Shown: piece after piece, positions 1 to 64,000 of the stretch | Numbering within the stretch: position 1 is the first letter of the stretch | Layout of the letters: each line of letters starts with the position of its first letter | Source: an uncultured Acidobacteriota bacterium | GTDB taxonomy: Bacteria; Acidobacteriota; Terriglobia; Acidiferrales; UBA7541 | Assembly (NCBI GenBank): GCA_963792515.1 | Contig: CAWBWG010000007.1 | Span: forward strand, 48,171-112,170 | Length of the DNA stretch: 64,000 nucleotides | Reading direction: 5' to 3' | Translations under genes and position numbers: made by a program | Notes under the pieces: model-generated | Database searches by the model: none | What the model was told of the DNA's origin: nothing | Seen by the model: the letters and a program-made list of their open reading frames with translations, nothing else

Positions 1-326
1 GTGACGCTCACCGTTCCGTTGTCCGATATCGTAGTGCAAGGCTGCCCCGGCGAGGGGCGGCTCGGTGGGATCACAGCCAGTGGATTCCGCGCCAGTGATC
101 GCGACAGAGCCGGTGGCAGCTGTGCCTGGCGGAGTGTCACTCTGCTCCGCACCTCCGATTACTACCGATCCGGTTCCAGGGGTGCCCTGAGTGGTAGTGA
201 CTGTGAGCCCGCCTGCTTCCAAGGACGTCAACCATGCACGAGAATTATAGGCGAGAGCTTCGGTGACCCCGTTGCCGAGCGCTCGTTGGGTGGGCGAACC
301 GAATGCGCTGTACTGCACTTCCCGAG
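1..326 (-). other. continuation of the RHS coding sequence in another frame, open to the left window edge
   Basis: My translation of the reverse complement of 1-360, in the frame whose last codon is 3..1, gives ..EVQYSAFGSPTQRALGNGVTEALAYNSRAWLTSLEAGGLTVTTTQGTPGTGSVVIGGAEQSD.. with no stop. It joins the 245..3688 frame at about 308-325 if one base is removed. Confidence 0.7.
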
Positions 327-3300
327 AGGAGGTTCGCGGGGTGATTCGCGTCTGAAAGGCTGCTGGTGAGGCTTTGTATCCGGGTGGCGCCATCGTAAAC
401 GGAGGTAAGGGTTACGCCAAAGCCGTTTGTTTCTGAGGTGACATCGCTCGCGAGATCGTATCCAAAAACTAGCGGAACATAGCTCGTGCCACAATTTGTG
501 GGCGTACATTGCCACTCGTTTAGAGTCCTGCCGAGCTTGTCATAGCTGAAGTATGTCTGCGCACCGGTAGTGGTTGCCGCGACCATGCGCCCGACTGCGA
601 ACGCAGGAGTGATACCACTCGGGCAACCTCCGAACGGGCAAGCGTCATATGAGAATGCAACCGATGGAGTTGAGCCGTCATTGTAGCTTTTAGCCGACAA
701 CCGATTGAGTTGCTCATAGGTGTAAGTCGTCTTGATTCCGCGAGCATCGGTCTTTGTTGCTAAATTGCCATCGGCGTCATACGTGTAGGTGGTCGGAGTG
801 GTGGGAGTGTTGGATTCCGGATTAACGGAACTCGTCAATTCGCCGAGGGAGTCGAAAACAAAAGATCGTGCGACGAGGCCGCCCTGGGACGCCGCAGTCA
901 AGTTGTTAAGGACGTCATAGCCGTAGGTAGTGAGGAATCCGGTGCCAGAAATGAGCAGCCCGCAGGACGCAGGAGTGCCTCCGGTTCCCATTTGGGTCGC
1001 GCTGCTGATTTCGCAGACGTTGGTGAGGCGGCCCAAGCCGTCGGTCTGAGAGATGCGCTGGACGGAACTGGTGCCGTTGCCCTCGTCAGTGACTTGGGTG
1101 GCTGAGCCCTTATTCGCGGTGGTGATGAAGCTCCCGTCTGGGTGGGTCACCTGAATGACGCGTCCTAACGGGTCGTAGGTGTACGCGGTGAATCCGTCGG
1201 TTGATGAACCCGTGCTGCGATAGGGGTTTGTAACGGTGGCCCTCCGGCCCAGAGGATCGTAGGTGGTATCGACGTAGTCGGTGCCTTGGGGGTCTGATGT
1301 GAGCTCGGTCCGAGTTACCCTTCCGAGGCCATCCACGACGACAATCGTCACGAGATTGGAAGTAGAGGTGATTTTTTTCGTGGTGGTGACGCTAAGAGGC
1401 ACGGTGGATTCGTTGTAAGTGATGTTTGTTTGGGGGATAAGGCCGGTGGAATCGGGTGGATAGGTAGTCTGAGTGAGGCGGGACAACAAGTCGTACGTGA
1501 AGGTCGTCGTTTGAGTGTTGGCGTCGATCGCTGACGCGCGGGTTCCAGTGCAAGAGTTATAGGTGCTTTTGGTCATCTGGTTAAGGGGATTCGTGATGGT
1601 TGTGACGTACGCGGCGGAGACGGCGGGTGCGCAGGTAGCGTTCGACCAGGAATCGGCGTAACTGTATTTGGTAAGTAGGCCGCGAGGATCCGTCGTTTGG
1701 ACGATATTTCCTGAGTCGTCGTATTGATGGCGAGTTGTGAGTGTGGCGCCGTCGGTACTGCGCCATTTTTGGACGGCGGTGACATTTCCGCGGGTAGTGA
1801 CGGAGGAGCTAAATGCCGTATCGTGTTGAACTGCGCCGCTCGCAGCGATTGAAGTCGTGTAATTGTCATACTCGTACGTTGTCTTCGCGAATTGGGTGGT
1901 GCCCGAACCCACGTAAACTATCTCCGAAGCTTTGCGGTCTAGGATATTCAGGCTCGTCGAGGTGTAATCGACCGAGTTGATCGGATTGACGGCCAACCAG
2001 GTGTAGTCCGTGCAGCGGGTAGGAGAGCTCGCACCGAAATCGTACTCGCATTTCGCGAGGACGTTGTCGAAAAGGACGGTCCCCACATAGAGCGTAGCGG
2101 TGTTGTAGCTATAAGTGACTTTGGAGACCTGGTTTGGACTAACGTCAGCCAAGGTAGTGGTTTCCTGAATTGGGAGTGAGCCCGGAGTCGGACGCCCATT
2201 GCCGTCGAGCGCGGAATATGTGGTCACGATTGACCGCAGCAGTGTGGAGGAACCCTGGTAGATCGAACGCGACATCTCCCGCGGGAACTGGAAGGACGGG
2301 AAAATGACAGGAGGGTCGGAGCTGTTACGTGAACTAAAACCATAAAGTGTTTTGTTTCCGAGAGCGTCCACGACGGACTCGGCCGAGTTACTTACCGTTG
2401 TGCTTCCAATCGCCGGGGTGTAGGTGGTAGTGGCCTCCTCACCTGTTGTGCAACCTCCGGAAGGATCGGAGCAAACGTGGCGGGCAATGACTTCCCGATA
2501 TGACGCCGCGACGCTCGGGGGAGCGGTGCAGCCGTCGGGGCATTGAGCGACAGTTTGTAGAGGAGCTTCCCACCAGTGGGTGAAGGTTTGGAAGTCGTAG
2601 CGCGTGTACCCGCCCGTCGGATATGTGATCTTGTTCAGTTCGCCGTCGGCGGAATTGTATGTAAACGTGTAGGATCTGCCATTTGGTAGGCGCACCGAGC
2701 TGAGAGCGCTGAACGAAGTCGGACCAACCCCACCTGCAACGCTGGGCAACGAAAGGTCTAAATTTACATTCTGCGTGGCGTATGTGAAGGAGATGGTCCG
2801 GACCGTTCCGCTCGAGTCTTTATAGGTGAAGCCGGTTGGTATGGTTTGGTTAAAGGTCGCGGTAAGAGTGCGGTTAAGGCTGTCTGTGATGGTTGACACG
2901 GAGACGCCGTTACTTGCTGCTATCGTGATCCAATTGCCGTTGGTGTCCTCTATTTTGCTTGCCATGACATCGAAATTCCCGATCTGGTCCGTACTGTAAG
3001 AGACTGGAAACTGAATTATCGTGCCGTCTTTCAGGCGCGCAATGGCGACAGTAGAACCAGTTGTGTCGAGGACGATATAGGAATTGTCGGCCGTCTTTAC
3101 TGGGCCGGGTGAGTTGCCCGCAGGGTAGGCGATACTTCCGCCGGCCGCGCTATAAGTAAAACAAGCCGCTTGGTCATCGAGACTCGCCGGCACATGCTTA
3201 CTTCCATCGGGGAGAACGAGAACAAAGTTGGTCCAGCAAAACTCCTTCGCTGCGCCGATGGTGGCGATGTATTTCACCGAGGCGCTGAGGACGGGGATGT

Positions 3301-3688
3301 TGAGACGCCACATTCCGTCGATATAGGGTAATTGGTTTTCGCCCTGCGGTTGCCATTCATACAGCGGAGGATTGGTCTTGCCCGTGATCTGATTATTGCC
3401 GATCAAGTTATAGAAGCTGCTGTCGTATTCCAGCGCGAGAGTGAGATCGTGACCGTTCCGTCCGGGCAGCGAGATGAGAGGAACCTGAAGGTTTAAATTA
3501 CCTGACGCGAGAGAAATATTCTCTCTCACGCCACCGTACGATTGGTAGGGCGAGACGCCGGTTTGATCATTAAGCGGCGCGACGGCCTGGCCAAATGCCG
3601 GGGTTGTCGGGGTCAACGCGGTGATTACTATTAAACAGAACGCTGCGACGAAATATCGAGTTCGTGCGGTCATCTTGATCGCCCCCAA
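245..3688 (-). CDS. RHS / YD-repeat family protein (secreted, polymorphic-toxin-type shell); frame broken near its 3' part
   Basis: 1147-aa ORF. Signal-like N-terminus MTARTRYFVAAFCLIVITALTPTTPAFGQA. Many YD-type repeats, e.g. TYTYDADGNLATKTDARGIKTTYTYEQLNRL, YTYDPLGRV, FSYDKLGR. Motif recognition only. Confidence 0.85.
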   Translation of the reverse strand: MGAIKMTARTRYFVAAFCLIVITALTPTTPAFGQAVAPLNDQTGVSPYQSYGGVRENISLASGNLNLQVPLISLPGRNGHDLTLALEYDSSFYNLIGNNQITGKTNPPLYEWQPQGENQLPYIDGMWRLNIPVLSASVKYIATIGAAKEFCWTNFVLVLPDGSKHVPASLDDQAACFTYSAAGGSIAYPAGNSPGPVKTADNSYIVLDTTGSTVAIARLKDGTIIQFPVSYSTDQIGNFDVMASKIEDTNGNWITIAASNGVSVSTITDSLNRTLTATFNQTIPTGFTYKDSSGTVRTISFTYATQNVNLDLSLPSVAGGVGPTSFSALSSVRLPNGRSYTFTYNSADGELNKITYPTGGYTRYDFQTFTHWWEAPLQTVAQCPDGCTAPPSVAASYREVIARHVCSDPSGGCTTGEEATTTYTPAIGSTTVSNSAESVVDALGNKTLYGFSSRNSSDPPVIFPSFQFPREMSRSIYQGSSTLLRSIVTTYSALDGNGRPTPGSLPIQETTTLADVSPNQVSKVTYSYNTATLYVGTVLFDNVLAKCEYDFGASSPTRCTDYTWLAVNPINSVDYTSTSLNILDRKASEIVYVGSGTTQFAKTTYEYDNYTTSIAASGAVQHDTAFSSSVTTRGNVTAVQKWRSTDGATLTTRHQYDDSGNIVQTTDPRGLLTKYSYADSWSNATCAPAVSAAYVTTITNPLNQMTKSTYNSCTGTRASAIDANTQTTTFTYDLLSRLTQTTYPPDSTGLIPQTNITYNESTVPLSVTTTKKITSTSNLVTIVVVDGLGRVTRTELTSDPQGTDYVDTTYDPLGRRATVTNPYRSTGSSTDGFTAYTYDPLGRVIQVTHPDGSFITTANKGSATQVTDEGNGTSSVQRISQTDGLGRLTNVCEISSATQMGTGGTPASCGLLISGTGFLTTYGYDVLNNLTAASQGGLVARSFVFDSLGELTSSVNPESNTPTTPTTYTYDADGNLATKTDARGIKTTYTYEQLNRLSAKSYNDGSTPSVAFSYDACPFGGCPSGITPAFAVGRMVAATTTGAQTYFSYDKLGRTLNEWQCTPTNCGTSYVPLVFGYDLASDVTSETNGFGVTLTSVYDGATRIQSLTSSLSDANHPANLLSGSAVQRIRFAHPTSARQRGHRSSRL

Positions 3689-4052
3689 TCAAGCTCGGCA
3701 GACCCAAACTATTAGATCAATAACGCAATCGCCGTGTACTTTATCTCAGGTTACTTGACAGTCAAGTGAATTCTGCCGAAGTGCGTTATATCGGCAATAG
3801 ATAACCAGTTCTTGCTATGGCGCGTCGAATTCTACTTCGGGGTTAAATCAGGAGGTAAGCGTATAAATCGGAGGCCGAAGAGTTGCTCTGGTGTCTTCAG
3901 CTAGTCTACGCCCCGTGCAAATTCTCCGATAACATGGTCAGTTGCTCAGCCGTCTTGTTTTTGTCCAGCTAATTGAATGCAATGACCGAATGCAGTTTCA
4001 ACAATCAGTTGATTGTTGAACGCGTCGCCGCGCGACTTTCCGTCGCGTCGAA

Positions 4053-4668
4053 TCAGTCGTTTACGGGAGCGATTTCAGAGGGGATTTTTGAACGCACTGG
4101 AACGGCCGCGTGGACCGTGCCGACCGAAACACCCAGCGTCTTGGCAATCGCGCGCCACGGCTGGCCGGACGCGCGCAGCACGGCAATCCTCGAAGCATCG
4201 ACGGCGACGCGCGGCCGTCCGAGTGTTTTCCCTTTGGCGCGTGCGTTCCGCAGTCCGGCTCGGACGCGTTCCACGATCAGGCTGCGTTCTAGCTCGGCCA
4301 CGGCGCCCAGGACGGTGAAGACCATCTTGCCGGCGGGAGTCGACGTGTCCATCTGCTCCGAGAAGGAAACGAAGTCGATCCCGAGGGCCTTGAACGTCTC
4401 AAGCGCCCGCAGCAAGTGAGAGACGGAGCGAGCGAACCTGTCGAATCGCCAGACGCACACGACATCGAATCGCCGCTTGTGGGCGTCGGCGATCAAACGG
4501 TTGAGCTCCGGCCGGGAATCCTTCGTGCCGCTCACGCCCGCGTCAACGTACTCGCCCGCGATCTCCCAGCCGCGTGCCTGCGGCGAATTGCTGTAGCTCG
4601 CGCGTCTGTAGCGTCACGTCCTGGCCGTGGTTCGTCGTCGAGACTCGCGCGTAGATTGCGGCTCTCAT
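4053..4668 (-). pseudogene. serine recombinase (resolvase/invertase family), single frameshift
   Basis: ATG at 4668 gives MRAAIYARVSTTNHGQDVTLQTRELQQFAA (catalytic-Ser motif YARVST), then a premature stop. ORF 4053..4535 supplies the rest (..GVSGTKDSRPELNRLIADAHKRRFDVVCVWRFDRFARS..RAGLRNARAKGKTLGRP.. plus a C-terminal HTH). Total length is 616 nt = 3n+1, with the junction near 4576-4582. Confidence 0.8.
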
Positions 4669-4901
4669 TTGGCGTCCGCCTTCGGGCCGGGCTTCTGCGT
4701 GGCCTTGACCTTGCGGCCTTTGGCGATGTCCGCGTCCGTCCAGCGCCAGAGCGTGCGGCCGCCGCCCATCGGCGAGTACCTTCGACGGCGCGAATCAATC
4801 CGAGAGCAAGCCATCGGTTGAGCGTCCGAAACGAGACGCCAATCTTCGTCGGCCGCGGCTTTCGTGCTGTACGTCTTCTGCATCGTTGTCCCTCTCCGGC
4901 C

Positions 4902-5538
4902 CTACAGCGCCATTAGCTCGACTTCCAGTCGCCCCAGGCAATCGCGGACGTTGTTGCGGCATTCTTTCGAGAGCCGCGCGAAGTCTGGCCCGTTCCCGTT
5001 TCCGCCTTCCGCGTGCCACACCTTGTCGAGATACTCGGCGATCTCTCCGGCCATCCCGTAGCTTGAGAAGTCTATCGGTAGGCATCGGCTCAGGAATCGC
5101 GGCTCTAGTCCGTCCGTCGAATTGCAGGTGAACACAAACACGGTTCCCTTGGGCGCGTCCGTCGAGTCGAGTTTCGAGAGCAAGGCGAGTTGCGCCGCGC
5201 GGGACGCGGAATCCACTTCGTCGATCAGCACAAAATGGAATCCGCCAGTCAGCGGAACGTACTGGCAGATGCGGCAGATTTCCTCAAGGTTCTCCAGGTT
5301 GCACTTCTGCGAGCCCAGATGATGGAACTCCGCGCCCATTTCCTCGGCCATAGCCATCGCCATCGAAGTCTTGCCGACTCCCGGCGGCCCGAAGAATAGA
5401 AACGAGCACGCGTAGGGATTGCGCCGCAAACTTGGCCAGGACGCGCTTGGCCTTGGAGAGTCCGACAAACTCCGCCACCTTGCGCGGACGATACTTCTCG
5501 CTCAGGCGAACGGGAAACGCAAACGTGGGGGTGGTCAT
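4902..5538 (-). pseudogene. AAA+ ATPase, clamp-loader/RFC-small-subunit-like, single frameshift
   Basis: ORF 5284..5538 starts MTTPTFAFPVRLSEKYRPRKVAEFVGLSKAKRVLAKFAA. ORF 4902..5468 continues ..NPYACSFLFFGPPGVGKTS (Walker A), FVLIDEVD (Walker B) and FLSRC (SRC arginine-finger box). Span is 637 nt = 3n+1, junction near 5421-5425. Confidence 0.75.
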
Positions 5539-5910
5539 TGGCCACCCCCCTTGAGTGCTTCCGTCTGCGAGACGTGAAACACGGTCGTCGTCCAGGGACG
5601 GCGGATAACCTTGCGCTCGCCAGTGTCCTGGTCGATTTCCTTGCTGCGGCAGTCAATGAACGTCACGACCTTGACGCCATGCTCGCCGCGACGCACGACA
5701 CGTCCTAGTGCTTTCCATGCGTCGAACGTGAACACGTTCTCTCGCGGCTTGATCTCAGACTCGGGAATACCTTTCGCCGCGAATCCCTGGAAGATCGCGG
5801 GAAAGTTAGTGAGCGATTGGCCGGAGACAGCGCGCGTGAGTGCTTCTTGTCGGTGACTGCGATTCCTTGCCTTGCGGATGGACGGTTGATAGATTCGGGC
5901 TAGCTTCCAT
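5535..5910 (-). pseudogene. ArdC-N-terminal-like (DUF1738-type ssDNA-binding) small protein, probably frame-broken
   Basis: ORF 5535..5735 reads FTFDAWKALGRVVRRGEHGVKVVTFIDCRSKE.., which resembles the ArdC N-domain. That frame stays open upstream (..QEALTRAVSGQSLTNFPAIFQGFAAKGIPESEIKPRENV) but has no start codon. An ATG at 5910 lies in another frame. Span is 376 nt = 3n+1. Its stop overlaps the AAA+ start (ATGA at 5535-5538). Confidence 0.45.
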
Positions 5911-6262
5911 TGTGACTCACCTCACTTTGGGAGTTAGGCTCTGTCGGATGTTGCTAGCATCCGGCGGAGCCGTTCTGTTTCTAACACTACATATGCCACA
6001 ATGTACGGAAACGTGTCAAGAGAAAAATGGCGACGCGCGAAAAATAGTTGAGAGCCGCGCAAACTTTCGCGCGATCTTACGGGGATTTTCGGCGGAGTTT
6101 ACGGAGCACCGTAAATGCGGTTTGCGCGCGAAATCAAAATGCGAAATGGCGTGCGGTCGGCGATGGCTGAGTTGTCCGGCGCGGGGGCATGGCGACGACG
6201 GGGACATCTCCGCGGCCTGCGAGCCACTTTCATTTTTTATTTTTTCCGCGAGCTTGGAGGTC

Positions 6263-7805
6263 CTACTTTGTTTTGCGTCTCAGCGGCTTCCCAACCGCAA
6301 GCAGAAAGATAGCGCTCTTGCCTTGCGCTTGCGGCGAAAAGAAGCTAATCACGTCATCGTCGAAGAAGGTCAGTCCGGTCGCACCCAGGTGCTGAGCATA
6401 CGCAGCCAGGTATATCCGACCGCCGATGGCGCCCGCCTCCAGCTGGACGGCGCGGTAGCCGCGGTTCCCGTAGCGCTCTAGGATGCGTTTCAAATCGGCG
6501 AGAAAGAAAATGTCTACGCAGGCGTCCGCCGGCAGCTCCTGCTGTAACCCCAAATAGCCGGCCTCGGCGCGGAAGTCGCCCTGTTTCAGAAGTTCCAAAG
6601 TGTTCCCCTCACGCCGGAAGAAGTAGGCGCCGGGCTTGAGCCCTGCACCGAATGCACGATCAGGTAAAGATCGTTGAGTTGGGTGCCGCGCGGTTCAAGG
6701 AAGTCGGCCAGAAGACCTCGCGTGGCGCGGTCTAAAATGGATGAGAGTTGTGCCGTTGTGATCGACGCCGTCTTATCGAACGTTCGAGTGGAGCCGCGGC
6801 GCAGGATGACCTGTTCGATCGTGTCCTTCGATTGTTCCTCTTCCGGCGGTGGCTGGAGGCGAACTTCCTCGCCCGCCGAAGCGGAAGATCGAAGCGTCGG
6901 TTGTTTTCTCACGCCACTGGCGGACTTCCTCTTCAGATTCAAGCGATGACGCGTCGTGCATCTGAAGCATCGCTGGATATTCGACCTCGCTCCGCGAAAG
7001 TGGGATCGTCTCCAGGCCGAGCGCCGGAGCCTCTCTGGGGCTGGCAGCGAACTCTCCGATGTGCGCCCGATCGGCACGAGGCAGAGTGAAACCTCACGCC
7101 GCGTATCGAGATCAAGCAAGCGGTTCACATCGGCGTCCACGAATCCAAGCACGATCTCAGCCGGCAGCCCCGAAGCCGCGGAAACGGCGAGCATATTCGC
7201 CAGCAGCGTGCCGTTGTCCCAACCGAAATGGCGATAGGTGCGCGCCTGGTACTTCCAAGCGTTCCGCCAGTACGTTCCGGTGCAGATTATCGTCGCGGGT
7301 GCGTGAGCCACCGCGTCTTCCTGTGCCGTCGCCTCGAGCCAGGTTCCCGCGAAAGTCACCTCTTCGCAGAAGCCGCAGCGATACATCCGCCGGATTGAAG
7401 TGATAGACACCGGCATCCAGGCCTGGGAGATCGCCAGCCACGACATACAGCTCGATCTCGTAGAGAGCTCCGGTGCAGGCTGCAGCGCGAAAGTAGATTT
7501 CTCCGTCTGGATATGCGCGCTGTTCGTAATCCCCGCCGAGAAATGGAGGATGCGCGCCAGGTCCTGAGGTCAGGGACCGCATCGGGCCGCGACGAGGGCA
7601 CTGGCTCTGAGATCGCGGAGAGCGCGGCCACCCCTGTTTGCGGCACGTCCCGCGGCAGGGGGACCGGCTCTATCGTCGGATAGACTTTGAAAGGCCGCGG
7701 CCGATTCGCCCAGTCCAGGAAATGACGATTGTTACGAATACTTGAGTATGAGTGCTTCGTGCCATCGTGGTACTGCCAAGTCGCCTCGATGTCGCGGTTT
7801 CTCAT
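6263..7805 (-). pseudogene. SagB/ThcOx-type (double nitroreductase-fold) dehydrogenase, shattered by at least 6 frame changes
   Basis: Recognisable pieces lie in alternating frames:
- MRNRDIEATWQYHDGTKHSYSSIRNNRHFLDWANRPRPFKVYP..
- LARILHFSAGIT
- QRAYPDGEIYFRAAACTGALYEIELYVVAGDLPGLDAGVYHFNPADVSLRLLRRGDFRGNLA
- EATAQEDAVAHAPATIICTGTYWRNAWKYQARTYRHFGWDNGTLLANMLAVSAASGLPAEIVLGFVD..
- MLQMHDASSLESEEEVRQWREK
- TIEQVILRRGSTRTFDK..
- LKQGDFRAEAGYLGLQQEL..YRAVQLEAGAIGGRIYLAAYAQHLGATGLTFFDDDV. Confidence 0.75.
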
Positions 7806-7988
7806 TACCGCGTCAGACTACCACCTGCAGCGGAACACGCGCGAACGAATGAACCGGCGACTGCGTATTGTGCCCGGATCACGGTGCACTCGGAAGTGCT
7901 CCCGCCAGCTGGGGCCCGCTCGGCGCTTGACGGCAACGCGGCTAGAAGTTCTGTTCGAGTAGGCGAAACCTATTCGTGGACCGCCACG

Positions 7989-8025
7989 GGCACTTGTCCG
8001 GTAAGGCGACTTACCGGGACTTTGG
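7989..8025 (+). repeat. array-specific hairpin repeat, copy A
   Basis: GGCACTTGTCCGGTAAGGCGACTTACCGGGACTTTGG. The stem GTCCGGTAAG/CTTACCGGGAC has one bulged G. It lies about 70 nt upstream of the 8098 gene. Confidence 0.8.
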
Positions 8026-8097
8026 ACCATTGCCGAACAAATAGCAGGCGTGGTCTAATTTGGGCCCTAGTCAGTAGACAATTCCAAGGTCCGGAAC

Positions 8098-8556
8098 ATG
8101 AACAAAAATGACATTCTCATCAATCTGTCCGAGTCTGAAAATACGAGATTTGGCAACGAAGAAGACTTTGCCCTTCAAACTCTTCCTCAGAAAGTCTTTT
8201 CGGCCATTTGGGCTGTCGAATCGGAAGTCAATAACGGCGGATTCTCCCAATACTTTTCCAACGACAGCGCGGAATCAGCATCATTCGTTGTGCAAGCTCT
8301 CGAAACAGTTGGTGCTCCGAGAACCGCGAATATTTGCAATCGCGCGATAGTCACGGCTTTTCCTGGTGGACTGCCAACGACGGTGGAAACTATACGCTCG
8401 GTCGCAGATAAATTCTCCAAAGAAATTCTCGCTGAGTTGGAGCCTCTAGACCAAGAGTTTTTCTCATACCCTCACAACTTGACAGACTTGCTTTTTACAT
8501 ATGTAAGTGCGCGCCCGGAGGAGTTCGGCCCACTGACGAAACCAGATGACGCTTAG
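8098..8556 (+). CDS. DUF4375 / DMP19-like domain protein (possible immunity-type protein)
   Basis: 152 aa. The core IWAVESEVNNGGFSQYFSNDSAESASFVVQALETVGAPRTANICNRAI matches the family hallmark as I recall it (NNGGF.QYF). The gene is low in GC. Confidence 0.6.
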   Translation: MNKNDILINLSESENTRFGNEEDFALQTLPQKVFSAIWAVESEVNNGGFSQYFSNDSAESASFVVQALETVGAPRTANICNRAIVTAFPGGLPTTVETIRSVADKFSKEILAELEPLDQEFFSYPHNLTDLLFTYVSARPEEFGPLTKPDDA

Positions 8557-8572
8557 ACGCTGCTGCTCAACT

Positions 8573-8647
8573 CCTGGTTAACGCGCTTACCGGAGAAGTG
8601 GAGTACCAGAATCCAGATGTCCGGTTAGGCGACTACCCGGACTTGAG
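8573..8647. repeat. array-specific hairpin repeat, inverted doublet B
   Basis: CCTGGTTAACGCGCTTACCGGAGAAGTG (a reverse-orientation unit), 15 nt, then GATGTCCGGTTAGGCGACTACCCGGACTTGAG (a forward unit). It sits between the stop at 8556 and the next gene. Confidence 0.75.
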
Positions 8648-8672
8648 AATCCATTCTTTTCATTTCGTCGGA

Positions 8673-9068
8673 ATGCGCATACGCTCGACTGCCGTGCCGC
8701 CCTACATAAAACCTATTCCATTACTCACTTCTCTACTATTTTGGGGCTATGTCGTCTGGGCGTGGGTTGTTTGGCGCGGATCGGCCGAAACCGTTCGGCC
8801 GAGATGGAGAGCAATCACAGTGGTTGCAGGGCTATATTGCGCCACAGCATCTACTATTCTTAATGCGTTTATGTTTGTCCATGCCGTCATCACTGGAGGC
8901 TACCCTTTCTATCATCCAGTGGAGCTGTTCTGTATTCGCGTCGGCAGCCTTACGGCCTTGCTCGGAGTCACGTGCTCGATTATTGGAAGAGGGAAACCCA
9001 GACTCCACATCGCCGTAATCTCGGTCCTGAACTTCCTGGTCTGGTTCGCGGACGCGATGGCGCAGTAG
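8673..9068 (+). CDS. small integral membrane protein, hypothetical
   Basis: ORF 8598..9068. The first 25 codons are translated repeat B, so the ATG at 8673 (MRIRSTAVPPYIKP..) is preferred. About four hydrophobic segments. Confidence 0.5.
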   Translation: MRIRSTAVPPYIKPIPLLTSLLFWGYVVWAWVVWRGSAETVRPRWRAITVVAGLYCATASTILNAFMFVHAVITGGYPFYHPVELFCIRVGSLTALLGVTCSIIGRGKPRLHIAVISVLNFLVWFADAMAQ

Positions 9069-9084
9069 GCTTCTGCCCTAATTC

Positions 9085-9160
9085 CTGAATAACGCGTAAA
9101 TCGGACATGAGGAGTGCTGGTACCGCAGTGTCCGGTAAGGCGACTTACCAGGCACTTGGT
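9085..9160. repeat. array-specific hairpin repeat, inverted doublet C
   Basis: CCTGAATAACGCGTAAATCGGACATGAG .. CAGTGTCCGGTAAGGCGACTTACCAGGCACTTGG, lying between convergent genes. Confidence 0.75.
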
Positions 9161-9173
9161 AACGAGGGATTCT

Positions 9174-9836
9174 TCATGACACCCATGTGCTGCGGCGATC
9201 AATAACATGCCACACGCCGCCTGTCCTGCGCATTAGAACGTACTCGCCACTACCACACAATCCCCCGCAAAAGTGGTCAACGTACAGTAGTGCCTCGGTC
9301 TTCCTCAGATTTAGCCCAACGTGCGAGACAACAAAATACCCAAAATTGTTCGGGAATCTCGCTTCAAAGTCGTTTGTTTTAGTCCATAAGATGTCGCTCG
9401 GGTTAACGAAAACCGCCCGAGCCCCGCTTGGCAGACGCAAGTTTGCGCTGATGTTTGTCGAAAATACGCTGTTCAGGAAGAAACTGGTTCGGGTAATTCG
9501 TGATGATTGTGCAAACCAGGCGTCTGAGACGGAACTCCATCGCGATTTCAATGATTGTCCAAACCAGGATAGTCTGTCGGGCCCATTTCCATCCACAGAA
9601 CAAATGAGACAAGCTGGATTGCGCAGAACGATAATCTCGATTGTGCGCCCTGCACCCCACTGGTCCATGTCGTGCAGGACTTCTTGCGAGAAAAATGCCG
9701 AGAGAACCTCACCCGTTTCTGCTTGTGTTCGCCTCTGCTCAACAGCAAAGAGGAGTCCAGCAACCGCAAGCAGGAGACCAATTCCAGTAGTCGCGTAAAG
9801 CACAATCCTTCTAAAGCGATTTAGGCTCATGGTCAT
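9174..9836 (-). CDS. hypothetical N-terminally membrane-anchored protein
   Basis: 220-aa ORF with a TM segment IVLYATTGIGLLLAVAGLLFAV. No recognisable domain. Confidence 0.5.
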   Translation of the reverse strand: MTMSLNRFRRIVLYATTGIGLLLAVAGLLFAVEQRRTQAETGEVLSAFFSQEVLHDMDQWGAGRTIEIIVLRNPACLICSVDGNGPDRLSWFGQSLKSRWSSVSDAWFAQSSRITRTSFFLNSVFSTNISANLRLPSGARAVFVNPSDILWTKTNDFEARFPNNFGYFVVSHVGLNLRKTEALLYVDHFCGGLCGSGEYVLMRRTGGVWHVIDRRSTWVS

Positions 9837-9884
9837 AAGACTGCAGCTTGGAGTGCCATTTTACCGCTCTTAGTCCTGTCAGTG

Positions 9885-9912
9885 CCTGATAAACGCGCAA
9901 ACCGGACAAGTG
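9885..9912 (-). repeat. array-specific hairpin repeat, copy D
   Basis: CCTGATAAACGCGCAAACCGGACAAGTG. Its reverse complement CACTTGTCCGGTTTGCGCGTTTATCAGG aligns with units A-C. Confidence 0.7.
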
Positions 9913-9917
9913 AAGTT

Positions 9918-10094
9918 TTAGCCGAGGGTCTTGGCATTGAAGGTGGCGAGTTCGTCATCTTCCACGGTAAAGCTGATCTCGATTGGTTTGCAGCATACCT
10001 CGCAGTCTTCGATGTAGGTTTGGCGGCCGACCGACAAGTCCAACACCATCGAAATTTCTTCCCCACAATATGGACAGGTGAATTCGTGTTCCAC
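9918..10094 (-). CDS. CPXCG motif-containing cysteine-rich small protein
   Basis: GTG start at 10094 gives a 58-aa protein: VEHEFTCPYCGEEISMVLDLSVGRQTYIEDCEVCCKPIEISFTVEDDELATFNAKTLG. The upstream part of track ORF 9918..10337 is Arg-rich and reads through repeat E. Confidence 0.75.
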   Translation of the reverse strand: MEHEFTCPYCGEEISMVLDLSVGRQTYIEDCEVCCKPIEISFTVEDDELATFNAKTLG

Positions 10095-10154
10095 TGAACG
10101 AGAAGATACTGCAATCGATCCGGCAGGACAACGGAAGCAGCAGTCGGCCAAGTG

Positions 10155-10219
10155 CCTGATTAACCTGCAACCGGACAAGTGCCAGCTGACTCCGCCTACG
10201 GGGCGTCTCCGGAAGTTGC
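10155..10219. repeat. array-specific hairpin repeat, copy E with a degenerate partner
   Basis: CCTGATTAACCTGCAACCGGACAAGTG (reverse complement CACTTGTCCGGTTGCAGGTTAATCAGG), followed by GGGGCGTCTCCGGAAGTTGC. Confidence 0.6.
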
Positions 10220-10290
10220 AAGCTCCATTAGGGACCCTTCGGTTGTGGAACGGTACCTGTCGAGGTGCGCGGAAACGTGGTACCAGATTC

Positions 10291-10974
10291 TTAGCAGAAC
10301 TTCGCGATAGCCCGGTAGGTTGCTTCGACGTGCTCAATTGAATTGGCTATAAACGGAAGCACTGATTGTCCGCCCTCGCGAAACCTAAAATCCACCCACG
10401 TCGTGACTTTAGTTGTGGCCACGCCGTTAGGCACCGGTAGTTGGGTTGTCGGGTCAATTGGAACGCCCATTACTTTGACATCGCCAGTAAAGGTCACTCC
10501 AGATCCCCACGATACCTCACCGCTCCCAGGCCGCGTGACCGTGACGCGTCGGGATTCCGTTCTGCTTTGTTCCACGAGGTCTTGGTGCTTGTTTTTATTG
10601 TTGAGGGCGTTGAACTGGCCAAGCCAAGGATCTCGGAACGGCTGCAGTGATTCGATGATTTCGAAGACGGGCTTGCAATTCGCTGCTAGTCCCGGATAGT
10701 CGTGCCCCATCACCTGCGCAAACTGGGTCGCATTGTGCTGGATCGGAAAGTACAGCCGGCGCGGTGTCCCCCCGGCTTTGCAGAATGCCTCATGCAACTC
10801 TTGGGCTAAATAATCAAGACACGAACGAAGGTCTTCGAAAATGTGTTTGATCTCGACCTTGAGGTCTTTGCGGACGACCTGTTCATGCAGCGACGCTTCG
10901 TAGGCTGCCTTCAGCTGAGCAAAATCCCCGCGCGACTTCCGGAGCAGGGCTTCGATACTCGTTTTACGTCTCAT
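10291..10974 (-). CDS. hypothetical protein
   Basis: 227-aa ORF with non-biased composition. No domain recognised. Confidence 0.5.
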   Translation of the reverse strand: MRRKTSIEALLRKSRGDFAQLKAAYEASLHEQVVRKDLKVEIKHIFEDLRSCLDYLAQELHEAFCKAGGTPRRLYFPIQHNATQFAQVMGHDYPGLAANCKPVFEIIESLQPFRDPWLGQFNALNNKNKHQDLVEQSRTESRRVTVTRPGSGEVSWGSGVTFTGDVKVMGVPIDPTTQLPVPNGVATTKVTTWVDFRFREGGQSVLPFIANSIEHVEATYRAIAKFC

Positions 10975-11113
10975 CTATCCCAAGTCCTCTGCGGAACTAC
11001 GGCAGGCTTGAATATTGCTCCAGGAGATGAGCGCCAGAAATTCACTTCGTCCGCGGCAACTTTGGACGCGTGCAATCGGAACCAATCATAATCGGTGACC
11101 GCGACAAAGAAAT

Positions 11114-12094
11114 TCATCGAGCGACTCTCAGCAAAACGGCGTTGCGGTGAAAGTCAAGAAATTGTCGCTGGCCCTCAGTGAAGGTTCCGACGTTGATCAG
11201 CCGCTCGGTCTCGACTCCCATACTCTGCAACGAAGGTTTGTGAGCGACCGGCGAGATGATGAGAGTTCCGGAATCCTCAAACCCGATAAATCCGCGGTCG
11301 AACAAATGGTCGATACTAGGCGTCAAGAGTAGGCCGTTCTCGCCATTGAGACGCTCTTCGTTTGAGGAATCCCGCCAGGGCTTGCAGTGGCTGGCCAGAA
11401 GGTGAATCGGATTATCAACACCCGTGATGCGGCAGCGGGTTTCAATTCGCATAACACGCTGCTTAAAAAGGCCTTGGCCACGCCGGGCCCGCACAATCGC
11501 CTCTCTGTCGGTCTCTTTCACGGATGTATCGCTTTCGACTTGTTGTTCGAGCTTGCGTTCCCAAACGTCCAGGTCGTCACCCGTCACGATTCTGCCACTT
11601 TCAAGGGCGACAGGAGACTCGGCAGCGGCGATCAGTGAGCGTGCCTCTTCTCCGATCAAACCGGCGAGGACCTCCGCGAAGCTCTGAGACAGCTCTGTCA
11701 AATAGATTGACTGGATGCCGTTTCCGTTAGGCTGGAGCGGTGAGTAGCGATCCGGCAAAACAGCTCTCAAAACCCCCATGTGATCTTTGGGGCGGATTTT
11801 GTTCAAGACCTGAGAAAACGAAACGTTCACTCTCCATCCGATATTTTCCCAATTCTGCCCCACAGAGCCAAACTCAGTTGGTTTCGGACACTCCCAGCAA
11901 TAGGATTTGGCGATTCCGATGGCGGCGACTCGAGTATCTGCGAAAGAAAAGATCAGGTCGCCCGGCGAAACCTCTCGCATCGACTCGTAGAATGGATTGC
12001 GAGCGCCGTTAGCGTTGCGTTTTGGAGACCAGAGATAGCCGCCCGCGATCTCTTGGCGGAATGTTTGATTCTGGTTGACCCACCAATAACGCAT
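11114..12094 (-). CDS. HNH endonuclease (HNH_2-type) with an N-terminal PUA/EVE-like module; candidate modification-dependent restriction enzyme
   Basis: The ATG at 12094 (MRYWWVNQNQTFRQEIAGGYLWSPKRN..) is preferred over the 12280 extension. The C-terminus reads RCRITGVDNPIHLLASHCKPWRDSSNEERLNGENGLLLTPSIDHLFDRGFIGF, an HNH_2-like pattern. Confidence 0.7.
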   Translation of the reverse strand: MRYWWVNQNQTFRQEIAGGYLWSPKRNANGARNPFYESMREVSPGDLIFSFADTRVAAIGIAKSYCWECPKPTEFGSVGQNWENIGWRVNVSFSQVLNKIRPKDHMGVLRAVLPDRYSPLQPNGNGIQSIYLTELSQSFAEVLAGLIGEEARSLIAAAESPVALESGRIVTGDDLDVWERKLEQQVESDTSVKETDREAIVRARRGQGLFKQRVMRIETRCRITGVDNPIHLLASHCKPWRDSSNEERLNGENGLLLTPSIDHLFDRGFIGFEDSGTLIISPVAHKPSLQSMGVETERLINVGTFTEGQRQFLDFHRNAVLLRVAR

Positions 12095-12307
12095 CCCGAC
12101 TCCGTGCGTCGAAGGAAGCAAGGATTTCCATCTCGGGCTCTCGGCCGACTTTGGAGAATACACTACATGAACTCTTGGTGGACACATGTAGGGCAGCAGT
12201 GAAAGACACCGATGTTCGACTTGTCCGGCCGACAGAACCGCACGGCTGCTGATCCTCCATACAGTGCGGCAGAGTAGCACGACCGTTAATATCCGCCCGC
12301 CTGTATA

Positions 12308-12990
12308 ATGGCCGTCGTGAAGCTCGAACAGATCGAGGAGTTACTGGCGGCGGAAGAGTCCGAAACGTTGGAGCGAAAGCAGGGCCTGGACAGAGAGGGC
12401 CTTTGCAAATCGATGATCGCTTTCGCAAATGACATGTACGGACGCGGTTGTGGCTGGGTGATCGTTGGGCAGGCACCGGATAAATCCTTCGCTGGTCTTC
12501 AGGTGGGAGACGACGAAGCGCAGCGGATCATTTCAGACATCGCGAGAGACCGATGCACGCCAGCTATTCCCGTGTCTGTTGAATGTTTCCTGAAAGATGG
12601 TAAGAGGCTCGCAATCGTCGAAGTTCGCGCGAGTCCTGCGCGGCCTCATTTCGCCGGTAAAGCGTGGGTACGGATGGGCAGCACCACCCGTCAAGCCACG
12701 GACGCTGAGATTATTCTTCTCCGGGCGGTTGAGGAGAATCGCAAGATCGCTATACTGAAACGATGGTTCGACGAAGGCAAGACTACGGTTGTTCTCTGGC
12801 AAATGGCCGCACCGGGTCAAGACTTCGCGCGGTCACCTGGGTACAGCAGGTAAAACTGTTGGAAGTCAATCAGAACTGGATCGTGGTTTACGCCGGCAGC
12901 ACGAGGCGCGCTTTTCCATACGATGAATTTAACGTCGGCTGGGATCCGGAGCAAGACCTTCCCCAGATCCGATACCACGGTGGACGGTAG
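12308..12990 (+). pseudogene. AlbA_2 (Schlafen-type) DNA-binding domain protein, probable frameshift near 12825-12835
   Basis: ORF 12308..12853 reads EESETLERKQGLDREGLCKSMIAFANDMYGRGCGWVIVG.. . ORF 12763..12990 continues plausibly as VTWVQQVKLLEVNQNWIVVYAGSTRRAFPYDEFNVGWDPEQD. Span is 683 nt = 3n+2. Confidence 0.6.
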
Positions 12991-13046
12991 CTGGAGCTTA
13001 GGTCCCATCGTTCGGCGGAGTCTCGAATCGACGGCGGCGCTTATGG

Positions 13047-13316
13047 TCAGATATGACCAAATAGGTCCGACAGGCTCTTCCTCAGTCCCTTGGCGATCTT
13101 CTCGATATTCACGAGCGACACGTTCCTGATCCCGCGCTCGACGCCGCTGTAGTACGTCCGATGCAACCCGCATCGCTCCGCAGCCTCTTCCTGATTGATC
13201 TTCTGCTCTTCGCGTATGCGGCGGATCGGGCGGCCGCAAACGGCTGCAGACACTCTAGTGGTATCGCGTCCGAACTGCGACCGACGATGATTGCTGTCAG
13301 AAGAACGCGCGACCAA
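13047..13316 (-). CDS. XRE-family helix-turn-helix transcriptional regulator
   Basis: ..IRRIREEQKINQEEAAERCGLHRTYYSGVERGIRNVSLVNIEKIAKGL.. Confidence 0.75.
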   Translation of the reverse strand: MVARSSDSNHRRSQFGRDTTRVSAAVCGRPIRRIREEQKINQEEAAERCGLHRTYYSGVERGIRNVSLVNIEKIAKGLRKSLSDLFGHI

Positions 13317-13328
13317 GAACGCAGGATT

Positions 13329-13544
13329 TCACAGGCGCGACATGAGTTTTGAGATGGTCATGCCGAAAGCAGAGGCGAGTAGTTCGAGATTGCGAATACA
13401 AATTTCTTTTCTGCCATTTTCCAGATCCGAGATGAAACTGCGGTCCATACCGACATACTCCGCCATGTAGACCTGTGTCCACTCCCTCTGCTTGCGAAGG
13501 GTGCGTATCCGCTTTCCAAATCGGACACAGATATCGCTCGACAC
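13329..13544 (-). CDS. XRE-family helix-turn-helix transcriptional regulator
   Basis: FGKRIRTLRKQREWTQVYMAEYVGMDRSFISDLENGRKEICIRNLELLASAFGMT. Confidence 0.8.
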   Translation of the reverse strand: MSSDICVRFGKRIRTLRKQREWTQVYMAEYVGMDRSFISDLENGRKEICIRNLELLASAFGMTISKLMSRL

Positions 13545-13607
13545 GCCTCCAATTATGGCTGTAGGCTTTCGCCGATAAATCGGCTATAGCCGTCAGAGCT
13601 TGCAAGA

Positions 13608-14579
13608 ATGGTGCACGAACCCAAACAACCGCAAGGCCATGGGAATCGGTGGCTCAGAGGTTTGGTGATCGGGCTTGCGGTCGGCGCTGTGCTGGCCTAC
13701 GTCGTGATGTCACGCGCGCGTCGCCCCAACGCGCCTCTCGGGATTGCCGTCGAGAAGTATATTCCTCCACAGACCCTGCGGCTTTTAGACGGGAACATGC
13801 AAGATTTCGGCGAACTCCAGATACTGACGAATGGAGGCGTCATGCTAAGTCTTTGGGACGCGGAGAACGAGCCATTAATAGATTTTGCGGCGATCGAGAC
13901 TGTCATGCTCACCATCCACCAAAGACAGTCGGAATCGTCGCACCTAAGCTATCTTGTCGTCCTCATGGAGCCGGAGCCCAGTTTTTCGATGAGCACTCCG
14001 GACGGAAAACATTTTTCTACACCAAGCAAGAGCCGGGACCGACACTCCTTTCCCGCGGCACTTGCGATCTCGGCTTATCACGGTTTTTTTCCGGAAAAGC
14101 CGGAAACAAGGCTTGATGAAGTCGTGCCTTCTGAAGACCTGCGGCTGGTGAACAGGAATCATGAGCTGCTCGCGGTATTAGGGCTATCGGAGGCGGGGGA
14201 ACCTTCCATAGCCTTGACTCACAGTGACGGGCGCTTGCTCGCAGTTTTGTCTATCACTTCGCCTGACCCTTTGGGGCTAGGCGGGCCTAAAGAGTGGCCC
14301 ACGTTAGTTCTGTACGACAGGCACGGCAGCCAGCGTGTAGAAGTGGACTTGGGACCGGATGCAACGCCCGCGGTTATGATTTCAGAAAAATCGGACCCGA
14401 AAAATCGAACGGATTTGGGGGCGTACGCACTTGATCCGCAATCTGGCAAAGAAGTTTCTGTAGGACTTTTCGACCACAAGGCGGCCGCTATTCCTTGGCT
14501 GTCACATGCGATGCGCCGCATCCCCCTGCCTGTGGTGGTCGTTGACGAGCGCGGCCAAGCCCTTTGGAGGACGCATTAA
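13608..14579 (+). CDS. hypothetical membrane-anchored protein
   Basis: 323-aa ORF with a TM segment LRGLVIGLAVGAVLAYVVM. Lower-GC region, no domain recognised. Confidence 0.5.
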   Translation: MVHEPKQPQGHGNRWLRGLVIGLAVGAVLAYVVMSRARRPNAPLGIAVEKYIPPQTLRLLDGNMQDFGELQILTNGGVMLSLWDAENEPLIDFAAIETVMLTIHQRQSESSHLSYLVVLMEPEPSFSMSTPDGKHFSTPSKSRDRHSFPAALAISAYHGFFPEKPETRLDEVVPSEDLRLVNRNHELLAVLGLSEAGEPSIALTHSDGRLLAVLSITSPDPLGLGGPKEWPTLVLYDRHGSQRVEVDLGPDATPAVMISEKSDPKNRTDLGAYALDPQSGKEVSVGLFDHKAAAIPWLSHAMRRIPLPVVVVDERGQALWRTH

Positions 14580-14633
14580 GGAGCCGATTTCTTCATGTCA
14601 AGTGCTCAGGCCTCGGTCGATTTGTGAAGGTTG

Positions 14634-15023
14634 ATGAAGGCTAACAGCGCGATGAAAAGGAGTCCGCTAGTAAAGGTTGTATCGCTACTCGGAGGCTTAT
14701 TAGCCCTTTGGAGCGGGCCGCGCATCTGGGAGTATCTAAACGAATCTGTCATCCAGCATGACAAGTTGGCGACGGTTTATAGCCGCGACTGGGCGAACGG
14801 CGAATACAAGCAGTGCACCAACGTCAACGCCAAAACCGAAGAGCCATATCTGCAATGCGACGATTTAACTCTCACTGAGAAAGGGAAGGTATTTAAAGTC
14901 CGCTTTTACGGTCAGACTTACGTTGCTGAAAACCGAATCGAGACTCTTCATTACTGGAGATGTCGCAAGAACGGCTACGAAGACCCTGCAATCACCTGCG
15001 ATGCAGTTAAGAAGCCTGAGTGA
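14634..15023 (+). CDS. hypothetical secreted/anchored small protein
   Basis: ORF with an ATG at 14634 and a hydrophobic N-terminus VKVVSLLGGLLALW. Confidence 0.45.
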   Translation: MKANSAMKRSPLVKVVSLLGGLLALWSGPRIWEYLNESVIQHDKLATVYSRDWANGEYKQCTNVNAKTEEPYLQCDDLTLTEKGKVFKVRFYGQTYVAENRIETLHYWRCRKNGYEDPAITCDAVKKPE

Positions 15024-15298
15024 AACCTCGCGATTGAGAGTTGCGCGAAGTGTGGTTCTGGGGCCGGACAAAGATTAAAACCGAGCCGTGCGTCTCGAGA
15101 GCAACCAACGCTGAAACTTTCGGGGGTGCCGTTCTGCGGACTACATGTCGGTACTATCCTGACCTGAAACATTGCGGGAAATCGTCAGGTGAGAACAAAG
15201 GGTGATTGCTGCGGGCCAGGTTAGGCATTCAAGCGGACATAGCCGAGGATTATCCGGGAACCTTGAGACAGGCAGCAACACGACGTTATGAAAGAGCA

Positions 15299-15562
15299 AT
15301 GGAGGCCGTCATGGGAATCGCGTTCTTGATCGTTGCCGCTGCCATCATGTTCCACCGTTCGGCTTGGGAGATATGCCTACTCCTTATCGGATACTGGAGT
15401 TTCACGCGGCTCGATCAATGGCTGGCCAAACGAACAAAACGAAAAGAGATTGATTACGAAACAGATGGGTGGGAAACAGACCCTTCTGACCCGGGGTACG
15501 AAACAAAGGGTAATCTCGCACGCGCGAAGCTCGCAGGTGGAGGGGCAAATCATTGTGACTAG
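15299..15562 (+). CDS. hypothetical small membrane protein
   Basis: ATG at 15299 within ORF 15206..15562: MEAVMGIAFLIVAAAIMF..ICLLLIGYWSF. Confidence 0.35.
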   Translation: MEAVMGIAFLIVAAAIMFHRSAWEICLLLIGYWSFTRLDQWLAKRTKRKEIDYETDGWETDPSDPGYETKGNLARAKLAGGGANHCD

Positions 15563-15921
15563 GATTGCGGAGCTACTCAGACGGACGGCGTGAGCGGCCA
15601 TCGTCGAGACTCACGCTTAAACTCGAACGAATTCGGCCAGAAGTTATAAGTTGGCTGCTGAGTGCTACGGCCAACGCTTTAGATCGCGGGTGGCTCACCG
15701 GTCGCCGGTACCCGGAGAGTCGCTGTCAACTCTTCCGCTTTTGGCCGGTAGGAACCGAGCGATTCGATAATCGCGAGCGCGGTTTTCACGTCGAGCAACA
15801 TATGTAGCGACCAGCGTGTCGAGCGCGTTCCAGACATTCCGATGGAGGCCGCAATTCGCGGGGCCTGCTAGGCGCTTCGATTCTCATTCGATCCGTCGGG
15901 ACATCGCAGTACAATCTGCTT

Positions 15922-16636
15922 GTGTCAAATGAACTCGCAAAGGCTCGGCGCAGTGGGGAACCTATTGGCAGCGAGAATGGGAAGCTGTCCGCGCGTGACG
16001 TACAGCGCGCGTTCGACGGCACGATCGCGTCGGCCTGTGCGCTCGGGATCAGCCTCGAAGACTTCCTCGAACTGGTTCGGTTGGCCCGAACCAGCGATCC
16101 GAGAGCTGCGCGATTCCTTGAAGCCTGGGAGACTCTCGACGCCTCCGAACAGCAGTCTAGCGGAGCGGCCGACGCGGTGTGCGGACAGATTGGGCTCAAT
16201 CCCGCCGAGCTGCTCCGGACCGTGGCGCACGAGGCGATCAACTTCTCGAAGTGCGTAGCCGAGACTGTGACCGCTCTGGCCCTGCCATCTGTAGTCGCAT
16301 GCAGCGAGTTCAGGATGGCTCTGACTGACGACGGAACTGCCGACCGCAAGATGCTGTTCCAGCACACGGGCTTTTTGCCGACGCCCAGGGGCTGGCGCAC
16401 CAACGTCTTCATCGCGCAGAACGGTCAGTCAGCCGGGACGCCCGTATCGTTGCGGCACCGCAGCCAGAACATACGATTCGACAGTTGGCTGAGGCGTTCA
16501 ACAGGTCGCGCGGGATGCCCTCCACCGCACGGATGCCGGCGCCGATGGCAGACCCTACGACTCTCCTCGGTGCGACACCCGCTCGCGAGGATGTCGCTTC
16601 CTTCGACACTGACTGCGAAGACGACGATGGCACATA
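15922..16636 (+). pseudogene. hypothetical (phage/plasmid-like) protein, probable frameshift near 16420
   Basis: MSNELAKARRSGEPIGSENGKLSARDVQRAF.. reads well up to ..FIAQNGQS. Another frame then continues as VSRDARIVAAPQPEHTIRQLAEAFNRSRGMPSTA..DVASFDTDCEDDDGT to a stop near 16634-16636. Confidence 0.3.
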
Positions 16637-17473
16637 GGCGGGAGCCCAGAGAGAGGAGCCTTCCGTGCGCAGCGAGATGAACTGGAACCGCGTGCGCCGA
16701 GCTGGGAAACTGCTCCGCGACGAGGTAGCGGGGGATCTGCCGCCGATGCTGCGTGGCCTAGCGTGGCAACAATTCCAGCAGCTACCGTTGGCGCGCGCTG
16801 CCTGCCGGCTGATGGAGCTCCTGGAGCCGCCGCGATCGGCAACGCCGGCCTCTATTGCCGGAGCCCCCACCGCCCTGCCGACGCAGGCCTTTTCGCGGAC
16901 ATCCCATCGCTCGATCAACGTGGAACCGCCGAGAAAATTTAGCCGAACTGTGTAAGCGCCACGCTGACCGCCTCCCATCCAGCCCTTGGCTACTTCCCAT
17001 CCTGGCTGGCCGAGCGCGCGACCTCGCGCTTCACCCGGACGCGCACGGTTCCGATCGCGGCCGTCGAATGCGCCGCATCAAGGGCGGCAAACATGTTCAG
17101 CGCCGCTACCGTGAAAAGGGTTGGCACCCGCTCGCGTCGGTGCGGAAGGCTTGGGGATTGAGCGCGGAACGCCCGGCGATGGACGCGGACGAGTCAACCG
17201 CGGCCAAGCTATGACGAAACGTCGTCTAGGCCTACTTCGCCCCGTATGCGCGGTGAAACAGGACTGCGCGAGGTTTCCGGGTGACCCATTACCGTAGGTG
17301 TGGCCACCTGTCCGGGATGAGTGAGACGATGTCTTAGGGCATGCCGCGGCCTTCGGCACGTCAATTTTCGAAGATGTGGCTGACACGGTTCGTGAGCCCG
17401 ATCCGGCCTGGAACGGCGCCCAGGTTCACTGGACCGCGGGGGATGTAATCGTGCGGACTCTATGCCTCGCGAT

Positions 17474-17626
17474 CTAGCTTTGTGGCGGCGTCTGCGGCGC
17501 CGGCGGTGCGCTCGGTGATGCGGGAGTCGCCGGCGGGCGTCGGTACGGTGATTTCTCGGGCGCCGGTTTGACCTTGTCCCGTTTCGGCTTCTTTACCTCG
17601 CGGCCTCGCTTATCTCGGTTGCCCAT
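17474..17626 (-). CDS. small Lys/Pro-rich basic protein (50 aa), hypothetical
   Basis: Not in the ORF track because it is under 60 aa. ATG at 17626 preceded by GAGGAG. Sequence MGNRDKRGREVKKPKRDKVKPAPEKSPYRRPPATPASPSAPPAPQTPPQS; TAG stop codon at 17476-17474 on the minus strand. Confidence 0.35.
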   Translation of the reverse strand: MGNRDKRGREVKKPKRDKVKPAPEKSPYRRPPATPASPSAPPAPQTPPQS

Positions 17627-17810
17627 GACTCACTCCTCGTCGTGCTTGATGTGATCCCATGATACTCGCGATTCCGAAGGCCTGCCCCACGGGACTCCGG
17701 AGAGTGGGTGAAGCGCAGCCAAATAACGGAATAGCTTCCGTCGCGATTCAGCCATCAGAACCGCGATGTGAAACCGCCTGTAAGCTCTGATGGAGAACAT
17801 CGCGACATTC

Positions 17811-17999
17811 TGGAACCGAATTCGGATCCTCTTCGTTCTTCGTCGTTTATGAGTTTATATACCCTGGAACTTGCGGCGAAACGCTTCTGGAACTTGGAAC
17901 CTGTGAAGTTCCACGTTCCACCGACCGTTCCAACTCAATCGGAACCTCTCAGGTAATTGATTTCGTTCGAGTTTCGCTCAAAAGTACGTCCGGGTTCCA
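17811..17999. repeat. TGGAAC/GTTCCA site array (iteron-like; candidate replication origin or operator)
   Basis: Perfect TGGAAC at 17811, 17865, 17888 and 17895. Perfect GTTCCA at 17908, 17915, 17927 and 17994. A CGGAAC variant is at 17940. The core 17888-17920 is a 33-nt inverted repeat, TGGAACTTGGAAC-ctgtgaa-GTTCCACGTTCCA. An AT-rich stretch cgtcgtttatgagtttatata lies at 17841-17861. Confidence 0.75.
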
Positions 18000-18008
18000 G
18001 CCCAACCG

Positions 18009-19007
18009 CTACCCGACCTTCTTGAACGTCCCATTGTCGCACCTTACAAGTATGCCGAGGCTCAACGTGGCCTTCGTGAGTCGGGACAAGCTTGAGCGTG
18101 GCACGGTTTTATCCGCGATGTCTTCAAATTTGAACTCTTTCGGCAGTTTGTCCCAATAATTTCTTTGAGCCTGCGAGAGGCTCCGAAGCAAATTGAATTG
18201 ATCCGCGGTGACTTGCTCAAAGCCAGCGAGTTGATCGTCCTTGTCCGCGACGGGTCGAATCAAGATTGGGTGCATTTCTCGCCCGCGAACGATGCCATTT
18301 ATCACTCGAACCTCGTCGTCCAGCATGTCGATCCCCAGCCGTGCGTCGGATCGGTTCACTATATCTAGCGAGCCGGACACTTCTTCGAGCCAATCCCTCG
18401 CGTCCGAAAGCAAGTCTGCCTTTACGCCCCTCCGGTCCTTCTTGCGAAGATTGAACGTACCGAGGATTGCCCCGTGCGGAAACCTAGCCAGGATTTCTCT
18501 CAATTTTCGAAAGAGCCTTAGGACCTCCGGTTTTTTCGTGGTATCCAGTTGGAAGAGCATTTCCACGGGATCTACCAGAACGATTGCATTGGGCTTCGAT
18601 CTGAGCGCCCTCTCGATCAAGGCCAGTTTCGAATCGTGTCCCGGCTCAGTTGTGGCCTTCAACAGTGCCTCTGTACTCGATTCGGTTAGGTAGTCACGCT
18701 CTAGGTACACATCCAGTTCACTGGGCACGCGAGGTACGGGGACTCCGAGTCTGCCCGCGATAACTTCGATCGTTTTCTTGTAGTCTGGACCGGGAGTTTC
18801 GCAGTCGAAGACGATGACAGGCCGTCGCTGCACCCTCCGGCCGCACCAGTTTAGGCCGTGGACTAGTCTGACGGTGAGATCAGCTAAAACCGGGGATTTG
18901 CCCATCCCAAAAGGGCCGGCAAAGGCGGCTAGCTCACCTTCGCGAAGCAATCCGTCGATCAACTCAGGTCGTTCTTCACGGTTCCGCTCAAAAAAGGATC
19001 TGGCCAC
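18009..19007 (-). CDS. RecA-fold AAA ATPase (AAA_25 / RepA-like)
   Basis: ..ELAAFAGPFGMGKSPVLADLTVRLVHGLNWCGRRV (Walker A), PVIVFDCE, NAIVLVDPVEMLF. A GTG start at 19007 is preferred, because the first 56 codons of track ORF 18009..19175 overlap a clear HTH gene in another frame. Confidence 0.7.
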   Translation of the reverse strand: MARSFFERNREERPELIDGLLREGELAAFAGPFGMGKSPVLADLTVRLVHGLNWCGRRVQRRPVIVFDCETPGPDYKKTIEVIAGRLGVPVPRVPSELDVYLERDYLTESSTEALLKATTEPGHDSKLALIERALRSKPNAIVLVDPVEMLFQLDTTKKPEVLRLFRKLREILARFPHGAILGTFNLRKKDRRGVKADLLSDARDWLEEVSGSLDIVNRSDARLGIDMLDDEVRVINGIVRGREMHPILIRPVADKDDQLAGFEQVTADQFNLLRSLSQAQRNYWDKLPKEFKFEDIADKTVPRSSLSRLTKATLSLGILVRCDNGTFKKVG

Positions 19008-19008
19008 G

Positions 19009-19185
19009 TCACTTGAACCTTGAGAGAAACTGACGAACAACGTCGGGGTCGAACAATAAGCGACGGCAAATTCGAGTAGGTTTGAGCGCACCTTTTCGGA
19101 CCCAGGCTCTGACTGTATGGGGCGATACTCGAAGTCTGTCAGCGAGATCACGCAAGGTGAGCAGTTGGGGAACACCGTCAGACAT
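19009..19185 (-). CDS. HTH_17 / excisionase-AlpA-like DNA-binding protein (58 aa)
   Basis: My translation from the ATG at 19185: MSDGVPQLLTLRDLADRLRVSPHTVRAWVRKGALKPTRICRRLLFDPDVVRQFLSRFK; TGA stop codon at 19011-19009 on the minus strand. Confidence 0.7.
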   Translation of the reverse strand: MSDGVPQLLTLRDLADRLRVSPHTVRAWVRKGALKPTRICRRLLFDPDVVRQFLSRFK

Positions 19186-19188
19186 CGC

Positions 19189-19359
19189 TCAATCCTTTGT
19201 TTTCAGCCTGGCTTCGACCGCCTCAACAGGAATGCGCCAACGCTTTCCGACCTTGCGGCCCACCAGCTTTCCAGTCCAAAGCAGCGAGTACAAATAATCG
19301 AGCCCGACGCCGAGTCTGCGGGCCGCTTCGATTGCGCTCATTTCTGTTTGTTTTGTCAT
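19189..19359 (-). CDS. HTH_17 / excisionase-AlpA-like DNA-binding protein (56 aa)
   Basis: ATG at 19359 preceded by AAGGAGG: MTKQTEMSAIEAARRLGVGLDYLYSLLWTGKLVGRKVGKRWRIPVEAVEARLKTKD. Confidence 0.7.
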   Translation of the reverse strand: MTKQTEMSAIEAARRLGVGLDYLYSLLWTGKLVGRKVGKRWRIPVEAVEARLKTKD

Positions 19360-19584
19360 ATTCCTCCTTGACAGTCGCGATGCTACTCCTTACCCTAATG
19401 CTCGTGCAACGTGGCCATATCAAGACCGTAACAGAACTTGCCGTTCTGGTGCCCTGCGATGCGAAGGACAAAGACGGCTTAGCGACATTTCTGTCGGAGT
19501 TGGCCGGAACTCAGCCGGTCCGAGTTGTTACTCTGGGTGATCTCAAGTCCGATCCACGCAAAATTTAAGCAAGCGCTGAGTACG

Positions 19585-20193
19585 ATGTGGGACTACGAAC
19601 GGGTGCAGTTCGAAGCGGTGGTCGCCTTACTCAGCGCGTTGCGAAGAAAAGACAAGCTGGCAATCAGCCGCGCCCGAGGCTTCGTCACGAACGCACTCGC
19701 GCTCAAGCGAGAAGGGGACAGGAGACTCGGCATTAGCCCGGCGCTAGATGATGACCTAGATTTTGGGCGGGTTCTTATTCATGTTTTTGGCCTGGAGCCG
19801 GGACAGGAGAAGGAAGCCATTGAGCGGTGGAACGGTTACCGTCACGGTCCGAAAGCGGATGCAAACCATCGGTGGCTACTATCGCAGCTAATGTCTGAAG
19901 CGCTCGATTCTGTGCGTTTGGTGCTCTGGTCGTCGGGAAAGCATCTTCGACCTGCGCTCTACTGCCCTCAGGCCAAGGCCGCTCTTTACGCGATGCTCTT
20001 GATGAAGATCGCCGCTGGGCGGGGATGGGGAGTGTGTCCGTATTGCGGTCAGTTCTTTGCTCAAAAGCGTTCCGACCAGAATTACTGCACGATTGCACAT
20101 CGTGAGGCGCATCGAGTAGCACGGTGGCGTGCAGCGAGAGTATCGCAATCGAAACAGAGAGGCGGGTCATATGGCACTCGTAAAACGCGGTAG
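19585..20193 (+). CDS. hypothetical protein with a C-terminal CPYCG..C..AH zinc-ribbon-like motif
   Basis: ATG at 19585 within ORF 19525..20193. The C-terminus reads WGVCPYCGQFFAQKRSDQNYCTIAHREAHRVARW. It overlaps the integrase start by 23 nt. Confidence 0.5.
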   Translation: MWDYERVQFEAVVALLSALRRKDKLAISRARGFVTNALALKREGDRRLGISPALDDDLDFGRVLIHVFGLEPGQEKEAIERWNGYRHGPKADANHRWLLSQLMSEALDSVRLVLWSSGKHLRPALYCPQAKAALYAMLLMKIAAGRGWGVCPYCGQFFAQKRSDQNYCTIAHREAHRVARWRAARVSQSKQRGGSYGTRKTR

Positions 20194-21400
20194 GACGTGG
20201 CACACACAATTCTACGTTAACGGTGCTCGCTACCGACAGTCGCTTCGCACAACCGACTGGCGCGAAGCGCTTCAGCGCGAGAAAGAACTGATCTCGCAGG
20301 CGAGTGTCGGGAAGCTCGCGCCGTCGAGTCAGCAGTTCGCCCGACTCGCCTTTTCCGTGGCGGCGGATCGATACATCGAAGATCGTAAGGCCTATCTGGC
20401 GCCTCGAAGCGTGCGTACAGAACAAGAGCGCCTGAAGGGTCTGCGATTATTCTTTGGTGCGACGCCGTTAACCCGCATCAGTTCGGACTCGGTTCGAGAA
20501 TATGTCGCCAAGCGCAAGAACGCGGGACTGAGCAATCGCACGGTGAATATGGAGACTGGCTGCCTTGCTCGCGTTCTAAAGAGGGCGAAACGTTGGCATC
20601 TGATCGCAGAGGATATAAAGCCGCTGCCCGAGGGACGGAGCGTGGGTAGGGCATTGACGCATGAAGAGAAAGTGAAGCTACTAAAAGCTGCTGCTCGCAA
20701 ACCAGAGTGGATGCTTGCGCGGCTTGCTGCAATCTTGGCACTGAATACCACGATGCGAGGGTGCGAGATCCGCGGACTACGATGGTGCGACGTCGATTTC
20801 ATAGAACGGACACTCACCGTGCGCCGAAGTAAAACACAGGCGGGGGAGCGCGTGATTCCGCTCAACGGCGACGGGTGGGGAGCGATTCTCGAGTTACGGG
20901 AGAGAGCAAAACAGCTTCTCGGCGTCGAGCCGCGCTCCCAGTGGTTTGTATTTCCTCATGGGGAGGGGCAAGGGCCCGTTACCCACACGAAAACGAGACC
21001 TGGGCCAAAATCGGTAACTGTGAAACCCGACCCAACCAAGCCTATGATTTCGTGGCGGACGGCATGGCGAAAAATTGCCAAGGAAGCCGGACTCCCCGGG
21101 CTGCGGTTTCATGATCTCCGGCACCACGCCGTGACAGAGCTTGCCGAGGGGCAGGCCAGCGATCAAATAATACGGTCGATTGCGGGGCACGTTTCACTTC
21201 GAATGCTAGAGCATTATTCTCATATCAGGTTGGACGCCAAGCGCAAGGCGCTTGATGCTCTCTCAGGTGGACCACCGGACTCAGTTACGACACAACTCAC
21301 GACACAAATTTCGAATCGATCGCCGCAAGCGATTGAAAAGAATGGCGGGGCCGACGGGGTTCGAACCCGCGACCTCCTGCGTGACAGGCAGGCGTTCTAA
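20171..21400 (+). CDS. tyrosine recombinase / phage-type integrase
   Basis: The ATG at 20171 gives MALVKRGRTWHTQFYVNGARYRQSL (typical integrase N-terminus). Catalytic pattern: CEIRGLRWCDVDF (Arg), LRFHDLRHHAVT (HxxR), GHVSLRMLEHYSHI (Tyr). The last 58 nt of the ORF run into tRNA-Asp on the opposite strand. Confidence 0.9.
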   Translation: MALVKRGRTWHTQFYVNGARYRQSLRTTDWREALQREKELISQASVGKLAPSSQQFARLAFSVAADRYIEDRKAYLAPRSVRTEQERLKGLRLFFGATPLTRISSDSVREYVAKRKNAGLSNRTVNMETGCLARVLKRAKRWHLIAEDIKPLPEGRSVGRALTHEEKVKLLKAAARKPEWMLARLAAILALNTTMRGCEIRGLRWCDVDFIERTLTVRRSKTQAGERVIPLNGDGWGAILELRERAKQLLGVEPRSQWFVFPHGEGQGPVTHTKTRPGPKSVTVKPDPTKPMISWRTAWRKIAKEAGLPGLRFHDLRHHAVTELAEGQASDQIIRSIAGHVSLRMLEHYSHIRLDAKRKALDALSGGPPDSVTTQLTTQISNRSPQAIEKNGGADGVRTRDLLRDRQAF

Positions 21401-21420
21401 CCAAGCTGAACTACGGCCCC
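21343..21420 (-). tRNA. tRNA-Asp (anticodon GTC)
   Basis: The reverse complement folds as GGGGCCG TA GTTC AGCTTGGTTA GAAC G CCTGC CTGTCAC GCAGG AGGTC GCGGG TTCGAAC CCCGT CGGCCCC G CCA. Confidence 0.9.
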
Positions 21421-21452
21421 GTTGTACTTGTACGGCGTCACTTTTGCGGTGA

Positions 21453-21528
21453 TGGTGGGCGGTCAGCGATTTGAACGCTGGACCTTCCCGGTGTAAGCGG
21501 GATGCTCTAACCGCTGAGCTAACCGCCC
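21453..21528 (-). tRNA. tRNA-Val (anticodon TAC)
   Basis: The reverse complement folds as GGGCGGT TA GCTC AGCGGTTA GAGC A TCCCG CTTACAC CGGGA AGGTC CAGCG TTCAAAT CGCTG ACCGCCC A CCA. Confidence 0.9.
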
Positions 21529-21674
21529 TCGTGATGCGAACGCATTCTGCATGCAACGAATTTAGATTACAGGTTATTCGGCCGGTCCGCAACTGAGTCG
21601 CGTCTCCTTAAAGCCCGGAACGGACTGCGACAACACAGCGGAATGGCTGCGAATGTGCAGAGATTCTATCCATT

Positions 21675-23045
21675 GTGAAAGCCAGATCATATTTCGGGCT
21701 ATTGTCGCTCCTTGCGCTGCTAGCTTGGTCTCAAGCGCCGGCGCATTCCGTTTACATTTCCTGGAGCGAGGCGCAGCCGGCCCTCGCCGCTTATCAGGAT
21801 GCTTTGCCGGAGCGATTGCGAAGCGCCGCGCCGCTCGACGAATCGAAATGGGCGGCATGGGTTGCGGCCAGCGATCGCGAAGTGCGCGCGCGCCTCGATC
21901 GTGGGCAGGAAGATACTCTTAGCAATTTGCTGCGCTTTGGCGTCACCTTCACGCAGGAATACCGCATTGATGATGAATACTTGCCTAAATTTGGGCGCAG
22001 CACGCTGGTGGATTCCTTCGCCGGGCAACGCGCCGGCGATTTGGTCCGCGCGCTCGCTTCGCCGCACTCGGCGGAAGGATTCCGGGAAATGCGCGCATTT
22101 CTCGAGAAGCAGGGCTATTCGTTTGACACTCCGGCAGCGCGCCTAAAAGTAAAAAAGCATCTGCTCGAAAATCTGGCGCGGCTGCGCGACGATTTCGTGA
22201 ACGCTCATTCCGAGGCCGCCAAGGAAAATCGCTGGCAATCCTTCGAAGCGCGCGGGATTTCACTCGATACGAATCTGTGGCCCGACTATGACGTTGACGC
22301 CCATCTGCGCGCCCTGCTGCAAAACGGCTCGCTCAAGCCGGGCAGCGTGCGCCGGATTGCGATCGTCGGCCCGGGGCTTGATTTCGTAAACAAGCAGCAG
22401 GGCTATGATTTTTATCCGCCGCAGACCATCCAGCCCTTTGCGGTGCTCGATAGCCTGGTCCGTCTGAAACTTTCGGATCCTGCGTCGATCGAGATCTATA
22501 CGATGGATATCAGCTCGAGTGTGAACGTGCATATCGAGCGGGCGCTCAAAAATGCGGTCGACGGTAAATCGTACGTGCTGCAATTGCCGTGGTATCAGGC
22601 GGGCCGGTGGAGCGATGAATTCCGTGCAGCGTTCGTTTCCTATTGGCAAAATCTTGGATTGTCGATCGGCAAGCCCGTGCCGGCAATTCCGGTGCCGCAG
22701 GGCGCCGAGGGGATTGAATCTCGCGCCATAGCCGTTCCGCCCGCCATCGTTCGCCGCATTACGCCGTTGGATTTGAACATCGTCTATCAACGGATCGAGC
22801 TGGCTCCCGATCAACGCTTCGATTTGATCATCGGCACGAATGTGTTCGTCTACTATGGCGCGTTTGAGCAGTCGCTGGTGCGCGCGAATGTGGCGAGCAT
22901 GCTTAGACCCGGTGGATTTTTGCTTTCATCGGAGAAACTGGCGGATCGCATCGAGAATGGATTGGCGCCGGAGACGACCACCGAAATTCCTATGACTGGG
23001 CCGCCCGTGATGACGGACTACATTTTCGGCTATCGGCGAAAGTAA
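21675..23045 (+). CDS. secreted protein with a class I SAM-methyltransferase-like C-terminal half
   Basis: GTG start with signal-like MKARSYFGLLSLLALLAWSQAPAHS. Methyltransferase-like blocks RRIAIVGPGLDF, FDLIIGTNVFVYY and MLRPGGFLL. Confidence 0.55.
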   Translation: MKARSYFGLLSLLALLAWSQAPAHSVYISWSEAQPALAAYQDALPERLRSAAPLDESKWAAWVAASDREVRARLDRGQEDTLSNLLRFGVTFTQEYRIDDEYLPKFGRSTLVDSFAGQRAGDLVRALASPHSAEGFREMRAFLEKQGYSFDTPAARLKVKKHLLENLARLRDDFVNAHSEAAKENRWQSFEARGISLDTNLWPDYDVDAHLRALLQNGSLKPGSVRRIAIVGPGLDFVNKQQGYDFYPPQTIQPFAVLDSLVRLKLSDPASIEIYTMDISSSVNVHIERALKNAVDGKSYVLQLPWYQAGRWSDEFRAAFVSYWQNLGLSIGKPVPAIPVPQGAEGIESRAIAVPPAIVRRITPLDLNIVYQRIELAPDQRFDLIIGTNVFVYYGAFEQSLVRANVASMLRPGGFLLSSEKLADRIENGLAPETTTEIPMTGPPVMTDYIFGYRRK

Positions 23046-23069
23046 TCGGTGCGGAAATTACGCCGCCCG

Positions 23070-25067
23070 CTAAGCTAGATCGGATTCCCGGCGGCAGAAG
23101 CAACGAGGGCGCCGGACACCCGCAGCTATGCTGGACGGACAGTAAACTTCCGCCCCTACCGCGGGCGAGGCAACGGCTGCGTCCATGGTTGCGGCAAAGG
23201 TTGCGGCGTGGCGTGCTTTCCTGGTTACCGACGGAGTGCTCAGTGAATGTGCTTGTCCGTGGCAGGTCAGCGCGCAGGAATTCGTGGCCCGGCTATAGGA
23301 AACTGGACCGCCGTTTGGCGCGACTACGTTGACATCAAAGTTGACCAGCCGCTCGCCGGAAACAGTGGCGCTAGTCGCGCCCATTCCATGCGGAGTATGG
23401 CAAACCGAGCAGGAGAACCCATCGTTAATATGACGGGCGTGCTCGCTGAAGCTGGCGTTCGACACCACGTTGGCAAGACTGTGGCACTTGCCGCACAACG
23501 CGTACGGGCCGCTCACCGTGAGATCGGGATTCGGATTCAGATTGGTGATGAGTTGGCCTGGAGCCGTCGTCTCGCTGGCTATGTATTGCCGCTCCAGAAT
23601 GTGCGTCCACTTCGTTCCATGCGGGCCATTCGGTCCCGTGCCGCCGAATTCGCGATTGTCATCGCTGTTGTGGCAATCGGAGCAGAAAATTTGGACGCCC
23701 ATGCTGCGTCCCTGGGTCACGCCATCGAGATTCAGCATGTTGGCGAGCAAGCTGGGCTGCGGCAAAGCGCTATTGCTGACGTGCGTTACGGGATGACTCG
23801 AAGTGCTGCTGATGGCGAATTGCGGAATGACGTTGAGAATATCGCCCGAGGACACCAGCCGATTGGGCAAGTACCCGTAGATCGGATTGACAACTTTTCC
23901 CGCGCTCGTGCCATGGCAACGCAAGCAGTTGTCGTACTCGTTTACGGCGGGATACACGGTGCTCACGCCGTCTGCCGCGCTGACTCCGGCGATGCCATTC
24001 TGCGAGGGCCGAATGAGCGGCGGAGGCGTGAAACTCGTGACTTGATTGGCGGGATGGCCGTTGTGGCAATCGACGCAGGTGGCGTGACGATTGTTGTTGA
24101 GCACCACGCTTTCGGCGGCATCGTGCGTGTTCACGCCGGCGGGAAATGGGTGGCCGACCTTGGCGAATTCCGCGAACACATTGGGAATTCCGGGAGAAAT
24201 ATTCGATCCGCCGCTGTGACACGCGAGGCAGTCTTGCTCGTTCGGTGCGCGCAGCAATCGCGCGGGGCCCTGGCCGTTGTGAGGTTCATGGCAGGAGAGG
24301 CATGCGTTCTGCCCTACGTTCGAGTAGCTCCCCACTCCGGACTGCAGCGTGGTCTTATTCGCGGCGGTGGCGTGAATTCCCGTCGGCCAGCCAGCGAGAT
24401 GGTTGATCTGCCCGGTTAAAGCGCGCGTCGGATCATGACAGGCGAGGCACATCTGGCCACTCGAGCTATCGCGCACCAGAAAATTCTGAGAAATGGTGTC
24501 CTTGGCTTGCACGTGCGGGTCGTGGCAGGAAGTGCATTCGATATTTCCCTGCACCAGATGCACCGCTCCAGTGGGGTCCGCCGTTTTTCCCTGAGAAACC
24601 AGCGTCGCCGCTATTTCGACGGTATCTTTTAGCGGCAGCACCAGGCTGAACGGATGCGAGTTCTGCAGGTTCGTGCCGAACACATCGACGGCAGACATCG
24701 AACCCGTCATGGTCACGGCGCCGTACACGATGGTTTGTCCGGGTGCGACGGTTCCATCATGGCAGCTCAGGCAAAGGCTGCTATCTCCTCCGAGCGGAGG
24801 GATGGTGTTTCCGGTCTGATGATAGGTTGTGCTGGTGTAGGTCGTGTAGGTCTGCGTCGAGAAGGTTTGGTTCCAAAGCGGCGCCGGCGCGAATCCGGAA
24901 TGTGGTGCATGGCAATACGTGCAGGAACCGGGCCGCGCGCCGGTTACCGGCGACTTGCTGCCAGTGGTCAAATCGTGGACGCCGATTACATCGCCAGTCA
25001 CCTGCGCGCGCATCGCGGCTGGAGCCATCATCACCAGGGCGCACATCAGCAGGAACCGCGGCCTCAC
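23070..25067 (-). CDS. multiheme c-type cytochrome (11 CXXCH + 1 CX3CH), secreted
   Basis: Signal-like MRPRFLLMCALVMMAPAAMRAQ. Motifs counted by eye: CTYCH, CLSCH, CTSCH, CLACH, CLSCH, CLACH, CVDCH, CLRCH, CSDCH, CGKCH, CSVCH, CALTCH. The GTG start overlaps the upstream stop (GTGA at 25064-25067). Confidence 0.9.
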   Translation of the reverse strand: MRPRFLLMCALVMMAPAAMRAQVTGDVIGVHDLTTGSKSPVTGARPGSCTYCHAPHSGFAPAPLWNQTFSTQTYTTYTSTTYHQTGNTIPPLGGDSSLCLSCHDGTVAPGQTIVYGAVTMTGSMSAVDVFGTNLQNSHPFSLVLPLKDTVEIAATLVSQGKTADPTGAVHLVQGNIECTSCHDPHVQAKDTISQNFLVRDSSSGQMCLACHDPTRALTGQINHLAGWPTGIHATAANKTTLQSGVGSYSNVGQNACLSCHEPHNGQGPARLLRAPNEQDCLACHSGGSNISPGIPNVFAEFAKVGHPFPAGVNTHDAAESVVLNNNRHATCVDCHNGHPANQVTSFTPPPLIRPSQNGIAGVSAADGVSTVYPAVNEYDNCLRCHGTSAGKVVNPIYGYLPNRLVSSGDILNVIPQFAISSTSSHPVTHVSNSALPQPSLLANMLNLDGVTQGRSMGVQIFCSDCHNSDDNREFGGTGPNGPHGTKWTHILERQYIASETTAPGQLITNLNPNPDLTVSGPYALCGKCHSLANVVSNASFSEHARHINDGFSCSVCHTPHGMGATSATVSGERLVNFDVNVVAPNGGPVSYSRATNSCALTCHGQAHSLSTPSVTRKARHAATFAATMDAAVASPAVGAEVYCPSSIAAGVRRPRCFCRRESDLA

Positions 25068-26134
25068 TGATTTCCTCCCGCCGATTGTTTCGGCAAACCG
25101 TAATAGTGAAATACTTGCACGCGGCGGTTCAGGGAATCGACCACGAAAACGCGATCGTTGTGATCGATAAATAATCCGGACGGCAATTGGAATTGCGCGA
25201 CGGCTGTGCCGCGTTGCCCGAAGTAGTAAAGAAGCTGGCCTTTGCGGTTGAAAACCTGCACGGCGCCCCGAAGCCCGTCCACCACGTAGAGATCGCCCTC
25301 GGAATCAATGGCGATTCCCTTGGGACGGAACATCGCGGCGTTATCGTCTCCGATGTGGCCAATGGAGTATTGAAATGCTCCCGTGCGATCGAGCACCTGC
25401 ACGCGGAAATTCATCGCATCGACCACAAATAAGTCGCCGCCATCCAGCCGAAGCTCGGTGGGGAAGTTGAACTCCAGTTCGCCGGATCCTTCTTTGCCAA
25501 TGGTCTGCAGCACATTGCCGGCTAGATCCATTACGAAGATTTTGTCGCGCAATGTGTCGGTGACATAAATGCGGTTGGCTGCCGAGTCCACGGCGATTCC
25601 GGTGGGGCGCTTGAAGAAGCCTTCGCCGTATTTCAAGCTTCCGATCACCCGGCTGAATTTGCCGCTGGGCTCAAATACAAAAACTTTCCCGCCTTCCGAA
25701 TCGGTGACGTAGATGTTGTCCTGAGCATCGACGGCCACGCATTGCGGCGCGAGCAGATGGTCTTTGCCTTTATCGCGGCGGGAAATGAATTTGTATTTCT
25801 GCTGGGCGAAATCGAAGATGTGGATCCCGTAGGCGCCCGGGTCGGTCACAATCACGCGCCCGTGCGAATCCGCGACGATGCCGTAGGGGCGAATCAACGA
25901 ATGAAATTCCGGCTCGCCCGCCACCACATCCAGCACTTTGTTCCAGAAGCCGCGCTTGGGCTTGACGTCGCGCTCCCAAGTGAAATTTCGTTCGTAGCTC
26001 AGCTTGCGCCCGCCCTCGAGCAGCAAATCGGGAACCGGTTGGTCTTCCGGCTTTTTCTTGTCCTTCCGCGAGCCCCAGGCAGGAATCAGCAGCAAAAGGG
26101 CAAACACGGTCGCGGTCACCGCGCGTAGTTTCAA
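25064..26134 (-). CDS. NHL-repeat six-bladed beta-propeller protein
   Basis: Repeated blocks PYGIVADSHGRVIVTD, PQCVAVDAQDNIYVTD, PTGIAVDSAANRIYVTD, FPTELRLDGGDLFVVD, PKGIAIDSEGDLYVVD, PSGLFIDHNDRVFVVD. A TTG start at 26134 (MKLRAVTATVFALLLLIPAWG) is preferred, because the track ORF extension to 26764 overlaps the barrel gene. The start is uncertain. Confidence 0.8.
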   Translation of the reverse strand: MKLRAVTATVFALLLLIPAWGSRKDKKKPEDQPVPDLLLEGGRKLSYERNFTWERDVKPKRGFWNKVLDVVAGEPEFHSLIRPYGIVADSHGRVIVTDPGAYGIHIFDFAQQKYKFISRRDKGKDHLLAPQCVAVDAQDNIYVTDSEGGKVFVFEPSGKFSRVIGSLKYGEGFFKRPTGIAVDSAANRIYVTDTLRDKIFVMDLAGNVLQTIGKEGSGELEFNFPTELRLDGGDLFVVDAMNFRVQVLDRTGAFQYSIGHIGDDNAAMFRPKGIAIDSEGDLYVVDGLRGAVQVFNRKGQLLYYFGQRGTAVAQFQLPSGLFIDHNDRVFVVDSLNRRVQVFHYYGLPKQSAGGNQ

Positions 26135-26148
26135 TCGCGATGCGCGGA

Positions 26149-27990
26149 TCAGAAAAATTTGAACCACCGTGAAACTCCGAAGTAATAAGTAGAAACGTTG
26201 GCAGCGGGAAGCGGCGAGGCGCTGAAGCTTTGCTCCAGCCGGGCATAGCCACCCGTCAGGTACACTTTGCGGAACTGATATTGGGTGTAAACGGTGAGCT
26301 GCAAGTTCTTGTTCGAGGATGCCTGCGTGTCTCCGCCTGTATCGCTGGTGGACTTCGAGAAGCTCGCGCCGATCGTAAGTCTTCGCACCGGCGAAGCCCC
26401 CAGCCCGAAAGAATAACTCCTGCCGCCGTACAGAATGATGAGGCTCGAAGGTATAACCGGCGTAGGCACCGGCGTGACGACCAGCCCGGCTCCGGTCTGC
26501 ACTGCATTGCCATTGGCGGCGGCGTAGCTTCCCGTTAGGCTGGCCCAGCGTCCGAAGGTGAATCCGGTGGAATAGCTCTGACTGCGGCTTTCGGTTCCTG
26601 CTTGCTGCGTCAATGCAGTGCGTGATCCGGACGCGCTGGCGCTCCAATACACCGAACCGAAACGGCGTCTTACATTGCCAGAATAGTTGTAGTAACCGGT
26701 CGTGTAGGTCACCAGCAACGTCTGCGCGTTCTGCGCGTAGCTGAACGACGCGCCAAAAAACCATTTATGGATGCGCCGCGAGAAGTTAACCGTGCCGATC
26801 AGCCCGATGGTATTGACGTCCATGTTGTCGAGCCGCGTGTCATTCACGGTTCCGGACACGTTGAACGAACCACCCAGCAACGGCCGCGTGTAGAGAATAC
26901 TGCCGCCCGCGGAAGTTGCGCCCACGCTTTCGCCGAGGAAGGATTGATCGCGGCGCTCGACATCGCCGAGCAATTGCAGGTTCGGCAAAATCGCGTAACT
27001 GGCCACGCCCAACGCATCGAAGGAATCGGATTTCTCGTTACCGTTAGGAGGCAGTGGAACGCCCCCGCTCGAGGAAGCCGCTTCGAACAGCGTTCCGCCC
27101 AGATTATCCGAGTAATTCAGCCCCACTGACAGATGCAGCTTGTTGCTGGGCTGGATTCCGGCGTTTGCGGTGATGGAATCAACGGTGCCATTGAAGCTGA
27201 AGCCCTGATCGTCGGTGCTAAAAGACGAGCGCGTGAAAGTGGCGGAAAACCCACCGCGCATTGGCAGAGCGTGCGAAATATTGAATCCGAATCCATCCGT
27301 GCCCGTATCCGAGTTTACCGATTGATCGGTAGCAGTGAACAATTGCGGGATCACCGAATTGGACGTTCCATACTGAAAGAACGCGCCCATGGCGTATCCG
27401 TGCGTCAAATATCCCGAATGAATATTGATGGAATCAAAAGTCGTGCTTCCCGTGTCATTCGCGCCGTAAACTGAATAATCCGTGCTTCCTCTTTGAAATC
27501 CAAAAGTGAGGCTGGGCATATCCGGAACGTTTTCCGACCAATTGACGCCGAATGAATCGCTGTTTCCGTGCGTCGTGTAACTGGGCAGCCCCGGCAGCGC
27601 GAAATTCCCTTCGCTGTTATACGACCTCGAATAATTGACGGAACCCGGATAATTGCTGCCATTGAAAATTCCCGCGGCGAAATTCACACCACTGGCGTCG
27701 GAGATGGATTGATAATTGGAATCGGCGCGCGACTGATTCAGGTACGGCGTCACAGTGAACGATAGAAAATTGGGATCGTAAAAGTATCCTGCGAGAGTCG
27801 CCGTCCCGCCGAAATTCAAGCTGTGCTCCGAGGCCGTCTGATTCCCGTAGTCCGCGGAATATCCTCCCGAAACTACCCCGGTCAGGTTCATATTGACGTC
27901 GCCGGCTTGCACCTGCGCGGCCGCCGGGCGAGCCCAGAAAAGCAGCAGCCCCGCGGCTAGGCAATACGCGACTCGAGAAATCCGAAGCAA
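26149..27990 (-). CDS. outer-membrane beta-barrel-like protein (porin-like partner of the cytochromes)
   Basis: 613 aa. Signal peptide MLRISRVAYCLAAGLLLFWARPAAAQ. The sequence is Gly/Ser/Thr/Tyr/Asn-rich with alternating patterns, and ends ..YYFGVSRWFKFF (aromatic terminal residue). Confidence 0.7.
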   Translation of the reverse strand: MLRISRVAYCLAAGLLLFWARPAAAQVQAGDVNMNLTGVVSGGYSADYGNQTASEHSLNFGGTATLAGYFYDPNFLSFTVTPYLNQSRADSNYQSISDASGVNFAAGIFNGSNYPGSVNYSRSYNSEGNFALPGLPSYTTHGNSDSFGVNWSENVPDMPSLTFGFQRGSTDYSVYGANDTGSTTFDSINIHSGYLTHGYAMGAFFQYGTSNSVIPQLFTATDQSVNSDTGTDGFGFNISHALPMRGGFSATFTRSSFSTDDQGFSFNGTVDSITANAGIQPSNKLHLSVGLNYSDNLGGTLFEAASSSGGVPLPPNGNEKSDSFDALGVASYAILPNLQLLGDVERRDQSFLGESVGATSAGGSILYTRPLLGGSFNVSGTVNDTRLDNMDVNTIGLIGTVNFSRRIHKWFFGASFSYAQNAQTLLVTYTTGYYNYSGNVRRRFGSVYWSASASGSRTALTQQAGTESRSQSYSTGFTFGRWASLTGSYAAANGNAVQTGAGLVVTPVPTPVIPSSLIILYGGRSYSFGLGASPVRRLTIGASFSKSTSDTGGDTQASSNKNLQLTVYTQYQFRKVYLTGGYARLEQSFSASPLPAANVSTYYFGVSRWFKFF

Positions 27991-28005
27991 GTCCCCCTGC
28001 TCTCT

Positions 28006-29001
28006 TTACAGCACTTCGACCTTGGCCTTGCGCCGCAGGGCCTGATCCAGCGCGGCACGGAGCTGGTTGGTCTTCTTGCTTTCCAGCTCCTTGCGCAACT
28101 CGTTTTTTACGTCGGCAAATTTCGCCTTGCCCGCCGTTACGTGCTGGTTCAGCCGCACGATGGTGAAGGCTTGCTCGATTTGAATGATGCTGGTGATCTG
28201 CCCTGGCTGCATGGAGAGTAAGGCATGCACTACGGCGGGATCGAGCTTGGCACGCTCGACGAGCTTGTGGTCGCCCATCATTACCCGGTAGTCATCGTCC
28301 GATATTTTTTCGGCGAGCATTCCGAATTCTTCGTAGCTTTTGGTGGCCTTGGCCTGCCGCAACGCCTCTTCGGCGCGCCGGCGCCCTTCTTTCAATTGGT
28401 CGGCAGTCTGGTTCTTGGGCGGCAGAACCGAGATGGTCTGAAACGCGAAGGATTCCGGGTGCTCGAATCGCGCGGGGTTTTTGTCGTAGTAGGATCGCAG
28501 TTCCGCGTCCGACACGGTCGATTTCTGTTGCACCTCAATTTTCAGCAAGTCATCGATCAACAGGGAGCGGCGCACCCGCTGACGCACCAGTTCTTCCGAG
28601 TCGTGGAATTCCGTGTGGACGAATTCTTGATACAGAGCTGGACTGGCGAACTGGGCCCGGAAGTCCGCTTCGGCCTTTTGCAATTTCGAGGCGGGCACTG
28701 TCATTCCGCGGCGCAAAGCTTCCTGATATACCAGCTCCTCGAAAATAATCATTTTCATGGCGCCGTCGCGGATGCTTTCTTCCATTTCTTTGGGGAACCC
28801 GCCATTGTGCTGGCGCGCGTAGGGAAAGATCGCGAACATCTCGCGCAACAGGTCGCCATCGGTGAGAACGGTGCCGTTTACCCGAGCCACGGGCCGGCCC
28901 GTCGCGTGTATCTGCACGCTCTGCGACGGTGCTGAGTCTTGAGCAGACGCTGTCCCGAGCGCCGCTAGCACGAGCACGCCGACACCCAATTGAAAGTTCA
29001 T
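28006..29001 (-). CDS. periplasmic peptidyl-prolyl cis-trans isomerase (PpiC/parvulin, SurA/PrsA-like)
   Basis: Signal MNFQLGVGVLVLAALGTASAQ. SurA-N-like ARVNGTVLTDGDLLREM, and a rotamase-like block FEHPESFAFQTISVL..EFGMLAEKISDD..GDHKLVERAKLDPAV. Confidence 0.75.
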   Translation of the reverse strand: MNFQLGVGVLVLAALGTASAQDSAPSQSVQIHATGRPVARVNGTVLTDGDLLREMFAIFPYARQHNGGFPKEMEESIRDGAMKMIIFEELVYQEALRRGMTVPASKLQKAEADFRAQFASPALYQEFVHTEFHDSEELVRQRVRRSLLIDDLLKIEVQQKSTVSDAELRSYYDKNPARFEHPESFAFQTISVLPPKNQTADQLKEGRRRAEEALRQAKATKSYEEFGMLAEKISDDDYRVMMGDHKLVERAKLDPAVVHALLSMQPGQITSIIQIEQAFTIVRLNQHVTAGKAKFADVKNELRKELESKKTNQLRAALDQALRRKAKVEVL

Positions 29002-29067
29002 AGCGTTTTCAGGCTACTGACTGAGAAAACAAGAGGAGAGATTTCGCTCTCCCCTCGTAGGTTGAAG

Positions 29068-29946
29068 TTAGAAAGTGGTCCCCGCCGTACCGTTGTTCGA
29101 CTCGTTCGCTTCGCCGCCATGGCACTGACGGCAAAATTGCGCGTTCTGGTTCGAACCAGCGGTGGTTGAGGCCGGGTTATAAGGCGCCAGGATGAAAAAC
29201 ATCGTCTGGTAATAACCCGACGGCAGTCCAGTCTTCGGTCCGTTGGTGACCTTCACCACGTTCATCAGGTGCTGGTTGTGGCAGGTCGTGCAGACGACGA
29301 CTGGCGAAGTGTTGTTGTAGTTCCCAGGTGCGACAAAAAAGCCATAGTTCGTGATGAACTTGGCGAAATTGGTGCCCGAGGGAACGTTAATCGCTCCGGC
29401 GGTAATGGTGCAATCCCAGTTGTACTGTCCGCCGCAACCAATGATGGCGTTCAGTCCGACTGGATGGTCGTTGAGGTACCCCAGACTATCGGCGCCCAGT
29501 AACGTAGGAATTTCGTTAAAGGTACCGTAAGTGGATGGGAGCGTCTCATAGACCTGGTTCTTCATCATCGCGCCCGTGGCATAGTTGCCGTCATGGCAAC
29601 TGAGACAGGTCAACAGCCCCAAGACATCGGGGGTGGTGGCCGTTAGGCTGGCCGGCAGAGTCTCGACGTAAAACGTGCCGGCTCGTGACTGGCCAGTGTT
29701 GATGACCTTGTTGTACAGATTGCCGACATCCTGGCCCCAGAGCGCAACCGCTCCGGCATTTGGGTCGCCGGATTTGTTGGCTCCGTTGCCCGATGCGCCG
29801 CTATGCGGAGCATGGCAAGCCGTGCAACCACGGCCATAGTTAAGGTGGGCGCCGAGGACGTCCGTCGACGGCGAAAAGCCGGACTGGGCTGCAGCAATTC
29901 CTGCACTGCCCAGCACGACGATTAGGGTTAACAATACTTTCTTCAT
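29068..29946 (-). CDS. tetraheme c-type cytochrome (292 aa), secreted
   Basis: ATG at 29946 preceded by GGGAGG. Signal MKKVLLTLIVVLGSAGIAAAQ. Motifs CTACH, CLSCH, CTTCH, CRQCH. The N-terminal module GCTACHAPHSG..ALWGQ resembles SCTYCHAPHSG..PLWNQ of the 665-aa cytochrome. Confidence 0.85.
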   Translation of the reverse strand: MKKVLLTLIVVLGSAGIAAAQSGFSPSTDVLGAHLNYGRGCTACHAPHSGASGNGANKSGDPNAGAVALWGQDVGNLYNKVINTGQSRAGTFYVETLPASLTATTPDVLGLLTCLSCHDGNYATGAMMKNQVYETLPSTYGTFNEIPTLLGADSLGYLNDHPVGLNAIIGCGGQYNWDCTITAGAINVPSGTNFAKFITNYGFFVAPGNYNNTSPVVVCTTCHNQHLMNVVKVTNGPKTGLPSGYYQTMFFILAPYNPASTTAGSNQNAQFCRQCHGGEANESNNGTAGTTF

Positions 29947-30083
29947 GAACAAACCTCCCAATCGTGCTGCAGCACTTCCATTGCTACTGAAACTGCTGCT
30001 ACGAAAGCCGGACAAGTAGGCCTGCTCTTGTTCGTCTCTCTTCTTGGTTGTCACCCGACCAACCAAAAACTCTTGCCCGCCGG

Positions 30084-31358
30084 TTACTGCGCGGTGGAAC
30101 TCTGTGCCTTGGCGGACGGGTCAGCCTTCGGCGACGCCGAATCGGCCGGCTTTGGCGCGGCCTGTTGCGGCGACGCTTCGCGGCGCGCTTTCTCCGCCGC
30201 GGCTTCCGCATCCGTCACGTACTGAAACATCTGCATCCGGCCCGGATATTGTTCGCTGGTGAAGACGTGGTTCTGTTTGTCGATGGCGATGCCCACCAGC
30301 GCTCCGAATTGTCCGGGAAAATTTCCGTGCCCGCCGATCCAGGTGAGCAACTGCCCCTCACGGTTGAAGACCTGCACGCGATCCTGATACGCGTCCGCGA
30401 TCCAGATGTGCCCGTCGGAATCGATGGCGATTCCTTTCGGCCGCGCCAGGTATCCCGGTCCATCGCCGTGCTGTCCGAACATGCCGATGAACTTCCCGTC
30501 GGCATCGAACATTTCCACGCGGTTGTTCATCGTGTCGGTCACATACACATTGCGGTCTTTGTCCAACGCCACATTCGATGGCGCGCCAAAATCTCCCGGC
30601 GTGGTGAGCCAATGGTTTTTGCCCGCGGTGCCGATTTTGCGCACCAGCTTCAAAGTGTCTGCGTCGAACACGATCACCTGGTCTTGCTGCGTATCCACTA
30701 CGTACAGATAGCGGTTCTCCGTGTCGATCGCCAGGCCCACGGGATCCACGAGTCCTTCGTCGATCTTGTTGATCACTTGATGCTTTCCATCAAACACCAG
30801 CACGCGGTGCAGCTTGCCATCCGAGACGAACAGGCGATCGTCATCGTCAATTGCCAGTCCGTTGACCAACCCGAAATGCGCTTCATAGCCGTTGCGGATC
30901 AGTTGCACGTCGCGCGTATCGGTATTAAATATGAAAACGGCTCCCACTTTCTGATCGGCGACGTACACCAGACCCTTGGAATCGATGGCAATCCCGTAGG
31001 GCGAGATCATTTGGAACGGAAACGTCTTCACATCGAATTTCTCGGTCTGTGGCTGCTCGCCTGCTAAACGGTCCATCCAACTCTGCTTTTTCTTCTTAGG
31101 TGCGGGACTCGTGTCGATCTTTTCGCCCGCGAAGTAATTCAGGTAACGCACGCGCGCGATCGATGGAGGGCTGGGCCACACCAGCATCGATAAATCGATC
31201 TGCACTTTCGGCTTGGCCGCCTGGTCGGCCGCCGTATCGGCCTTCTTCTTCTTTTGGTTATCGGCAAAATTGGCGAACGGTAAAGCCAGTACTACCGCCA
31301 GCAGCCCCGCGATGGCTGCTCCGTTTCGGCACGCCGCTCGTATCGCAATCCTTTTCAT
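30084..31358 (-). CDS. NHL-repeat beta-propeller protein with a Lys/Pro/Ala-rich C-terminal tail
   Basis: Anchor or signal AIAGLLAVVLALPFANFA. Blades PYGIAIDSKGLVYVAD, VNGLAIDDDDRLFVSD, PVGLAIDTENRYLYVVD, PSNVALDKDRNVYVTD, PKGIAIDSDGHIWIAD, LVGIAIDKQNHVF. Confidence 0.85.
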   Translation of the reverse strand: MKRIAIRAACRNGAAIAGLLAVVLALPFANFADNQKKKKADTAADQAAKPKVQIDLSMLVWPSPPSIARVRYLNYFAGEKIDTSPAPKKKKQSWMDRLAGEQPQTEKFDVKTFPFQMISPYGIAIDSKGLVYVADQKVGAVFIFNTDTRDVQLIRNGYEAHFGLVNGLAIDDDDRLFVSDGKLHRVLVFDGKHQVINKIDEGLVDPVGLAIDTENRYLYVVDTQQDQVIVFDADTLKLVRKIGTAGKNHWLTTPGDFGAPSNVALDKDRNVYVTDTMNNRVEMFDADGKFIGMFGQHGDGPGYLARPKGIAIDSDGHIWIADAYQDRVQVFNREGQLLTWIGGHGNFPGQFGALVGIAIDKQNHVFTSEQYPGRMQMFQYVTDAEAAAEKARREASPQQAAPKPADSASPKADPSAKAQSSTAQ

Positions 31359-31372
31359 TGCTTCACTCCAAA

Positions 31373-32812
31373 TTATCGGCTCATGTCGATCCGGTTTCTG
31401 TGACAGCCGTCACAGAAGGCCATATTGTTTTCCTGGTCTTTCACCAGTAGTCCGGCGTGCGCCGAGGAGTGCGGCTGGTGGCAGCTCATGCAACTCAGCG
31501 AGAAACGCACTTTGGTGATGTCTTTCGGATCGGGCACATCCGAAACCGGATGCCCGTCGACGGGATGGCCAAATCCGAATCGCAGCGGCAGGATCGGTAC
31601 GCGGTTCTTCTTGTAATAGTCATCCGGAAGCTTCACGGCCCCGTTGAAAATGGTCAGCACGTGCTCCGCTTCCAGCTTCTGGGGCACCGAATCGGGGCCA
31701 TGGCACTCGAGGCAGAGCGCATCGCCTTGCGCGCGCAGTAGATGTTCGCTGTCGTTGCCGTGAGGGTCGTGACAGGTCGCGCAGCCCTGCTGGTATGCCG
31801 GCTGATGCAACACGCGCTTTTTGCCCTCGTCGGCTTGCGTGATATGGCAGCCCAGACACACGTTCACGGCATCCGGCTTCGGAAAGCCGGGCGACGCTCC
31901 GGCATGCGGGTTGTGGCAGTCCGTGCAATCCCCCTGCGCCCCGGGATGCTGCACTTTTGCCGTTTCGATCTGCTTGGCTTTGTCCGCGTGGCACGTGACG
32001 CACAGTTCCTTGGCCGACGCCTGCGTCAACACCACTTTCCCGTCTTTAGCCGGCTGGTGGCAAAGCTCGCATTGCTTTTCCGCGAACGGCGGGTGAACGA
32101 ATGCCTGCATCAGCTTGGGCCGCTCGGACTCATGTGGGCTATGGCAGGCCAGGCAATCAGCGCTCTCGAACGGCTGATTCTGATGGGCCTTAGCCAGATT
32201 GGCGTCTTTCACGTCATGGCAATCGACGCACAGCGCTGGAACCGTTTTGGTGAGATGAAATTTAAATTCGAGGTTGAGAGGGTCGCCCGTTTTGTGCGTG
32301 ACGTGGCAGGTATCGCAGCCCAGATCGAGTGCGGCATGGCGGCTGCCGGCCGCGGAAGGGTGGGCGCCCGTGGCGTGGCAATCGAGGCAGAGGTTTTCTT
32401 TGGCGCCGCCCGACATGGGCTTCAGCAGTTGAAACTTGTTGTCGGAGGAATGCGGATCATGGCATTTCAGGCAGTCGCGGACTGCTGGCGGATGCACCGC
32501 CCCTTTAATTTGCGTTGCATCCTTATCAACATGGCAGGTCAGACAGAGCCCGTAAACGGTGGTGGTGATCAATTTCACGCGCGTTACGTCGCGATTGACG
32601 CGCACCTCGTGGCACGAAGTGCATCCTAGCGCCATGGCGGAATGTACGGATTTGCCCTTGGTCTGATCAACATGGCATTCCAGGCATTTTGCTGACGGCG
32701 TGTTCTTCTCGAGCGGAACGGGATGAACATCGGCGCGTGCCGTCGCGGCGCCGCAGAGCGCGAGGAAGGCATACAACAACGCTCTCAGTCCGCCGGATGC
32801 ACACTGGCGCAC
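31373..32812 (-). CDS. 16-heme c-type cytochrome (c7/c3-type repeats), periplasmic or secreted
   Basis: I counted 16 CXXCH motifs, from CLECH through to CDGCH. A GTG at 32812 gives MRQCASGGLRALLYAFLALCGAATARA (signal-like). The track ORF extension to 33034 has no signal and looks non-coding. Confidence 0.85.
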   Translation of the reverse strand: MRQCASGGLRALLYAFLALCGAATARADVHPVPLEKNTPSAKCLECHVDQTKGKSVHSAMALGCTSCHEVRVNRDVTRVKLITTTVYGLCLTCHVDKDATQIKGAVHPPAVRDCLKCHDPHSSDNKFQLLKPMSGGAKENLCLDCHATGAHPSAAGSRHAALDLGCDTCHVTHKTGDPLNLEFKFHLTKTVPALCVDCHDVKDANLAKAHQNQPFESADCLACHSPHESERPKLMQAFVHPPFAEKQCELCHQPAKDGKVVLTQASAKELCVTCHADKAKQIETAKVQHPGAQGDCTDCHNPHAGASPGFPKPDAVNVCLGCHITQADEGKKRVLHQPAYQQGCATCHDPHGNDSEHLLRAQGDALCLECHGPDSVPQKLEAEHVLTIFNGAVKLPDDYYKKNRVPILPLRFGFGHPVDGHPVSDVPDPKDITKVRFSLSCMSCHQPHSSAHAGLLVKDQENNMAFCDGCHRNRIDMSR

Positions 32813-33090
32813 TGGCGCACCCGCATTGGTGCTATAGCAGAGCCTCGCTCGTCGCACATTGCTCCTGCTGTGAATAGGACGCACGTCCCGCGGAGGGAGA
32901 AATGCTGCCCTAGCGTACTGCGCCGGGGGGATCGTTGCAAGAGCCGTGCCATTTGTGGGTTTCGCCCCGAGGGCTGCTGGCCCACGAACTCCCCTGAAAC
33001 GCTCGCCAGGTTGAAAGTTGCGGAAAGAGGTCAAAGAGGCTCACAGTACCGCAATGGAATTCGGCAACCATGGAATTCCCGAAACGGAAA

Positions 33091-33266
33091 GTAGCGCTGG
33101 CGTCTCTGCCGGCATCTTACGATTACAACTGCAACCACCGGCAACAATCACGGCCGGACCTCGCCGCCCGATCATGTCAACGCATCAGATGTTGTGCCGC
33201 GCCTTTGATCTCAGCCCGTTCGATCACGCATTGCCAAAAGTGCCGGCAGAGACGCCGGCGGTTCGG
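33091..33266. repeat. REP doublet (REPIN-like), family 2
   Basis: GTAGCGCTGGCGTCTCTGCCGGCATCTTAC at 33091-33120, with an inverted partner AAGTGCCGGCAGAGACGCCGGCGGTTCGG at 33238-33266. Confidence 0.7.
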
Positions 33267-33405
33267 AAATCCCACGAAATTCTGTATCAGGCCTGTTAAC
33301 GCAACGCCTTGCTGGCGCGTCTAGCTGCTAGTACGCGAGCATCCCATGCCGGCAAGCCTAGGAAGCCGAGTTGACATTCGCGCGGGAATCGTGGGATTAC
33401 CGGGT

Positions 33406-33984
33406 ATGAGCGATTCGCACGCGCGCGCAGCCGAGCCGCCATCGGACGACGCGATGCTGGTGGAAGCGGCGCGCCGCGGCGATCGCAGCGCCTATGGCCG
33501 TCTCTACGATCGCTATGCGCACATGGTTCACGGGATTCTGCTCGCGCGCGTGCCGCCCAACGAAGTCGACGACCTGACTCAGGATGTGTTTCTGAAAGCC
33601 ATGCCGCGTCTCGGCTCGTTGCGCGAGGCGGCGCGCTTCGGTGCCTGGCTGGCGGCGATCGCTCGCAATCGCGCCAATGATTTCTTCCGGCGGGCGAAGC
33701 CGACTGCGGATTTGAGCGAATCGCTGGTAGTCGAAAAAATCGAAGACCGCGCCGCTAGCAGCGCCCAAATTGCGGAGGCGTCAGCGATTCTGGAAGCCAT
33801 CCGCACGCTGCCCGACGCGTATCGCGAGACGCTAATTTTGCGGCTGGTCGAAGGCATGACCGGCCCCGAAATTGCCGCGCGCACCGGCCTGGCGCCCGGC
33901 TCGGTGCGCGTGAATCTGCATCGCGGGATGCAGCAATTGCGCGAGAAACTCGGTGTCCGTTCGTCACATGCCGCGGCTCTCTAG
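33406..33984 (+). CDS. ECF-type RNA polymerase sigma-70 family factor
   Basis: From the ATG at 33406: ..LVEAARRGDRSAYGRLYDRYAHMVHGILLARVPPNEVDDLTQDVFLKAM (region 2) and ..YRETLILRLVEGMTGPEIAARTGLAPGSVRVNLHRGMQQLR (region 4). Confidence 0.85.
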   Translation: MSDSHARAAEPPSDDAMLVEAARRGDRSAYGRLYDRYAHMVHGILLARVPPNEVDDLTQDVFLKAMPRLGSLREAARFGAWLAAIARNRANDFFRRAKPTADLSESLVVEKIEDRAASSAQIAEASAILEAIRTLPDAYRETLILRLVEGMTGPEIAARTGLAPGSVRVNLHRGMQQLREKLGVRSSHAAAL

Positions 33985-34064
33985 ATGCTTTGCCCGGCAA
34001 TCCCGGACGAAATGAAAAAGCCGTGCGATGCCTGAGTAGGGAATTGGTGCCAGAAGGACAACTT

Positions 34065-35138
34065 ATGAATGATGATTATCTCTGGGATGGCTCAGGTGAG
34101 TCGGATCCCGAAATCCAAAAACTCGAGAGCACGCTGGGACGCTTCCGTCACAATCTTTCAGCGCCGGATTTTCACAATCTGAACGCAGCGACGCAGTCTT
34201 CTCCGCTGCGCCGGCGATTCCGTTTCAGTTTCGCAGTTGCGTCCGCATGTCTCGCAACGGCCGCAGCACTCACGGTAGCGGCTGTGCAGTACGAGAATTA
34301 TTTGCACCGGATCTCGTTGAGCGAGCCCGCCTGGCGCGTCGCAACGCAAGCCGGAATGCCACGGATTGGTTCAAACGGAATCGGCATCGATGGAAAAGCG
34401 GCATCCTTGCGCATTGGAGAAACTCTCGAGACCGATAGCAACTCGCGCGCGTCAATCGTAGACGGTGCGACAGGAGACATCCAGGTCGATCCAGACACGC
34501 GCGTACGCGCCGTCGAATCGCGCTCTGGCACCAAGCGGCTCGCTCTCGACCGCGGCACGATTCACGCGCAAATCTGGGCCCCCGCAGGCCGCTTCGTCGT
34601 CGACACGCCCTCAGCCGTCGCCGTTGATCTCGGCTGCGTCTACACTCTCCACGTAGACGATTCCGGCGCGGGCCTGCTGCAAACTTCCTTCGGCTGGGTC
34701 GGCTTCAAACTCGACGGGCACGAGTCGTTCATTCCGACGGGCGCGGCCTGCGCCACGCATCCGAACTCAGGCCCCGGCACACCGTATTTCGAAGATTCAT
34801 CGCAGAAATTCCGAGAAGCGCTAACTCAATTCGATTCCAGCAGCCCCGCACCAGCCGAACGAGAAGCCGCGCTAAGTGTTGTCCTCGCGGCAGCCCGCAA
34901 ACGCGACGCATTCACCCTATGGCATTTGCTCTCGCGCGTGGACGAATCCGATCGAACTCGCGTCTACGACCGGCTAGCATCTCTCGTTCCTCCTCCGCGC
35001 GAAGTCACCGGCGATGGCATCCTGCGCCTCGATCGCCCCATGCTCGATCGCTGGTGGGACCAGTTGGGTCTCGGCGACATAAAACTCTGGCGCAATTGGG
35101 AGCGCAATTGGCCGGAGGCGTCTCGCGCAGCCAAATAA
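34065..35138 (+). CDS. anti-sigma factor, FecR-like, single-pass membrane protein
   Basis: ATG at 34065 (MNDDYLWDGSGESDPEIQKLE). TM segment FSFAVASACLATAAALTVAAV. FecR-like block LRIGETLETDSNSRASIVDGATGDIQVDPDTRV..GTIHAQIWAPAGRFVVDTPSAVAVDLGCVY. Confidence 0.7.
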   Translation: MNDDYLWDGSGESDPEIQKLESTLGRFRHNLSAPDFHNLNAATQSSPLRRRFRFSFAVASACLATAAALTVAAVQYENYLHRISLSEPAWRVATQAGMPRIGSNGIGIDGKAASLRIGETLETDSNSRASIVDGATGDIQVDPDTRVRAVESRSGTKRLALDRGTIHAQIWAPAGRFVVDTPSAVAVDLGCVYTLHVDDSGAGLLQTSFGWVGFKLDGHESFIPTGAACATHPNSGPGTPYFEDSSQKFREALTQFDSSSPAPAEREAALSVVLAAARKRDAFTLWHLLSRVDESDRTRVYDRLASLVPPPREVTGDGILRLDRPMLDRWWDQLGLGDIKLWRNWERNWPEASRAAK

Positions 35139-35227
35139 ATCCGTCAGATTCTCACCTCCGTTAACGCCAGCATCGCCCCGCGCGTCTTGCCTTTCGTAAC
35201 TCAGCATCTCTCGAAAGGATCTCGCGC

Positions 35228-35932
35228 ATGAAAACCAAAATTCAAAGCTCCACTACGATCCGCGTCGCGGCCGGAATCCTGGCCACGTTATTTTTATTCA
35301 CGCTTGCGGCCTATGCCGGCCCACCACTCATCTGCCATCAATTCGAAATTGGCAACGCAAAATCGCTCCCATGGGTCAGCCATGACTGGAATCTCAGCGG
35401 CGGCGAAAATTACGACACGAAGAATCTGGTTCGCGACACACTTTCGATCCTGGATTCGAATGCTCCCGTCCTCGTCCGCATGGAAACGCTGCGCCGCGCC
35501 ACTCTCTACGCCCGCAAAGATCCGCAAGCCGCGAAGGAATTGCTCACCAAGTTGTACGCCCGCGCCACTGCCGCCGAATTCGCAGGACATTCCGACGCGT
35601 TAGCATGGTTTGATATTGGATATCTCACCGAAACGTACAGGCAATGGATCGGCAAGCAAGCGGACAATCCAGCCGCGGCTCTTGACGGCTACGCGTGGGT
35701 GCAGAAAGCCATCGCGTTGCGCGGCGAGGATCCGCAGATGGAATTCGCAGCCGCGCTGATCACCCTATCAGGTCCGCCGGATAAACATCGCCAGCACGTC
35801 GAAAAAGCCCTGGCCGGCGCGAAATCCGATCCGTTGCTCGGCCAAAATCTATCGGCTCGCTTCATCGGCAGCCAAAGCCCAACGATCGCAGAGCTGTTCG
35901 CGAGTAATCCGGCTGCCAAGAAGGCAAACTAG
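35228..35932 (+). CDS. hypothetical secreted protein (third gene of the ECF unit)
   Basis: 234 aa with signal-like IRVAAGILATLFLFTLAAYA. No domain recognised. Confidence 0.55.
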   Translation: MKTKIQSSTTIRVAAGILATLFLFTLAAYAGPPLICHQFEIGNAKSLPWVSHDWNLSGGENYDTKNLVRDTLSILDSNAPVLVRMETLRRATLYARKDPQAAKELLTKLYARATAAEFAGHSDALAWFDIGYLTETYRQWIGKQADNPAAALDGYAWVQKAIALRGEDPQMEFAAALITLSGPPDKHRQHVEKALAGAKSDPLLGQNLSARFIGSQSPTIAELFASNPAAKKAN

Positions 35933-35940
35933 CGACGCAA

Positions 35941-35978
35941 GAGGAGCCTGCCCAGGTGCTTTGCGGTCGGCTCCTTTT
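35941..35978 (+). terminator. possible intrinsic terminator
   Basis: AGGAGCC, a 20-nt loop, then GGCTCCTTTT, directly after the stop at 35932. The long loop makes it weak. Confidence 0.3.
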
Positions 35979-36108
35979 CCGTTCTGCCACTTCGTTTCCT
36001 CTTCGCCTCAGTCCGCCGCCGAGCGGCCTCCTTCGGCCATTCCTTGACCTCCGGCGAGGCAGACAGTAGACTGAATTTGAATCATCGACAATCCCGGAGA
36101 AGCCGGAA

Positions 36109-36390
36109 ATGCTGCTGCAGCGCGATTTCGTCGGTTACATGGCCAAGGAAGTAGTGAAGCGCCTGGTAGCCGGCGAGATGATCGAAACCAAGACGCCCGA
36201 CACCACCGCGCAATACGTGCGCAAAGCCATGGCCGATGAATTGGGCGTCGAAGATCGCTTGAACGAAGAAGTCCGCGAGATTCTGAATCAGCATTCCGAT
36301 GAAATGCGCCGCACCGGCGTCAGCTACCAGGACATGTACAAGAAAGTGAAAGGGGAATTGGCACGCCAGCGCAAGCTGATCCTGCGCTAG
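36109..36390 (+). CDS. DUF507 family protein
   Basis: MLLQRDFVGYMAKEVVKRLVAGEMIETKTPDTTAQYVRKAMADELGVEDRLNEEVREIL... Family call is from memory. Confidence 0.55.
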   Translation: MLLQRDFVGYMAKEVVKRLVAGEMIETKTPDTTAQYVRKAMADELGVEDRLNEEVREILNQHSDEMRRTGVSYQDMYKKVKGELARQRKLILR

Positions 36391-36423
36391 CGAAGCGTTA
36401 CTCGGCGCCTCGCGCGCCATACG

Positions 36424-36720
36424 ATGAGACTCAGTCGCGAAAAAACGGTCCGCGTTTCGCACAAGATTATTGATGTGCTGGTTTCGCTTGACGAAGTGGA
36501 TTTCATCGAGGACCGTGACACCATTCGCCTCGAAATTGTAAATATCCTCACCGCACTCCTAAAGGTAGAAGAGCAGGTAGACACAGAAGTCCGCACGAAA
36601 ATCACCTCTCAAAAGCGCGAAATCCTCGAAGGTAGCGAAGAGTGGGACGTCCTCTATCGCAAATACTACGCCGAAGGATTAAAGCGCATGGGCGTAGCCG
36701 AAGTGGTCGAACGCTCTTAA
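36424..36720 (+). CDS. DUF507 family protein (tandem paralogue)
   Basis: MRLSREKTVRVSHKIIDVLVSLDEVDFIEDRDTIRLEIVNILTALLKVEEQVDTEVRTKI.. Confidence 0.55.
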   Translation: MRLSREKTVRVSHKIIDVLVSLDEVDFIEDRDTIRLEIVNILTALLKVEEQVDTEVRTKITSQKREILEGSEEWDVLYRKYYAEGLKRMGVAEVVERS

Positions 36721-36793
36721 GTGCCGCCGGCGTCCCTGCCGGCGTCTTTGTGCCAATAAATCCACCCATCAACCACGTGCGCCAATCGGTTTC

Positions 36794-36963
36794 GTAGCGC
36801 TGGCGTCCCGCCGGCTCTGACGAAGACGATCCCGCCAACGGCAACACTCACGGACGGATCTTTCAACCGAATTCCATCAAGGTGTAGCTTCTGCGATCCG
36901 AGCACGATCGGATTCCTTCGCGGCAATCACGCCGGTAAGAGCCGGCGGGGACGCCAGCGGTAC
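36794..36963. repeat. REP doublet (REPIN-like), family 2
   Basis: GTAGCGCTGGCGTCCCGCCGGCTCT at 36794-36818, with an inverted partner GGTAAGAGCCGGCGGGGACGCCAGCGGTAC at 36934-36963. Confidence 0.75.
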
Positions 36964-36970
36964 GTTCCGC

Positions 36971-37007
36971 AAAATAAAAAGGGCGCCCGATTTTTCTGGG
37001 CGCCCTT
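36971..37007 (-). terminator. intrinsic terminator of the M48 protease gene
   Basis: On the minus strand: AAGGGCGCCC-agaaaaatc-GGGCGCCCTT followed by TTTTATTTT, 25 nt after the stop at 37032. Confidence 0.75.
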
Positions 37008-37031
37008 ACTCAAATTGATTGAGTTAAGTTT

Positions 37032-38243
37032 TTAATCCGGGCGGCGCTTCAGCACCGGCCGATCATCATCCGTCGAATCGCCGGTATTGTCCGTCGTGCT
37101 CCCAGTCCCCGTCGTAGTCGGCGGCGTCTGCTCGGTCTTCTTCCGCAGCGTAGGCTTGTCCTTAGCGCTCTTCTTCTCAGTAACTTTCTGTCCCGCCTCA
37201 ATGGCCGCCAAGCGCCTCTTCACCACATCAAACTCCGAAGTGGTAACAATGTACTCATCGCGCGAAGGCAACAACACCGCAATTTCCTTCTGCGTAGCTT
37301 CAATGCGGTCCGGCGTCGGCGGATGCGTCGAGAAAATCTTCGGGATCGTTCCGGGATGCTTCTTCTCGTCGGCCTCGACTTTTTCAAAGAAAGTCACGAA
37401 GGAATTCGGATCGTATCCAGCCTTGTACATATATTGCAGGCCCAGATAGTCGGCCTCGCGTTCGGCATCGCGATTGAATTTCAGGTAGGTCACCGGGATC
37501 AGGAAGTTCAGGCCCTCATACAATCCATATCCCGCCCAGCCGCCAGGCCCCAGCAAAATCAGCGGAATCGTGGCCATTTGCATGATGTTGGCCTTCGTCG
37601 CGTTGCGAGTGCCATGTCGCGCGCAGACATGCGCGATCTCATGCGCCATCACGCCGGCCATCTCCGATTCCTCGTCGGCCCGCAAAATGATGCCGCTATT
37701 CACGTAAAAAAATCCGCCAGGCAGCGCAAACGCATTCACTACATCCGAATCAATCACTTTGATCGAGAAGGGAACCTGCGCGTCCGAGTTGCGCACCAAA
37801 TTCTGCCCCACGCGGTTCACATATTCCGTCACCACGGGATCGGTGATGAATTTCGAGACGCGATCCACTTCCTGCGCCAGCTGCTTGCCCAGCGCAATCT
37901 CATGCTCCATGGAATAGAAGTCCGGCCCGTGCCCAACTTTGCGGTTGCCAATGGCGTTGACATCCGCCTCGCTACCGCCCTTCACTCCCGGTTTCGCGCC
38001 CGGCTCGGAAGGCACATCAGCCTGCGTCGAATCCGGCACGATATCAGGGGGTGGTTGTTGCTGCTGCGATTGTTGCTCGGCTGGCTGCGACTGTGGCGGT
38101 TGCGATTGCGGCGGAGGCTGCTGCTGGCTCTGCTGCTGCCCCGATTGCTGCTGTCCGGACTGCGACTGACCCTGCGCCAATGCCGGATAAACCAGCGCCG
38201 CCGTCAGCAGAAAAGCCCCAATTTGCCTGACCCATGGTTTCAT
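37032..38243 (-). CDS. M48 family zinc metalloprotease (BepA/Ste24-like) with a Gln/Pro-rich N-terminal low-complexity region
   Basis: ATG at 38243 preceded by GGAGG. Signal MKPWVRQIGAFLLTAALVYPALAQ. The HEXXH motif is in AGVMAHEIAHV. Confidence 0.85.
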   Translation of the reverse strand: MKPWVRQIGAFLLTAALVYPALAQGQSQSGQQQSGQQQSQQQPPPQSQPPQSQPAEQQSQQQQPPPDIVPDSTQADVPSEPGAKPGVKGGSEADVNAIGNRKVGHGPDFYSMEHEIALGKQLAQEVDRVSKFITDPVVTEYVNRVGQNLVRNSDAQVPFSIKVIDSDVVNAFALPGGFFYVNSGIILRADEESEMAGVMAHEIAHVCARHGTRNATKANIMQMATIPLILLGPGGWAGYGLYEGLNFLIPVTYLKFNRDAEREADYLGLQYMYKAGYDPNSFVTFFEKVEADEKKHPGTIPKIFSTHPPTPDRIEATQKEIAVLLPSRDEYIVTTSEFDVVKRRLAAIEAGQKVTEKKSAKDKPTLRKKTEQTPPTTTGTGSTTDNTGDSTDDDRPVLKRRPD

Positions 38244-38396
38244 GCGAACCTCCAGCAAGCCTTGACGGCAGTATACACCCGACCAGCCAACCGCACTGGA
38301 TACTTCGATGTCGGCGGGGCCTAAAAGGGTTTCTTTCGCTTGTGCGATTCCTCGGATGCTTATTGACGCACTGCTGGATTCTGTCTAAATTCGTTC

Positions 38397-38627
38397 GTGA
38401 CAACTATGGCGGTGCATAAAATTCAGGTCGGGCAAGTCTGGAAGCAGGACGGAAGCGGCGAAAACTTCCTGGTAACCAAGGTTTACAGCGAAGCGCTGAC
38501 TACTTTCGCTCTGCTGCGCAAAGCCGGCGCCGAAACCGAAGCCCCGCTGCGCGTCCGCGTCGAGCGCAATTCCCAAGGCCAAAAGATTCCCGGCTTCAGC
38601 TACGCCCAAGGCGGCGAAGACTTTTAG
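38397..38627 (+). CDS. hypothetical small protein
   Basis: 76-aa ORF (an alternative ATG is at 38406) with ordinary composition. Confidence 0.4.
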   Translation: MTTMAVHKIQVGQVWKQDGSGENFLVTKVYSEALTTFALLRKAGAETEAPLRVRVERNSQGQKIPGFSYAQGGEDF

Positions 38628-38651
38628 CACCGCACGCTGTCATCCCGTGCC

Positions 38652-38700
38652 TTCGTAGGGGCCGGGGTTTACGACCGGCCCGGTCTAGCTTTGGGTTTTC
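38652..38700 (+). repeat. 49-nt GTAG-headed REP, family 4, copy 1
   Basis: TTCGTAGGGGCCGGGGTTTACGACCGGCCCGGTCTAGCTTTGGGTTTTC. It differs from the copy at 51706-51754 at 3 positions. Confidence 0.85.
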
Positions 38701-38729
38701 CCGCAACCCAACCTGAACTATCAAATCCG

Positions 38730-39449
38730 TTAAACCGACCGCACCGGCATGCTCGCAATATCATCGATCGCCAAAATTTCCCGCGTCAAGAATGGCTCCG
38801 CGTATTTCACATCGATCATCCGCCCGTAATAGCTGGACATCACCGTCATGCGCGTTTCAAGCGCGTCGAGCGGGATGTAGACCTTCGAGCGCTTCTCCTT
38901 CGCCGATGGCGCGAATTGCGATTTGTAAGCCAGAATCGCCCGCCGCCGCCGGTCGAATTCCTTGGTGATATCCACGGCGAAATTCGGCTGCACGCTTTCC
39001 TCATAGGCCATCGAATAAATAATCTTGAACGGCCGAAACGCCTCGCCGCCGATCGGCATCTTCTTCAACCCAGCAAGGAAGCAGCCTTCATAGCCAAGGC
39101 GGCCGGCATTGTAATGATCGGGATGCCGCCCTTCCCAGTAGGGAAGAATCACCGTATGCGGCTGCAGCTCGCGGATCATGCGCGCCAATTCGAGCTTGTA
39201 TTCCTCATTCACCTCGAGGCGCGAATCCGGCAATCCCAGATTCTCGCGCACCTTCACGCCCATGATCTTCGCCGCCGCCGCGGCTTCCCGCGCACGAATC
39301 TCCGGCGTACCGCGCGAGCCCATTTCGCCGCGCGTCAAATCCAAAATCCCGGTGCGATAACCAAGCCCGGCCATCTTGATCAAAGTTCCGCCGCAGGTAA
39401 GCTCCACATCATCGGGGTGCGCCGCAATCGCCAGCACATCAAGTTTCAT
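38730..39449 (-). CDS. bshB1: PIG-L family deacetylase, bacillithiol biosynthesis BshB1-like
   Basis: ATG at 39449 preceded by GGAGG. MKLDVLAIAAHPDDVELTCGGTLIKMAGLGYRTGILDLTRGEMGSRGTPEIRAREAAAAAKIMGV.. Confidence 0.7.
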   Translation of the reverse strand: MKLDVLAIAAHPDDVELTCGGTLIKMAGLGYRTGILDLTRGEMGSRGTPEIRAREAAAAAKIMGVKVRENLGLPDSRLEVNEEYKLELARMIRELQPHTVILPYWEGRHPDHYNAGRLGYEGCFLAGLKKMPIGGEAFRPFKIIYSMAYEESVQPNFAVDITKEFDRRRRAILAYKSQFAPSAKEKRSKVYIPLDALETRMTVMSSYYGRMIDVKYAEPFLTREILAIDDIASMPVRSV

Positions 39450-39683
39450 AAGACCTCCGCAAGCGCAAAGATTGTAGAAGCCGCAAGCAGCACGGTCAAA
39501 CAGCCGCTGAAAGCGGCGAACAACGTAGGGCCCGCGCTTCATGGCGGGCCTCTTCATGCAAGATCAAACCACGAAGCACAATCGCCCCAAAAGAATTCGC
39601 GCGACGCCCTGAGCCGAGATTGACACCTCACGCCGCAATGCTAAGGTGAAATCGCAACGCGATCACATCCCGGAGCGAACTCA

Positions 39684-40421
39684 ATGCCCGAATCTTCACT
39701 CGCAGGCCAAGTAGCAGTAATTACCGGCGCCGCGAAACGCATTGGACGCAGCATCGCTCTGCGCCTGGCCGCCGAGGGCGCCGATATCGTAGTGAACTAC
39801 GACACGTCGAAAGCGGAAGCCGATGACGTAGTTGCCACGATAAGCGCGACAGGCCGGCGCGCGATCGCCATCCAAGCCGACGTCACGAAAAAAGCCGAGG
39901 TCGCCAAGCTTTTCAGCGCAATCGAGAAAAAATTCCCGCGCCTCGACATCCTAGTCAACAACGTCGGCACATTCTTCCACGCCGATTTCGAAACGCTCAC
40001 CGAAGAACAATGGGACCGCATCATGAACATCAATCTAAAATCCCAATTCCTATGCGCCCAAGCGGCCCTTCCGCTGCTACGCCGCAGTCCCAGCCCGCCG
40101 GCCCACATCATAAATCTGTCCTCACTCGGCGGCCTGCTCGCCTGGCCGGGCTACATACATTACTGCGTCTCAAAAGCAGGCGTAATTCACCTAACGCATT
40201 GTCTCGCTCGCGCGCTAGGACCGCAGATTCTGGTGAATAGCATCGCCCCAGGCACAATCCAATTCCCAGGTGAAGCCCGCGATGAGGATTACATTCGCCG
40301 CGTCCCAGTTCATCACACGGGAAAAGGCGACGACATAGCCGACGCGGTAGTGTATTTCGCAAAATCGAATTTCGTAACGGGACAAATCCTAGCGGTGGAT
40401 GGCGGCAGAGTGCTGGCGTAA
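39684..40421 (+). CDS. short-chain dehydrogenase/reductase (SDR)
   Basis: VITGAAKRIGRSIA (cofactor-binding motif), NNVG, and YCVSK (YxxxK). Confidence 0.85.
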   Translation: MPESSLAGQVAVITGAAKRIGRSIALRLAAEGADIVVNYDTSKAEADDVVATISATGRRAIAIQADVTKKAEVAKLFSAIEKKFPRLDILVNNVGTFFHADFETLTEEQWDRIMNINLKSQFLCAQAALPLLRRSPSPPAHIINLSSLGGLLAWPGYIHYCVSKAGVIHLTHCLARALGPQILVNSIAPGTIQFPGEARDEDYIRRVPVHHTGKGDDIADAVVYFAKSNFVTGQILAVDGGRVLA

Positions 40422-40442
40422 ATCGCAGCCGCGCAGCCTCAC

Positions 40443-40602
40443 GTAGCGCAGGCTGCCTGCCGGCGTTTTTGACTGTCCTCGGCAAAGCCTGGGCCGCTCA
40501 ATCGGCTCCGACTGCCGCCAATCCGTGCCGTTCCGAACACGAGCCAGGCATCGACGCATTCGCCATCGCCACACAAAAACGCCGGCAGGCTGCCTGCGCT
40601 AC
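40443..40602. repeat. about 160-nt REPIN/MITE-like element, family 1, copy 1
   Basis: Terminal inverted units GTAGCGCAGGCTGCCTGCCGGCGTTTTTG (40443-40471) and CAAAAACGCCGGCAGGCTGCCTGCGCTAC (40574-40602). The interior is about 75% similar by eye to the copy at 45019-45172. Confidence 0.75.
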
Positions 40603-40640
40603 AAATGCTTGCCGCTACCGCTTTTCATTTCGTAGCAGAA

Positions 40641-40670
40641 ATAAAAAAGGGGCGGCCAAATGGCCGCCCG
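40641..40670 (-). terminator. intrinsic terminator of the E1 beta gene
   Basis: On the minus strand: GGGCGGCC-attt-GGCCGCCCC followed by TTTTTTAT, 26 nt after the stop at 40696. Confidence 0.75.
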
Positions 40671-40695
40671 GAGAAATCCAATGCGGCGTTCCCGA

Positions 40696-41682
40696 TTAAT
40701 ACGCCGCTAGCTTTTCCATCCCCGCGACAATTTTCTCGGTGTTGACCTGCCAGGCTTTTTCCAGCGGCGGGCTGAACGGCATTGCCGGAATGTCGGGGCC
40801 GGTGATGCGCATTATGGGGCCGTCGAGATCATCGAAGGCTTCTTCGCCGACGATGGCGGCTAGTTCTGCGCCTATGCCCATAGTGCGCTTGTCTTCGTGA
40901 ACGATCAGGCATTTGCTGGTCTTCCGCACGCTCGTCAGAATCGTGTCCTTATCAAGCGGATTGAGCGTGCGCAAATCGATCACTTCGGTTTCCACGCCGT
41001 TCTTCGCCATCTGCTCGGCGGCTTCCATCGAAAGTTGCAGCATCGAGCCGTAAGTCAAAATCGTCATGTCGCGCCCTTCGCGGCGAATCGCAGCCTTGCC
41101 GAGAGGCACAATGTAATCATCATCGGGCACTTCGCCCTTGATCGAGCGATACAGCTTCTTGTGCTCGAAGTACAGCACCGGATTCGGATCGCGAATCGCG
41201 GCGAGCAGCAATCCCTTCGCGTCGTACGCCGTCGCCGGCATCACCACTTTCAATCCCGGCTCGTGCGTGAACCACGCGGCATTTTCCTGCGAGTGATAAA
41301 GCCCGCTGCCGGAACTGCCGCCGCAACAGATGCGCACAGTAATCGGCACCTTGAAAGCGCCATTGCTGCGGTAATGAATCTTCGCCGCCTGCTGAACAAT
41401 CGTATCCATCGCCGGCGTAATGAAATCCGCAAACTGAATTTCCGGCACCGGACGCAACCCGACCATCGCCGCCCCAAGCGCCGAGGCGATAATGTTGTTC
41501 TCCGCCAGCGGCGTATCGAGCACCCGCTCTTCGCCGTATTTTTCCCACAGCCCAGCGGTAGCCTTAAAAACGCCGCCCGACGGGCCGATATCCTCGCCCA
41601 TGATGAAGACGCGATCGTCGCGCTCCATTTCCTGATCGAGCGCTTCGGTGATTGCTTCAATATATGTAATCGTTCGTGACAT
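40696..41682 (-). CDS. 2-oxoacid (pyruvate/branched-chain/acetoin) dehydrogenase E1 component, beta subunit
   Basis: MSRTITYIEAITEALDQEMERDDRVFIMGEDIG..VLDTPLAENNIIASALGAAMVGLRPVPEIQFADF.., a transketolase-like fold pattern. Confidence 0.85.
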   Translation of the reverse strand: MSRTITYIEAITEALDQEMERDDRVFIMGEDIGPSGGVFKATAGLWEKYGEERVLDTPLAENNIIASALGAAMVGLRPVPEIQFADFITPAMDTIVQQAAKIHYRSNGAFKVPITVRICCGGSSGSGLYHSQENAAWFTHEPGLKVVMPATAYDAKGLLLAAIRDPNPVLYFEHKKLYRSIKGEVPDDDYIVPLGKAAIRREGRDMTILTYGSMLQLSMEAAEQMAKNGVETEVIDLRTLNPLDKDTILTSVRKTSKCLIVHEDKRTMGIGAELAAIVGEEAFDDLDGPIMRITGPDIPAMPFSPPLEKAWQVNTEKIVAGMEKLAAY

Positions 41683-41702
41683 TCTTCCTCGATTTCCTGC
41701 CG

Positions 41703-42712
41703 CTAGTCGGCCCAGACGAACTTGCCAATTTCCGACGCGTCGGGGAAAGGACTCTTCTCTGCAAACTCGACGGCTTCATCAATCTCGTGGTTGATTTCAG
41801 TCACGATCTGTTTTTCTTGGCTTCGGTCAGAACCTTCTTGTCCATCAAGTATTTTTCGAAGTTCGCCACCGGGCAGCGTTTCTTCCAGGCTTCCACTTCT
41901 TCCTTGGAGCGGTACTTGGCCGGATCGATTTCCGAGTGCCCGTACCAGCGATAGGTGCGGCACTCGAGCATGGTGGGGCCTTCGCCGGCGCGCGCTCGCG
42001 CGATGGCTTTGGTTGCAGCTTCATAGACGGCTAGGACGTCGTTTCCATCGATGCTGTAGCCGGGGAAGCCGTAAGCCTTGGCGCGATCCGAGAGGCGTTC
42101 CAGCGCCGTTTGCAGCCGCAGGGGCACGGATTCCGCCCAATAATTATTTTGGCAGACGTAAACGATCGGAAGCTTATGCACGCCCGCGAAATTCAGCGCC
42201 TCGTGGAAGCCGCCGATGCTGGTGGCGCCGTCGCCGAAGTACGATACGACGATGGAATCCTTCTTCAACCGCTTCAAGCCAAAAGCGACGCCCGTCCCGA
42301 CCGCCAACTGCCCGGCAATGCTGCTGGCCGGCGTTATCACATTCAGTTCGGGGTAACCCATATGCGCCGGCGAGGAACGCCCGCGATCCGGGCTGGTAGC
42401 CCGGGCAAAAAGCTGGGCATAGCAGTACTTCAAAGGCGCGCCCTTAATAATGTTCGAGGTCCAATCGCGGTGGGAGGGGGCGATCCAGTCGTCCTTGCGC
42501 AGGGTGTAGGCGGCGCCGACTTCGGTGGCTTCCTGCCCGGCGCCCGAATAGAAGTTTCCGCCGAACTTGCTCTGGCGAAAGAGGATGCGCGCTTTTTCGT
42601 CGCACATCCGGCACTTCTGCAGCATGGTATAAAGGCCGATCAGCAATTCATTCGAGTAGGCTGGTTTTTCCGTTTCGGGCTCAAGGACGGCCCGGCTACC
42701 TTTCGACGCCAT
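41703..42712 (-). pseudogene. 2-oxoacid dehydrogenase E1 component, alpha subunit (TPP-binding); frame broken in an A5 run near its 3' end
   Basis: ATG at 42712 preceded by AGGAG. ..VSYFGDGATSIGGFHEALNFAGVHKLPIVYVCQNNYWAES... The ORF stops at ..LTEAKKNRS, but one extra A in the run at 41811-41815 would give AKKKQIVTEINHEIDEAVEFAEKSPFPDASEIGKFVWAD (ORF 41703..41963). Span is 1010 nt = 3n+2. Confidence 0.8.
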
Positions 42713-43151
42713 CTTCAAAACTCCTGTCAAACGCGCGGGCTGAAAAAATTCTTCAAGAAGAATATAGCACGAATGCGAATCTCTGTGGAAATCGGCAGTT
42801 GAGATGGGCGGCTTCCGGCTGGGTTGCCGGTGGCCGCTGGGGGGCAAGGGTGATTTGAGGGGCATCGGAAGCGCCCTTTAATATCGTTTTAACGCGATTA
42901 GAAATGGGCTGCGGCGTTTGTTTTCATGGGGTTACGGTGATTTCTAATCATTTCGCACGCGATTAGAAATTGTGGTTTTGGCGGGTTGGCGGAGGCCTTT
43001 CAGCTCCATCTTTGCGCCGAATTGGGCGAGGATCGCCATGGCAGCCGCTTCGCTTGGCAGATTAATGACTTTCGTAAGCGAAGTCGATGGAACCGGACGC
43101 TTAACTACTATGATGTTATTTGAATCAACCGAGGCCCAAGGGCAAACGATC

Positions 43152-43475
43152 ATGGCGAAGAAACTTACGTCCAGCCGGAGGAATAAAGCACGTCGATTGG
43201 CGCAGAGGGCAGTCCAACGCGCGGCTCTGGCGGTCCCCGATGCGCAACCTTTGAGCGTCGCTGATTTGAAGCGCATGAAGCGGACGCCACAGGCAAAAAT
43301 TATTCGGCGGGCTTTGGGTCTGACGCAGGAGGAATTTGCCGCGCGGTATCATATTCCTCTAGGTACTCTACGGGATTGGGAACAAGGCCGTGCAATGCCC
43401 GACCGGCCCACGCAGGCCTATCTGACGGTGATTGCTCGCAGCCCGGAAGATGTGCAACACGCCCTGGAGCGATAA
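43152..43475 (+). CDS. XRE/MqsA-like helix-turn-helix protein (antitoxin-like, no toxin partner seen)
   Basis: ATG at 43152. ..RTPQAKIIRRALGLTQEEFAARYHIPLGTLRDWEQGRAMPDRPTQAYLTVIARSPEDV. Confidence 0.65.
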   Translation: MAKKLTSSRRNKARRLAQRAVQRAALAVPDAQPLSVADLKRMKRTPQAKIIRRALGLTQEEFAARYHIPLGTLRDWEQGRAMPDRPTQAYLTVIARSPEDVQHALER

Positions 43476-43494
43476 ACCGGCTGAGGCCAGCATC

Positions 43495-43523
43495 GTAGCG
43501 CTGGCGTCCCGCCGGCTCTTACC
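43495..43523 (+). repeat. REP unit, family 2 (single)
   Basis: GTAGCGCTGGCGTCCCGCCGGCTCTTACC. Confidence 0.7.
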
Positions 43524-43573
43524 AGCGAAACGGTCGGCGCACAGTAACAAACTCAAGCCGGAGTGTGAGTTGT

Positions 43574-43648
43574 TTCGTAGCGGCGCGCTTTAGCTTGGCA
43601 TCTTCTCTCGGCTCCATTGGATGCCACCCTGAAGGGCGCCGCTACGAA
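43574..43648. repeat. GTAG-headed inverted repeat pair, family 5
   Basis: TTCGTAGCGGCGC (43574-43586) and GCGCCGCTACGAA (43636-43648), a perfect 13-nt inverted repeat. Confidence 0.7.
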
Positions 43649-43753
43649 TTCGCTCTCGGCACAATGTAGTCCGCGCGCAGCCCCAGCACCTGGCGAATTT
43701 CGCAATTGGAAGAGCCGGTAATGACGCCATCGGCCCGGGTCGCGGGCTCGCTC

Positions 43754-44199
43754 TCAGCCTGTGGTTCGGCGCGCGAGCATCGCGACGAATTCTCGATCGG
43801 CGGGGAGGAAGTCCAGTGCCGGCCAATTCTGCCAGGCGCAATCCAGCGCATCTGCTCGAAAGCCAAATTGTGCATTTTGTTCCTGTCAGCGCGCGCGTCG
43901 AAGAAAATCAATTCAATTTCCCGCGCTAGCTCGGCGTAACGGTGACGGGTGCGGTAGATTTCCTCGCCAATGGTCGCGTCGACGCCCAGCTCTTCCTTTA
44001 ATTCGCGTGCCAGAGCGTCAGCCGGAGCTTCATTTTTGCGCGCCTTACCGCCGGGAAATTCCCACTTGAGCCCGAAGACATCGTTCTTGCGCCGCTGGCA
44101 GGCTAAAATGCGGCCGTCGGATTCGATCAGCGCGGCGACGACGATGAGAGCTTCAGTCGTGTGCGCCGCCGCGCGCGATTTCGCTCCGCGCGGCTTCAT
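43754..44199 (-). pseudogene. NUDIX hydrolase (MutT-like), frame broken near 43833-43840
   Basis: The NUDIX box is GGKARKNEAPADALARELKEELGV. After ..FEQMRWIAP the track ORF turns Arg/Ser-rich. A second frame reads WQNWPALDFLPADREFVAMLARRTTG to a stop at 43754. The start overlaps the upstream stop (ATGA at 44196-44199). Confidence 0.7.
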
Positions 44200-44975
44200 C
44201 GCTCAAGCTCCGGATGAATCGCGCGAAGCAGCGCCCGAGCGCCATCAACAAGCGGCGGCCCCGGCGTGTTCAGCAATTCATCGCGGATTACGATCACGCG
44301 GCGATTCTTAATGGCGGGCACATCGCGCCAGCGCGGATTTCCGAGCGCGCGGCTAGGATCGGCGCGTTCGCCCGTCGCGGTCCATGCCAAAATGATTATA
44401 TCCGGCGCGGCCTTCGCCACCTGCGCGTCACTCACGCGCTCGCCGGCCGGCACCACCATTCCGCCGCCAGCGAGTTTCACAAGTTCCGCCACCCACGGCG
44501 GCGAACTGATTCGCGGATTGGGCCAAGCCTCGCAATAAACGCGCGGCCGCGATTTTGCCCGCACTGCCCGGCGGCTGATTTCAGCAAATTGTTTCTGCAT
44601 CCGCGAAACAACTTTCGCTGCGGCTGCTGTGCGATTCGTCAGGCCGCCAACGCGATAAATATCAGCGTAAATATTTTCGAGGCTGCGAGGATTTAGGGCG
44701 ACGAATGTGGCCGGAAGTTTCAGTAACTCCGAAACGACTTCCGGACGGAAGGGAACTGAGCCAATGATTATGCTCGGGCGCAGGGCTGCGACCTCGCGGA
44801 TATCCAGGGTCCAGCAATCACCGACGCGCCGCAATCGGCTGATGGGAGCAACATCGGCGCACCACTTGCTGACGCCGGCCAAATTTCGTCCCGCACCGAT
44901 CGCAAACAGAATGGAAGTCGCATCGGGTGCGAGCGAGACAATTCGTTCTTCAAATTTTCCGTGGCGGCGGGCCAT
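44196..44975 (-). CDS. periplasmic-binding-protein fold (BtuF/cobalamin- or siderophore-type) protein
   Basis: ATG at 44975 (MARRHGKFEERIVSLAPDATSILFAIGAGRNLAGVSKWC..PDIIILAWTATGERAD..). The track ORF extension to 45206 is translated REP sequence. Confidence 0.6.
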   Translation of the reverse strand: MARRHGKFEERIVSLAPDATSILFAIGAGRNLAGVSKWCADVAPISRLRRVGDCWTLDIREVAALRPSIIIGSVPFRPEVVSELLKLPATFVALNPRSLENIYADIYRVGGLTNRTAAAAKVVSRMQKQFAEISRRAVRAKSRPRVYCEAWPNPRISSPPWVAELVKLAGGGMVVPAGERVSDAQVAKAAPDIIILAWTATGERADPSRALGNPRWRDVPAIKNRRVIVIRDELLNTPGPPLVDGARALLRAIHPELER

Positions 44976-45018
44976 GACGGTTTTGATTTTACCCACAAGC
45001 CGCCGAATCGCGCACTCG

Positions 45019-45172
45019 TAGCGCAGGCAGCCTGCCGGCGTTTTTGATTTTTCGCCGCAATGCTCCAGCGCTCCGCCATCAATGCGACCGCCGTCATACC
45101 GCGCCGTCCCGACCACGCTCCACGCACCAACGCCATCGCCGCGCAAAAACGTCGGCGGGCCGCCTGCGCCAC
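45019..45172. repeat. about 155-nt REPIN/MITE-like element, family 1, copy 2
   Basis: GTAGCGCAGGCAGCCTGCCGGCGTTTTTG (45019-45047) and a degenerate inverted end CAAAAACGTCGGCGGGCCGCCTGCGCCAC (45144-45172). Confidence 0.7.
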
Positions 45173-45213
45173 GAAGCCGCGGCGCGGCGGAGGTGAAAGT
45201 CGACATGCAAATA

Positions 45214-45699
45214 CTACATTTGGCGGCGCGGCTTCTGTTTTTTCGAGATGGAACGAATGATGAGCTTGCCTTTTCCGCTGCGTGGCAAGGGCGTCTCGCC
45301 CTGGGCTATCGCGGCGGCGATCAATTCCTCCACCTCGGCACGCGCCAGTGTGGCCGTGGACTCAAGCCGGATAAATCGATTCTGGCTGCCGCCGCCTTGC
45401 AGCAACTTATGCGGATCGGGAAGCGTCGCGCCATAGTAGAACGACAGGCCCTCTCCGTGCGCTGCGGCCGCGATGGAGACGATGCAATCCGAAGGCCGCT
45501 CCGTCGAACAATACCCGATTACGAAAAAATTGTAATTGTCATAAACTAGTTCATTGGCTGTCGGCAGCCGTTTGCGCAGCGCCTTGCGCACCGAGCGAAT
45601 CAACGCGGCGTTCTTCGCGTCGAACTTGCCGATGAATCCCGCGAGCTGTTTCTCGTTCGAGGCTGCCGGTTTCGAAACTGCTTTTGTGGCGCTCGACAT
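45214..45699 (-). CDS. DUF1801-like (YdhG-like) domain protein
   Basis: ATG at 45699. ..QLAGFIGKFDAKNAALIRSVRKALRKRLPTANELVYDNYNFFVIGY... Family call is from memory. Confidence 0.45.
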   Translation of the reverse strand: MSSATKAVSKPAASNEKQLAGFIGKFDAKNAALIRSVRKALRKRLPTANELVYDNYNFFVIGYCSTERPSDCIVSIAAAAHGEGLSFYYGATLPDPHKLLQGGGSQNRFIRLESTATLARAEVEELIAAAIAQGETPLPRSGKGKLIIRSISKKQKPRRQM

Positions 45700-45776
45700 G
45701 TTTGCGCACCCGCCTTTTAAGTCCCGCCCCAATGGCGGTTAGTATAAGGCCTTTTGCGCGCTTCGAGATTCCGCAA

Positions 45777-46550
45777 CTAAGTTCGTTCTGCCGCGAGCCG
45801 TGGTGAATCGAGCTGCGCCGCAGTGTGAGCCTGACGCAGTTTATAAAGCGACGCGAGGTGGAACAAAATCGAAAGCGGCACCAGGAACACTGGAATGATC
45901 ACCAACGGAAATGCGCCGATGAGCGTATTCGGCCTATCGAACGCCAGTCTCTGGAGCTGCGAGGGCGCCGACAGGAAACCGGTGGTCAACGCCACGGTCA
46001 AATCGGCGAGGCCCAGGAAATTCCAGGCGCGCACAAGGCCCGCCGCATTGCCCCGCCGCCGCGCGTAGACGATGGCGGCGATCGGCGCGAGGAGCCCGAC
46101 GGCTATGTCGCCGAAGCCGGCCGGCAGAGCGAATTCCGCCGGCGCGAGGCCCAGCGCAAAAACGACGAGAAAAAGTAATCCCTCCACGCGGTACAATTGC
46201 ACTCCGACGAGCCACTCTTGCGGAACCGCTTCAACGGCACGCTTCAGCAGCGGCCAGCGCCAGAAAAGAATAAGTCCCACGACGATCGGAATCAGCAGGC
46301 CGTATTGAATTGTGGGTATACGGAAAGAGGCTGTGCGGAAAAACCCGTAGGTGGAGAGCAGCAGCTCTGCCACGAACCAAACGCTCAGGAGCGCCATAAT
46401 CCCCACCGTTGCTCGCGTGCGATCGCGATGCGGCCATTGCGCTGCGGTGAGTGCGCGTTGCAAGCCATAGGCTATCGCGGCCAGAACGGCCACGGCGCCT
46501 GCCACTATCGTCAAAGTGAAAGTCCCGAACAGCGCGTTGTTCATATTCAC
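45777..46550 (-). CDS. integral membrane protein, hypothetical (about 7 TM segments)
   Basis: 257-aa hydrophobic ORF. AAAGGAGG precedes the ATG at 46550. Confidence 0.6.
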   Translation of the reverse strand: MNMNNALFGTFTLTIVAGAVAVLAAIAYGLQRALTAAQWPHRDRTRATVGIMALLSVWFVAELLLSTYGFFRTASFRIPTIQYGLLIPIVVGLILFWRWPLLKRAVEAVPQEWLVGVQLYRVEGLLFLVVFALGLAPAEFALPAGFGDIAVGLLAPIAAIVYARRRGNAAGLVRAWNFLGLADLTVALTTGFLSAPSQLQRLAFDRPNTLIGAFPLVIIPVFLVPLSILFHLASLYKLRQAHTAAQLDSPRLAAERT

Positions 46551-46725
46551 GACCTCCTTTGATTCTCCGCCCCTACCTACATAGATGTATATACATCTAT
46601 CTGGGGTTCAGGAAAGTTCATCGAAGATCCCGCTCTGTTGGCAGCTCGAGTAGCACATGAACTCTTGCGTGTGCCGGTCGCCGCGGTAGCAGGGGAAACT
46701 CAGAAGGCTGAAATGACGCAGTCAG

Positions 46726-47838
46726 TCAATTCGCGAGAAGCAAAACCCGCTCCAACAATTCATCCGCAAATTTCTGCCGTTCCTCGAAAAATGGAAAATG
46801 TCCCGAATGCTTGAACCAAACCACTTCCTTCTGCGGCGCATTGATGCTTTCACTGTATTCCTGAGTTAGCGAGGAAAGGCAGAAGGTATCGTGGCGTCCT
46901 TCAAAAAAGAAAATCGGCGTTCGAAAATCGGGGCCGAGTTTCTCGAGATCGACATTCATCAATTGCGGAAGCATCGGGCTGCCGGACATCTGGACGCCTC
47001 GGACAAAGCTGAAATCATCGCGGAGAGAATATTCAGGTGTCGACACCACGTCCTTTAGAATGCGCGGTAGGTCGGTGAAGTCGGGGGTGTCGGCAGGGGG
47101 CCCGAGCAACTGCGCCTCCCACCCTCTGGCGATGCTTTGTTTTTTGAAGTCCACGCTCGGCGGAGGATATGGTGCGATGCTTTCCAGTTCCGTCACCGCT
47201 TGTTCATTGTGATTTTCGCGTGCTTGCCGCAGAGCTTCCTCATAGCCCGTTGCGTCATTTTTCGCCATGCTCACGACTTGCCCCGTGCCAACATACGCGT
47301 AAATCAGTTCCGGGTGCTGGTGCGCGAGCCAGAGACCGAGAATACTGCCCCAGGAGTGGCCGACGATAAATATTTTCTCGCGTTTGAATCGTGCGCGAAG
47401 ATAGTTCACCACTTCGAGGGTGTCTTGTTCCATTTGGGGGATATTCATGGTGCTGCGTAGTGCTTCTCTATCGCTGGAAGTGTAAGTCTTGCCTGCTCCG
47501 CGTTGATCCCATTGCACGACGGTGAAGTGTTTTTCCCATTCGCCATCAAACGAGCCGGCCAGTGGAATGAAAGCGATTCCAGGGCCGCCGTGGATGAAAA
47601 GAAGAATTGGATTGTTGACGTCTTGCCCGCGCACTTCGATCCATTGTTCGATGCCGCCGATGCGCACCGCCTCGAGGCTGTCGATGCCGTTTGCGGAAGT
47701 GATGGCGCGGGCTTCGGCGGTTTTGTGTTGCAGATATTTTCGATAGAGCAGGGCAGAGGAAAGCAGCGCGACGACGAAAACGGCTATGGTAATGGCGGCA
47801 TACTTGAGAATCTTTTTGATCATGCGTCGCGTCCTCAC
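46726..47838 (-). CDS. alpha/beta hydrolase (proline iminopeptidase-like), N-terminally anchored
   Basis: HGGPG oxyanion-type motif (LFIHGGPGIAF), nucleophile elbow GHSWGS, and an N-terminal TM segment. Confidence 0.8.
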   Translation of the reverse strand: MRTRRMIKKILKYAAITIAVFVVALLSSALLYRKYLQHKTAEARAITSANGIDSLEAVRIGGIEQWIEVRGQDVNNPILLFIHGGPGIAFIPLAGSFDGEWEKHFTVVQWDQRGAGKTYTSSDREALRSTMNIPQMEQDTLEVVNYLRARFKREKIFIVGHSWGSILGLWLAHQHPELIYAYVGTGQVVSMAKNDATGYEEALRQARENHNEQAVTELESIAPYPPPSVDFKKQSIARGWEAQLLGPPADTPDFTDLPRILKDVVSTPEYSLRDDFSFVRGVQMSGSPMLPQLMNVDLEKLGPDFRTPIFFFEGRHDTFCLSSLTQEYSESINAPQKEVVWFKHSGHFPFFEERQKFADELLERVLLLAN

Positions 47839-47995
47839 TTTTTCATACGCAGGGACTGACGGATTAGTTCCACTGGCAAATTGATTGAGCGCGAGGCGGC
47901 GGTTTTAGTACCACAGGCACCCTTAGACTGTGGATTTTTTGCGATTTGACGCAGCGGTGGATATTAGGGCGCGCTTAGGCGAAAATTGCTGCGGA

Positions 47996-48019
47996 CACAG
48001 CCAGGAGTGGCTGTGCTAC
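47996..48019 (-). repeat. REP unit, family 3 (single)
   Basis: The reverse complement is GTAGCACAGCCACTCCTGGCTGTG (hairpin CACAGCC/GGCTGTG). It is translated as the spurious N-terminus of track ORF 47986..48414. Confidence 0.75.
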
Positions 48020-48021
48020 AA

Positions 48022-48414
48022 ATGCCAAAGCAAAGCGGCGTCATAAACTTCGATACGGTGCGAAAGGTTGGGTTGACTCTGCCCGGAGTGGAGGAGAGCA
48101 CCTGTTACGGACAACCCGCGCTGAAAATTCACGGCAACCTACTAGCCTGTCTGCCGTCCCATCGCTCGGTCGAACCCGGCACGCTTGTGGTTCGCGTAGA
48201 CTTCGCGGATCGCGCCCAATTACTGGCTGAGGCTCCGGACGTCTACTATCTGACGGACCACTACGTGGATTACAACGGAGTGCTCGTTCGATTTTCGCGC
48301 ATCAATCCCGATGTACTGCGCGACCTGCTAGGCATGGCCTACAAATTTGTGACCCGCAAGGCGGCAGCCAAATCGGCGGCACCGAAAAGTCGAAAACCGA
48401 AGGCAAGAAAATAA
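48022..48414 (+). CDS. MmcQ/YjbR family protein
   Basis: ATG at 48022. ..VRKVGLTLPGVEESTCYGQPALKIHGNLLACLP..LVVRVDF..VYYLTDHYVDYNGVLVRFSRI... Family call is from memory. Confidence 0.5.
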   Translation: MPKQSGVINFDTVRKVGLTLPGVEESTCYGQPALKIHGNLLACLPSHRSVEPGTLVVRVDFADRAQLLAEAPDVYYLTDHYVDYNGVLVRFSRINPDVLRDLLGMAYKFVTRKAAAKSAAPKSRKPKARK

Positions 48415-48577
48415 ACTTTTGATTTCCTTCGCACTACGGAGGACTGCCGAGTCTGTCTGCGAGCGCCAGCAGCAGGCCCTCAGCGGCTAAAGCCGGACTA
48501 ATTTTTGCGGCGGTTGCGGCATGGCTAAAGTCATGCCCTGACAAAACTGGCAAGGCTTTACGCGGACTCTCTCGTGT

Positions 48578-51286
48578 TTATTCCTCGCGCAGGGCTTGTA
48601 GTGGATCGATCGTGGCCGACCTGCGAGCCGGCAAGTAGCACGCGAGCATAGCCACCCCAGCAAGCAGCAGCGGTGCGCCAATCAGCAACAACGGATCGGT
48701 CGTGCCGAAGCGAAGTGCGTCCACAAACATGCTGGCCAGCGCAGCCAGAACTTTTGCCATCGCGATCGCTCCCAAAAATCCCAGCACCGTTCCCACCGTG
48801 ACAAGCGCCGCACCTTCGCGAAGCACCAACCGCACCACCTGCCCGCGCGTCGCGCCCAGCGCCGTCCGGATGGCGATTTCCTTGCGCCGTTGCGCAACTG
48901 CGTACGCGGTAATCCCGGCGAGTCCGATGGCGGCCAACACCAAGCCGAACACTCCGATCCCCGCATAAGATTGCGCGGAGAAGCGCAGCGAAGCCCGGCT
49001 GCGATCCAGATAATCGCTCAGCGTTTGCACATTCAAGATATTCAGATTCGGATCGATGAATTCGATTTCCTTACGAATGCCGCTCAGCGCATCCGCGCGG
49101 GCATCCGAGCGCACCAGAACCGTGATTCCGCCGGCCGACGGCCGCGCAAAATCGCGAGGCGTCAACGGCAAATAAATGATGGATTCGCTCACGCCCTGGA
49201 CATCTTTCATGTCGCGAACCACGCCCACGATTTCATAGGATTGCTTGTCGTCGCGAACGCGCTTGCCGATCGCATTTTCATTTCCGAAAAGCCGGTGTTC
49301 CGCGCGCTCGTTCAGCACCGCGGGCAAGGTGATCGCCGGCGATCCATCCGGCTGGCCGCGTTGATCGCGCTCCTCAAACTCGCGCCCGGCCAGCATCGAC
49401 TCGCCCAGCACGCCGAAATAGCCCGCGCCCACAATTTGTTCCTCCACCGGCTGCTGCACGCGCGTGGAGTCCGTCGAACTTAAGGTGCTCAGCGGCGTGA
49501 CATCAATGCCCGCCGAAAACGGAGGTTCCGCCGTCAGCGCGATGCTGCTCACCGGCGCGGAAGCCTTGAGCCGGTCAGTCAGTTTCGCGAACAGCGCCTG
49601 CGCTTTTTCCGGCGCGTAGCCGTCGCGCACCGGATCGAGAGACAAAAGATACATCGAGTGCGGATCAACTTTAGTTTCGATGCTGGTTCCTTTGCTGATT
49701 CCGATAACCAGGAATCCAGTCATCAACAAGAGCATGAGCGACGCCGCCACCTGCGACACCATCAGCAAATTGCGCAGACCAAATCGCCGGTGCCCCGGCA
49801 ATCGCAGCGCCGATCCTTCTTTCAGCGCCGGCACCACTTCGGCTTTCGTCGCTTGCAGAGCAGGGAATAGGGAGAATCCAATGCCACAGAGAATCGCCAC
49901 GCCAAAGGCAAAAAATGCCGCGCGCCATCCGAGACTGAAATCGGACTCGATCGGTATCGTCAACGGCGGCGCAAAATGAGAATTCAACACCGAGAGCCCG
50001 TACGCCAGCACGAATCCGGCGATGCCACCGAGCAGCGAAAGCAAGATGCCCTCGCTGATCATCTGCCGCACCAAACGAAATCGGCTGGCTCCTACCGCCA
50101 GACGAATCGCAAATTCCTTTCGCCGGTTGGCCCCGCGCGCAATGAGCATATTCGCCAGATTCATGCACGCCAGCGCAATTACCAATCCCATCAGCGCCAG
50201 AAAAAATCCCATGATCACGGGCTTCAATTTTCGCGGAACCGGCGCGCTGGTTCCTCCGAACAGCAGCGCAATGCGCCGCCCCTTGTCAATTCGCGATGAA
50301 TAAGCGGGATCCTGCTCATCCATCCGGCGAATGATCGCGTCGAGCCCGGCTTCTGCGGACTCAATCGTGACCCCCGGCGCAAGGCACAGGATCGGCAAGA
50401 ATTCCCGGGCGTAAGGCTGCTGTAACACGTCGTTGGCCAGTTCCGGAGCGATCCCGGCAGGCGCGGTCGTCGGGACAAATAGCTCGGACGGGTTCACCGC
50501 CAACACGCCATTGAAATTCTTCGGAGTGATTCCCACGATGGTAGCCAATTGCCCATTCACGCGCAGGATTTGCCCCACGGCGTTCGGAGAAGAGTTCAGG
50601 CGATTGCGCCAGAAACGATCGCTGATCACCACTACGGGCTCTTCGCCGCTCTTGTCGATCGCGTCGTTCAGCACTCGACCTTGCTGCGCTTGCACGCCCA
50701 GCACCGAAAAATAATCCGGCGAAACAATTTGCCCGAATACGCGCTCAGGCTTCGCATTCAAATCGCCTTGAAACGTCACATTGAACGGCACGCCAGTCTT
50801 GATTGCAGCCGCACCGCTGAAAAGACTCTTCTGTTGGCGAAACTGCTCGATGTAGTAATACGACTGGGGAGCGAGGTCAGCATCCTCCGACGCCTGAATC
50901 AACACCACGCGTTCGGCATTTGCCGCCGCAGGCATCTCGCGAAATAGCAGCATCCATTTCGTGCTGTAGACGTTGGTGGTCAGCCCAATTCCCAGTCCCA
51001 TCGAAATAATCCCGACGAGCGCAAATCCCGGCGACTTGAGCAGCGCCCGCCATCCATAACGCATGTCGCCGCGCATCTCGCTCAAGTATTCGATCGGCAC
51101 GCGAATCGCGATGTCAGCGATCAACCGGGTCAGCCCGAAAATTCCGTGCCTCTTGGCGATTTCTTCCACGACGTCCTCCCCGAGCTGCATCATCTCGGGC
51201 CCGTAAGCCAATTTGAATTCGTGGGGAAAAGCCTGCGCCAGCCGGCGGTAAATCCGCAGCGCAAGATTCATCCCGTCGCCGCTCAT
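48578..51286 (-). CDS. duplicated FtsX/MacB-type ABC permease (ADOP family)
   Basis: About 900 aa with two FtsX-like 4-TM modules. N-terminal block RIYRRLAQAFPHEFKLAYGPEMMQ..DMRYGWRALLKSPGFALVGIISMGLGIG. The ATG at 51286 overlaps the PadR stop (ATGA). Confidence 0.85.
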   Translation of the reverse strand: MSGDGMNLALRIYRRLAQAFPHEFKLAYGPEMMQLGEDVVEEIAKRHGIFGLTRLIADIAIRVPIEYLSEMRGDMRYGWRALLKSPGFALVGIISMGLGIGLTTNVYSTKWMLLFREMPAAANAERVVLIQASEDADLAPQSYYYIEQFRQQKSLFSGAAAIKTGVPFNVTFQGDLNAKPERVFGQIVSPDYFSVLGVQAQQGRVLNDAIDKSGEEPVVVISDRFWRNRLNSSPNAVGQILRVNGQLATIVGITPKNFNGVLAVNPSELFVPTTAPAGIAPELANDVLQQPYAREFLPILCLAPGVTIESAEAGLDAIIRRMDEQDPAYSSRIDKGRRIALLFGGTSAPVPRKLKPVIMGFFLALMGLVIALACMNLANMLIARGANRRKEFAIRLAVGASRFRLVRQMISEGILLSLLGGIAGFVLAYGLSVLNSHFAPPLTIPIESDFSLGWRAAFFAFGVAILCGIGFSLFPALQATKAEVVPALKEGSALRLPGHRRFGLRNLLMVSQVAASLMLLLMTGFLVIGISKGTSIETKVDPHSMYLLSLDPVRDGYAPEKAQALFAKLTDRLKASAPVSSIALTAEPPFSAGIDVTPLSTLSSTDSTRVQQPVEEQIVGAGYFGVLGESMLAGREFEERDQRGQPDGSPAITLPAVLNERAEHRLFGNENAIGKRVRDDKQSYEIVGVVRDMKDVQGVSESIIYLPLTPRDFARPSAGGITVLVRSDARADALSGIRKEIEFIDPNLNILNVQTLSDYLDRSRASLRFSAQSYAGIGVFGLVLAAIGLAGITAYAVAQRRKEIAIRTALGATRGQVVRLVLREGAALVTVGTVLGFLGAIAMAKVLAALASMFVDALRFGTTDPLLLIGAPLLLAGVAMLACYLPARRSATIDPLQALREE

Positions 51287-51636
51287 TCCGTCACCGGCGC
51301 TTGCGTCATGCGGATACTGTGAACTAATTCCTGCAAGCGCTGGCATTCCGCGTCGAGGACGTTCTTGCCAAGCGCTGTCAGCCGGTAATAGCGCCGCCGC
51401 GCGTCGTCCAGTTCGGGAGCGGGCCGTTCGTCGGATTCCACGATCAGCTCGGCCTCAATCAGCCGCTTAATCGACCCATATAAGGTAGCGGGCCAAAGCC
51501 GCACTTTGCCGCGCGTGCGATGCAGGACGTCCTGCATGATCCCGTAACCATGCTGCTCCCCACCGGCGAGGGACAGCAAAATGTGGAACCACTGCGGTTT
51601 AAGTGGCAGAAAACGCTGGATATTGGCATCAGTCAT
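51283..51636 (-). CDS. PadR family transcriptional regulator
   Basis: LKPQWFHILLSLAGGEQHGYGIMQDVLHRTRGKVRLWPATLYGSIKRLIEAELI. Confidence 0.85.
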   Translation of the reverse strand: MTDANIQRFLPLKPQWFHILLSLAGGEQHGYGIMQDVLHRTRGKVRLWPATLYGSIKRLIEAELIVESDERPAPELDDARRRYYRLTALGKNVLDAECQRLQELVHSIRMTQAPVTE

Positions 51637-51643
51637 GAGAGTA

Positions 51644-51673
51644 TCTATATCGTATCATATATATACGTGTCAA
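51644..51673 (-). promoter_or_regulatory. candidate sigma-70-type promoter giving a leaderless PadR-ADOP transcript
   Basis: On the minus strand: TTGACA (51673-51668), an 18-nt spacer, TATAGA (51649-51644), 7 nt, then the ATG at 51636. No Shine-Dalgarno sequence is visible. Confidence 0.35.
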
Positions 51674-51705
51674 GAGGAGATTTGGCCAGGCATGAGAGAT
51701 CTATA

Positions 51706-51754
51706 TTCGTAGGGGCCGGGGTTTACTACCGGCCCGCTCTGGCTTTGGGTTTTC
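51706..51754 (+). repeat. 49-nt GTAG-headed REP, family 4, copy 2
   Basis: TTCGTAGGGGCCGGGGTTTACTACCGGCCCGCTCTGGCTTTGGGTTTTC. Confidence 0.85.
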
Positions 51755-51958
51755 GCATTTGACGTTTCCGTAGCAGGGGAGCTCGGTCGATCCGAACGCA
51801 GCCGGGACCGGCAACACCCGACTTCTCCTGCAACCTCTGTAGCCGCTGAAACACGCTCTCCGCGAACAACTCGACAAACTCCGCTCTAGTCGATTTAAAC
51901 CGCTCTGGCCCCCAAAATCCCTACAATATTCGCGCCCGTCACCCGTCTTCAGGAGTAG

Positions 51959-52540
51959 ATGGATGAATCATCGAGCATCGCCGCGATGACCGAGCAAGAC
52001 CGACGCATCTCCGAAGTCGTCGCGGGACAAGAGTCGCGGCTTCGCAATTTCATCCGCCGGCGCGTGCCCAATCCCGCCGACGCCGAAGACATCGTGCAGG
52101 AGGTCTTCTACGAACTGGTGGAAGCCAATCGCCTGCTGATGCCCATCGAGCACGTAACCGGCTGGCTGTTCCGCGTAGCCCGAAATCGCATCATCGATCT
52201 TTTCCGCAAAAGGAAGCCGGAGACATCCAGCGATGCATCGATCGCGGACGAAGAAGGCGAGCTACTCCGAATTGAAGACTTGTTGCCGTCGCCCGATGCC
52301 GGCCCGGAAGCGCAATACGCCCGCAACGTGCTGCTGGATGAACTGGAGTTTGCGTTGAGCGAATTGCCGGATGACCAGCGCGAAGTATTTGTCGCGCATG
52401 AGCTCGAAGGGCGCAGCTTCAAAGAGCTATCGGCAGAAAGCGGCGTGAGCGTCAACACGCTACTTTCCCGCAAGCGCTATGCGGTGCTGCAGCTTCGCGA
52501 ACATTTGCGGAATGTTTACGACGAGTTCACCAGGAAATAA
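51959..52540 (+). CDS. ECF-type RNA polymerase sigma-70 family factor
   Basis: ..RLRNFIRRRVPNPADAEDIVQEVFYELV (region 2) and ..QREVFVAHELEGRSFKELSAESGVSVNTLLSRKRYAVLQLR (region 4). Confidence 0.85.
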   Translation: MDESSSIAAMTEQDRRISEVVAGQESRLRNFIRRRVPNPADAEDIVQEVFYELVEANRLLMPIEHVTGWLFRVARNRIIDLFRKRKPETSSDASIADEEGELLRIEDLLPSPDAGPEAQYARNVLLDELEFALSELPDDQREVFVAHELEGRSFKELSAESGVSVNTLLSRKRYAVLQLREHLRNVYDEFTRK

Positions 52541-52550
52541 GGAAGGTCAC

Positions 52551-52892
52551 ATGAGAAAACGAAAGTTGTTATTCATTGTGCTGGCTCCCTTCGCACTCGC
52601 GCTGTTCATCTTCATCGGCGGCGAAGTAGTCATGCGTTTGTGGAACTGGCTCGCACCGACACTCTTTGGATGGCGGCAAATGACTTTTTGGCAAGCCTTC
52701 GGGCTGCTGGCGCTTTGCCGCATCTTGTTCGGAGGCGTCAGTGGCCGCGGCGTTGGGCGGCGGGGATTTCGGGGGCGCATAGATGAACGGTGGGAGCGAA
52801 TGACGCCGGAAGAGCGCGAGAAATTCCGCCAAGGCATGCGCGCCCGCTGCGGCTTCGGCGAACCGGAAAGCGGAACGAAAGCGCCGGCGTGA
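52551..52892 (+). CDS. small membrane protein co-transcribed with the ECF sigma gene (possible anti-sigma or accessory protein)
   Basis: ATG at 52551 preceded by AAGGAAGG. Two hydrophobic segments and an Arg/Gly-rich tail. Confidence 0.5.
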   Translation: MRKRKLLFIVLAPFALALFIFIGGEVVMRLWNWLAPTLFGWRQMTFWQAFGLLALCRILFGGVSGRGVGRRGFRGRIDERWERMTPEEREKFRQGMRARCGFGEPESGTKAPA

Positions 52893-53095
52893 CGGTCTCG
52901 CGTTGCGTCACGCCCGTGTTCAGGTATCGCGCGACTTCGCTTTGTTTTATACCGTGGGAGCCGCCAAATTTATGCGGGGGAAGGAGCGCTTCGGCGCTTC
53001 GGAAATAGCGCCACAGCACTGAGATGCGCTTTAGCGCTGGGCCTGATGTCGCCAACTCGAACGTGCGACTCACATCGCATCGCACATTCGCTAAA

Positions 53096-53719
53096 TCAAT
53101 AAAGCCGTTCCGATTCGTCTTGCTTAATAATTTCGTCCAATTCCTTAACCGTCATCGTCAGCTTGGCTTCATCGACCATCACTTGCGCAAGATTTGCAAG
53201 TCCGTCAAGCGAAGGCCAGTCCTTCGGATTCCACAAGCTCGAGCGAATGATGCATTTCGAGCAGTGAAAAAACACTTCCTGAACCTCGACCACCAGCGCA
53301 AAATCCGGCACCTTGCCGCGCACAGTCATCGATTCGCGCAGCTCGCTATCGCGCACGATCTTGGCTCTTCCACTCACGCGCAGCGTCTCGCTTTTCCCGG
53401 GAAGAAGAAAGATCAAGCCCACGCGCGGATTTTCCAGAATATTCGTGAAAGTGTCGGCGCGTCGATTGCCCGGCCGATCCGGAATCGCCAGCGTCGAATC
53501 ATCGAGCACGCGCACGAATCCCGGGGCATCACCCTTCGGCGAAATATCCATCTGTCCGTGAAGGTTCGAAGAGGCAATCAGGATAAACGGTGACTTGGCA
53601 ATGAAGTCGCGGCAATGCTTGTCGAGCGCCGCGATGGTTTTCGCCAGGCAGGCCGGAGGCGGTTCCCCCATGACTTCACGGAACCGCGCCCGGTCGGTGA
53701 TGACGTCTTTAAATTGCAT
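53096..53719 (-). CDS. pyridoxamine 5'-phosphate oxidase (PPOX)-type FMN-binding flavoprotein family
   Basis: ..PFILIASSNLHGQMDISPKGDAPGFVRVLDDSTLAIPDRPGNRRADTFTNILENPRVGLIFLLPGKSETLRVSGRA.. Confidence 0.65.
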   Translation of the reverse strand: MQFKDVITDRARFREVMGEPPPACLAKTIAALDKHCRDFIAKSPFILIASSNLHGQMDISPKGDAPGFVRVLDDSTLAIPDRPGNRRADTFTNILENPRVGLIFLLPGKSETLRVSGRAKIVRDSELRESMTVRGKVPDFALVVEVQEVFFHCSKCIIRSSLWNPKDWPSLDGLANLAQVMVDEAKLTMTVKELDEIIKQDESERLY

Positions 53720-53732
53720 TGCCGTATCCAGT

Positions 53733-54839
53733 TTAGAAGCTGATCTTCAGGATCTGTCCATTGTTTCCGACGAACCATCCCGCATGCGGATTCGCGAAAG
53801 CCACGGCCCAATATCCGCTCACGTTAGGCAGTGTAAACCACGTGCGGCCTTCATCGGGAGTCCATGCAGCTTCGCCGGAGGAATAATCCGGCTCGGTTTC
53901 CGTGGTGATCACCACGGCGCGATCGTGCTCACTGTCGCGGTGATCGTCATTATCGCTCAGCGTCATGCCGCGGACGTAGGCAAGGCAGAAAATTGCACCC
54001 TGCACCGGCGGCGCGTTCGTAAGCGTCCAAGTCTGCCCGCCATCGTTCGAAGTAGCCGTTTGCGCGCTGGTGTTCGAAGACAAATCCCCTCCGCCGAGAA
54101 TTCCATTGCGATGATCGCGGAAAGCAATGGAAATTCCGCCGGCGCTCGGGTTGCTAACGAGCGGCGTGTCGTACGCGTTCCAGTTGTCACCGCCATCGCG
54201 TGTGGCTAGAACTCTCGCAACGGTTGCGCCGCCAGTGGTAACCCAGGCATTCTTTTCGCCTTCGGTCGTAGCGCAGGTCCCGCTCGCTGCGAAAGAAGCT
54301 TCGCCATCAAGCGCCGGCGGCATATTTGCAGAAATCGATTCCCAGTTTTTTCCATCGGTAGTTCGAATGTCCGGAAACACTCCGTTCACCGAATCGCTAT
54401 GCGCGATCCCGCGATGCGGGCCCCAGAAAGCCATGCAATCGTAGAAAGCATTCTCAGTCTCATTGGTGAACTCGATCGTCCAGTTCGCGCCGCCGTCGGT
54501 GGTCTTGTAGATTTTGAAGTCGGTGGTGTTGTCGCCAATGGACATGAGATAAGCGACTCGATCGCTGACGCCTTGCACATCGCGGAACTCATCGTTTTCA
54601 GCGCCGGGAACGACGCCGGAGGTCCATGTGTCGCCGCCGTCTTTGGTCACTACGAAGGTGCCGCCCGTTCCGGCGGCCCACACCACGCGCGAATTCACCG
54701 GACTCACGGCGATGAGCAGTTGCGTGGTGTTACTTTGCTGCGGCGTGAATTTGGGACCGTGATGATCCCCATGTTCTTGTGCAAAGCAGAAGGATGCAGA
54801 CGATAAAATCAGCAACGCGACAAGCGGAAATTTGGACAT
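53733..54839 (-). CDS. BNR/Asp-box repeat beta-propeller protein (Ycf48/sialidase-like), secreted
   Basis: Signal MSKFPLVALLILSSASFCFA. Asp-boxes TKDGGDTW, TTDGGANW, TRDGGDNW, SNDGGQTW, TPDEGRTW. Confidence 0.75.
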   Translation of the reverse strand: MSKFPLVALLILSSASFCFAQEHGDHHGPKFTPQQSNTTQLLIAVSPVNSRVVWAAGTGGTFVVTKDGGDTWTSGVVPGAENDEFRDVQGVSDRVAYLMSIGDNTTDFKIYKTTDGGANWTIEFTNETENAFYDCMAFWGPHRGIAHSDSVNGVFPDIRTTDGKNWESISANMPPALDGEASFAASGTCATTEGEKNAWVTTGGATVARVLATRDGGDNWNAYDTPLVSNPSAGGISIAFRDHRNGILGGGDLSSNTSAQTATSNDGGQTWTLTNAPPVQGAIFCLAYVRGMTLSDNDDHRDSEHDRAVVITTETEPDYSSGEAAWTPDEGRTWFTLPNVSGYWAVAFANPHAGWFVGNNGQILKISF

Positions 54840-54924
54840 CGAGTCCCCCCAAGAAAAAGTTCGTGGCGCGGGGGAGTATAGGAACGCGAGGCAGGGGAGT
54901 CAAGCAGGCAACGCGAGCGTTCTA

Positions 54925-55030
54925 GTAGCACAGCCACTCTTGGCTGTGTCGAGGTCCGAGTGCCACGATGTGAGATCGTAGTTGAGATTCTTGAAGCTTG
55001 AGCCGAAACAGCGAAGAGTGGCTGTGCTGC
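54925..55030. repeat. REP doublet, family 3, upstream of the methyltransferase gene
   Basis: GTAGCACAGCCACTCTTGGCTGTGTC (54925-54950) and an inverted ACAGCGAAGAGTGGCTGTGCTGC (55008-55030). Confidence 0.75.
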
Positions 55031-55075
55031 ATAAGGCGCAAAACATAAGCGCGAGGAAGCTGATAATCTTTCTAT

Positions 55076-55915
55076 ATGCGATCGGGAATGCCAAGCCGCA
55101 CTGCGTTCGCCGCAGCCTCGCACCGCGCCGCGCATCAAATTCTGGAGAAGGGAAGCATCTTCACCGATCCGCTCGCTGTGCGTATCCTCGGCATGGACGC
55201 GGAGACCGTGGCACGCGAGGCCGAAGCGCTGCCGTTGCGCAAAGGCATGCGAATGTTCATCGCGGCGCGCACGCGCTTCGCCGAAGACGCCCTCGCCGCA
55301 GCCGTCGAACGAGGCGTGCGCCAACTAGTAGTTCTCGGCGCCGGGCTCGACACCTACGCCTACCGCAGCAACTTGCGCGACCGCCTGCGAATTTTCGAAG
55401 TCGATCATCCCGCCACGCAAGAATGGAAACGCCGGCGCCTGGCAGATGCCGCGATCCCTATTCCAGATGTACTTACATTCGCTCCCACCGATTTCGAGCG
55501 CCAAAGTTTGTCGGATGGACTCGCGGCAGCCGGCTTCGATTCCTCGCAGCAAACTTTTTTCACCTGGCTCGGCGTTGTTCCATATCTCACCGCGGAAGCT
55601 TTCTGGGCCACGCTCCGTTTTATCGTCGGCCTGCCAAACGGCGCGCACGTAGTCTTCGATTACAGCAATCCGCCCTCATCATTTTCCGCAGAAGCCCGCG
55701 CGAATTACGAGAAACGCGCCGCACGCGTAGCCGAACTAGGCGAAGCCTGGCTCACCCACTTCGAAACCGACGATCTCTGCGTCAAGCTCCGCGAAGTCGG
55801 CTTCACCGAAATCGAAGATATCGGCCCGCAAGCAATGGCCGCTCGCTATTTTCCAGGCGCGGCGAAGTCGGTTCCAGAAAAAGGCGGCCACGTCCTGCGC
55901 GCAACAAAATTCTGA
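55076..55915 (+). CDS. class I SAM-dependent methyltransferase (LCM / O-methyltransferase family)
   Basis: MRSGMPSRTAFAAASHRAAHQ..RQLVVLGAGLDTYAYR..FEVDHPATQEWKRRRL.. Confidence 0.75.
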   Translation: MRSGMPSRTAFAAASHRAAHQILEKGSIFTDPLAVRILGMDAETVAREAEALPLRKGMRMFIAARTRFAEDALAAAVERGVRQLVVLGAGLDTYAYRSNLRDRLRIFEVDHPATQEWKRRRLADAAIPIPDVLTFAPTDFERQSLSDGLAAAGFDSSQQTFFTWLGVVPYLTAEAFWATLRFIVGLPNGAHVVFDYSNPPSSFSAEARANYEKRAARVAELGEAWLTHFETDDLCVKLREVGFTEIEDIGPQAMAARYFPGAAKSVPEKGGHVLRATKF

Positions 55916-55939
55916 GAATGCGCGATATGGCAGGCTCGT

Positions 55940-56041
55940 GTCGCACAGCCACTCCTGGCTGTGTCCGCTTGCGCTCGCAGAAGCTCCGCAAACCACTGGC
56001 GAACTGCGGCGCGCCAGCACGACCAAGAGTGGCTGTGCTAA
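55940..56041. repeat. REP doublet, family 3, downstream of the methyltransferase gene
   Basis: GTCGCACAGCCACTCCTGGCTGTG (55940-55963) and an inverted GACCAAGAGTGGCTGTGCTAA (56021-56041). Confidence 0.75.
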
Positions 56042-56099
56042 TCGACTCGTTGACTTGATTCAACTCGCGACCTAATATTGCGCGGCGCTCGCGCAAATT

Positions 56100-56549
56100 A
56101 TGATTGGCGAAACGATTTCGCATTACCGCATTATCGAAAAGCTCGGCGGCGGCGGCATGGGCGTCGTCTACAAAGCCGAAGATACGCGCCTCGGCCGCAT
56201 GGTGGCGCTGAAGTTTCTGCCGGATGAAACGGCGCGCGATCCGATCGCCCTCGACCGTTTCCGCCGCGAAGCCCGCGCAGCTTCAGCCCTAAATCACGCC
56301 AACATCTGCACCATTTACGACATCGGCGACGCCAGCGGCAAGCCATTCCTGTGCATGGAGCTGCTCGAAGGCTCCACGCTCAAGCATGCCATCCTCGGCC
56401 GCCCAATGGATATCGAGCGTCTGCTCGACATCGCGCTCGAAGTCACCGATGCGCTAGAAGCAGCACACGAGCGGGGCATCGTCCATCGCGATATCAAGCC
56501 TGCGAATATTTTCATCACCTCGAAAGGTCACGCCCTGCCGCAATGGTAA
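56100..56549 (+). pseudogene. Ser/Thr protein kinase, N-terminal fragment only
   Basis: [11 protein letters not shown] (Gly loop), VALKFL (Lys), [10 protein letters not shown] (catalytic loop). The ORF stops at ..[11 protein letters not shown], before any DFG or APE motif. Confidence 0.8.
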
Positions 56550-56593
56550 AGTCCTCTACTTTCTCAATCGTCAGACCTTCGACAGCTCTTATA

Positions 56594-58089
56594 TTAGTGC
56601 GGCTGAGTCCATTGCGCGTCGCTCAGATTCCATCCGCCGCCGAGCGCCTTGTAGAGACTGACGACCACAAGCAGTTGATCGCGCTGAGTTTGAGCGAGTG
56701 CGTCTTCCGCCGGAAACAGCAACTGCTCCGCTTCCAGCACTTCGAAGTAGCTCGCCCGTCCCGCGTTATACCGAAGTCAGCGACAGCTCCACCGATTCCC
56801 GCAAGGAGAGCGACCTGATGCTTCAAGCGCTGCCGCTGGTCGACCAGGGTCGTCTGTGCGATGAGTGCGTCGGACACTTCGCGGAACGCCACGATGATCG
56901 TCTGCTTGTACTGCGCGATGGTTCCTTCCCACAGGGCTTGTTGCGCGTAATAGGTTTCGAGTATCTGTCCACCCTGGAAGATCGGACCCGCCAGGCCGCC
57001 AGCGATGTTCCAGATGCTGAAGCTGTTGTCCAACAAGTGATTCATATTCGGACTCTGCGCACCGTACAGCGCAGAAAGTCCGATACGCGGAAAGAAACTC
57101 GCCACCGCGACACCAACCTGAGCGTTTGAGCCGATCACGTTTTGCTCGGCCTGCAAAATATCAGGACGGCGCTGCATGACCTCGGTGGTCAGACCCAAGC
57201 GGCGTGCTGCGGCGTCGCTTGCTCGGTCAGTTGAGCCCCTCGCGGAATCTCTTCGGGGTATGCACCCAACAGAATGCTAATCGCGTTCTCCTGCTGAACG
57301 ATGGCGCGTTTCAGACTCGCAACACTCGCGAGACTGGAATCGTAAGCGGCCTGAGCACGAGCGACCGGCAGCTTGCTGTCCCTGCCGAACTGATAGCGCT
57401 GAGTGAAAAGATCGAGGGTCTGTTTGTAGGTGCGAGAACTTTCTTGCGCGATCGCGAGTTCGCGGTCAAGTTCGAGCAGGCTGAAATAGCTGGCGGCTAC
57501 ATCGCTCACCAGACGTCAGCATGACGCCGCGGCGCACATACTCCTGAGCGAAGAGATTCGCGCGCGCGGCCTCCGTGGAACGCCGAATCCGTCCCCACAC
57601 ATCTAGCTCCCAGACGAGGTTAAGCAAACCTCCAAAAGCATTGAACGTTATGTTTCCTCCTGCTTGTTCGAGAGGCACGAAAGCCTTCTCGCGCCCGGCG
57701 AAGCCCTGATAACCGATCTGCGGATATAATTGCGACGCTGCGACTCCAACCAGTGCGCGCGCCTGCTCGACACGGTCTGCGGCGAGTTCGAGGTCATAGT
57801 TGTGTTCGAGAGCGGTGACAATCAGACTCTGCAGGACCTTGTCGTTGAACACCTGCCACCAAGGCAAGTCGGCGAGTGAGGTCGCCTCTGACGGTCCGAT
57901 CTGCGAGCGGAAATCCTCGACTGGCTTCACTTCCGGGACGTTTGTAGTCCGGGCCGACCTCAATCCCCCACAGCTTGCCCCAGATACCTTTCGGCTCGGC
58001 CGTGGGTGAACATCCCGCGATACAGAGCACCACAGCAAAGAGGCTGACAATCTGATTGCAACGAAAATTGCCGAAGCGCTCGTTTTCAC
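56594..58089 (-). pseudogene. NodT/TolC-family outer-membrane efflux lipoprotein, at least 5 frame changes
   Basis: Pieces lie in alternating frames:
- LFAVVLCIAGCSPTAEP..VGPDYKRP (lipobox)
- EVKPVEDFRSQ..LPWWQVFNDKVLQSLI..
- VSDVAASYFSLLELDRELAIAQ..
- LTTEVMQRRPDILQAEQNV..
- LRESVELSLT
- RYNAGRASYFEVLEAEQLLFPAEDALAQTQRDQLLVVVSLYKALGGGWNLSDAQWTQPH, to a stop at 56594. Confidence 0.8.
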
Positions 58090-58101
58090 CCGACAGTTCC
58101 T

Positions 58102-59230
58102 CTATTGAATTGCCGCTAGCATTTTTCTGAATCTGCTGAGCGAGTAGGTAACGTATGCAGATCCGATCAGAAACATCTTGAGCAGGTCGGGCCACACCAT
58201 ACTCGATGTTGCGTTTCTGAAGAGTACGGCCTGGGAAAAGCTGACGAAGGCCGTCGATGGCACAAACTGCATAAACTTCTGCAGCGGTACCGGCATGCTC
58301 TCGAGCGGGGTCTGACCGCCTGACAGCAGGCTCATCATGATGAACACCGGGAAGGCAAGCAAGCCGAACTGCGGCATCGAGCGGACCAGCGTCGCGAGCA
58401 TGATGCCCAGGGCCGTGACCGAGAAGAGATAGACCACCAGACCGCCGACAAAAAGCGTTATCGAGCCGGCAATCGGCACGCCAAGCGCGCCTTTAACGAC
58501 CAGATATAGCGACAGCATCACCGCTACGACGACGACCAGGCCATTGGCCCAAATCTTCGCAAACATGAGTTCGTAGGGACTCAGCGGCATTACCAGGAGA
58601 TGCTCGATCGTCCCATGCTCGCGCTCGCGCAGGACGGCGGCGCCGGTCAGAAAGATCGCCAGCACTGAGATGTTGTTGATGATCTGGTTGATCGCGACGA
58701 ACCAACCCTGTTGCATGTTCGGGTTGAAGCGAGCTCGGGTGACCAGCTTGACCAGCTCGCGGTTCGAGGATTTGCGAGCGATTGGCCCAGAAAGGTTGAA
58801 CTTCCCTGTTGATGATGTTCTGAATATACGACGGGCCGCGACCCGCCTGGCTCATCGCGGTCGCATCAGTGATTATCTCGACCGTCGGGGTGGCACCCTT
58901 GGTAAGATTCTCCTGAAACTTTGATGGTATATCGATGATGAAGGTATAGAGACCTTCATCCATGGTCCGATTGATTTCACTAAAAGGCAGTTCCACTGCG
59001 GGCAGAAACTGAGGTGGCAGCAGCGAGTCGCGTATCTGTCGCGACGCTGCCGAATGATCCTCATCGACGACCGCGACCGAAGCGTTGACCACATCCATCA
59101 CGGCGCTCTTCGCCGGCGTGTAGACCGAAAACGTGAACGAATAGACAATCAGCAGCAACAAGACCGGGTCACGGAACAAGCTCAGCAGCTCTTTAACGCC
59201 GAGCTGAATGATATGTCTGACGTGCTGCAC
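58102..59230 (-). pseudogene. ABC-2 type transporter permease (YbhR/YhhJ-like), one frameshift near 58787
   Basis: ORF 58493..59230 (MQHVRHIIQLGVKELLSLFRDPVLLLLIVYSFTF..IINREVQPFW) joins ORF 58102..58716 (its upstream frame reads IARKSSNRELVKLVTRARFNPNMQQGWFVAINQIINNISVLAIFLTGAAVLREREHGT..). Span is 1129 nt = 3n+1. Confidence 0.8.
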
Positions 59231-59233
59231 CGC

Positions 59234-60362
59234 CTAGGCTTCCTGCTTCTTCAACAGCACGACTGAAGTAGTGAAGTAGATAAGAGCGAGAATAAGGAGC
59301 GCCACAATGTCGCGCCACAGTGCCGCAAAGCCGAGCGCTTTGGTAAAGGTACCGACGCAGATCGCCTGAAAGTAGGTGCTGGGGAAAATTCGCGCTGCGA
59401 TGCGGGCACCACCGGTGAGCGAGGAAGCCGGCACGAACATCCCGGAAAACTGCGTGGCCGGAAGAATAGTAATGATAGCGGCCGCGAAAATCGCCGCCGT
59501 TTGCGTAGTCGCAAACACCGAAATCAGCAGGCCGAAGCCCGTGCTAGCGAGGACATAGATCACGCCACCCAGCACAAGGGTCGCAAGACTACCCTTGAAT
59601 GGAACCTGGAACATGAAGACTGCGAGTGCGACCAGAGCACTAAACTGAATCAGCGCAACCGCGAGGTAGGGCAATTGTTTGCCGAAAAGAAATTCGAGGC
59701 GGGTGGCCGGAGCCGCATAAAAGTTGGCGATCGAGCCCAACTCCTTCTCGCGCACCACGCTTAACGCGGTCAACATGCTGGGAATGAGAATCAGGAGGAG
59801 CATGATATCGCCGGGCACCAGCGCATAGATGCTCTTGAACGCCTGATTGAACAGCGCCCGCGCCTCAAACCGCACAGGTTTCTGGAGCGGTGGAAGCCCG
59901 CGCGCTTTGCGTAGCTGCGTGAGATAATGGTCGTGAACGCTTTCGACGTAGCCGCGAGCCGTCTCGGCCCGAAACGGTATTGCGGCGTCGAGGATCAGGT
60001 TTATCTCCGGCTGTCGGTTGCGCTGTAGGTCGCGCTGGAACGCGGGCGGAATCTCGATCGCAAGGCGCAACTCGCCATTGCGTAGACGACGGTCCAAATC
60101 GCCGTAACTCCGCAATGGTGCATGCTCAGTGAGGTAGTACGAACCGCGATAGCTATCGATATAATCGCGGCTGGCAGGCGTATTATCGGAATCGAAGCAC
60201 CGCAAACGGCAGATGATCGATGTCGAGTGAGATGCCATAGCCAAATACGATCATCAGGAGAATCGGACCAAAAATCGCGAATGAGAGCCGAACGGTGTCG
60301 TGCTGCAGCTCGACCGCTTCACGCCGTGCAAACGCCCATATGCGGCCCAGGCTGAAGCGGCT
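59234..60362 (-). pseudogene. ABC-2 type transporter permease (YbhS-like); N-terminus lies in the tail of the ATPase ORF, frameshift near 60197
   Basis: The tail of ORF 60183..61979 reads [55 protein letters not shown] (a permease N-terminus). ORF 59234..60244 continues [45 protein letters not shown]... No separate start codon was found. Confidence 0.7.
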
Positions 60363-61979
60363 GGGAGTCTCGTCGAGATGACTTGTGGGAGCGGTCGGTT
60401 CCGCTGCGGGCTCGGGTGTCGCCGAGCCAGTGACACTCTTTTCGGCCGCTTCTTCGAGGTAACCGATAAACGCATCTTCGAGGTTCTTGGCCTTGCGTTC
60501 AGCGACCAACTGGGCCGGCGGTCCCTGCGCCAACACTTTGCCCGCGTGCATCATCGACATCCGATCGCAGCGCGCGGCCTCATTCATGAAGTGCGTCGAG
60601 AGAAAGATCGTGACGCCGTTCTCGCGCGACAGCTTGATCAACAATTCCCAGAAGCCATCGCGCGCGACCGGATCAACGCCGGACGTGGGCTCGTCCAGGA
60701 TCAGCATCTCCGGCTGGTGAATCACCGCGACTGCCAGCGAGAGCCGTTGCCGGATACCGAGGGGCAAACTCTCGGCCAAAGTGTCGGCCTCGGACTCGAG
60801 TGCGAAACGTGCCAGCAGCTCGTTTACCCGCTCTGTGGCAGAGGGTTCCGGGATATCGAAAAGGCGCGCGTGGAGCAGCAGATTCTGCCGCACCGTCAAT
60901 TCCGTATATAGCGAGAACGCCTGCGTCATGAAGCCGACGCGTCGCCGCGACTCGACGTCGCCGCCCTTGACCTGCTTGCCCAACAGCAATGCCGTACCTT
61001 CGGTCGGTGGCAGCAATCCGGTCAGCATCTTCATCGTGGTGGTCTTGCCGCAGCCGTTTGAGCCGAGGAAGCCGAAAATCTCACCACGCTCGATCCGGAA
61101 ATTGACGTGATCAACGGCGGTGAACGAACCGAAGCGCTGTGTCAGCCCGTGGGCCTCGATTGCCGGGGTGCCGCCGCTTGGTTTGTAGGGCGTGATCTCC
61201 GGTTCCTTATGGCCGCGGCGGGACTCTTCGGGCAGGAGCTGGATGAAGGCTTTTTCCAGCGTTGGCTGGTTAGTCTTGCCCTTCAGTTCGTCCGGCGTTC
61301 CAGTGGCGAGCACCTTCCCGGCATTCATCGCGACGAGCCAATCAAAACGCTCGGCCTCGTCCATGTAGGCTGTAGCCACCAAAACGCTCATCCCCGGGCG
61401 GCGTAACCGAATGCGATCGATAAGTTCCCAGAATTGCCGCCGCGCCAACGGATCGACGCCAGTAGTGGGCTCGTCGAGGATGAGCAAATCCGGGTCGTGG
61501 ATAAGCGAGCAGCACAGCCCGAGCTTCTGCTTCATGCCGCCCGAGAGCTTGCCGGCCGGACGGTCGCGAAACGGTGACAGGTCGGTGCTGTCGAAGAGGT
61601 CCTTGATCCGCCATTCGCGCTCGTCGCGCGACTGACCAAACAGACGTCCAAAAAAGTCGGCGTTCTCGAAAATTGATAAGGTTGGATAGAGGTTCTTGCC
61701 GAGTCCCTGCGGCAGATAGGCGATGCGGGACGACACTTTATTGCGAAAGCTGGCGTCAGCTATATCGCCGCCTAGAACCCGCACGCTGCCGTGCTGGATC
61801 TTGCGGACACCGGCAATCATGCCGAGCAGCGTCGACTTGCCAACCCCGTCGGGACCGATCAGCCCGATCATTTTCTGGCCGGGAATCTTGAGGTCGATCG
61901 CGTCTAAGGCGATCGCAGCCCCGTAACGCTGGCTGACGTTAGTGACGCTAACGACCGGCTCGAGGATGACGTCGGTCAT
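60183..61979 (-). CDS. ABC transporter ATP-binding protein with two nucleotide-binding domains (YbhF-like)
   Basis: Walker [10 protein letters not shown] and GSNGCGKTT. Signature motifs LSGGMKQK and LPLGIRQR. Walker B LLILDEPT and MLILDEPT. The start overlaps the HlyD stop (ATGA at 61976-61979). The last approximately 59 codons are permease-like. Confidence 0.85.
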
Positions 61980-63028
61980 GAGTTGGAACCGTCGGCAGCG
62001 CTACCGACCGCGCCGGTAGGGTTCCCGAGGTTCGCAGGAACCCCGCGAAACTCCAGCGACGCCGGCCATTGCGCCCCGGCGTCGAGCCGAACGTAGCCCA
62101 TCCCTGGGATCCCGACCTTAACAAAAGGTTCATATTGTCGCAGACGTTCTTTGTTAAGCTGCAGCTTGACCCGGAAAGTTAGATTATGTCGTTCTTCGGC
62201 CGTCTCAACGGTCTTCGGCGTGAATTGTGCGCTGGGCGAAACGTACGACACGAGCGCCCTGACGGGATAGTCAGGGTAAGCGTCCAAAACAATCCTGGCC
62301 TCGGCGCCTAAGGCAATTTTGCCCGCCACCGTTTCCGGCAGGAAGACGTACATATAAACGTTCGACAGATCGACCAGCGCGAAAACTTTGCCACCCGCTG
62401 GAAGGACCTCGCCAGGCTCGGCCAGTCGATTTTGGACGCGCCCCTTAATCGGTGATTTGAGCACGCTGTCCTTGATCTCGGCCTGGATGCGTTCGGCTTC
62501 GGCCGTTGCCGCGTCAATTGCGGATTGGGCACGGACTACCTGGGCTTGCGTGCCGAGCAACGCCGCCCGGCTTGCTTCCGCATGAGCCTGGTCGATATCG
62601 AGTTCCTGCTGGCTGACCGCGCCGCGCGTGACCAGCCCTTTAGATCGGACGTATTGCTTATTCGCGTAGTTAAACTCGGCCTGCTTCACGACAACGTCGG
62701 CTTGCGCGGTCCGCTTGTTATCCTCGGCCTCGCGAATCCTTGCCTGCGCGTTCCGCAACTGGGCTTCGAGCACGTCGGTGTCCATCCGCGCGACGACCTG
62801 GCCCTCGGCGACGTTATCCCCCTCATCGGCGAGAACTTCGGCGATCCGACCCTCGTACTTGGTCGCGACGTCGACCTGCTTCGCCTCGAGGCGACCGTTT
62901 GCGCCCGCAAAGCCCGGCGGTAGGGCGGGCTTAGAAAGTATCAGCCAGGCAACGCCGCCTCCCGCCAGGGCGAGGGCAACGATTGCGATAATGATCACTT
63001 TTCTCGACATCGCTATGATTCCATCCAA
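61976..63028 (-). CDS. HlyD-family membrane fusion protein (YbhG-like)
   Basis: TM segment [21 protein letters not shown], coiled-coil region, and ..[44 protein letters not shown]... An alternative ATG is at 63010. Confidence 0.85.
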
Positions 63029-63232
63029 AATTTCTCGTTAGCTCAAACCCATTTGTTTTTGGATCTCATGTCTCCGCCAGCCTTCGCGTACGGCAAGAGC
63101 CGTGCCTTGCCACACACCCCAAAGCAAGGGTTCTCTGTTTTCGCTGCACACAACGGTGTCTCCAATCGCGCCAGCTCCTGAGCATTGAGCGCATCCGAAC
63201 ACTTTGCTCTGTTCGCGGCCGTGGATGACCGC

Positions 63233-63952
63233 TTAATGTTCGTCCACAGACTCGGACAGGATCTCTCTTTGAGGTAAGTAGGAGAATGAAGTGCAATCTT
63301 CTCCGCACGACCGATTCAGAATAGCGAGATTACTTCGAGCCGGAGCGTAGTCTGGCGCTGTCTGGACGAGCTGTATCCAGATATCGCGAGCACCCACGAG
63401 ATTTCCCATTCTCGCGTAGATGATCGCGTGGGTATTGGCTGCATCCATATCTTTTGGCTCTAGAACCAGCGCTGCGGTAATCTCCTGCAGCGCCTCCGGC
63501 AATCTGTTCTCCTTTTCATAGATCACCGCCAGATTAAAATGAGTCTCGGCGTGTTCCGGGCCGAGTAATACTGCGGTCCCCAAAGCTGCCGTTGCGCCAG
63601 GGAGATCGCGCTGGTCGTAGTAAGCAAGTCCCAAGTTCAAGAAAAGGTCCCACGCGTTGAGCCCGAGATTGATGGCTGTGCGGTACTCACTGATTTCTTT
63701 AGATACATTCCCTGTCATCCCGTACGCAAAACCCAGATGATAATGCGCCAGCGCGTTGTTTTTCTCCAACCGCAGAAGTTTGCGATGCAGGTCTATGGCG
63801 GTTGGGTAATCCTGGGCTTCCAGTGCGATATCCGCGGCAACATCGCATACTAGCTTATCCGCTGTTCTCGCCGGCGGCCCGGAAGCGATCGCGGAAGAGC
63901 ATACGAGCAGCGCTGCCGCGAGAATGCTGATATTTGCGCCAAGCTTTGGCAT
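63233..63952 (-). CDS. tetratricopeptide (TPR) repeat protein, secreted
   Basis: Signal MPKLGANISILAAALLVCSSAIA, plus several 34-aa TPR-like units (..ALAHYHLGFAYGMTGN.., ..ETHFNLAVIYEKENRLPEA..). Confidence 0.7.
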   Translation of the reverse strand: MPKLGANISILAAALLVCSSAIASGPPARTADKLVCDVAADIALEAQDYPTAIDLHRKLLRLEKNNALAHYHLGFAYGMTGNVSKEISEYRTAINLGLNAWDLFLNLGLAYYDQRDLPGATAALGTAVLLGPEHAETHFNLAVIYEKENRLPEALQEITAALVLEPKDMDAANTHAIIYARMGNLVGARDIWIQLVQTAPDYAPARSNLAILNRSCGEDCTSFSYLPQREILSESVDEH

Positions 63953-64000
63953 CGCCTACGAAACAACAGAACCGCTTATAGCGAAGAAGGTCCACCTACG

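Follow-up and report, generated by a model that had tools for sequence, protein, structure and literature searches.

Seven neighbouring genes in an uncultured member of the Acidobacteriota encode multihaem cytochromes, NHL propellers, a peptidyl-prolyl isomerase and a putative outer-membrane barrel, raising the question of whether they form an extracellular electron transfer (EET) locus and, if so, whether it serves a porin-cytochrome conduit or the assembly of a cytochrome filament. The window that we analysed is a stretch of 64,000 nt (GCA_963792515.1, contig CAWBWG010000007.1, positions 48,171-112,170 of the forward strand), and coordinates below are given within it. A first-pass annotation had listed seven co-oriented ORFs, all of which we found on the minus strand with ATG, GTG or TTG starts and with stop codons. 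The first, g1 (31373..32812), encodes an exported 16-haem cytochrome with paired-CXXCH repeats, and is followed by g2 (30084..31358), an exported six-bladed NHL beta-propeller, and by g3 (29068..29946), a 292-aa tetrahaem cytochrome. Behind these lie g4 (28006..29001), an exported chaperone resembling SurA that has a single parvulin (PpiC) domain, g5 (26149..27990), the 613-aa candidate barrel, g6 (25064..26134), a second exported NHL propeller that is translationally coupled to the last gene, and g7 (23070..25067), a 665-aa cytochrome with 12 haem sites. The claimed total of 32 haem motifs was confirmed (16 CXXCH in g1, four in g3, and 11 CXXCH together with CALTCH in g7), where, by our estimate with ordinary Cys and His frequencies, chance would yield ~0.01 motifs in 1,436 residues. 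The counts are kept among relatives: 16 motifs in 51/55 for g1, four in 77/77 for g3, and 11 plus a CX3CH in 67/71 for g7. Pfam and NCBIfam searches backed the domain calls (Paired_CXXCH in g1, g3 and g7; NHL in g2 and g6; SurA_N and Rotamase_2 in g4), and signal peptides were predicted on all seven products. The g1 start at 32812 is one option inside a longer ORF reaching 33034, and the resulting signal peptide is plausible. As annotated, g6 and g7 overlap by GTGA at 25064-25067, and this -4 nt spacing equals the family median (69 loci); with a median g5-g6 gap of 14 nt in related loci, g5-g6-g7 are tightly coupled.

The nearest relatives of the locus are annotated Candidatus Acidoferrales, and the g5 family (647 clusters at 50% identity) is present in 383 species genomes, the best 80 of which all belong to the Terriglobia, in agreement with the acidobacterial host proposed earlier. 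Related loci include MAGs from SPRUCE and Stordalen, and the host is a soil or peat acidobacterium. Among 80 related Terriglobia loci the core g3-g4-g5-g6-g7 was colinear in 72, and g4 sat between g3 and g5 in 76. The g1-g2 pair forms a second, movable module, which lies on the upstream side of the core in 48 loci and on the downstream side in 7; ~15 full-length loci lack the pair within 10 kb, and the periplasmic input of the system is therefore not fixed. This conservation bears on a reading without EET, in which a multihaem module for periplasmic redox chemistry or detoxification would lie by chance beside an unrelated outer-membrane protein and chaperone. Multihaem cytochromes do also serve periplasmic reductases, weak matches to NrfB, NrfH and octahaem nitrite reductase were obtained, and the cellular location of the products is a prediction from sequence. 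Against such chance adjacency, the colinearity of the five core genes persists across ~50% protein divergence, and strong homologies were found only to OmcE-cluster and Mtr components. Within the 64-kb window no catalytic partner was visible, be it a respiratory reductase or a specific inner-membrane oxidase/reductase link, and g3 and g7 are homologous to the extracellular cytochrome OmcE, which argues against a reductase-partnered periplasmic set. We consider the reading without EET highly improbable; that this is a real EET locus, as the first-pass annotation had proposed, is supported.

No Pfam or NCBIfam family, MtrB_PioB included, matched g5 at E <= 0.01. Its AF2 model (pLDDT 71) nevertheless contains a signal helix and 28 strands, its C-terminus reads RWFKFF as claimed, and the best Foldseek PDB match of the model was MtrB (6R2Q_B; E 6e-12, TM 0.51), for which 26 strands compare with the 28 predicted here. 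The earlier proposal of a barrel is thereby upheld, and on this model g5 is predicted to be an outer-membrane beta-barrel with an MtrB-like fold. A similar likeness is seen in g1, residues 261-375 of which match MtrA (6R2Q_A; E 2.8e-18), the similarity being local only; against the DmsE/MtrA family TIGR03508, g1 scored 168.8 bits, below the cut-off of 192.2. The locus thus probably has in common with MtrCAB of Shewanella (6R2Q) and with Geobacter Pcc/Ext the principle of a barrel that sheathes a periplasmic multihaem wire and contacts a surface cytochrome, while differing from them in that neither the barrel nor g1 is a member of the respective sequence families and in its extra propellers and chaperone. 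The MtrB fold match and the MtrA-like stretches in g1 favour a non-polymerising conduit of the Mtr/Pcc type, in which g5 would be the porin, g7 a monomeric 12-haem surface reductase, g6 a scaffold and g1 the periplasmic insert, with g3 a small shuttle cytochrome of the periplasm or the surface and no filament. The g1 score under the DmsE/MtrA cut-off and the missing MtrB_PioB match of g5 weigh against it.

To place the locus among known nanowire clusters we compared it with the omcE cluster of G. sulfurreducens and Desulfuromonas soudanensis (GSU0615-GSU0619 region; OmcE filament 7TFS). Common to both are an OmcE-family tetrahaem cytochrome with four CXXCH and four distal His, a homologous NHL propeller, paired-CXXCH multihaem cytochromes homologous to g1, and a large outer-membrane barrel gene after the OmcE-type gene; G. 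sulfurreducens and three other omcE loci also show the order cytochrome(s)-NHL-OmcE-barrel. In g1 (Paired_CXXCH_1, E 4e-64), the match to the two multihaem cytochromes of the Geobacter cluster has E ~1e-21 to 1e-23, and its halves follow the same order, the N half best matching the 9-haem protein (E 7e-17) and the C half the 8-haem protein (E 2e-23). A single 16-haem protein here stands for two cytochromes there and is homologous to both, and another multihaem cytochrome, g7, belongs to a different type. Both propellers (NHL, E 1e-25 in g2, which also has DUF5128 and a Lys-rich linker, and E 3e-27 in g6) are related to the Geobacter NHL protein (g2, 27% identity, E 2e-36; g6, 35%, E 2e-52) and to each other (33% identity). 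A lipobox is absent from g2 and g6, though the Geobacter protein has one, and the propellers here are predicted not to be lipoproteins. The barrel is shorter (613 aa, against ~750 aa in Geobacter), and nothing linked the two barrels by BLASTP or by hhalign (0.1-0.2% with two g5-family profiles of Neff 2.3 and 4.9, the target being a single sequence, so that a very distant kinship might escape detection); because no sequence relationship is detectable, their correspondence is analogous at best. The locus further differs in its extra genes (the SurA-like isomerase, another NHL gene, and another OmcE-like protein extended by eight more haems), in lacking glycosyltransferase genes, in a genomic setting other than purHDE-resB-ccsB and in its phylum, Acidobacteriota, which is outside the five listed for OmcE clusters. 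With synteny and homology both found, as the first-pass annotation had asked of an EET or nanowire locus, the seven-gene set is related, though divergently, to the omcE "cytochrome nanowire" cluster of Geobacter, and the fit of its gene content and order to that cluster argues against the Mtr/Pcc-type conduit.

A relationship to OmcE is seen in the N module of g7 (residues ~1-215, window ~24423-25067), which precedes the 8-haem extension. In a PDB sequence search, g7 residues 8-212 matched the entire OmcE filament subunit 7TFS (E 2.8e-12), and profiles of the N-module and OmcE families aligned at an hhalign probability of 99.8% (E 5e-28) with all four haem sites covered. The CX3CH (CALTCH) site of g7 is conserved among relatives, and the final ~35 residues of the protein are not common to them. 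For g3 the BLASTP match to OmcE was E 6e-4, and the two family profiles aligned at 99.0% (E 9e-18, 204 columns), the alignment ending before haem 4, where g3 carries ~45 extra residues. Exactly eight His are present in g3, all 100% conserved in 78 sequences, four within CXXCH and four further, which is the conserved signature reported for OmcE homologues (bioRxiv 2025.10.22.684050). Eight His for four haems are equally compatible with a monomer and with a polymer. The g3 family also has an invariant non-haem Cys pair (Cys171/Cys179) and an identity of ~70%, against ~50% for the barrel. The AF2 monomer model of g3 did not reach a usable confidence (pLDDT 38.7). Structures of OmcS (e.g. 6EF8) were not among the PDB sequence matches of g1, g3 and g7, whose haem counts are 16, 4 and 12. 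Judged by sequence, g3 and the g7 N module are OmcE homologues, and the surface cytochromes are thus predicted to be of the OmcE family, not of the MtrC/OmcA type, which weighs against the Mtr/Pcc-type conduit, as does the NCBIfam search, in which g7 did not match TIGR03507 (the OmcA/MtrC-family surface decahaem cytochromes). Other features of g7 point the opposite way: it matches the MtrC/MtrF II-IV domain PF22113 (48 bits), its middle part resembles OcwA (6QVM; E 0.002), and we estimate that 12 haems in one chain could span ~10 nm without polymerising. Moreover, most OmcE-like tetrahaem sequences in databases have no known polymerisation, and context filters are needed.

The g3-g4 gap holds the best terminator-like site of the region, an intrinsic-terminator-like hairpin on the minus strand (29023..29056; GAGGGGAGA / TCTCTCCTC, then a T-rich tail) with a 9-bp stem. 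An equivalent hairpin lies 6-32 nt past the g3 stop in 74/76 loci, compared with 0-25% after the other six genes, and one of its stem pairs switches from A-U to G-C in 15 of 51 sequences. Genuine omcE genes are likewise followed by a terminator hairpin, 17-19 nt past the stop (4/4 loci), a further feature common to the two clusters, and the median gap upstream of g3 in related loci is 429 nt. A terminator after g3 in nearly all loci, as after omcE, suggests that g3 is produced in excess; alternatively, it may be a simple mark of the end of an operon. The Mtr/Pcc-type conduit leaves both this separate, terminator-bounded g3 unit and the dedicated SurA-like gene unexplained. We infer that g3, the candidate abundant extracellular (filament) subunit, may polymerise. 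Whether Geobacter itself needs its OmcS and OmcE filaments physiologically is under dispute (PMC11077965).

The SurA-like gene has a parallel in the osc cluster of G. sulfurreducens, that is, the omcS-companion cluster named in the first-pass annotation, which indeed exists, with propeller, isomerase and channel proteins (Shen et al. 2025, Cell Chem Biol 32:239, as summarised in PMC13194489). In that summary, a filament cytochrome gene is accompanied by OscH (a PPIase chaperone), OscD (a beta-propeller), OscEFG (the channel) and multihaem cytochromes. In g4 we found SurA_N_2, SurA_N_3, Rotamase_2 and Rotamase (Pfam), and its best solved relative was E. coli SurA (E 3e-8, nearly full length); its likeness to OscH is at the domain level only (SurA_N plus parvulin). 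The osc cluster differs in having an OmcS-like hexahaem cytochrome, which the locus lacks, and, as summarised, three channel proteins where the locus has one barrel. Propellers also accompany multihaem cytochromes in Desulfovibrio ferrophilus IS5, where, in the available text of Deng et al. 2018 (PMC5815863), the co-expressed NHL proteins are proposed to stabilise an outer-membrane cytochrome complex; the cytochrome families differ from those of the locus, and that text does not mention a barrel or PPIase in these clusters. The same text reports induction of the clusters on electron-donor starvation and links them to electron uptake, which lends some weight to the reading that the apparatus runs inward, drawing on reduced humics, Fe(II) or partner cells for electrons instead of serving as a terminal reductase. 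The sequence itself does not fix which way the electrons run, and the carriers inhabit peat with redox-cycling organic matter. However, the window shows no specific inner-membrane link of the kind sought above, the characterised homologue OmcE is tied to the reduction of Fe(III) and Mn(IV) oxides (PMC9473688), and this reading differs in direction only, with the apparatus unchanged. We regard inward flow as unlikely.

The view in the first-pass annotation that such systems are largely uncharacterised in acidobacteria needs correction, as g5-g6-g7 were described bioinformatically in Terriglobia in May 2026 as the "Acidobacteriota EET1: Porin-NHL-CytC cluster" (Fiorito et al., bioRxiv 10.64898/2026.05.27.727921). 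The preprint reads EET1 as an Mtr-like conduit with a three-gene core, reports transcription of this core throughout deep peat and describes near-identical matches in the SPRUCE and Stordalen data sets. EET1 and our locus have the same three genes in order and class, with the porin matching MtrB (6R2Q) and the cytochrome OmcE (7TFS) in both; we equate them by gene order and these structural matches, not by direct sequence identity. EET1 is hosted by Terriglobales and UBA7540, whereas our locus has its closest relatives in genomes labelled Acidoferrales. The multimer models of the preprint, which resemble Mtr conduits, and the tight coupling of g5-g6-g7 (gaps of 14 and -4 nt) add to the case for the Mtr/Pcc-type conduit, which, weighed with the evidence against it, we hold to be a real possibility but a doubtful one.

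Our preferred reading, which we put forward tentatively, is that the locus corresponds, in acidobacteria, to the omcE cluster of Geobacter and Desulfuromonas and that its products carry respiratory electrons across the outer membrane to an OmcE-type haem chain on the surface. In this scheme, the 16-haem g1 would collect electrons in the periplasm and thread into the barrel g5, as MtrA does in MtrB, and the barrel would anchor or export the two OmcE-family cytochromes. As a highly expressed transcription unit of its own, g3 would supply the repeating extracellular subunit, stacking head-to-tail as OmcE does, and g7 would be a low-copy adaptor whose OmcE-like docking module and eight haems join the g3 chain to the barrel, or, alternatively, the reactive tip of that chain. 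The SurA-like g4 and the propellers g2 and g6 may help with folding and assembly in the periplasm, a role already suggested for OscH and OscD of the omcS cluster. Beyond what the preprint says of EET1, the present analysis adds g3, the SurA-like g4, the g1-g2 pair, the terminator and the parallel to the omcE and osc nanowire clusters.

All seven open reading frames of the first-pass annotation are present on the minus strand, in the order g1 (31373..32812), g2 (30084..31358), g3 (29068..29946), g4 (28006..29001), g5 (26149..27990), g6 (25064..26134) and g7 (23070..25067). The cytochromes g1, g3 and g7 carry the haem motifs attributed to them (16 CXXCH, four CXXCH, and 11 CXXCH plus one CALTCH, respectively), and the same counts recur in relatives (16 in 51/55 for g1, four in 77/77 for g3, and 11 plus one CX3CH in 67/71 for g7, with the cysteines and histidine of the CX3CH motif 94-96% conserved). 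Both g2 and g6 encode NHL propellers, as had been proposed, and are 33% identical to each other; g4, described as a PpiC/SurA-like PPIase, has SurA-type N-terminal domains and a parvulin domain, and is most closely related, among proteins of solved structure, to E. coli SurA. Searches of Pfam and NCBIfam returned no family match for g5. Signal-peptide-like N-termini were found on all seven products and a lipobox, also looked for in all seven, on none. The reported GTGA overlap between g6 and g7 is real and is the norm across the family.

The g5 protein has 621 close relatives in databases, none of them named. When 1.84 billion representative proteins were searched with a profile, its family comprised 647 clusters at 50% identity, and it is encoded in 383 species-level genomes, the best 80 of which are all Terriglobia metagenome-assembled genomes from soil and peat; proteins with full or almost full identity carry the label Candidatus Acidoferrales. 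When the seven proteins were compared by tblastn with these 80 related loci, g3-g4-g5-g6-g7 were colinear in 72, and the g1-g2 pair lay upstream in 48, downstream in seven and inverted in one; in 24 loci, some of them truncated, the pair was not found within 10 kb. The colinearity of the core and the shifting position of g1-g2 therefore define a unit in which a core of five genes is joined by a movable pair.

We considered whether the flanking genes could be parts of the system, and rejected an ECF sigma factor/FecR pair, a 456-aa neighbour and an integrase island because they are not conserved with the cluster; the sigma/FecR pair and the integrase/tRNA island lie outside the conserved system. 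The genes for the ECF sigma factor and FecR-like anti-sigma factor (33346-35138, plus strand) are divergent from g1; since they do not stand beside the cluster in related loci, with the exception of one 35% sigma-factor match in locus L046, they are probably not a dedicated regulator of it. The 456-aa exported protein (21675-23045, plus strand) has no Pfam or NCBIfam family and is convergent with g7; in the nearest relatives it adjoins g7, with 81-85% identity, and in several distant loci it lies at most 10 kb away. A phage-type integrase gene (20129-21400, plus strand) abuts tRNA-Asp (21343-21420) and tRNA-Val (21453-21528), and AAA_25, HNH and RHS-repeat genes extend from it leftwards to about window position 1. 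This region looks like an integrated island that ends at the tRNAs, ~1.5 kb from the cytochrome cluster.

The first-pass annotation had let its reading of the locus depend on whether g5 is a barrel wide enough to hold a cytochrome. An AF2 model of g5 (37-sequence alignment, pLDDT 71) begins with a signal helix, after which come 28 beta strands, and Foldseek against the PDB ranked MtrB, the barrel of the Shewanella conduit (6R2Q_B, E 6e-12, TM 0.51), first and above 22-strand TonB-dependent receptors. Together with the C-terminus FKFF, the modelled strand number and the MtrB match identify g5 as an outer-membrane barrel, predicted to be at least as wide as the barrel that sheathes MtrA, and the reading therefore stands on this point. 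In a 1018-aa metagenome protein (P0428), a g5-family barrel is fused N-terminally to two AMIN domains, which also occur in PilQ secretins and AmiC; the fusion hints that, like a secretion channel, the barrel is connected with the periplasm or the cell wall.

Residues 8-212 of g7 matched the entire OmcE filament subunit of Geobacter (PDB 7TFS) with an E value of 2.8e-12, and the OmcE sequence rebuilt from this alignment led to the G. sulfurreducens protein and its locus. This locus contains purHDE, ppcA, resB, ccsB, a 9-haem and an 8-haem cytochrome, followed by an NHL lipoprotein, omcE, a barrel of 752 aa that matched no Pfam family, and glycosyltransferases. The core recurs in three other omcE loci, none of which has a PPIase. 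The Geobacter NHL protein matched g6 at 35% identity (E 2e-52) and g2 with an E value of 2e-36, and OmcE itself matched the N-terminal module of g7 (E 3e-16) and g3 (E 6e-4, with further support at profile level). The best match of the N-terminal half of g1 was the 9-haem cytochrome and that of the C-terminal half the adjacent 8-haem cytochrome (L081, an omcE locus, 6163-8282, compared with window 31373-32812). As the halves match in the Geobacter gene order, they hint at a gene fusion or split between the lineages, an uncertain reading, given the repeated paired-CXXCH units. The two clusters share the order cytochrome(s)-NHL-OmcE-type-barrel; in the acidobacterial version, a SurA-like gene is inserted, and a second NHL gene and g7 are appended. 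No similarity was detected between g5 and the 752-aa Geobacter barrel by BLASTP or by two hhalign runs, the second of which used a g5 profile broadened by the search of 1.84 billion representatives, and on these comparisons the barrel appears to have been replaced between the omcE cluster and the acidobacterial one. Judged by sequence, five components of the omcE cluster are matched by homology, beyond mere analogy. This match bears also on the possibility that the locus serves some function other than extracellular electron transfer, which we consider unlikely; other electron-transfer genes, sought across the 64-kb window, were not found beyond the cluster.

At the family level, the N-terminal module of g7 aligned with OmcE over all four haem sites (hhalign, 99.8%, E 5e-28). 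The remaining 450 residues bear eight more haems, a match to domains II/IV of MtrC/MtrF and a weak OcwA-like stretch. An arrangement of three tandem OmcE-like modules was set aside as doubtful: the middle part matched the N-terminal module at 95.8% over 90 columns, and the C-terminal part was not similar. The g1 cytochrome is made up of paired-CXXCH repeats with MtrA-like stretches and scores under the threshold of the DmsE/MtrA family. Conserved histidines (30 for the 12 haems of g7 and 34 for the 16 of g1) revealed no donor/acceptor imbalance. The g7 of the window ends in a tail of ~35 residues (23070-23180) common to no relative; the relatives stop 20-35 residues earlier, in a short basic, proline-rich tail.

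As regards a phmmer search of the PDB versus hhalign, the homology of the tetrahaem cytochrome g3 to OmcE was seen at the profile level only: phmmer returned no PDB matches, whereas the family profiles aligned over 204 columns (99.0%, E 9e-18). The protein has exactly eight histidines, all invariant in 78 sequences and arranged as in OmcE (H-x-L, CxxCHxPH, CxSCHDG, NDHP, CxxCHxxH, CxxCH), and an invariant pair of non-haem cysteines. Its C-terminal tail (29068-29130), ...CHGGEANESNNGTAGTTF, hardly varies and has Phe as its last residue, which is not usual in a small cytochrome; it looks like a recognition motif at the C-terminus and could be a recognition site for the SurA-like g4 or the barrel. 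The AF2 model of g3 (32 sequences of 70-90% identity, pLDDT 38.7) was too poor for a fold search. A second tetrahaem gene of similar size (~294-331 aa, four CXXCH) lies convergent just past g7 in loci L033, L039, L048, L060 and L063 (at ~14800-15900, minus strand), recalling the omcS/omcT duplication. These loci belong to the clade without nearby g1-g2, and the copy in L066 is ~60% identical to g3.

The best terminator-like site of the region (29056-29033) lies between g3 and g4; its hairpin is GC-rich, 9 bp long and followed by a T-rich tail. An equivalent hairpin occurs 6-32 nt past the g3 stop codon in 74/76 loci, compared with 0-25% after the other six genes, and the gap upstream of g3 has a median of 429 nt. 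One stem pair changes from A-U to G-C in 15/51 sequences, and RNAalifold on a MAFFT alignment gave a 6-bp consensus with one covarying pair only, since the alignment does not bring the hairpins into register; the presence/absence count is the stronger evidence. Genuine omcE genes have a canonical terminator hairpin 17-19 nt past the stop codon, before the barrel gene, in all four fetched loci, although hairpins also follow other genes there and the signal is less specific. In fimbrial and pilin operons, promoter space and a terminator of its own are usual for a structural gene whose subunit is needed in excess. By this analogy, the promoter space and terminator of g3 would fit a subunit needed in large excess.

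On the best reading, which is plausible though we stop short of calling it probable, the locus encodes an omcE-type outer-surface system in which g1 would thread the barrel g5, g3 would be an abundant and probably polymerising subunit, g7 would serve as an OmcE-like adaptor bearing an eight-haem extension, and g4, g2 and g6 would act as assembly factors. In the main rival reading, which is possible but somewhat doubtful, the identical proteins would assemble into an Mtr-like conduit that does not polymerise, and g3 would act as a shuttle. The link to the omcE cluster, a system characterised by experiment, goes beyond an Mtr-like analogy in that it predicts abundant g3, possible filaments, a g7 adaptor and a SurA-like assembly factor. 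The more specific proposal, that Terriglobia build OmcE-type nanowires from g3 and that g7, a part not found in Geobacter, is a dedicated adaptor with a docking module and eight haems at the filament base or tip, we regard as rather unlikely.

According to the Bond, Wang and Hochbaum groups (bioRxiv 2025.10.22.684050), every minimal omcE cluster includes OmcE and a large barrel together with a pair each of multihaem cytochromes and propeller lipoproteins, and they list OmcE homologues in this context from five phyla, Acidobacteriota not among them; the same preprint raises the question of a filament tip or stopper, for which omcE operons encode no candidate. PMC13194489, citing Shen et al. 2025, describes an OscH PPIase chaperone, an OscEFG channel and an OscD propeller in the omcS-companion (osc) cluster of G. 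sulfurreducens, and so bears out the statement, in the first-pass annotation, that the omcS cluster carries a propeller and a PPIase. An 'Acidobacteriota EET1: Porin-NHL-CytC' core, corresponding to g5-g6-g7, was reported from 49 peat genomes, with transcription to depths of several metres and the same structural matches to MtrB and OmcE (Fiorito et al., bioRxiv 2026.05.27.727921); the EET1 passages of that preprint mention no tetrahaem cytochrome, PPIase, g1-g2 module or genomic parallel to a nanowire cluster. The locus is a divergent omcE-type variant with its barrel replaced and parts added, and is not categorically new. The three-gene core was already known; added here are the seven-gene (5 + 2) unit, the omcE homology, g3 as an OmcE-size subunit and its conserved terminator. 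The value of these additions is tempered because the core is in the 2026 preprint and the present results are all computational.

The locus is real, conserved and ecologically relevant. Terriglobia rank with the most abundant bacteria of soil and peat and dominate acidic soils and peat, where whatever accepts respiratory electrons thereby limits methane production; a conserved, expressed outer-surface cytochrome system in 383 species-level genomes is a strong candidate in this respect. The family also offers a comparison set for the essential parts of nanowire clusters, with the OmcE module, propeller and multihaem partner kept across phyla and the barrel swapped. If g3 nanowires and a g7 adaptor are real, Acidobacteriota would be the sixth phylum with OmcE-type clusters, and g7 would be a candidate answer to how filaments start, end and join the barrel.

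Follow-up and report, generated by a model that had tools for sequence, protein, structure and literature searches.

A predicted 28-stranded outer-membrane barrel in a conserved multihaem cytochrome gene module of Terriglobia

Introduction

The EET1 Porin-NHL-CytC cluster of the Acidobacteriota, described in a 2026 preprint by Fiorito et al. (bioRxiv 10.64898/2026.05.27.727921), has a three-gene core that includes an "MtrB-like porin." According to the accessible text of that preprint, the best match of the porin is 6R2Q (TM 0.48, rmsd 12.7 Å), multimer models resemble Mtr-like conduits, and transcription was detected in situ. Large barrels also occur in clusters of other phyla. In "Candidatus Tenderia electrophaga," the uetABCDEFGHIJ cluster encodes UetC, for which 28 strands are predicted (Eddie et al., bioRxiv 10.1101/2022.05.06.490989). 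The omcE nanowire cluster of the Desulfuromonadia has a minimal set of two multihaem cytochromes, two β-propellers, an OmcE-type tetrahaem protein, and a large barrel (mBio 2026, PMC13712944); that study reports OmcE homologues from five phyla, with no mention of Acidobacteriota. The osc (omcS-companion) cluster of G. sulfurreducens, as far as it is summarized in PMC13194489 from Shen et al. 2025, includes the channel-like proteins OscE/F/G, proposed to serve in secretion, the PPIase OscH, and the β-propeller OscD. In every OmcE/Uet/OmcS-type cluster, the barrel is the component understood least, and whether it acts as an insulator or as an exporter/anchor matters to the nanowire field.

Here we describe a barrel gene in a window of 64,000 nt from an uncultured Acidobacteriota bacterium (contig CAWBWG010000007.1, assembly GCA_963792515.1). 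To judge from the accessible text of the 2026 preprint, the barrel family is already described there, and the window adds no new kind of system. What it adds is an account of the barrel's anatomy, together with three clues to its role that come from comparison, namely, a hairpin after the subunit gene, an AMIN-fused sister barrel, and an OmcE-like cytochrome that occurs in split as well as fused form. Terriglobia rank with the most abundant bacteria of acidic soils and peat, and a conserved outer-membrane electron outlet in them bears on anoxic carbon respiration and methane suppression, a point already made in the same preprint.

Results

The gene encodes a 613-aa protein (P0001) at positions 26149 to 27990 of the window and reads 27990→26149 on the minus strand from a TTG start; its description as an outer-membrane β-barrel draws on the open reading frame and its translation, AF2 models, Foldseek, and a hydrophobic belt. 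The N terminus, MLRISRVAYCLAAGLLLFWARPAAA followed by QVQ, has a basic n-region, then a hydrophobic core, and then an AAA-Q cleavage site. A rule-based reading of this N terminus predicts a signal peptide of residues 1 to 25 (27916 to 27990, minus strand), cleaved by SPase I between AAA and Q, and in both AF2 models this part appears as an isolated helix (residues 2-18/20) followed by a low-confidence linker. At the other end, the protein closes with VSRWFKFF, and the last strand carries a putative C-terminal β-signal (..YYFGVSRWFKFF; 26152 to 26181, minus strand) with Phe at its end. The signal is conserved: 89 of the 95 full-length family representatives terminate in Phe, mostly as SRWFxxF, and in the family alignment (A2) G605, R608, F610, and F613 are invariant, with W609 and F612 conserved in at least 90%. 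The residues G, S, T, N, Y, and A make up 55.5% of the mature protein and K, R, D, and E 11.1%. A motif count found no CXXCH in the barrel, whose sole Cys lies in the signal peptide, and none in any aligned family member.

The gene is closely packed between its neighbors. Upstream, the stop codon of the PPIase gene (TAA, 28006 to 28008) is separated by 15 nt (agagagcagggggac, Shine-Dalgarno-like) from the TTG of the barrel at 27990; downstream, the stop codon of the barrel (TGA, 26149 to 26151) is followed after 14 nt by a TTG at 26134, the start of an NHL gene. The open reading frame is not a chance one, since more than 600 homologues (25 to 90% identity) share its length and its gene neighbors.

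Two independent AF2 runs gave the same 28 antiparallel strands (pLDDT 71.7 and 75.9), and the confidence range was consistent across all 10 models. The connections alternate: even-to-odd turns measure 2 to 7 aa, and odd-to-even loops are longer, reaching 26 aa. In these models there is no plug, periplasmic, or usher-like domain, and no N-terminal domain precedes strand 1. The hydrophobic face of the strands is limited to the 8 to 10 residues nearest the periplasmic turns, where LIVFMWY account for 47 to 81% of residues and the two edges of the belt show an enrichment of aromatics; the opposite face is polar. Averaging over entire strands makes the amphipathicity look weak and is misleading; the belt stands out clearly when strand positions are counted from the periplasmic end. 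The features generic to BAM-dependent barrels are all present, i.e., a signal-like N terminus, an even strand number, both termini on the periplasmic side, an aromatic C terminus, and a belt with girdles. On the strength of sequence and models, the gene product is predicted to be a Sec-exported, plug-less outer-membrane β-barrel of 28 strands, probably inserted by BAM. A side observation is that the face assigned to lipid is slightly more conserved than the lumen face.

These results agree with the first-pass annotation of the region, made from the letters alone. Its reading of a cleavable signal, the lack of Cys-rich or haem motifs, the abundance of Gly, Tyr, Ser, Thr, and Asn, the SRWFKFF terminus, and the flanks of 14 to 15 nt all held up, and the outer-membrane barrel that it proposed was recovered by the strand count from structure prediction, together with the belt and the β-signal.

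The barrel family comprises 648 representatives at 50% identity and is narrowly distributed. All named members, among those with organism labels, are Terriglobia, and in the clusters of 20 distant representatives, the sole organism label was "Terriglobales bacterium," with no cross-phylum link. A scan of one genome collection returned Acidobacteriota-type loci only, and in a sample of the phylum, the barrel occurred in the window's own genome and, beyond it, in a single other family. A search outward from a remote 575-aa barrel found two proteins only, and in a search with the OmcE-like domain of the neighboring cytochrome, acidobacterial fragments filled the matches listed. In Pfam and NCBIfam, P0001 matched no family at E ≤ 0.1, FadL, OprD, TonB-dependent, and other porin families included, and none of 34 family members had a match even at E ≤ 10. 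The family profile gave chance matches only against PDB sequences. One homologous barrel, encoded in a sister cluster, is extended at its N terminus by ~300 aa that include an AMIN domain.

In Foldseek searches with both AF2 models, the best PDB match was MtrB of the Shewanella Mtr complex (6r2q_B; E = 2e-11 and 7e-12, TM 0.49/0.47, rmsd 13.1 to 13.5 Å), ~1000-fold better than the next matches; a TM of 0.49 is modest. TonB-dependent transporters appeared as generic barrel matches only (E of 1e-8 to 1e-6), and the FimD usher ranked 43rd. Like MtrB (6R2Q chain B, PF11854), the protein is modeled as a plug-less giant barrel with short loops, and it has an MtrA-like cytochrome gene as partner; it differs in having 28 rather than 26 strands, in sharing 12% identity in the structural alignment, and in lacking an HMM match. 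Neither PF11854 nor TIGR03509 matched the barrel, and PF11854 had no match anywhere in the window's genome. True PF11854 barrels are present elsewhere in the phylum, and profile comparison shows no relation to them (hhalign of A2 against one such protein, probability 5.6%). Since sequence membership failed, the comparison with MtrB/PioB is limited to fold and role.

The barrel belongs to a set of seven genes on the minus strand. The first encodes a 16-haem MtrA/DmsE-like cytochrome (31373 to 32812; 16 CXXCH), which matches the MtrA chain 6r2q_A (E = 1.7e-21) and has similarity to TIGR03508 below the cutoff; its reading frame is open up to 33034, with a likely start near 32812. It is followed by a 424-aa NHL six-bladed β-propeller (30084 to 31358; Pfam NHL and DUF5128) whose N terminus has a hydrophobic segment, either anchor or signal, and by a tetrahaem c-type cytochrome of 292 aa, counted from an internal ATG, with 4 CXXCH (29068 to 29946). 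Next comes a SurA-like parvulin PPIase of 331 aa (28006 to 29001; Pfam Rotamase_2, Rotamase, and SurA_N_2/3). On the far side of the barrel lies a 356-aa NHL β-propeller (25064 to 26134; Pfam NHL and DUF5128, placed by start-codon context), whose stop overlaps (GTGA) the start of the gene for a 665-aa cytochrome (23070 to 25067). The 665-aa protein has 11 CXXCH and 1 CX3CH and matches Pfam MtrC/MtrF domain II/IV; its residues 8 to 212 match the OmcE filament 7tfs_A (E = 2.8e-12). An OmcE-like tetrahaem domain at the N terminus is thus followed by a 7- to 8-haem extension. The separate tetrahaem protein is weakly similar to this OmcE-like domain and has no direct match among PDB sequences; from its sequence, it is a candidate for a divergent OmcE-like surface or filament subunit. 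A sequence check found no lipobox Cys after the hydrophobic segment in either NHL protein.

Gene order around the barrel is strongly conserved. The order tetrahaem–PPIase–barrel–NHL–OmcE-like 11/12-haem cytochrome was found in 80 of 80 related loci, in every one of which the PPIase and NHL genes adjoin the barrel, and it is kept in barrel members that are only 25 to 30% identical. In these loci and among the distant members, the barrel gene never occurs apart from multihaem cytochrome genes; by synteny, it is a constant member of a gene module of Terriglobia. The MtrA-like 16-haem gene and the second NHL gene are near the barrel in most loci. Of all the parts, the MtrA-like gene is linked most loosely: in roughly one locus in four, it is found downstream or at a distance of more than 10 kb, and it was present in all five genomes checked in which it does not adjoin the barrel. 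An ECF sigma/FecR pair upstream, considered as a conserved regulator, was ruled out (0 of 80 related loci).

The best-scoring terminator-like site on the operon strand, an intrinsic-terminator-like hairpin with a 9-bp stem and a T-rich tail (29033 to 29056, minus strand), lies between the tetrahaem and PPIase genes. When related loci were folded one by one, a GC-rich hairpin (−15.5 to −28 kcal/mol) was found at the same position in 60 of 60. RNAalifold recovered four pairs only, because the MAFFT alignment placed the stems out of register; conservation of the hairpin thus rests on the per-sequence folds, and no formal covariation is claimed. By analogy with pilin operons, this arrangement suggests that synthesis of the tetrahaem subunit exceeds that of the machine.

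These features place the locus among the described clusters. With EET1, it shares the lineage (Terriglobales/Terriglobia), the porin–NHL–OmcE-like multihaem order, a Sec signal peptide, and near-identical Foldseek statistics (TM 0.48 and rmsd 12.7 Å in the preprint against the values given above). Matched by gene order, taxon, and these statistics, the barrel is the "MtrB-like porin" of EET1, as that protein is presented in the accessible text; the same text gives no strand number, tetrahaem-PPIase pair, MtrA-like 16-haem gene, hairpin, or uet/omcE equivalence. The uet cluster has a tetrahaem protein (UetA), a PPIase (UetB), and the 28-strand barrel (UetC) in the same order as here, as well as two NHL proteins and an 11-CXXCH cytochrome, a likeness of gene order and description, not of sequence. 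It differs in its three trihaem c7 proteins and cupredoxin (UetD-G), none of which was found by domain scan and haem-motif count among the seven genes here, where an MtrA-like 16-haem protein stands instead, and its host is an electron-uptake gammaproteobacterium. The omcE cluster has the same composition as the present operon, with the barrels likened by description; however, its minimal set lacks a PPIase, and its propellers are lipoproteins, unlike the NHL proteins here. The osc cluster, in the summary available in PMC13194489, follows the same logic of a nanowire cytochrome with a PPIase chaperone, a β-propeller, and channel-like proteins, again by description, although its cytochrome, OmcS, belongs to another family and has six haems.

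Discussion

The barrel is well supported, as is its place in a conserved gene set of soil Acidobacteria for moving respiratory electrons out of the cell. As to its role, we hold with moderate confidence that the barrel most likely forms a sheath in which a multihaem cytochrome is held across the outer membrane, in the manner of MtrB and MtrA. The wide polar lumen would not be left open; if it is filled by a multihaem cytochrome, the barrel would be an insulating sheath. Here we infer which cytochrome, if any, occupies the lumen: the MtrA-like 16-haem protein would most likely enter the barrel from the periplasm and meet the OmcE-like cytochromes at its outer mouth, where electrons would cross the outer membrane. 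The NHL propellers may scaffold the complex, the PPIase may be a chaperone for the barrel or for the cytochromes on their way through the periplasm, and the tetrahaem protein, apparently in excess, could extend the path beyond the cell surface. In favor of a sheath are the MtrB fold match, the membrane topology of the models, the MtrA-like and OmcE-like partner cytochromes, the conserved gene order, the Mtr-like multimer models and in situ transcription reported for the EET1 core, and the 28 strands predicted for UetC. Speaking against a sheath are the lack of detectable sequence homology between the barrel and MtrB/PioB and the loose linkage of the MtrA-like gene, the genes tightly joined to the barrel being the OmcE-like ones. 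The hairpin after the tetrahaem gene and the AMIN-fused sister barrel fit an assembly/secretion machine at least as well as a sheath. The first-pass annotation had called the protein an MtrB/PioB-like "sheath or export channel." The likeness stands for fold, with MtrB as the best match, and for role, and it fails for membership in the family HMM; the proposed function is supported, in a wording that covers two readings inseparable by computation.

The second of these readings, possible though clearly the less probable, makes the barrel an usher-like secretion pore, assembly platform, or anchor for OmcE-like cytochromes. Folded holo-cytochromes, whether the separate tetrahaem protein or the OmcE-like part of the 665-aa cytochrome, would transit or dock at the barrel and polymerize outside, with the PPIase as periplasmic chaperone. 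[quoted passage not shown] It is weakened by the absence of a plug or of usher-like or periplasmic domains from the barrel, by the lack of an energy source for secretion among the genes of the cluster, and by a top fold match that is a sheath and not an usher. By a geometric estimate, the 28-strand lumen would measure ~3.5 to 4 nm, marginally wider than that of MtrB and borderline for a folded holo-cytochrome of ~30 kDa. With 3 to 4 secretin genes per genome, type II secretion or pilus routes also exist, although the secretin search does not discriminate between export routes, since secretins occur in all five genomes. Still more tentatively, the barrel might be a "cytochrome usher," exporting and assembling folded, haem-loaded cytochromes independently of ATP, releasing OmcE-like subunits, and then holding the base of the filament. 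If true, the omcE, uet, and EET1 clusters would have in common a pathway of a new kind for secreting proteins across the outer membrane.

It is very improbable that the barrel is a porin for general diffusion or nutrient uptake that merely happens to lie in a cytochrome operon: the composition is porin-like and there are no cofactor motifs, but an unplugged 28-strand barrel is far too wide for a selective porin, the FadL/OprD comparison proposed in the first-pass annotation gave no porin match in Pfam or NCBIfam, and the barrel, restricted as it is within the phylum sample, remains strictly tied to genes for cytochromes, NHL proteins, and PPIases in each of the 80 loci and even in members at 25% identity. 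Least probable of all is a spurious reading frame or a soluble β-rich protein, which would suit the weak whole-strand amphipathicity but not the clear belt of the indexed strands, the conserved signal peptide and β-signal, the large family of kept length, or the agreement of the 10 AF2 models in confidence range.

The barrel gene and its family

The barrel protein P0001 is encoded on the minus strand (27990→26149) by an ORF that opens with TTG and specifies 613 aa. Its N terminus, MLRISRVAYCLAAGLLLFWARPAAA|QVQ, is predicted from its layout to be a Sec/SPase I signal peptide, the only Cys residue lies within that peptide, and a motif count over the whole protein found no CXXCH. The residues G, S, T, N, Y, and A make up 55.5% of the mature protein and charged residues 11%, and the sequence ends in ..VSRWFKFF. 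The PPIase stop codon is followed by a 15-nt spacer containing a Shine-Dalgarno-like AGGGGGA and then by the P0001 start, while 14 nt separate the P0001 stop from the TTG that opens the NHL gene. The first-pass annotation had the coordinates right (the strand is minus), and its other observations, namely, a cleavable signal, no Cys-rich or heme motifs, richness in Gly, Tyr, Ser, Thr, and Asn, a C-terminal ..SRWFKFF, and flanks of 14 to 15 nt, were all borne out.

With P0001 as the query, a word-indexed search yielded 617 proteins at an E value of ≤0.001 among 8,000 candidates scored, and an exhaustive profile search yielded 648 representatives at 50% identity, including 296 at ≤1e-30. The length is steady at about 600 to 650 aa, SRWFxxF is retained at the C terminus in members as low as 25% identity, and the terminal Phe is present in 89 of 95 full-length representatives. 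Because homologues are many and both length and C-terminal motif are kept, the ORF is, on sequence grounds, not due to chance.

In an even set of 400 Acidobacteriota genomes, the family profile (E ≤ 1e-5) matched the genome that contains the window and, in a single other family of its class, 6 of 33 genomes; the remaining Acidobacteriota families sampled gave no match at that threshold. When the profile was made more diverse and the threshold relaxed, three further informative matches were added, one of them the unrelated MtrB_PioB protein of L108 treated in the next section. L110:8655-11420 (minus strand), in a genome of the same class, encodes a 921-aa barrel whose C-terminal 614 residues (308 to 921) align end to end with P0001 (23% identity; E = 4e-15); the N-terminal extension of ~300 residues carries an AMIN domain (PF11741), and this sister cluster is without a PPIase gene. 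A 575-aa barrel from another Acidobacteriota family gave a weak signal (hhalign E = 0.003 over 479 columns) and has PxF and RxFxF motifs in common with P0001; remote homology is supported by its gene context, since it sits between an OmcE-like tetraheme gene and an NHL gene.

Predicted fold and relation to MtrB

AlphaFold2 was run with 34 homologues and again with 59, including members at 25 to 30% identity. The mean pLDDT of P0001 was 71.7 in the first run, where four of five models fell within ~5 points of the best (the fifth scored 52.1), and 75.9 in the second, where all five did. Both runs gave a signal helix followed by an identical set of 28 long antiparallel strands, and neither contained a plug or an extra domain. 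With the N terminus placed in the periplasm, even-to-odd connections span 2 to 7 residues and odd-to-even connections up to 12, 20, and 26, an arrangement that, in these models, corresponds to the topology usual for outer-membrane proteins. Amphipathicity is weak when averaged over entire strands. When the strands of 208 family members were indexed from the periplasmic end, one face was hydrophobic over the first 8 to 10 residues only (47 to 81% LIVFMWY), a contrast inflated by picking the face by hydrophobicity, for which the drop on the same face after position 10 serves as an internal control. On this face charged and amide residues are nearly absent and aromatics are enriched at both edges; past the belt it becomes polar, and the opposite face is polar all along. 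Since the belt occupies the residues nearest the periplasmic end, the modeled barrel has a normal membrane belt next to the periplasmic turns, with several residues protruding outward. The proposal that P0001 is an outer-membrane barrel is thus upheld by the models, the belt, and the terminal Phe, and we count a plug-less, 28-strand outer-membrane barrel as established at the level of structure prediction.

In the comparison with MtrB/PioB, also proposed earlier, MtrB came out as the closest solved fold, at a modest TM, and sequence membership failed. In Foldseek searches, MtrB (6r2q_B) was the top PDB match for both models (E = 2e-11 and 7e-12; TM 0.49/0.47; 12% identity), followed by 30-strand SlpA barrels (~1e-8) and 22-strand TonB-dependent transporters (1e-8 to 1e-6). 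P0001 had no Pfam or NCBIfam match, PF11854 matched none of 34 family members even at an E value of ≤10, and the family profile found nothing among PDB sequences. P0001 is MtrB-like in shape and lies outside the MtrB/PioB family. PF11854 likewise had no match in the window's genome, which is only 78.5% complete. At L108:9406-12633, in another Acidobacteriota genome, a classical MtrB_PioB barrel (730 aa; PF11854, E = 1.5e-75) adjoins a decaheme MtrA-like gene; it was rejected as a relative, as its hhalign probability against the P0001 family profile was only 5.6%. Acidobacteriota cytochrome clusters therefore draw on two barrel families that are not related to each other.

A conserved cytochrome gene module

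The minus-strand operon comprises, in order, a 16-CXXCH cytochrome (31373-32812), an NHL propeller (424 aa), a 4-CXXCH cytochrome (29068-29946), a SurA-like PPIase, the barrel, a second NHL propeller (356 aa), and a 665-aa cytochrome with 11 CXXCH and one CX3CH (23070-25067). By sequence, the 16-heme protein matches chain A (MtrA) of the Mtr complex (E = 1.7e-21), and the 665-aa cytochrome aligns over residues 8 to 212 with the entire OmcE filament subunit 7TFS (E = 2.8e-12). The small tetraheme protein had no direct PDB sequence match and resembles the OmcE-like domain around the heme motifs only.

Synteny was assessed in 80 loci from distinct species-level genomes, all metagenome assembled and almost all labeled Acidobacteriota/Terriglobia. 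The tetraheme-PPIase-barrel-NHL-cytochrome genes were adjacent in 80/80, as far as contigs reach. In most loci the pair of MtrA-like and NHL genes is found upstream, but in ~10 it is downstream and in ~14 more than 10 kb away; in five genomes with the MtrA-like gene beyond 10 kb, a 68%-identical orthologue is present elsewhere. The barrel is the least conserved component (48 to 56% identity, versus 60 to 75% for its neighbors). Members at 25 to 30% identity retain PPIase-barrel-NHL, with the full seven-gene order where the contig permits. The barrel is strictly linked to OmcE-like and MtrA-like cytochromes, NHL propellers, and a periplasmic chaperone.

The strongest terminator-like hairpin of the operon strand (29033-29056, minus) lies in the 66-nt gap directly after the tetraheme gene and has the form GAGGGGAGA-loop-TCTCTCCTC with a T-rich tail. 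An equivalent hairpin (-15.5 to -28 kcal/mol; stem GGGGAGAG/CTCTCCCC or GGGGAGGG/CCCTCCCC), mostly followed by a T run, occupies the same position in 60/60 related loci, which suggests either two separate operons or attenuation of the transcript before it reaches the PPIase-barrel-NHL-cytochrome genes. A subunit produced in surplus relative to its machine would be consistent with the hairpin, as would, equally, two distinct operons.

Known clusters and possible role of the barrel

The uet cluster of 'Ca. Tenderia electrophaga' has the order UetA tetraheme, UetB PPIase, UetC barrel (28 strands predicted), with NHL proteins and an undecaheme cytochrome (bioRxiv 10.1101/2022.05.06.490989). A study of omcE nanowire clusters lists five phyla, Acidobacteriota not among them (PMC13712944). 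A May 2026 preprint describes the EET1 'Porin-NHL-CytC' cluster of peat Terriglobales, with transcripts throughout peat profiles, an 'MtrB-like porin' whose best structural match is 6R2Q (TM 0.48; rmsd 12.7 Å), an NHL scaffold, a 13-heme OmcE-like cytochrome, and multimer models resembling Mtr conduits (Fiorito et al., bioRxiv 10.64898/2026.05.27.727921). Since the Foldseek figures reported there are near-identical to ours (TM 0.48 versus 0.49/0.47; same best match), P0001 is taken to be a member of this porin family, as judged from structural-match figures. The system type is already known, and what is added here is description: how many strands the barrel has and its hydrophobic belt, the makeup of the five-to-seven-gene module, the hairpin, two relatives (one AMIN-fused, the other of 575 aa), and a negative result for membership of MtrB/PioB.

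A hole the size of that in P0001 would be too large to leave open, so a partner protein would have to fill or close it. We incline, with some reserve, to view the barrel as a cytochrome sheath, given that MtrB is its best fold match, that an MtrA-like partner accompanies it, that its lumen is bare, and that the multimer models of the preprint resemble Mtr conduits. A role as a secretion pore or anchor, less likely in our view, draws support from three points: it is the OmcE-like genes that are fixed to the barrel, the sister barrel carries an AMIN domain, and the hairpin recurs right after the tetraheme gene. The sheath and secretion/anchor readings are compatible: OmcE-like subunits could stack on a cytochrome held inside the barrel as their base. 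The initial suggestion of a sheath or export channel is supported.

Other features of the loci

The 665-aa cytochrome looks like an OmcE-like tetraheme module fused to a 7- to 8-heme module. At the remote Acidobacteriota locus L107:5054-6759 it is replaced by separate adjacent genes for an OmcE-like tetraheme protein (214 aa, 4 hemes) and a 7-heme protein (360 aa), and this split suggests a functional contact between the two modules. A divergent ECF sigma/FecR-like anti-sigma pair (33346-35138) faces the operon; it was rejected as a conserved module regulator, as none of 80 related loci has such a pair closer than 10 kb to the module. A convergent 456-aa ORF downstream (21675-23045, plus strand), with a signal-like N terminus and no Pfam match, is conserved near the module in 14/80 loci. 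The module is also present, in unchanged synteny and with a barrel identity of ~50%, in three genomes (L014, L021, L079) whose labels are Verrucomicrobiia, Candidatus Aquilonibacter, and Candidatus Cybelea, which points to mislabeled bins or lateral transfer. Genes for TPR proteins and for a PMT_2 (family 39-like) glycosyltransferase come after the module in a distant Terriglobales locus (L093:12940-17346), reminiscent of the glycosylation genes that have been reported next to omcE clusters in Geobacter.

Follow-up and report, generated by a model that had tools for sequence, protein, structure and literature searches.

A tetrahaem cytochrome of Acidobacteriota as a probable divergent relative of OmcE and a candidate nanowire subunit

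The tetrahaem gene and its operon

The window analysed here is a stretch of 64,000 nucleotides from an uncultured Acidobacteriota bacterium, and the tetrahaem gene described below lies in it within an operon of seven genes that are all on the same (minus) strand (Table 1). Translation of the tetrahaem ORF bore out the sequence-only reading, in which it was described as a secreted protein of 292 aa, rich in Gly, Asn and Thr, with only four CXXCH motifs. There are exactly four such motifs, the Sec signal peptide (MKKVLLTLIVVLGSAGIAAA, followed by Q at the cleavage site) has no lipobox, and the mature protein contains 12.9% G, 10.7% T and 10.3% N but just 8.1% K+R+D+E. The protein ends in a conserved tail, ...NE..G....T.F, that is specific to its family.

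Table 1. Features of the operon and of the tetrahaem protein. Positions are those of the window except where residues are stated.
Feature	Position	Strand	Remarks
16-haem cytochrome, MtrA/DmsE type	31373..33034	minus	ORF of 553 aa
First NHL-repeat beta-propeller (NHL1)	30084..31358	minus	424 aa
Intergenic region upstream of the tetrahaem gene	29947..30083	minus	137 nt, from the NHL gene end (30084) to the ATG (29946)
12-bp palindrome GTGCTGCAGCAC	29964-29975		inside the 137-nt intergenic region
GGGAGG ribosome-binding site	29954-29959		strong; inside the 137-nt intergenic region
Tetrahaem cytochrome	29068..29946	minus (29946→29068)	292 aa, by translation
Haem motifs of the tetrahaem protein	residues 41-45, 114-118, 219-223, 272-276		CTACH (C41/C44/H45), CLSCH (C114/C117/H118), CTTCH (C219/C222/H223), CRQCH (C272/C275/H276)
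Distal His of the tetrahaem protein	residues 34, 48, 161, 226		H34, H48, H161, H226
Intrinsic-terminator-like hairpin GAGGGGAGAGCGAAATCTCTCCTC with T-rich tail	29023..29056	minus	11 nt after the tetrahaem stop codon
SurA/PpiC-type periplasmic peptidyl-prolyl isomerase/chaperone (PPIase)	28006..29001	minus	331 aa, signal peptide
613-aa secreted protein	26149..27990	minus	Gly/Ser/Asn/Tyr-rich, C-terminus ...SRWFKFF
Second NHL-repeat beta-propeller (NHL2)	25064..26140	minus	~358 aa, start codon uncertain
12-haem cytochrome	23070..25067	minus	11 CXXCH and one CX3CH
OmcE-like tetrahaem domain of the 12-haem protein, complete	~24432-25067 (residues 1-~212)		

The 16-haem protein matched chain A of 6R2Q with E=4e-18 in the PDB sequence search, and this chain, although the label in the PDB copy differs, we take to be MtrA of the Mtr complex. 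The true start of its ORF is probably internal; a relative at locus L001 has 502 aa. It is probably the wire that leads from the periplasm to the surface. The composition and the C-terminal end of the 613-aa protein make it a probable large outer-membrane beta-barrel that would serve as the sheath of the conduit and/or as a pore for secretion or anchoring; no relative of this protein was found in Pfam, NCBIfam or the PDB, profile search included, and no similarity to MtrB was detectable. Neither of the two NHL propellers has a lipobox or lipoprotein signal, which distinguishes them from the Desulfuromonadia propellers.

The block made up of the tetrahaem, PPIase, barrel, NHL2 and 12-haem genes was complete in 75 of 81 related loci and all seven genes were present in 52 of them, the 16-haem/NHL1 pair lying either upstream or downstream of the tetrahaem block. 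Of the 82 loci fetched, 81 have the PPIase gene in synteny. The same seven-gene cluster accompanies a long-form subfamily that is 45% identical, and in 26/81 loci there is a second full-length tetrahaem paralogue while the 12-haem gene is not duplicated there. A ranking of the seven proteins by conservation is uninformative because the loci were picked by tetrahaem similarity. When plasmids were searched with tblastn no match was obtained for the tetrahaem protein or for the barrel.

Two features upstream of the tetrahaem gene that had been pointed out from the sequence were confirmed: the gap of 137 nt is the largest in the operon, the others being 14, 66 and 15 nt or overlaps, and the GGGAGG ribosome-binding site lies 7 nt upstream of the ATG. 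The gap probably carries the tetrahaem gene's own promoter. In 29/81 related loci the MHC_A-NHL1 pair does not lie upstream of the tetrahaem gene, and in these loci the gene must therefore have a promoter of its own. A sigma-70 promoter scan of the 137-nt gap gave no site, and a sigma-54-like motif that was seen in 16/77 related loci is absent from the window. On the other side of the gene, every one of the 82 genomes has a strong GC-rich hairpin (ΔG ≤ -16 kcal/mol) 10-20 nt past the stop codon of the tetrahaem gene. Under a strict definition of a terminator, in which the stem had to have 7 bp or more without a mismatch and 5 or more G-C pairs, and the 9 nt after it had to include 4 or more T, one followed the tetrahaem gene in 78/82 genomes, and the corresponding numbers for the other six genes of the operon were 1/56, 7/49, 5/81, 1/78, 0/75 and 0/73. 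The codon bias (ENC) of the tetrahaem gene is not distinctive. By analogy with pilin operons we infer that a unit of promoter gap, strong ribosome-binding site and terminator placed ahead of assembly genes would be the layout of a major structural subunit.

Relationship of the tetrahaem and 12-haem proteins to OmcE

To our knowledge, the solved structures of cytochrome nanowires all come from Geobacter, Desulfuromonas and two archaea. That the OmcE-type and archaeal nanowires are polymers of tetrahaem subunits, as the sequence-only reading had it, agrees with the literature. When the tetrahaem sequence or its profile was searched against the PDB with HMMER no cytochrome filament was matched. 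In profile-profile comparison by hhalign, with OmcE sequences taken from the 7TFS and 9YUQ profile-search alignments, the tetrahaem family aligned with the two OmcE sequences over 105 columns with E=4.3e-13, and a more diverse tetrahaem alignment gave E=7.5e-15 over 116 columns. The score was 91.7 compared to 25.9±4.9 (maximum 41.7, z≈13) in 100 shuffles in which the columns of the OmcE pair were permuted while CXXCH was kept in place, and unrelated multihaem regions of the same operon scored 32-55 over 21-82 columns. For some of these unrelated control regions the hhalign probability was as high as 82-93%, and therefore it is the scores and the controls that carry the argument and not the probability. 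The significant alignment spans residues 35-173 of the tetrahaem protein; the C-terminal third, with haems 3-4, was not significant on its own against OmcE and the similarity there is at the level of motifs.

In a joint alignment of the window's tetrahaem protein, three diverse members of its family, the N-domain of the 12-haem protein and both solved OmcE chains, the invariant residues were H34, C41, C44, H45, P47, H48, L69, W70, C114, S116, C117, H118, D119, G120, H161, P162, C219, C222, H223, H226, F250, C272, C275 and H276. The OmcE segments KHDL, CVFCHTPH, PLWN, CMSCHDG, NDHPV, CGSCHKVH and CLGCH correspond to GAHL, CTACHAPH, ALWG, CLSCHDG, NDHPV, CTTCHNQH and CRQCH, respectively, of the tetrahaem protein, and the four His outside the CXXCH motifs, H34, H48, H161 and H226, each share a column with a conserved His of 7TFS and 9YUQ that likewise lies outside the motifs. 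From this correspondence of motifs and His it follows that the four haem sites and the four distal His of OmcE (G. sulfurreducens GSU0618, PDB 7TFS) are kept in the same order, and what the two proteins have in common can be listed as an N-terminal His arm, CHxPH, LW, C.SCHDG, NDHP[VI] and CxxCHxxH, together with a Sec signal peptide, a mostly coil structure and a low charge. It has been reported that OmcE homologues keep four CxxCH and four other His (bioRxiv 10.1101/2025.10.22.684050). The differences are that the tetrahaem protein is about 25% identical to OmcE, in the N-terminal two-thirds only; that it exceeds OmcE in length by about 65 residues and has a Gly/Asn loop behind haem 1 and insertions around haems 3-4; that its subfamily has a conserved Cys171-Cys179 pair; and that it has a conserved C-terminal tail of 16 aa whereas OmcE ends one residue after the haem 4 motif. 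Taken as a comparison of sequences, these data make it very probable that the tetrahaem protein is a divergent member of the OmcE superfamily.

The relationship to OmcE is also seen in the 12-haem protein, in which the OmcE-like domain is followed by 8 more haems that include an MtrC/MtrF-type domain (PF22113, E=1e-12). The 12-haem family profile matched the whole chain of OmcE (7TFS chain A, E=1e-18, 7-231 vs residues 7-210) and the filament chain 9YUQ_N (E=1.3e-14). Chain N of 9YUQ, present in 16 copies, has 218 aa and is 44% identical to OmcE, and 9YUQ is presumably the OmcE bundle of D. soudanensis. By pairwise BLASTP the window's 12-haem protein is 28% identical to OmcE (E=3e-17). In at least 53 of 74 loci the motif D[VA][IL]G.H...C.YCH.PH...LWN is conserved at the N-terminal end of the mature 12-haem protein. 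That the first haem modules of the tetrahaem and 12-haem proteins are paralogous had been claimed from the sequence, and in a BLASTP comparison of the single sequences the paralogy was weak (E=3e-4); when the two families were compared by hhalign (tetrahaem residues 2-127, 12-haem residues 3-112) it was decisive, at 99.2% probability, E=5.7e-20 and 38% identity. The shared first module was thereby upheld, and what has to be amended is the extent of the paralogy, which covers two haem modules and not one. An HMM of the 12-haem N-domain scored the tetrahaem proteins no better than the unrelated 16-haem protein in HMMER, and for this reason the HMMER evidence was replaced by the profile-profile scores with their controls.

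These matches bear on the question of which of the two proteins would polymerise. If it were the 12-haem protein, the tetrahaem protein would be a minor cap, initiator or terminator, and this would fit with HMMER having linked OmcE to the 12-haem N-domain and not to the tetrahaem protein, and with the role as 'stoppers' that has been proposed for OmcE-like proteins (bioRxiv 10.1101/2025.10.22.684050). We give hardly any weight to this arrangement. The OmcE chain ends one residue after haem 4, and an extension of 450 residues at that point, as in the 12-haem protein, should block the next subunit. The 12-haem gene is the last of the operon and lies behind the terminator, whereas the strong ribosome-binding site and a terminator of its own belong to the tetrahaem gene, and it is the tetrahaem gene that is duplicated in a third or so of the loci counted above.

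An AF2 model built from 112 diverse sequences had a pLDDT of 77 and a pTM of 0.74, with 21% helix, 15% strand and 64% coil; a model from 79 close homologues had a pLDDT of 46 and was unusable. When the former was compared with the PDB, 7TFS included, by Foldseek no match was found (best E=3.3, TM<0.13). The structure comparison thus speaks neither for nor against OmcE, and its negative result weighs little, because the homology to OmcE falls on residues 30-70 and 120-165, where confidence in the model is low, and because OmcE-type proteins are known as a class for giving no Foldseek matches. Pfam gave generic haem-motif matches to the tetrahaem protein with no stretch passing on its own, and the matches in NCBIfam were far below the family cut-offs. 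The result that the sequence-only reading had named as counting against a nanowire subunit, namely that a soluble periplasmic tetrahaem family would be matched with confidence, was not seen in Pfam, NCBIfam, PDB sequence or Foldseek searches, in which c3, c7, STC, NapB, NrfB and c554 gave no sequence or fold match.

It is highly unlikely, then, that the protein works like PpcA, STC or cytochrome c3, as a soluble tetrahaem shuttle that is abundant in the periplasm and has a function unrelated to nanowires. Such a shuttle would be consistent with a Sec signal peptide that has no lipobox, with Pfam matches to generic cytochromes only, and with the high-expression layout of the gene, which is also seen for abundant periplasmic shuttles. 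However, none of these soluble families was matched, the homology to OmcE is specific, and the tetrahaem protein is 2-3 times longer per haem than a shuttle, with very few charged residues. The mature protein has 68 aa per haem, 49% G/T/N/S/A and 8% charged residues (K+R+D+E), and the corresponding values are 68 aa per haem, 49% and 14% for OmcS and 49-52 aa per haem, 48-53% and 10-14% for the two solved OmcE chains.

OmcS (PDB 6EF8) therefore resembles the tetrahaem protein in length per haem and in amino-acid bias, and it also has a His-x6-CxxCH-x-x-His segment, at residues 2-16, that is spaced as residues 34-48 of the tetrahaem protein; adjacent duplicated subunit genes are found in omcS/omcT as well. 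OmcS differs in having six haems and in that its sequence relation to the tetrahaem protein is not significant. Homology to OmcS was considered and rejected, since the hhalign probability was 47% and the score of 37.8 compares to 27.0±4.1 in shuffles, 3/120 of which were as high, and since the aligned register shifted with the settings.

Distribution and conservation of the family

Separate searches of the tetrahaem family returned 5235, 3321 and 2785 clusters at 90% identity, a 50%-identity library holds 437 representative clusters, and species-representative genomes gave at least 569 confirmed matches. The best 80 of these matches, at least 569 in all, are almost all in Acidobacteriota genomes assembled from metagenomes of soil, bog and peat, and the taxa among these 80 include Acidobacteriaceae, Terracidiphilus, Korobacteraceae, Sulfotelmatobacter and Acidiferrum. 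In every source the existing annotation of the family is 'hypothetical' or a generic cytochrome name. The four CXXCH motifs are invariant both in the set of 112 members and in 32 diverse members. In the latter H34, H161 and H226 are also invariant and H48 is kept in at least 90%, so that there are exactly four extra His for four haems; D119, G120, P162, F197, Y201, F271 and E282 are invariant as well. The five phyla from which OmcE homologues have been described are Thermodesulfobacteriota, Pseudomonadota, Aquificota, Campylobacterota and Nitrospirota, and Acidobacteriota is not among them (bioRxiv 10.1101/2025.10.22.684050). Judged from sequence, what is new here would be an OmcE-family variant that is divergent and very widespread and that belongs to a phylum not previously linked to OmcE.

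A nanowire subunit or a carrier of a surface conduit

The minimal omcE cluster is made up of two genes for multihaem cytochromes, two for beta-propellers and one for a large beta-barrel, and the propellers and barrel have been used to select OmcE homologues that are nanowire-competent (bioRxiv 10.1101/2025.10.22.684050). The same composition, matched by protein class, is present in the operon of the window. The operon differs from the minimal cluster in that it has in addition the SurA-like PPIase and a 12-haem protein whose N-domain is OmcE-like, in that its propellers are without a lipobox and in that the host belongs to the phylum Acidobacteriota; at the level of the cluster it is the dedicated PPIase and the in-operon OmcE-fusion cytochrome that are new. 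The operon is also like the MtrCAB conduit (PDB 6R2Q), as it has an MtrA/DmsE-like 16-haem protein, an MtrC/MtrF domain in the 12-haem protein and a barrel between them, but Mtr systems are without an OmcE-like tetrahaem protein, NHL propellers and a dedicated PPIase, and the barrel of the window has no detectable similarity to that of MtrB. With the archaeal filaments of P. calidifontis and A. veneficus the likeness is one of functional idea, these also being tetrahaem polymers, and the difference is that they gave neither a PDB sequence match nor a Foldseek match to the tetrahaem protein.

The suggestion made from the sequence, that the size, haem count and genomic company of the tetrahaem protein are compatible with a nanowire subunit, is supported by the homology to OmcE, by the composition of the cluster and by the layout of promoter gap and terminator, and we lean towards the reading that it is a polymerising nanowire subunit of the OmcE type. 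What has to be weighed against this is that it could be an OmcE-family cytochrome that does not polymerise, a carrier that works as a monomer or small oligomer at the surface or in the periplasm and feeds or extends an MtrAB-like porin-cytochrome conduit made up of the 16-haem protein, the barrel and the 12-haem protein. The match of the 16-haem protein to MtrA (6R2Q_A), the MtrC/MtrF domain of the 12-haem protein and the porin size of the barrel would together make a complete conduit without any filament. OmcE-like tetrahaem proteins are said to occur widely without forming filaments, and many have been noted outside nanowire clusters (bioRxiv 10.1101/2025.10.22.684050). The C-terminal third and the tail of the tetrahaem protein differ from OmcE exactly at the would-be subunit interface. 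We take such a carrier to be the most serious of the alternatives but nevertheless less likely, because the cluster has the propellers and barrel by which nanowire-competent homologues are selected, because all eight ligand positions of OmcE are kept, the His of CHxPH included, because a terminator-bounded unit with a strong ribosome-binding site suggests a large stoichiometric excess, and because its residues per haem and its few charged residues are unlike those of soluble shuttles.

If the tetrahaem protein is a polymerising subunit, the operon could work as follows. The protein, which carries a Sec signal, would be exported by Sec and would be loaded with four bis-His haems at the ligand positions described above, and the SurA-like chaperone may keep it competent for assembly. 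By analogy with the model for the omcE/omcS clusters, it would then reach the surface through or at the 613-aa barrel with the help of the two NHL propellers. There the subunits would join head to tail as a polymer, an insulated wire of haems, and each would give one distal His to complete a haem of its neighbour. The best candidate for the donated ligand is His48 of CHxPH, which is preferred by analogy with His16 of OmcS, the analogue for an inter-subunit haem ligand, and the alternative would be His34 of the N-terminal arm. The promoter region and terminator that flank the gene would bring the subunit to a much higher level than the assembly proteins.

Inside the barrel the MtrA-like 16-haem cytochrome would hand electrons to the 12-haem protein, and from there they would pass to the filament. 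The 12-haem protein is proposed to be the adaptor at the base or at the tip of the filament. Because its N-domain is OmcE-like it could dock on one filament end, and its free N-side would dock on the C-side of a tetrahaem subunit; on its own C-side eight further haems follow, and so it would have a seat at one end of the filament only. At the base its MtrC-like extension would couple it to an MtrAB-like conduit of the outer membrane, and at the tip this extension would make the contact with the mineral. It is possible, and we put it forward tentatively, that Terriglobia assemble OmcE-type nanowires in which the 12-haem protein of the operon is the end piece, at base or tip, and in which the dedicated SurA-like chaperone and the conserved ...T.F tail of the subunit would be part of a chaperone/pore route of assembly.

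The initiation, the termination and the tip of the filament have been called open, with no candidate in the known omcE operons (bioRxiv 10.1101/2025.10.22.684050). The 12-haem protein, which is in the operon at nearly all loci, is a concrete candidate for the start or the end of a filament or for its connection to the cell. Terriglobia are among the commonest bacteria of soil and peat, and the Acidobacteria of these habitats may build nanowires too. Should the tetrahaem proteins polymerise, a dominant soil phylum would commonly be able to pass electrons over long distances outside the cell, to iron oxides or humic substances, and this would have a bearing on the cycling of carbon and iron in peat.

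Table. Features in and around the cytochrome cluster (window coordinates)
Feature	Position	Strand	Remark
AAA_25 protein	18009-19175		flanks cluster
Phage-type integrase	20129-21400		flanks cluster
456-aa secreted protein	21675-23045		no Pfam match
12-haem cytochrome	23070-25067	-	OmcE-like part ~24432-25067
Terminator-like hairpin	29023-29056	-	directly 3' of tetrahaem stop codon
Conserved tetrahaem tail	29068-29115		C-terminal 16 residues, aromatic last residue
Perfect 12-bp palindrome GTGCTGCAGCAC	29964-29975		just upstream of tetrahaem RBS
Hairpin TTTTTGGTTG...CAACCAAGAA	~30040-30075	-	immediately 3' of first NHL gene's stop
ECF sigma factor and FecR-like anti-sigma factor	33346-35138	+	divergent to cytochrome operon

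Surroundings of the cluster

When the neighbourhood was compared with related loci from other genomes, the 456-aa secreted protein was found to be kept beside the cluster in L001 and L002. The ECF sigma/FecR-like pair was absent from L001, a locus that is otherwise syntenic, and therefore this pair was ruled out as a conserved regulator of the cluster. In a Terriglobales contig (L083:3347-6279) the seven-gene cluster of the long-form subfamily, whose tetrahaem protein is 45% identical, adjoins ResB/CcsB cytochrome c maturation genes, which recalls the resB/ccsB neighbourhood reported for the omcE clusters of Desulfuromonadia.

Punctuation and upstream motifs of the tetrahaem gene

The terminator-like hairpin behind the tetrahaem gene was conserved in position and variable in stem sequence in 78 of 82 related genomes, and in these genomes such a hairpin was almost absent behind the six neighbouring genes. 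The hairpin behind the first NHL gene, which the closest relatives (L003-L005) share, may mark the end of the upstream 16-haem/NHL transcription unit. As to the palindrome, it may act as an operator or as a 5'-UTR hairpin; in 18 of 77 related loci a GTG...CAC palindrome, GTGTTGCAACAC or GTGCGCAC, lies at -23 to -34. Further upstream, 16 of the 77 loci, including L047, L054, L061-L063 and L067, have a sigma-54-like motif, CGGCAYG-N4-CGTGCA, whose distance to the ATG of the tetrahaem gene is fixed at about -110 (-106 to -116); the motif was not found within the 137-nt gap of the window.

Tetrahaem tail, paralogues and the 12-haem fusion

The C-terminal tail, ...NE..G....T.F, is conserved across the whole tetrahaem family, whereas OmcE has no counterpart of it; the tail may be what the SurA-like chaperone or the barrel recognises. 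Of the 81 related loci, 26 encode a second full-length tetrahaem paralogue (L011:16877-17746 and L030:6631-7494 are examples), usually after the 12-haem gene on the opposite strand, an arrangement that recalls omcS/omcT. This paralogue retains the tail as well, together with the Cys pair, the full set of four CXXCH motifs and all four distal His.

[quoted passage not shown] A filament base or tip piece has been described as missing from known omcE operons (bioRxiv 10.1101/2025.10.22.684050); unlike these, the operon in the window encodes a candidate for the filament base or tip in this 12-haem fusion.
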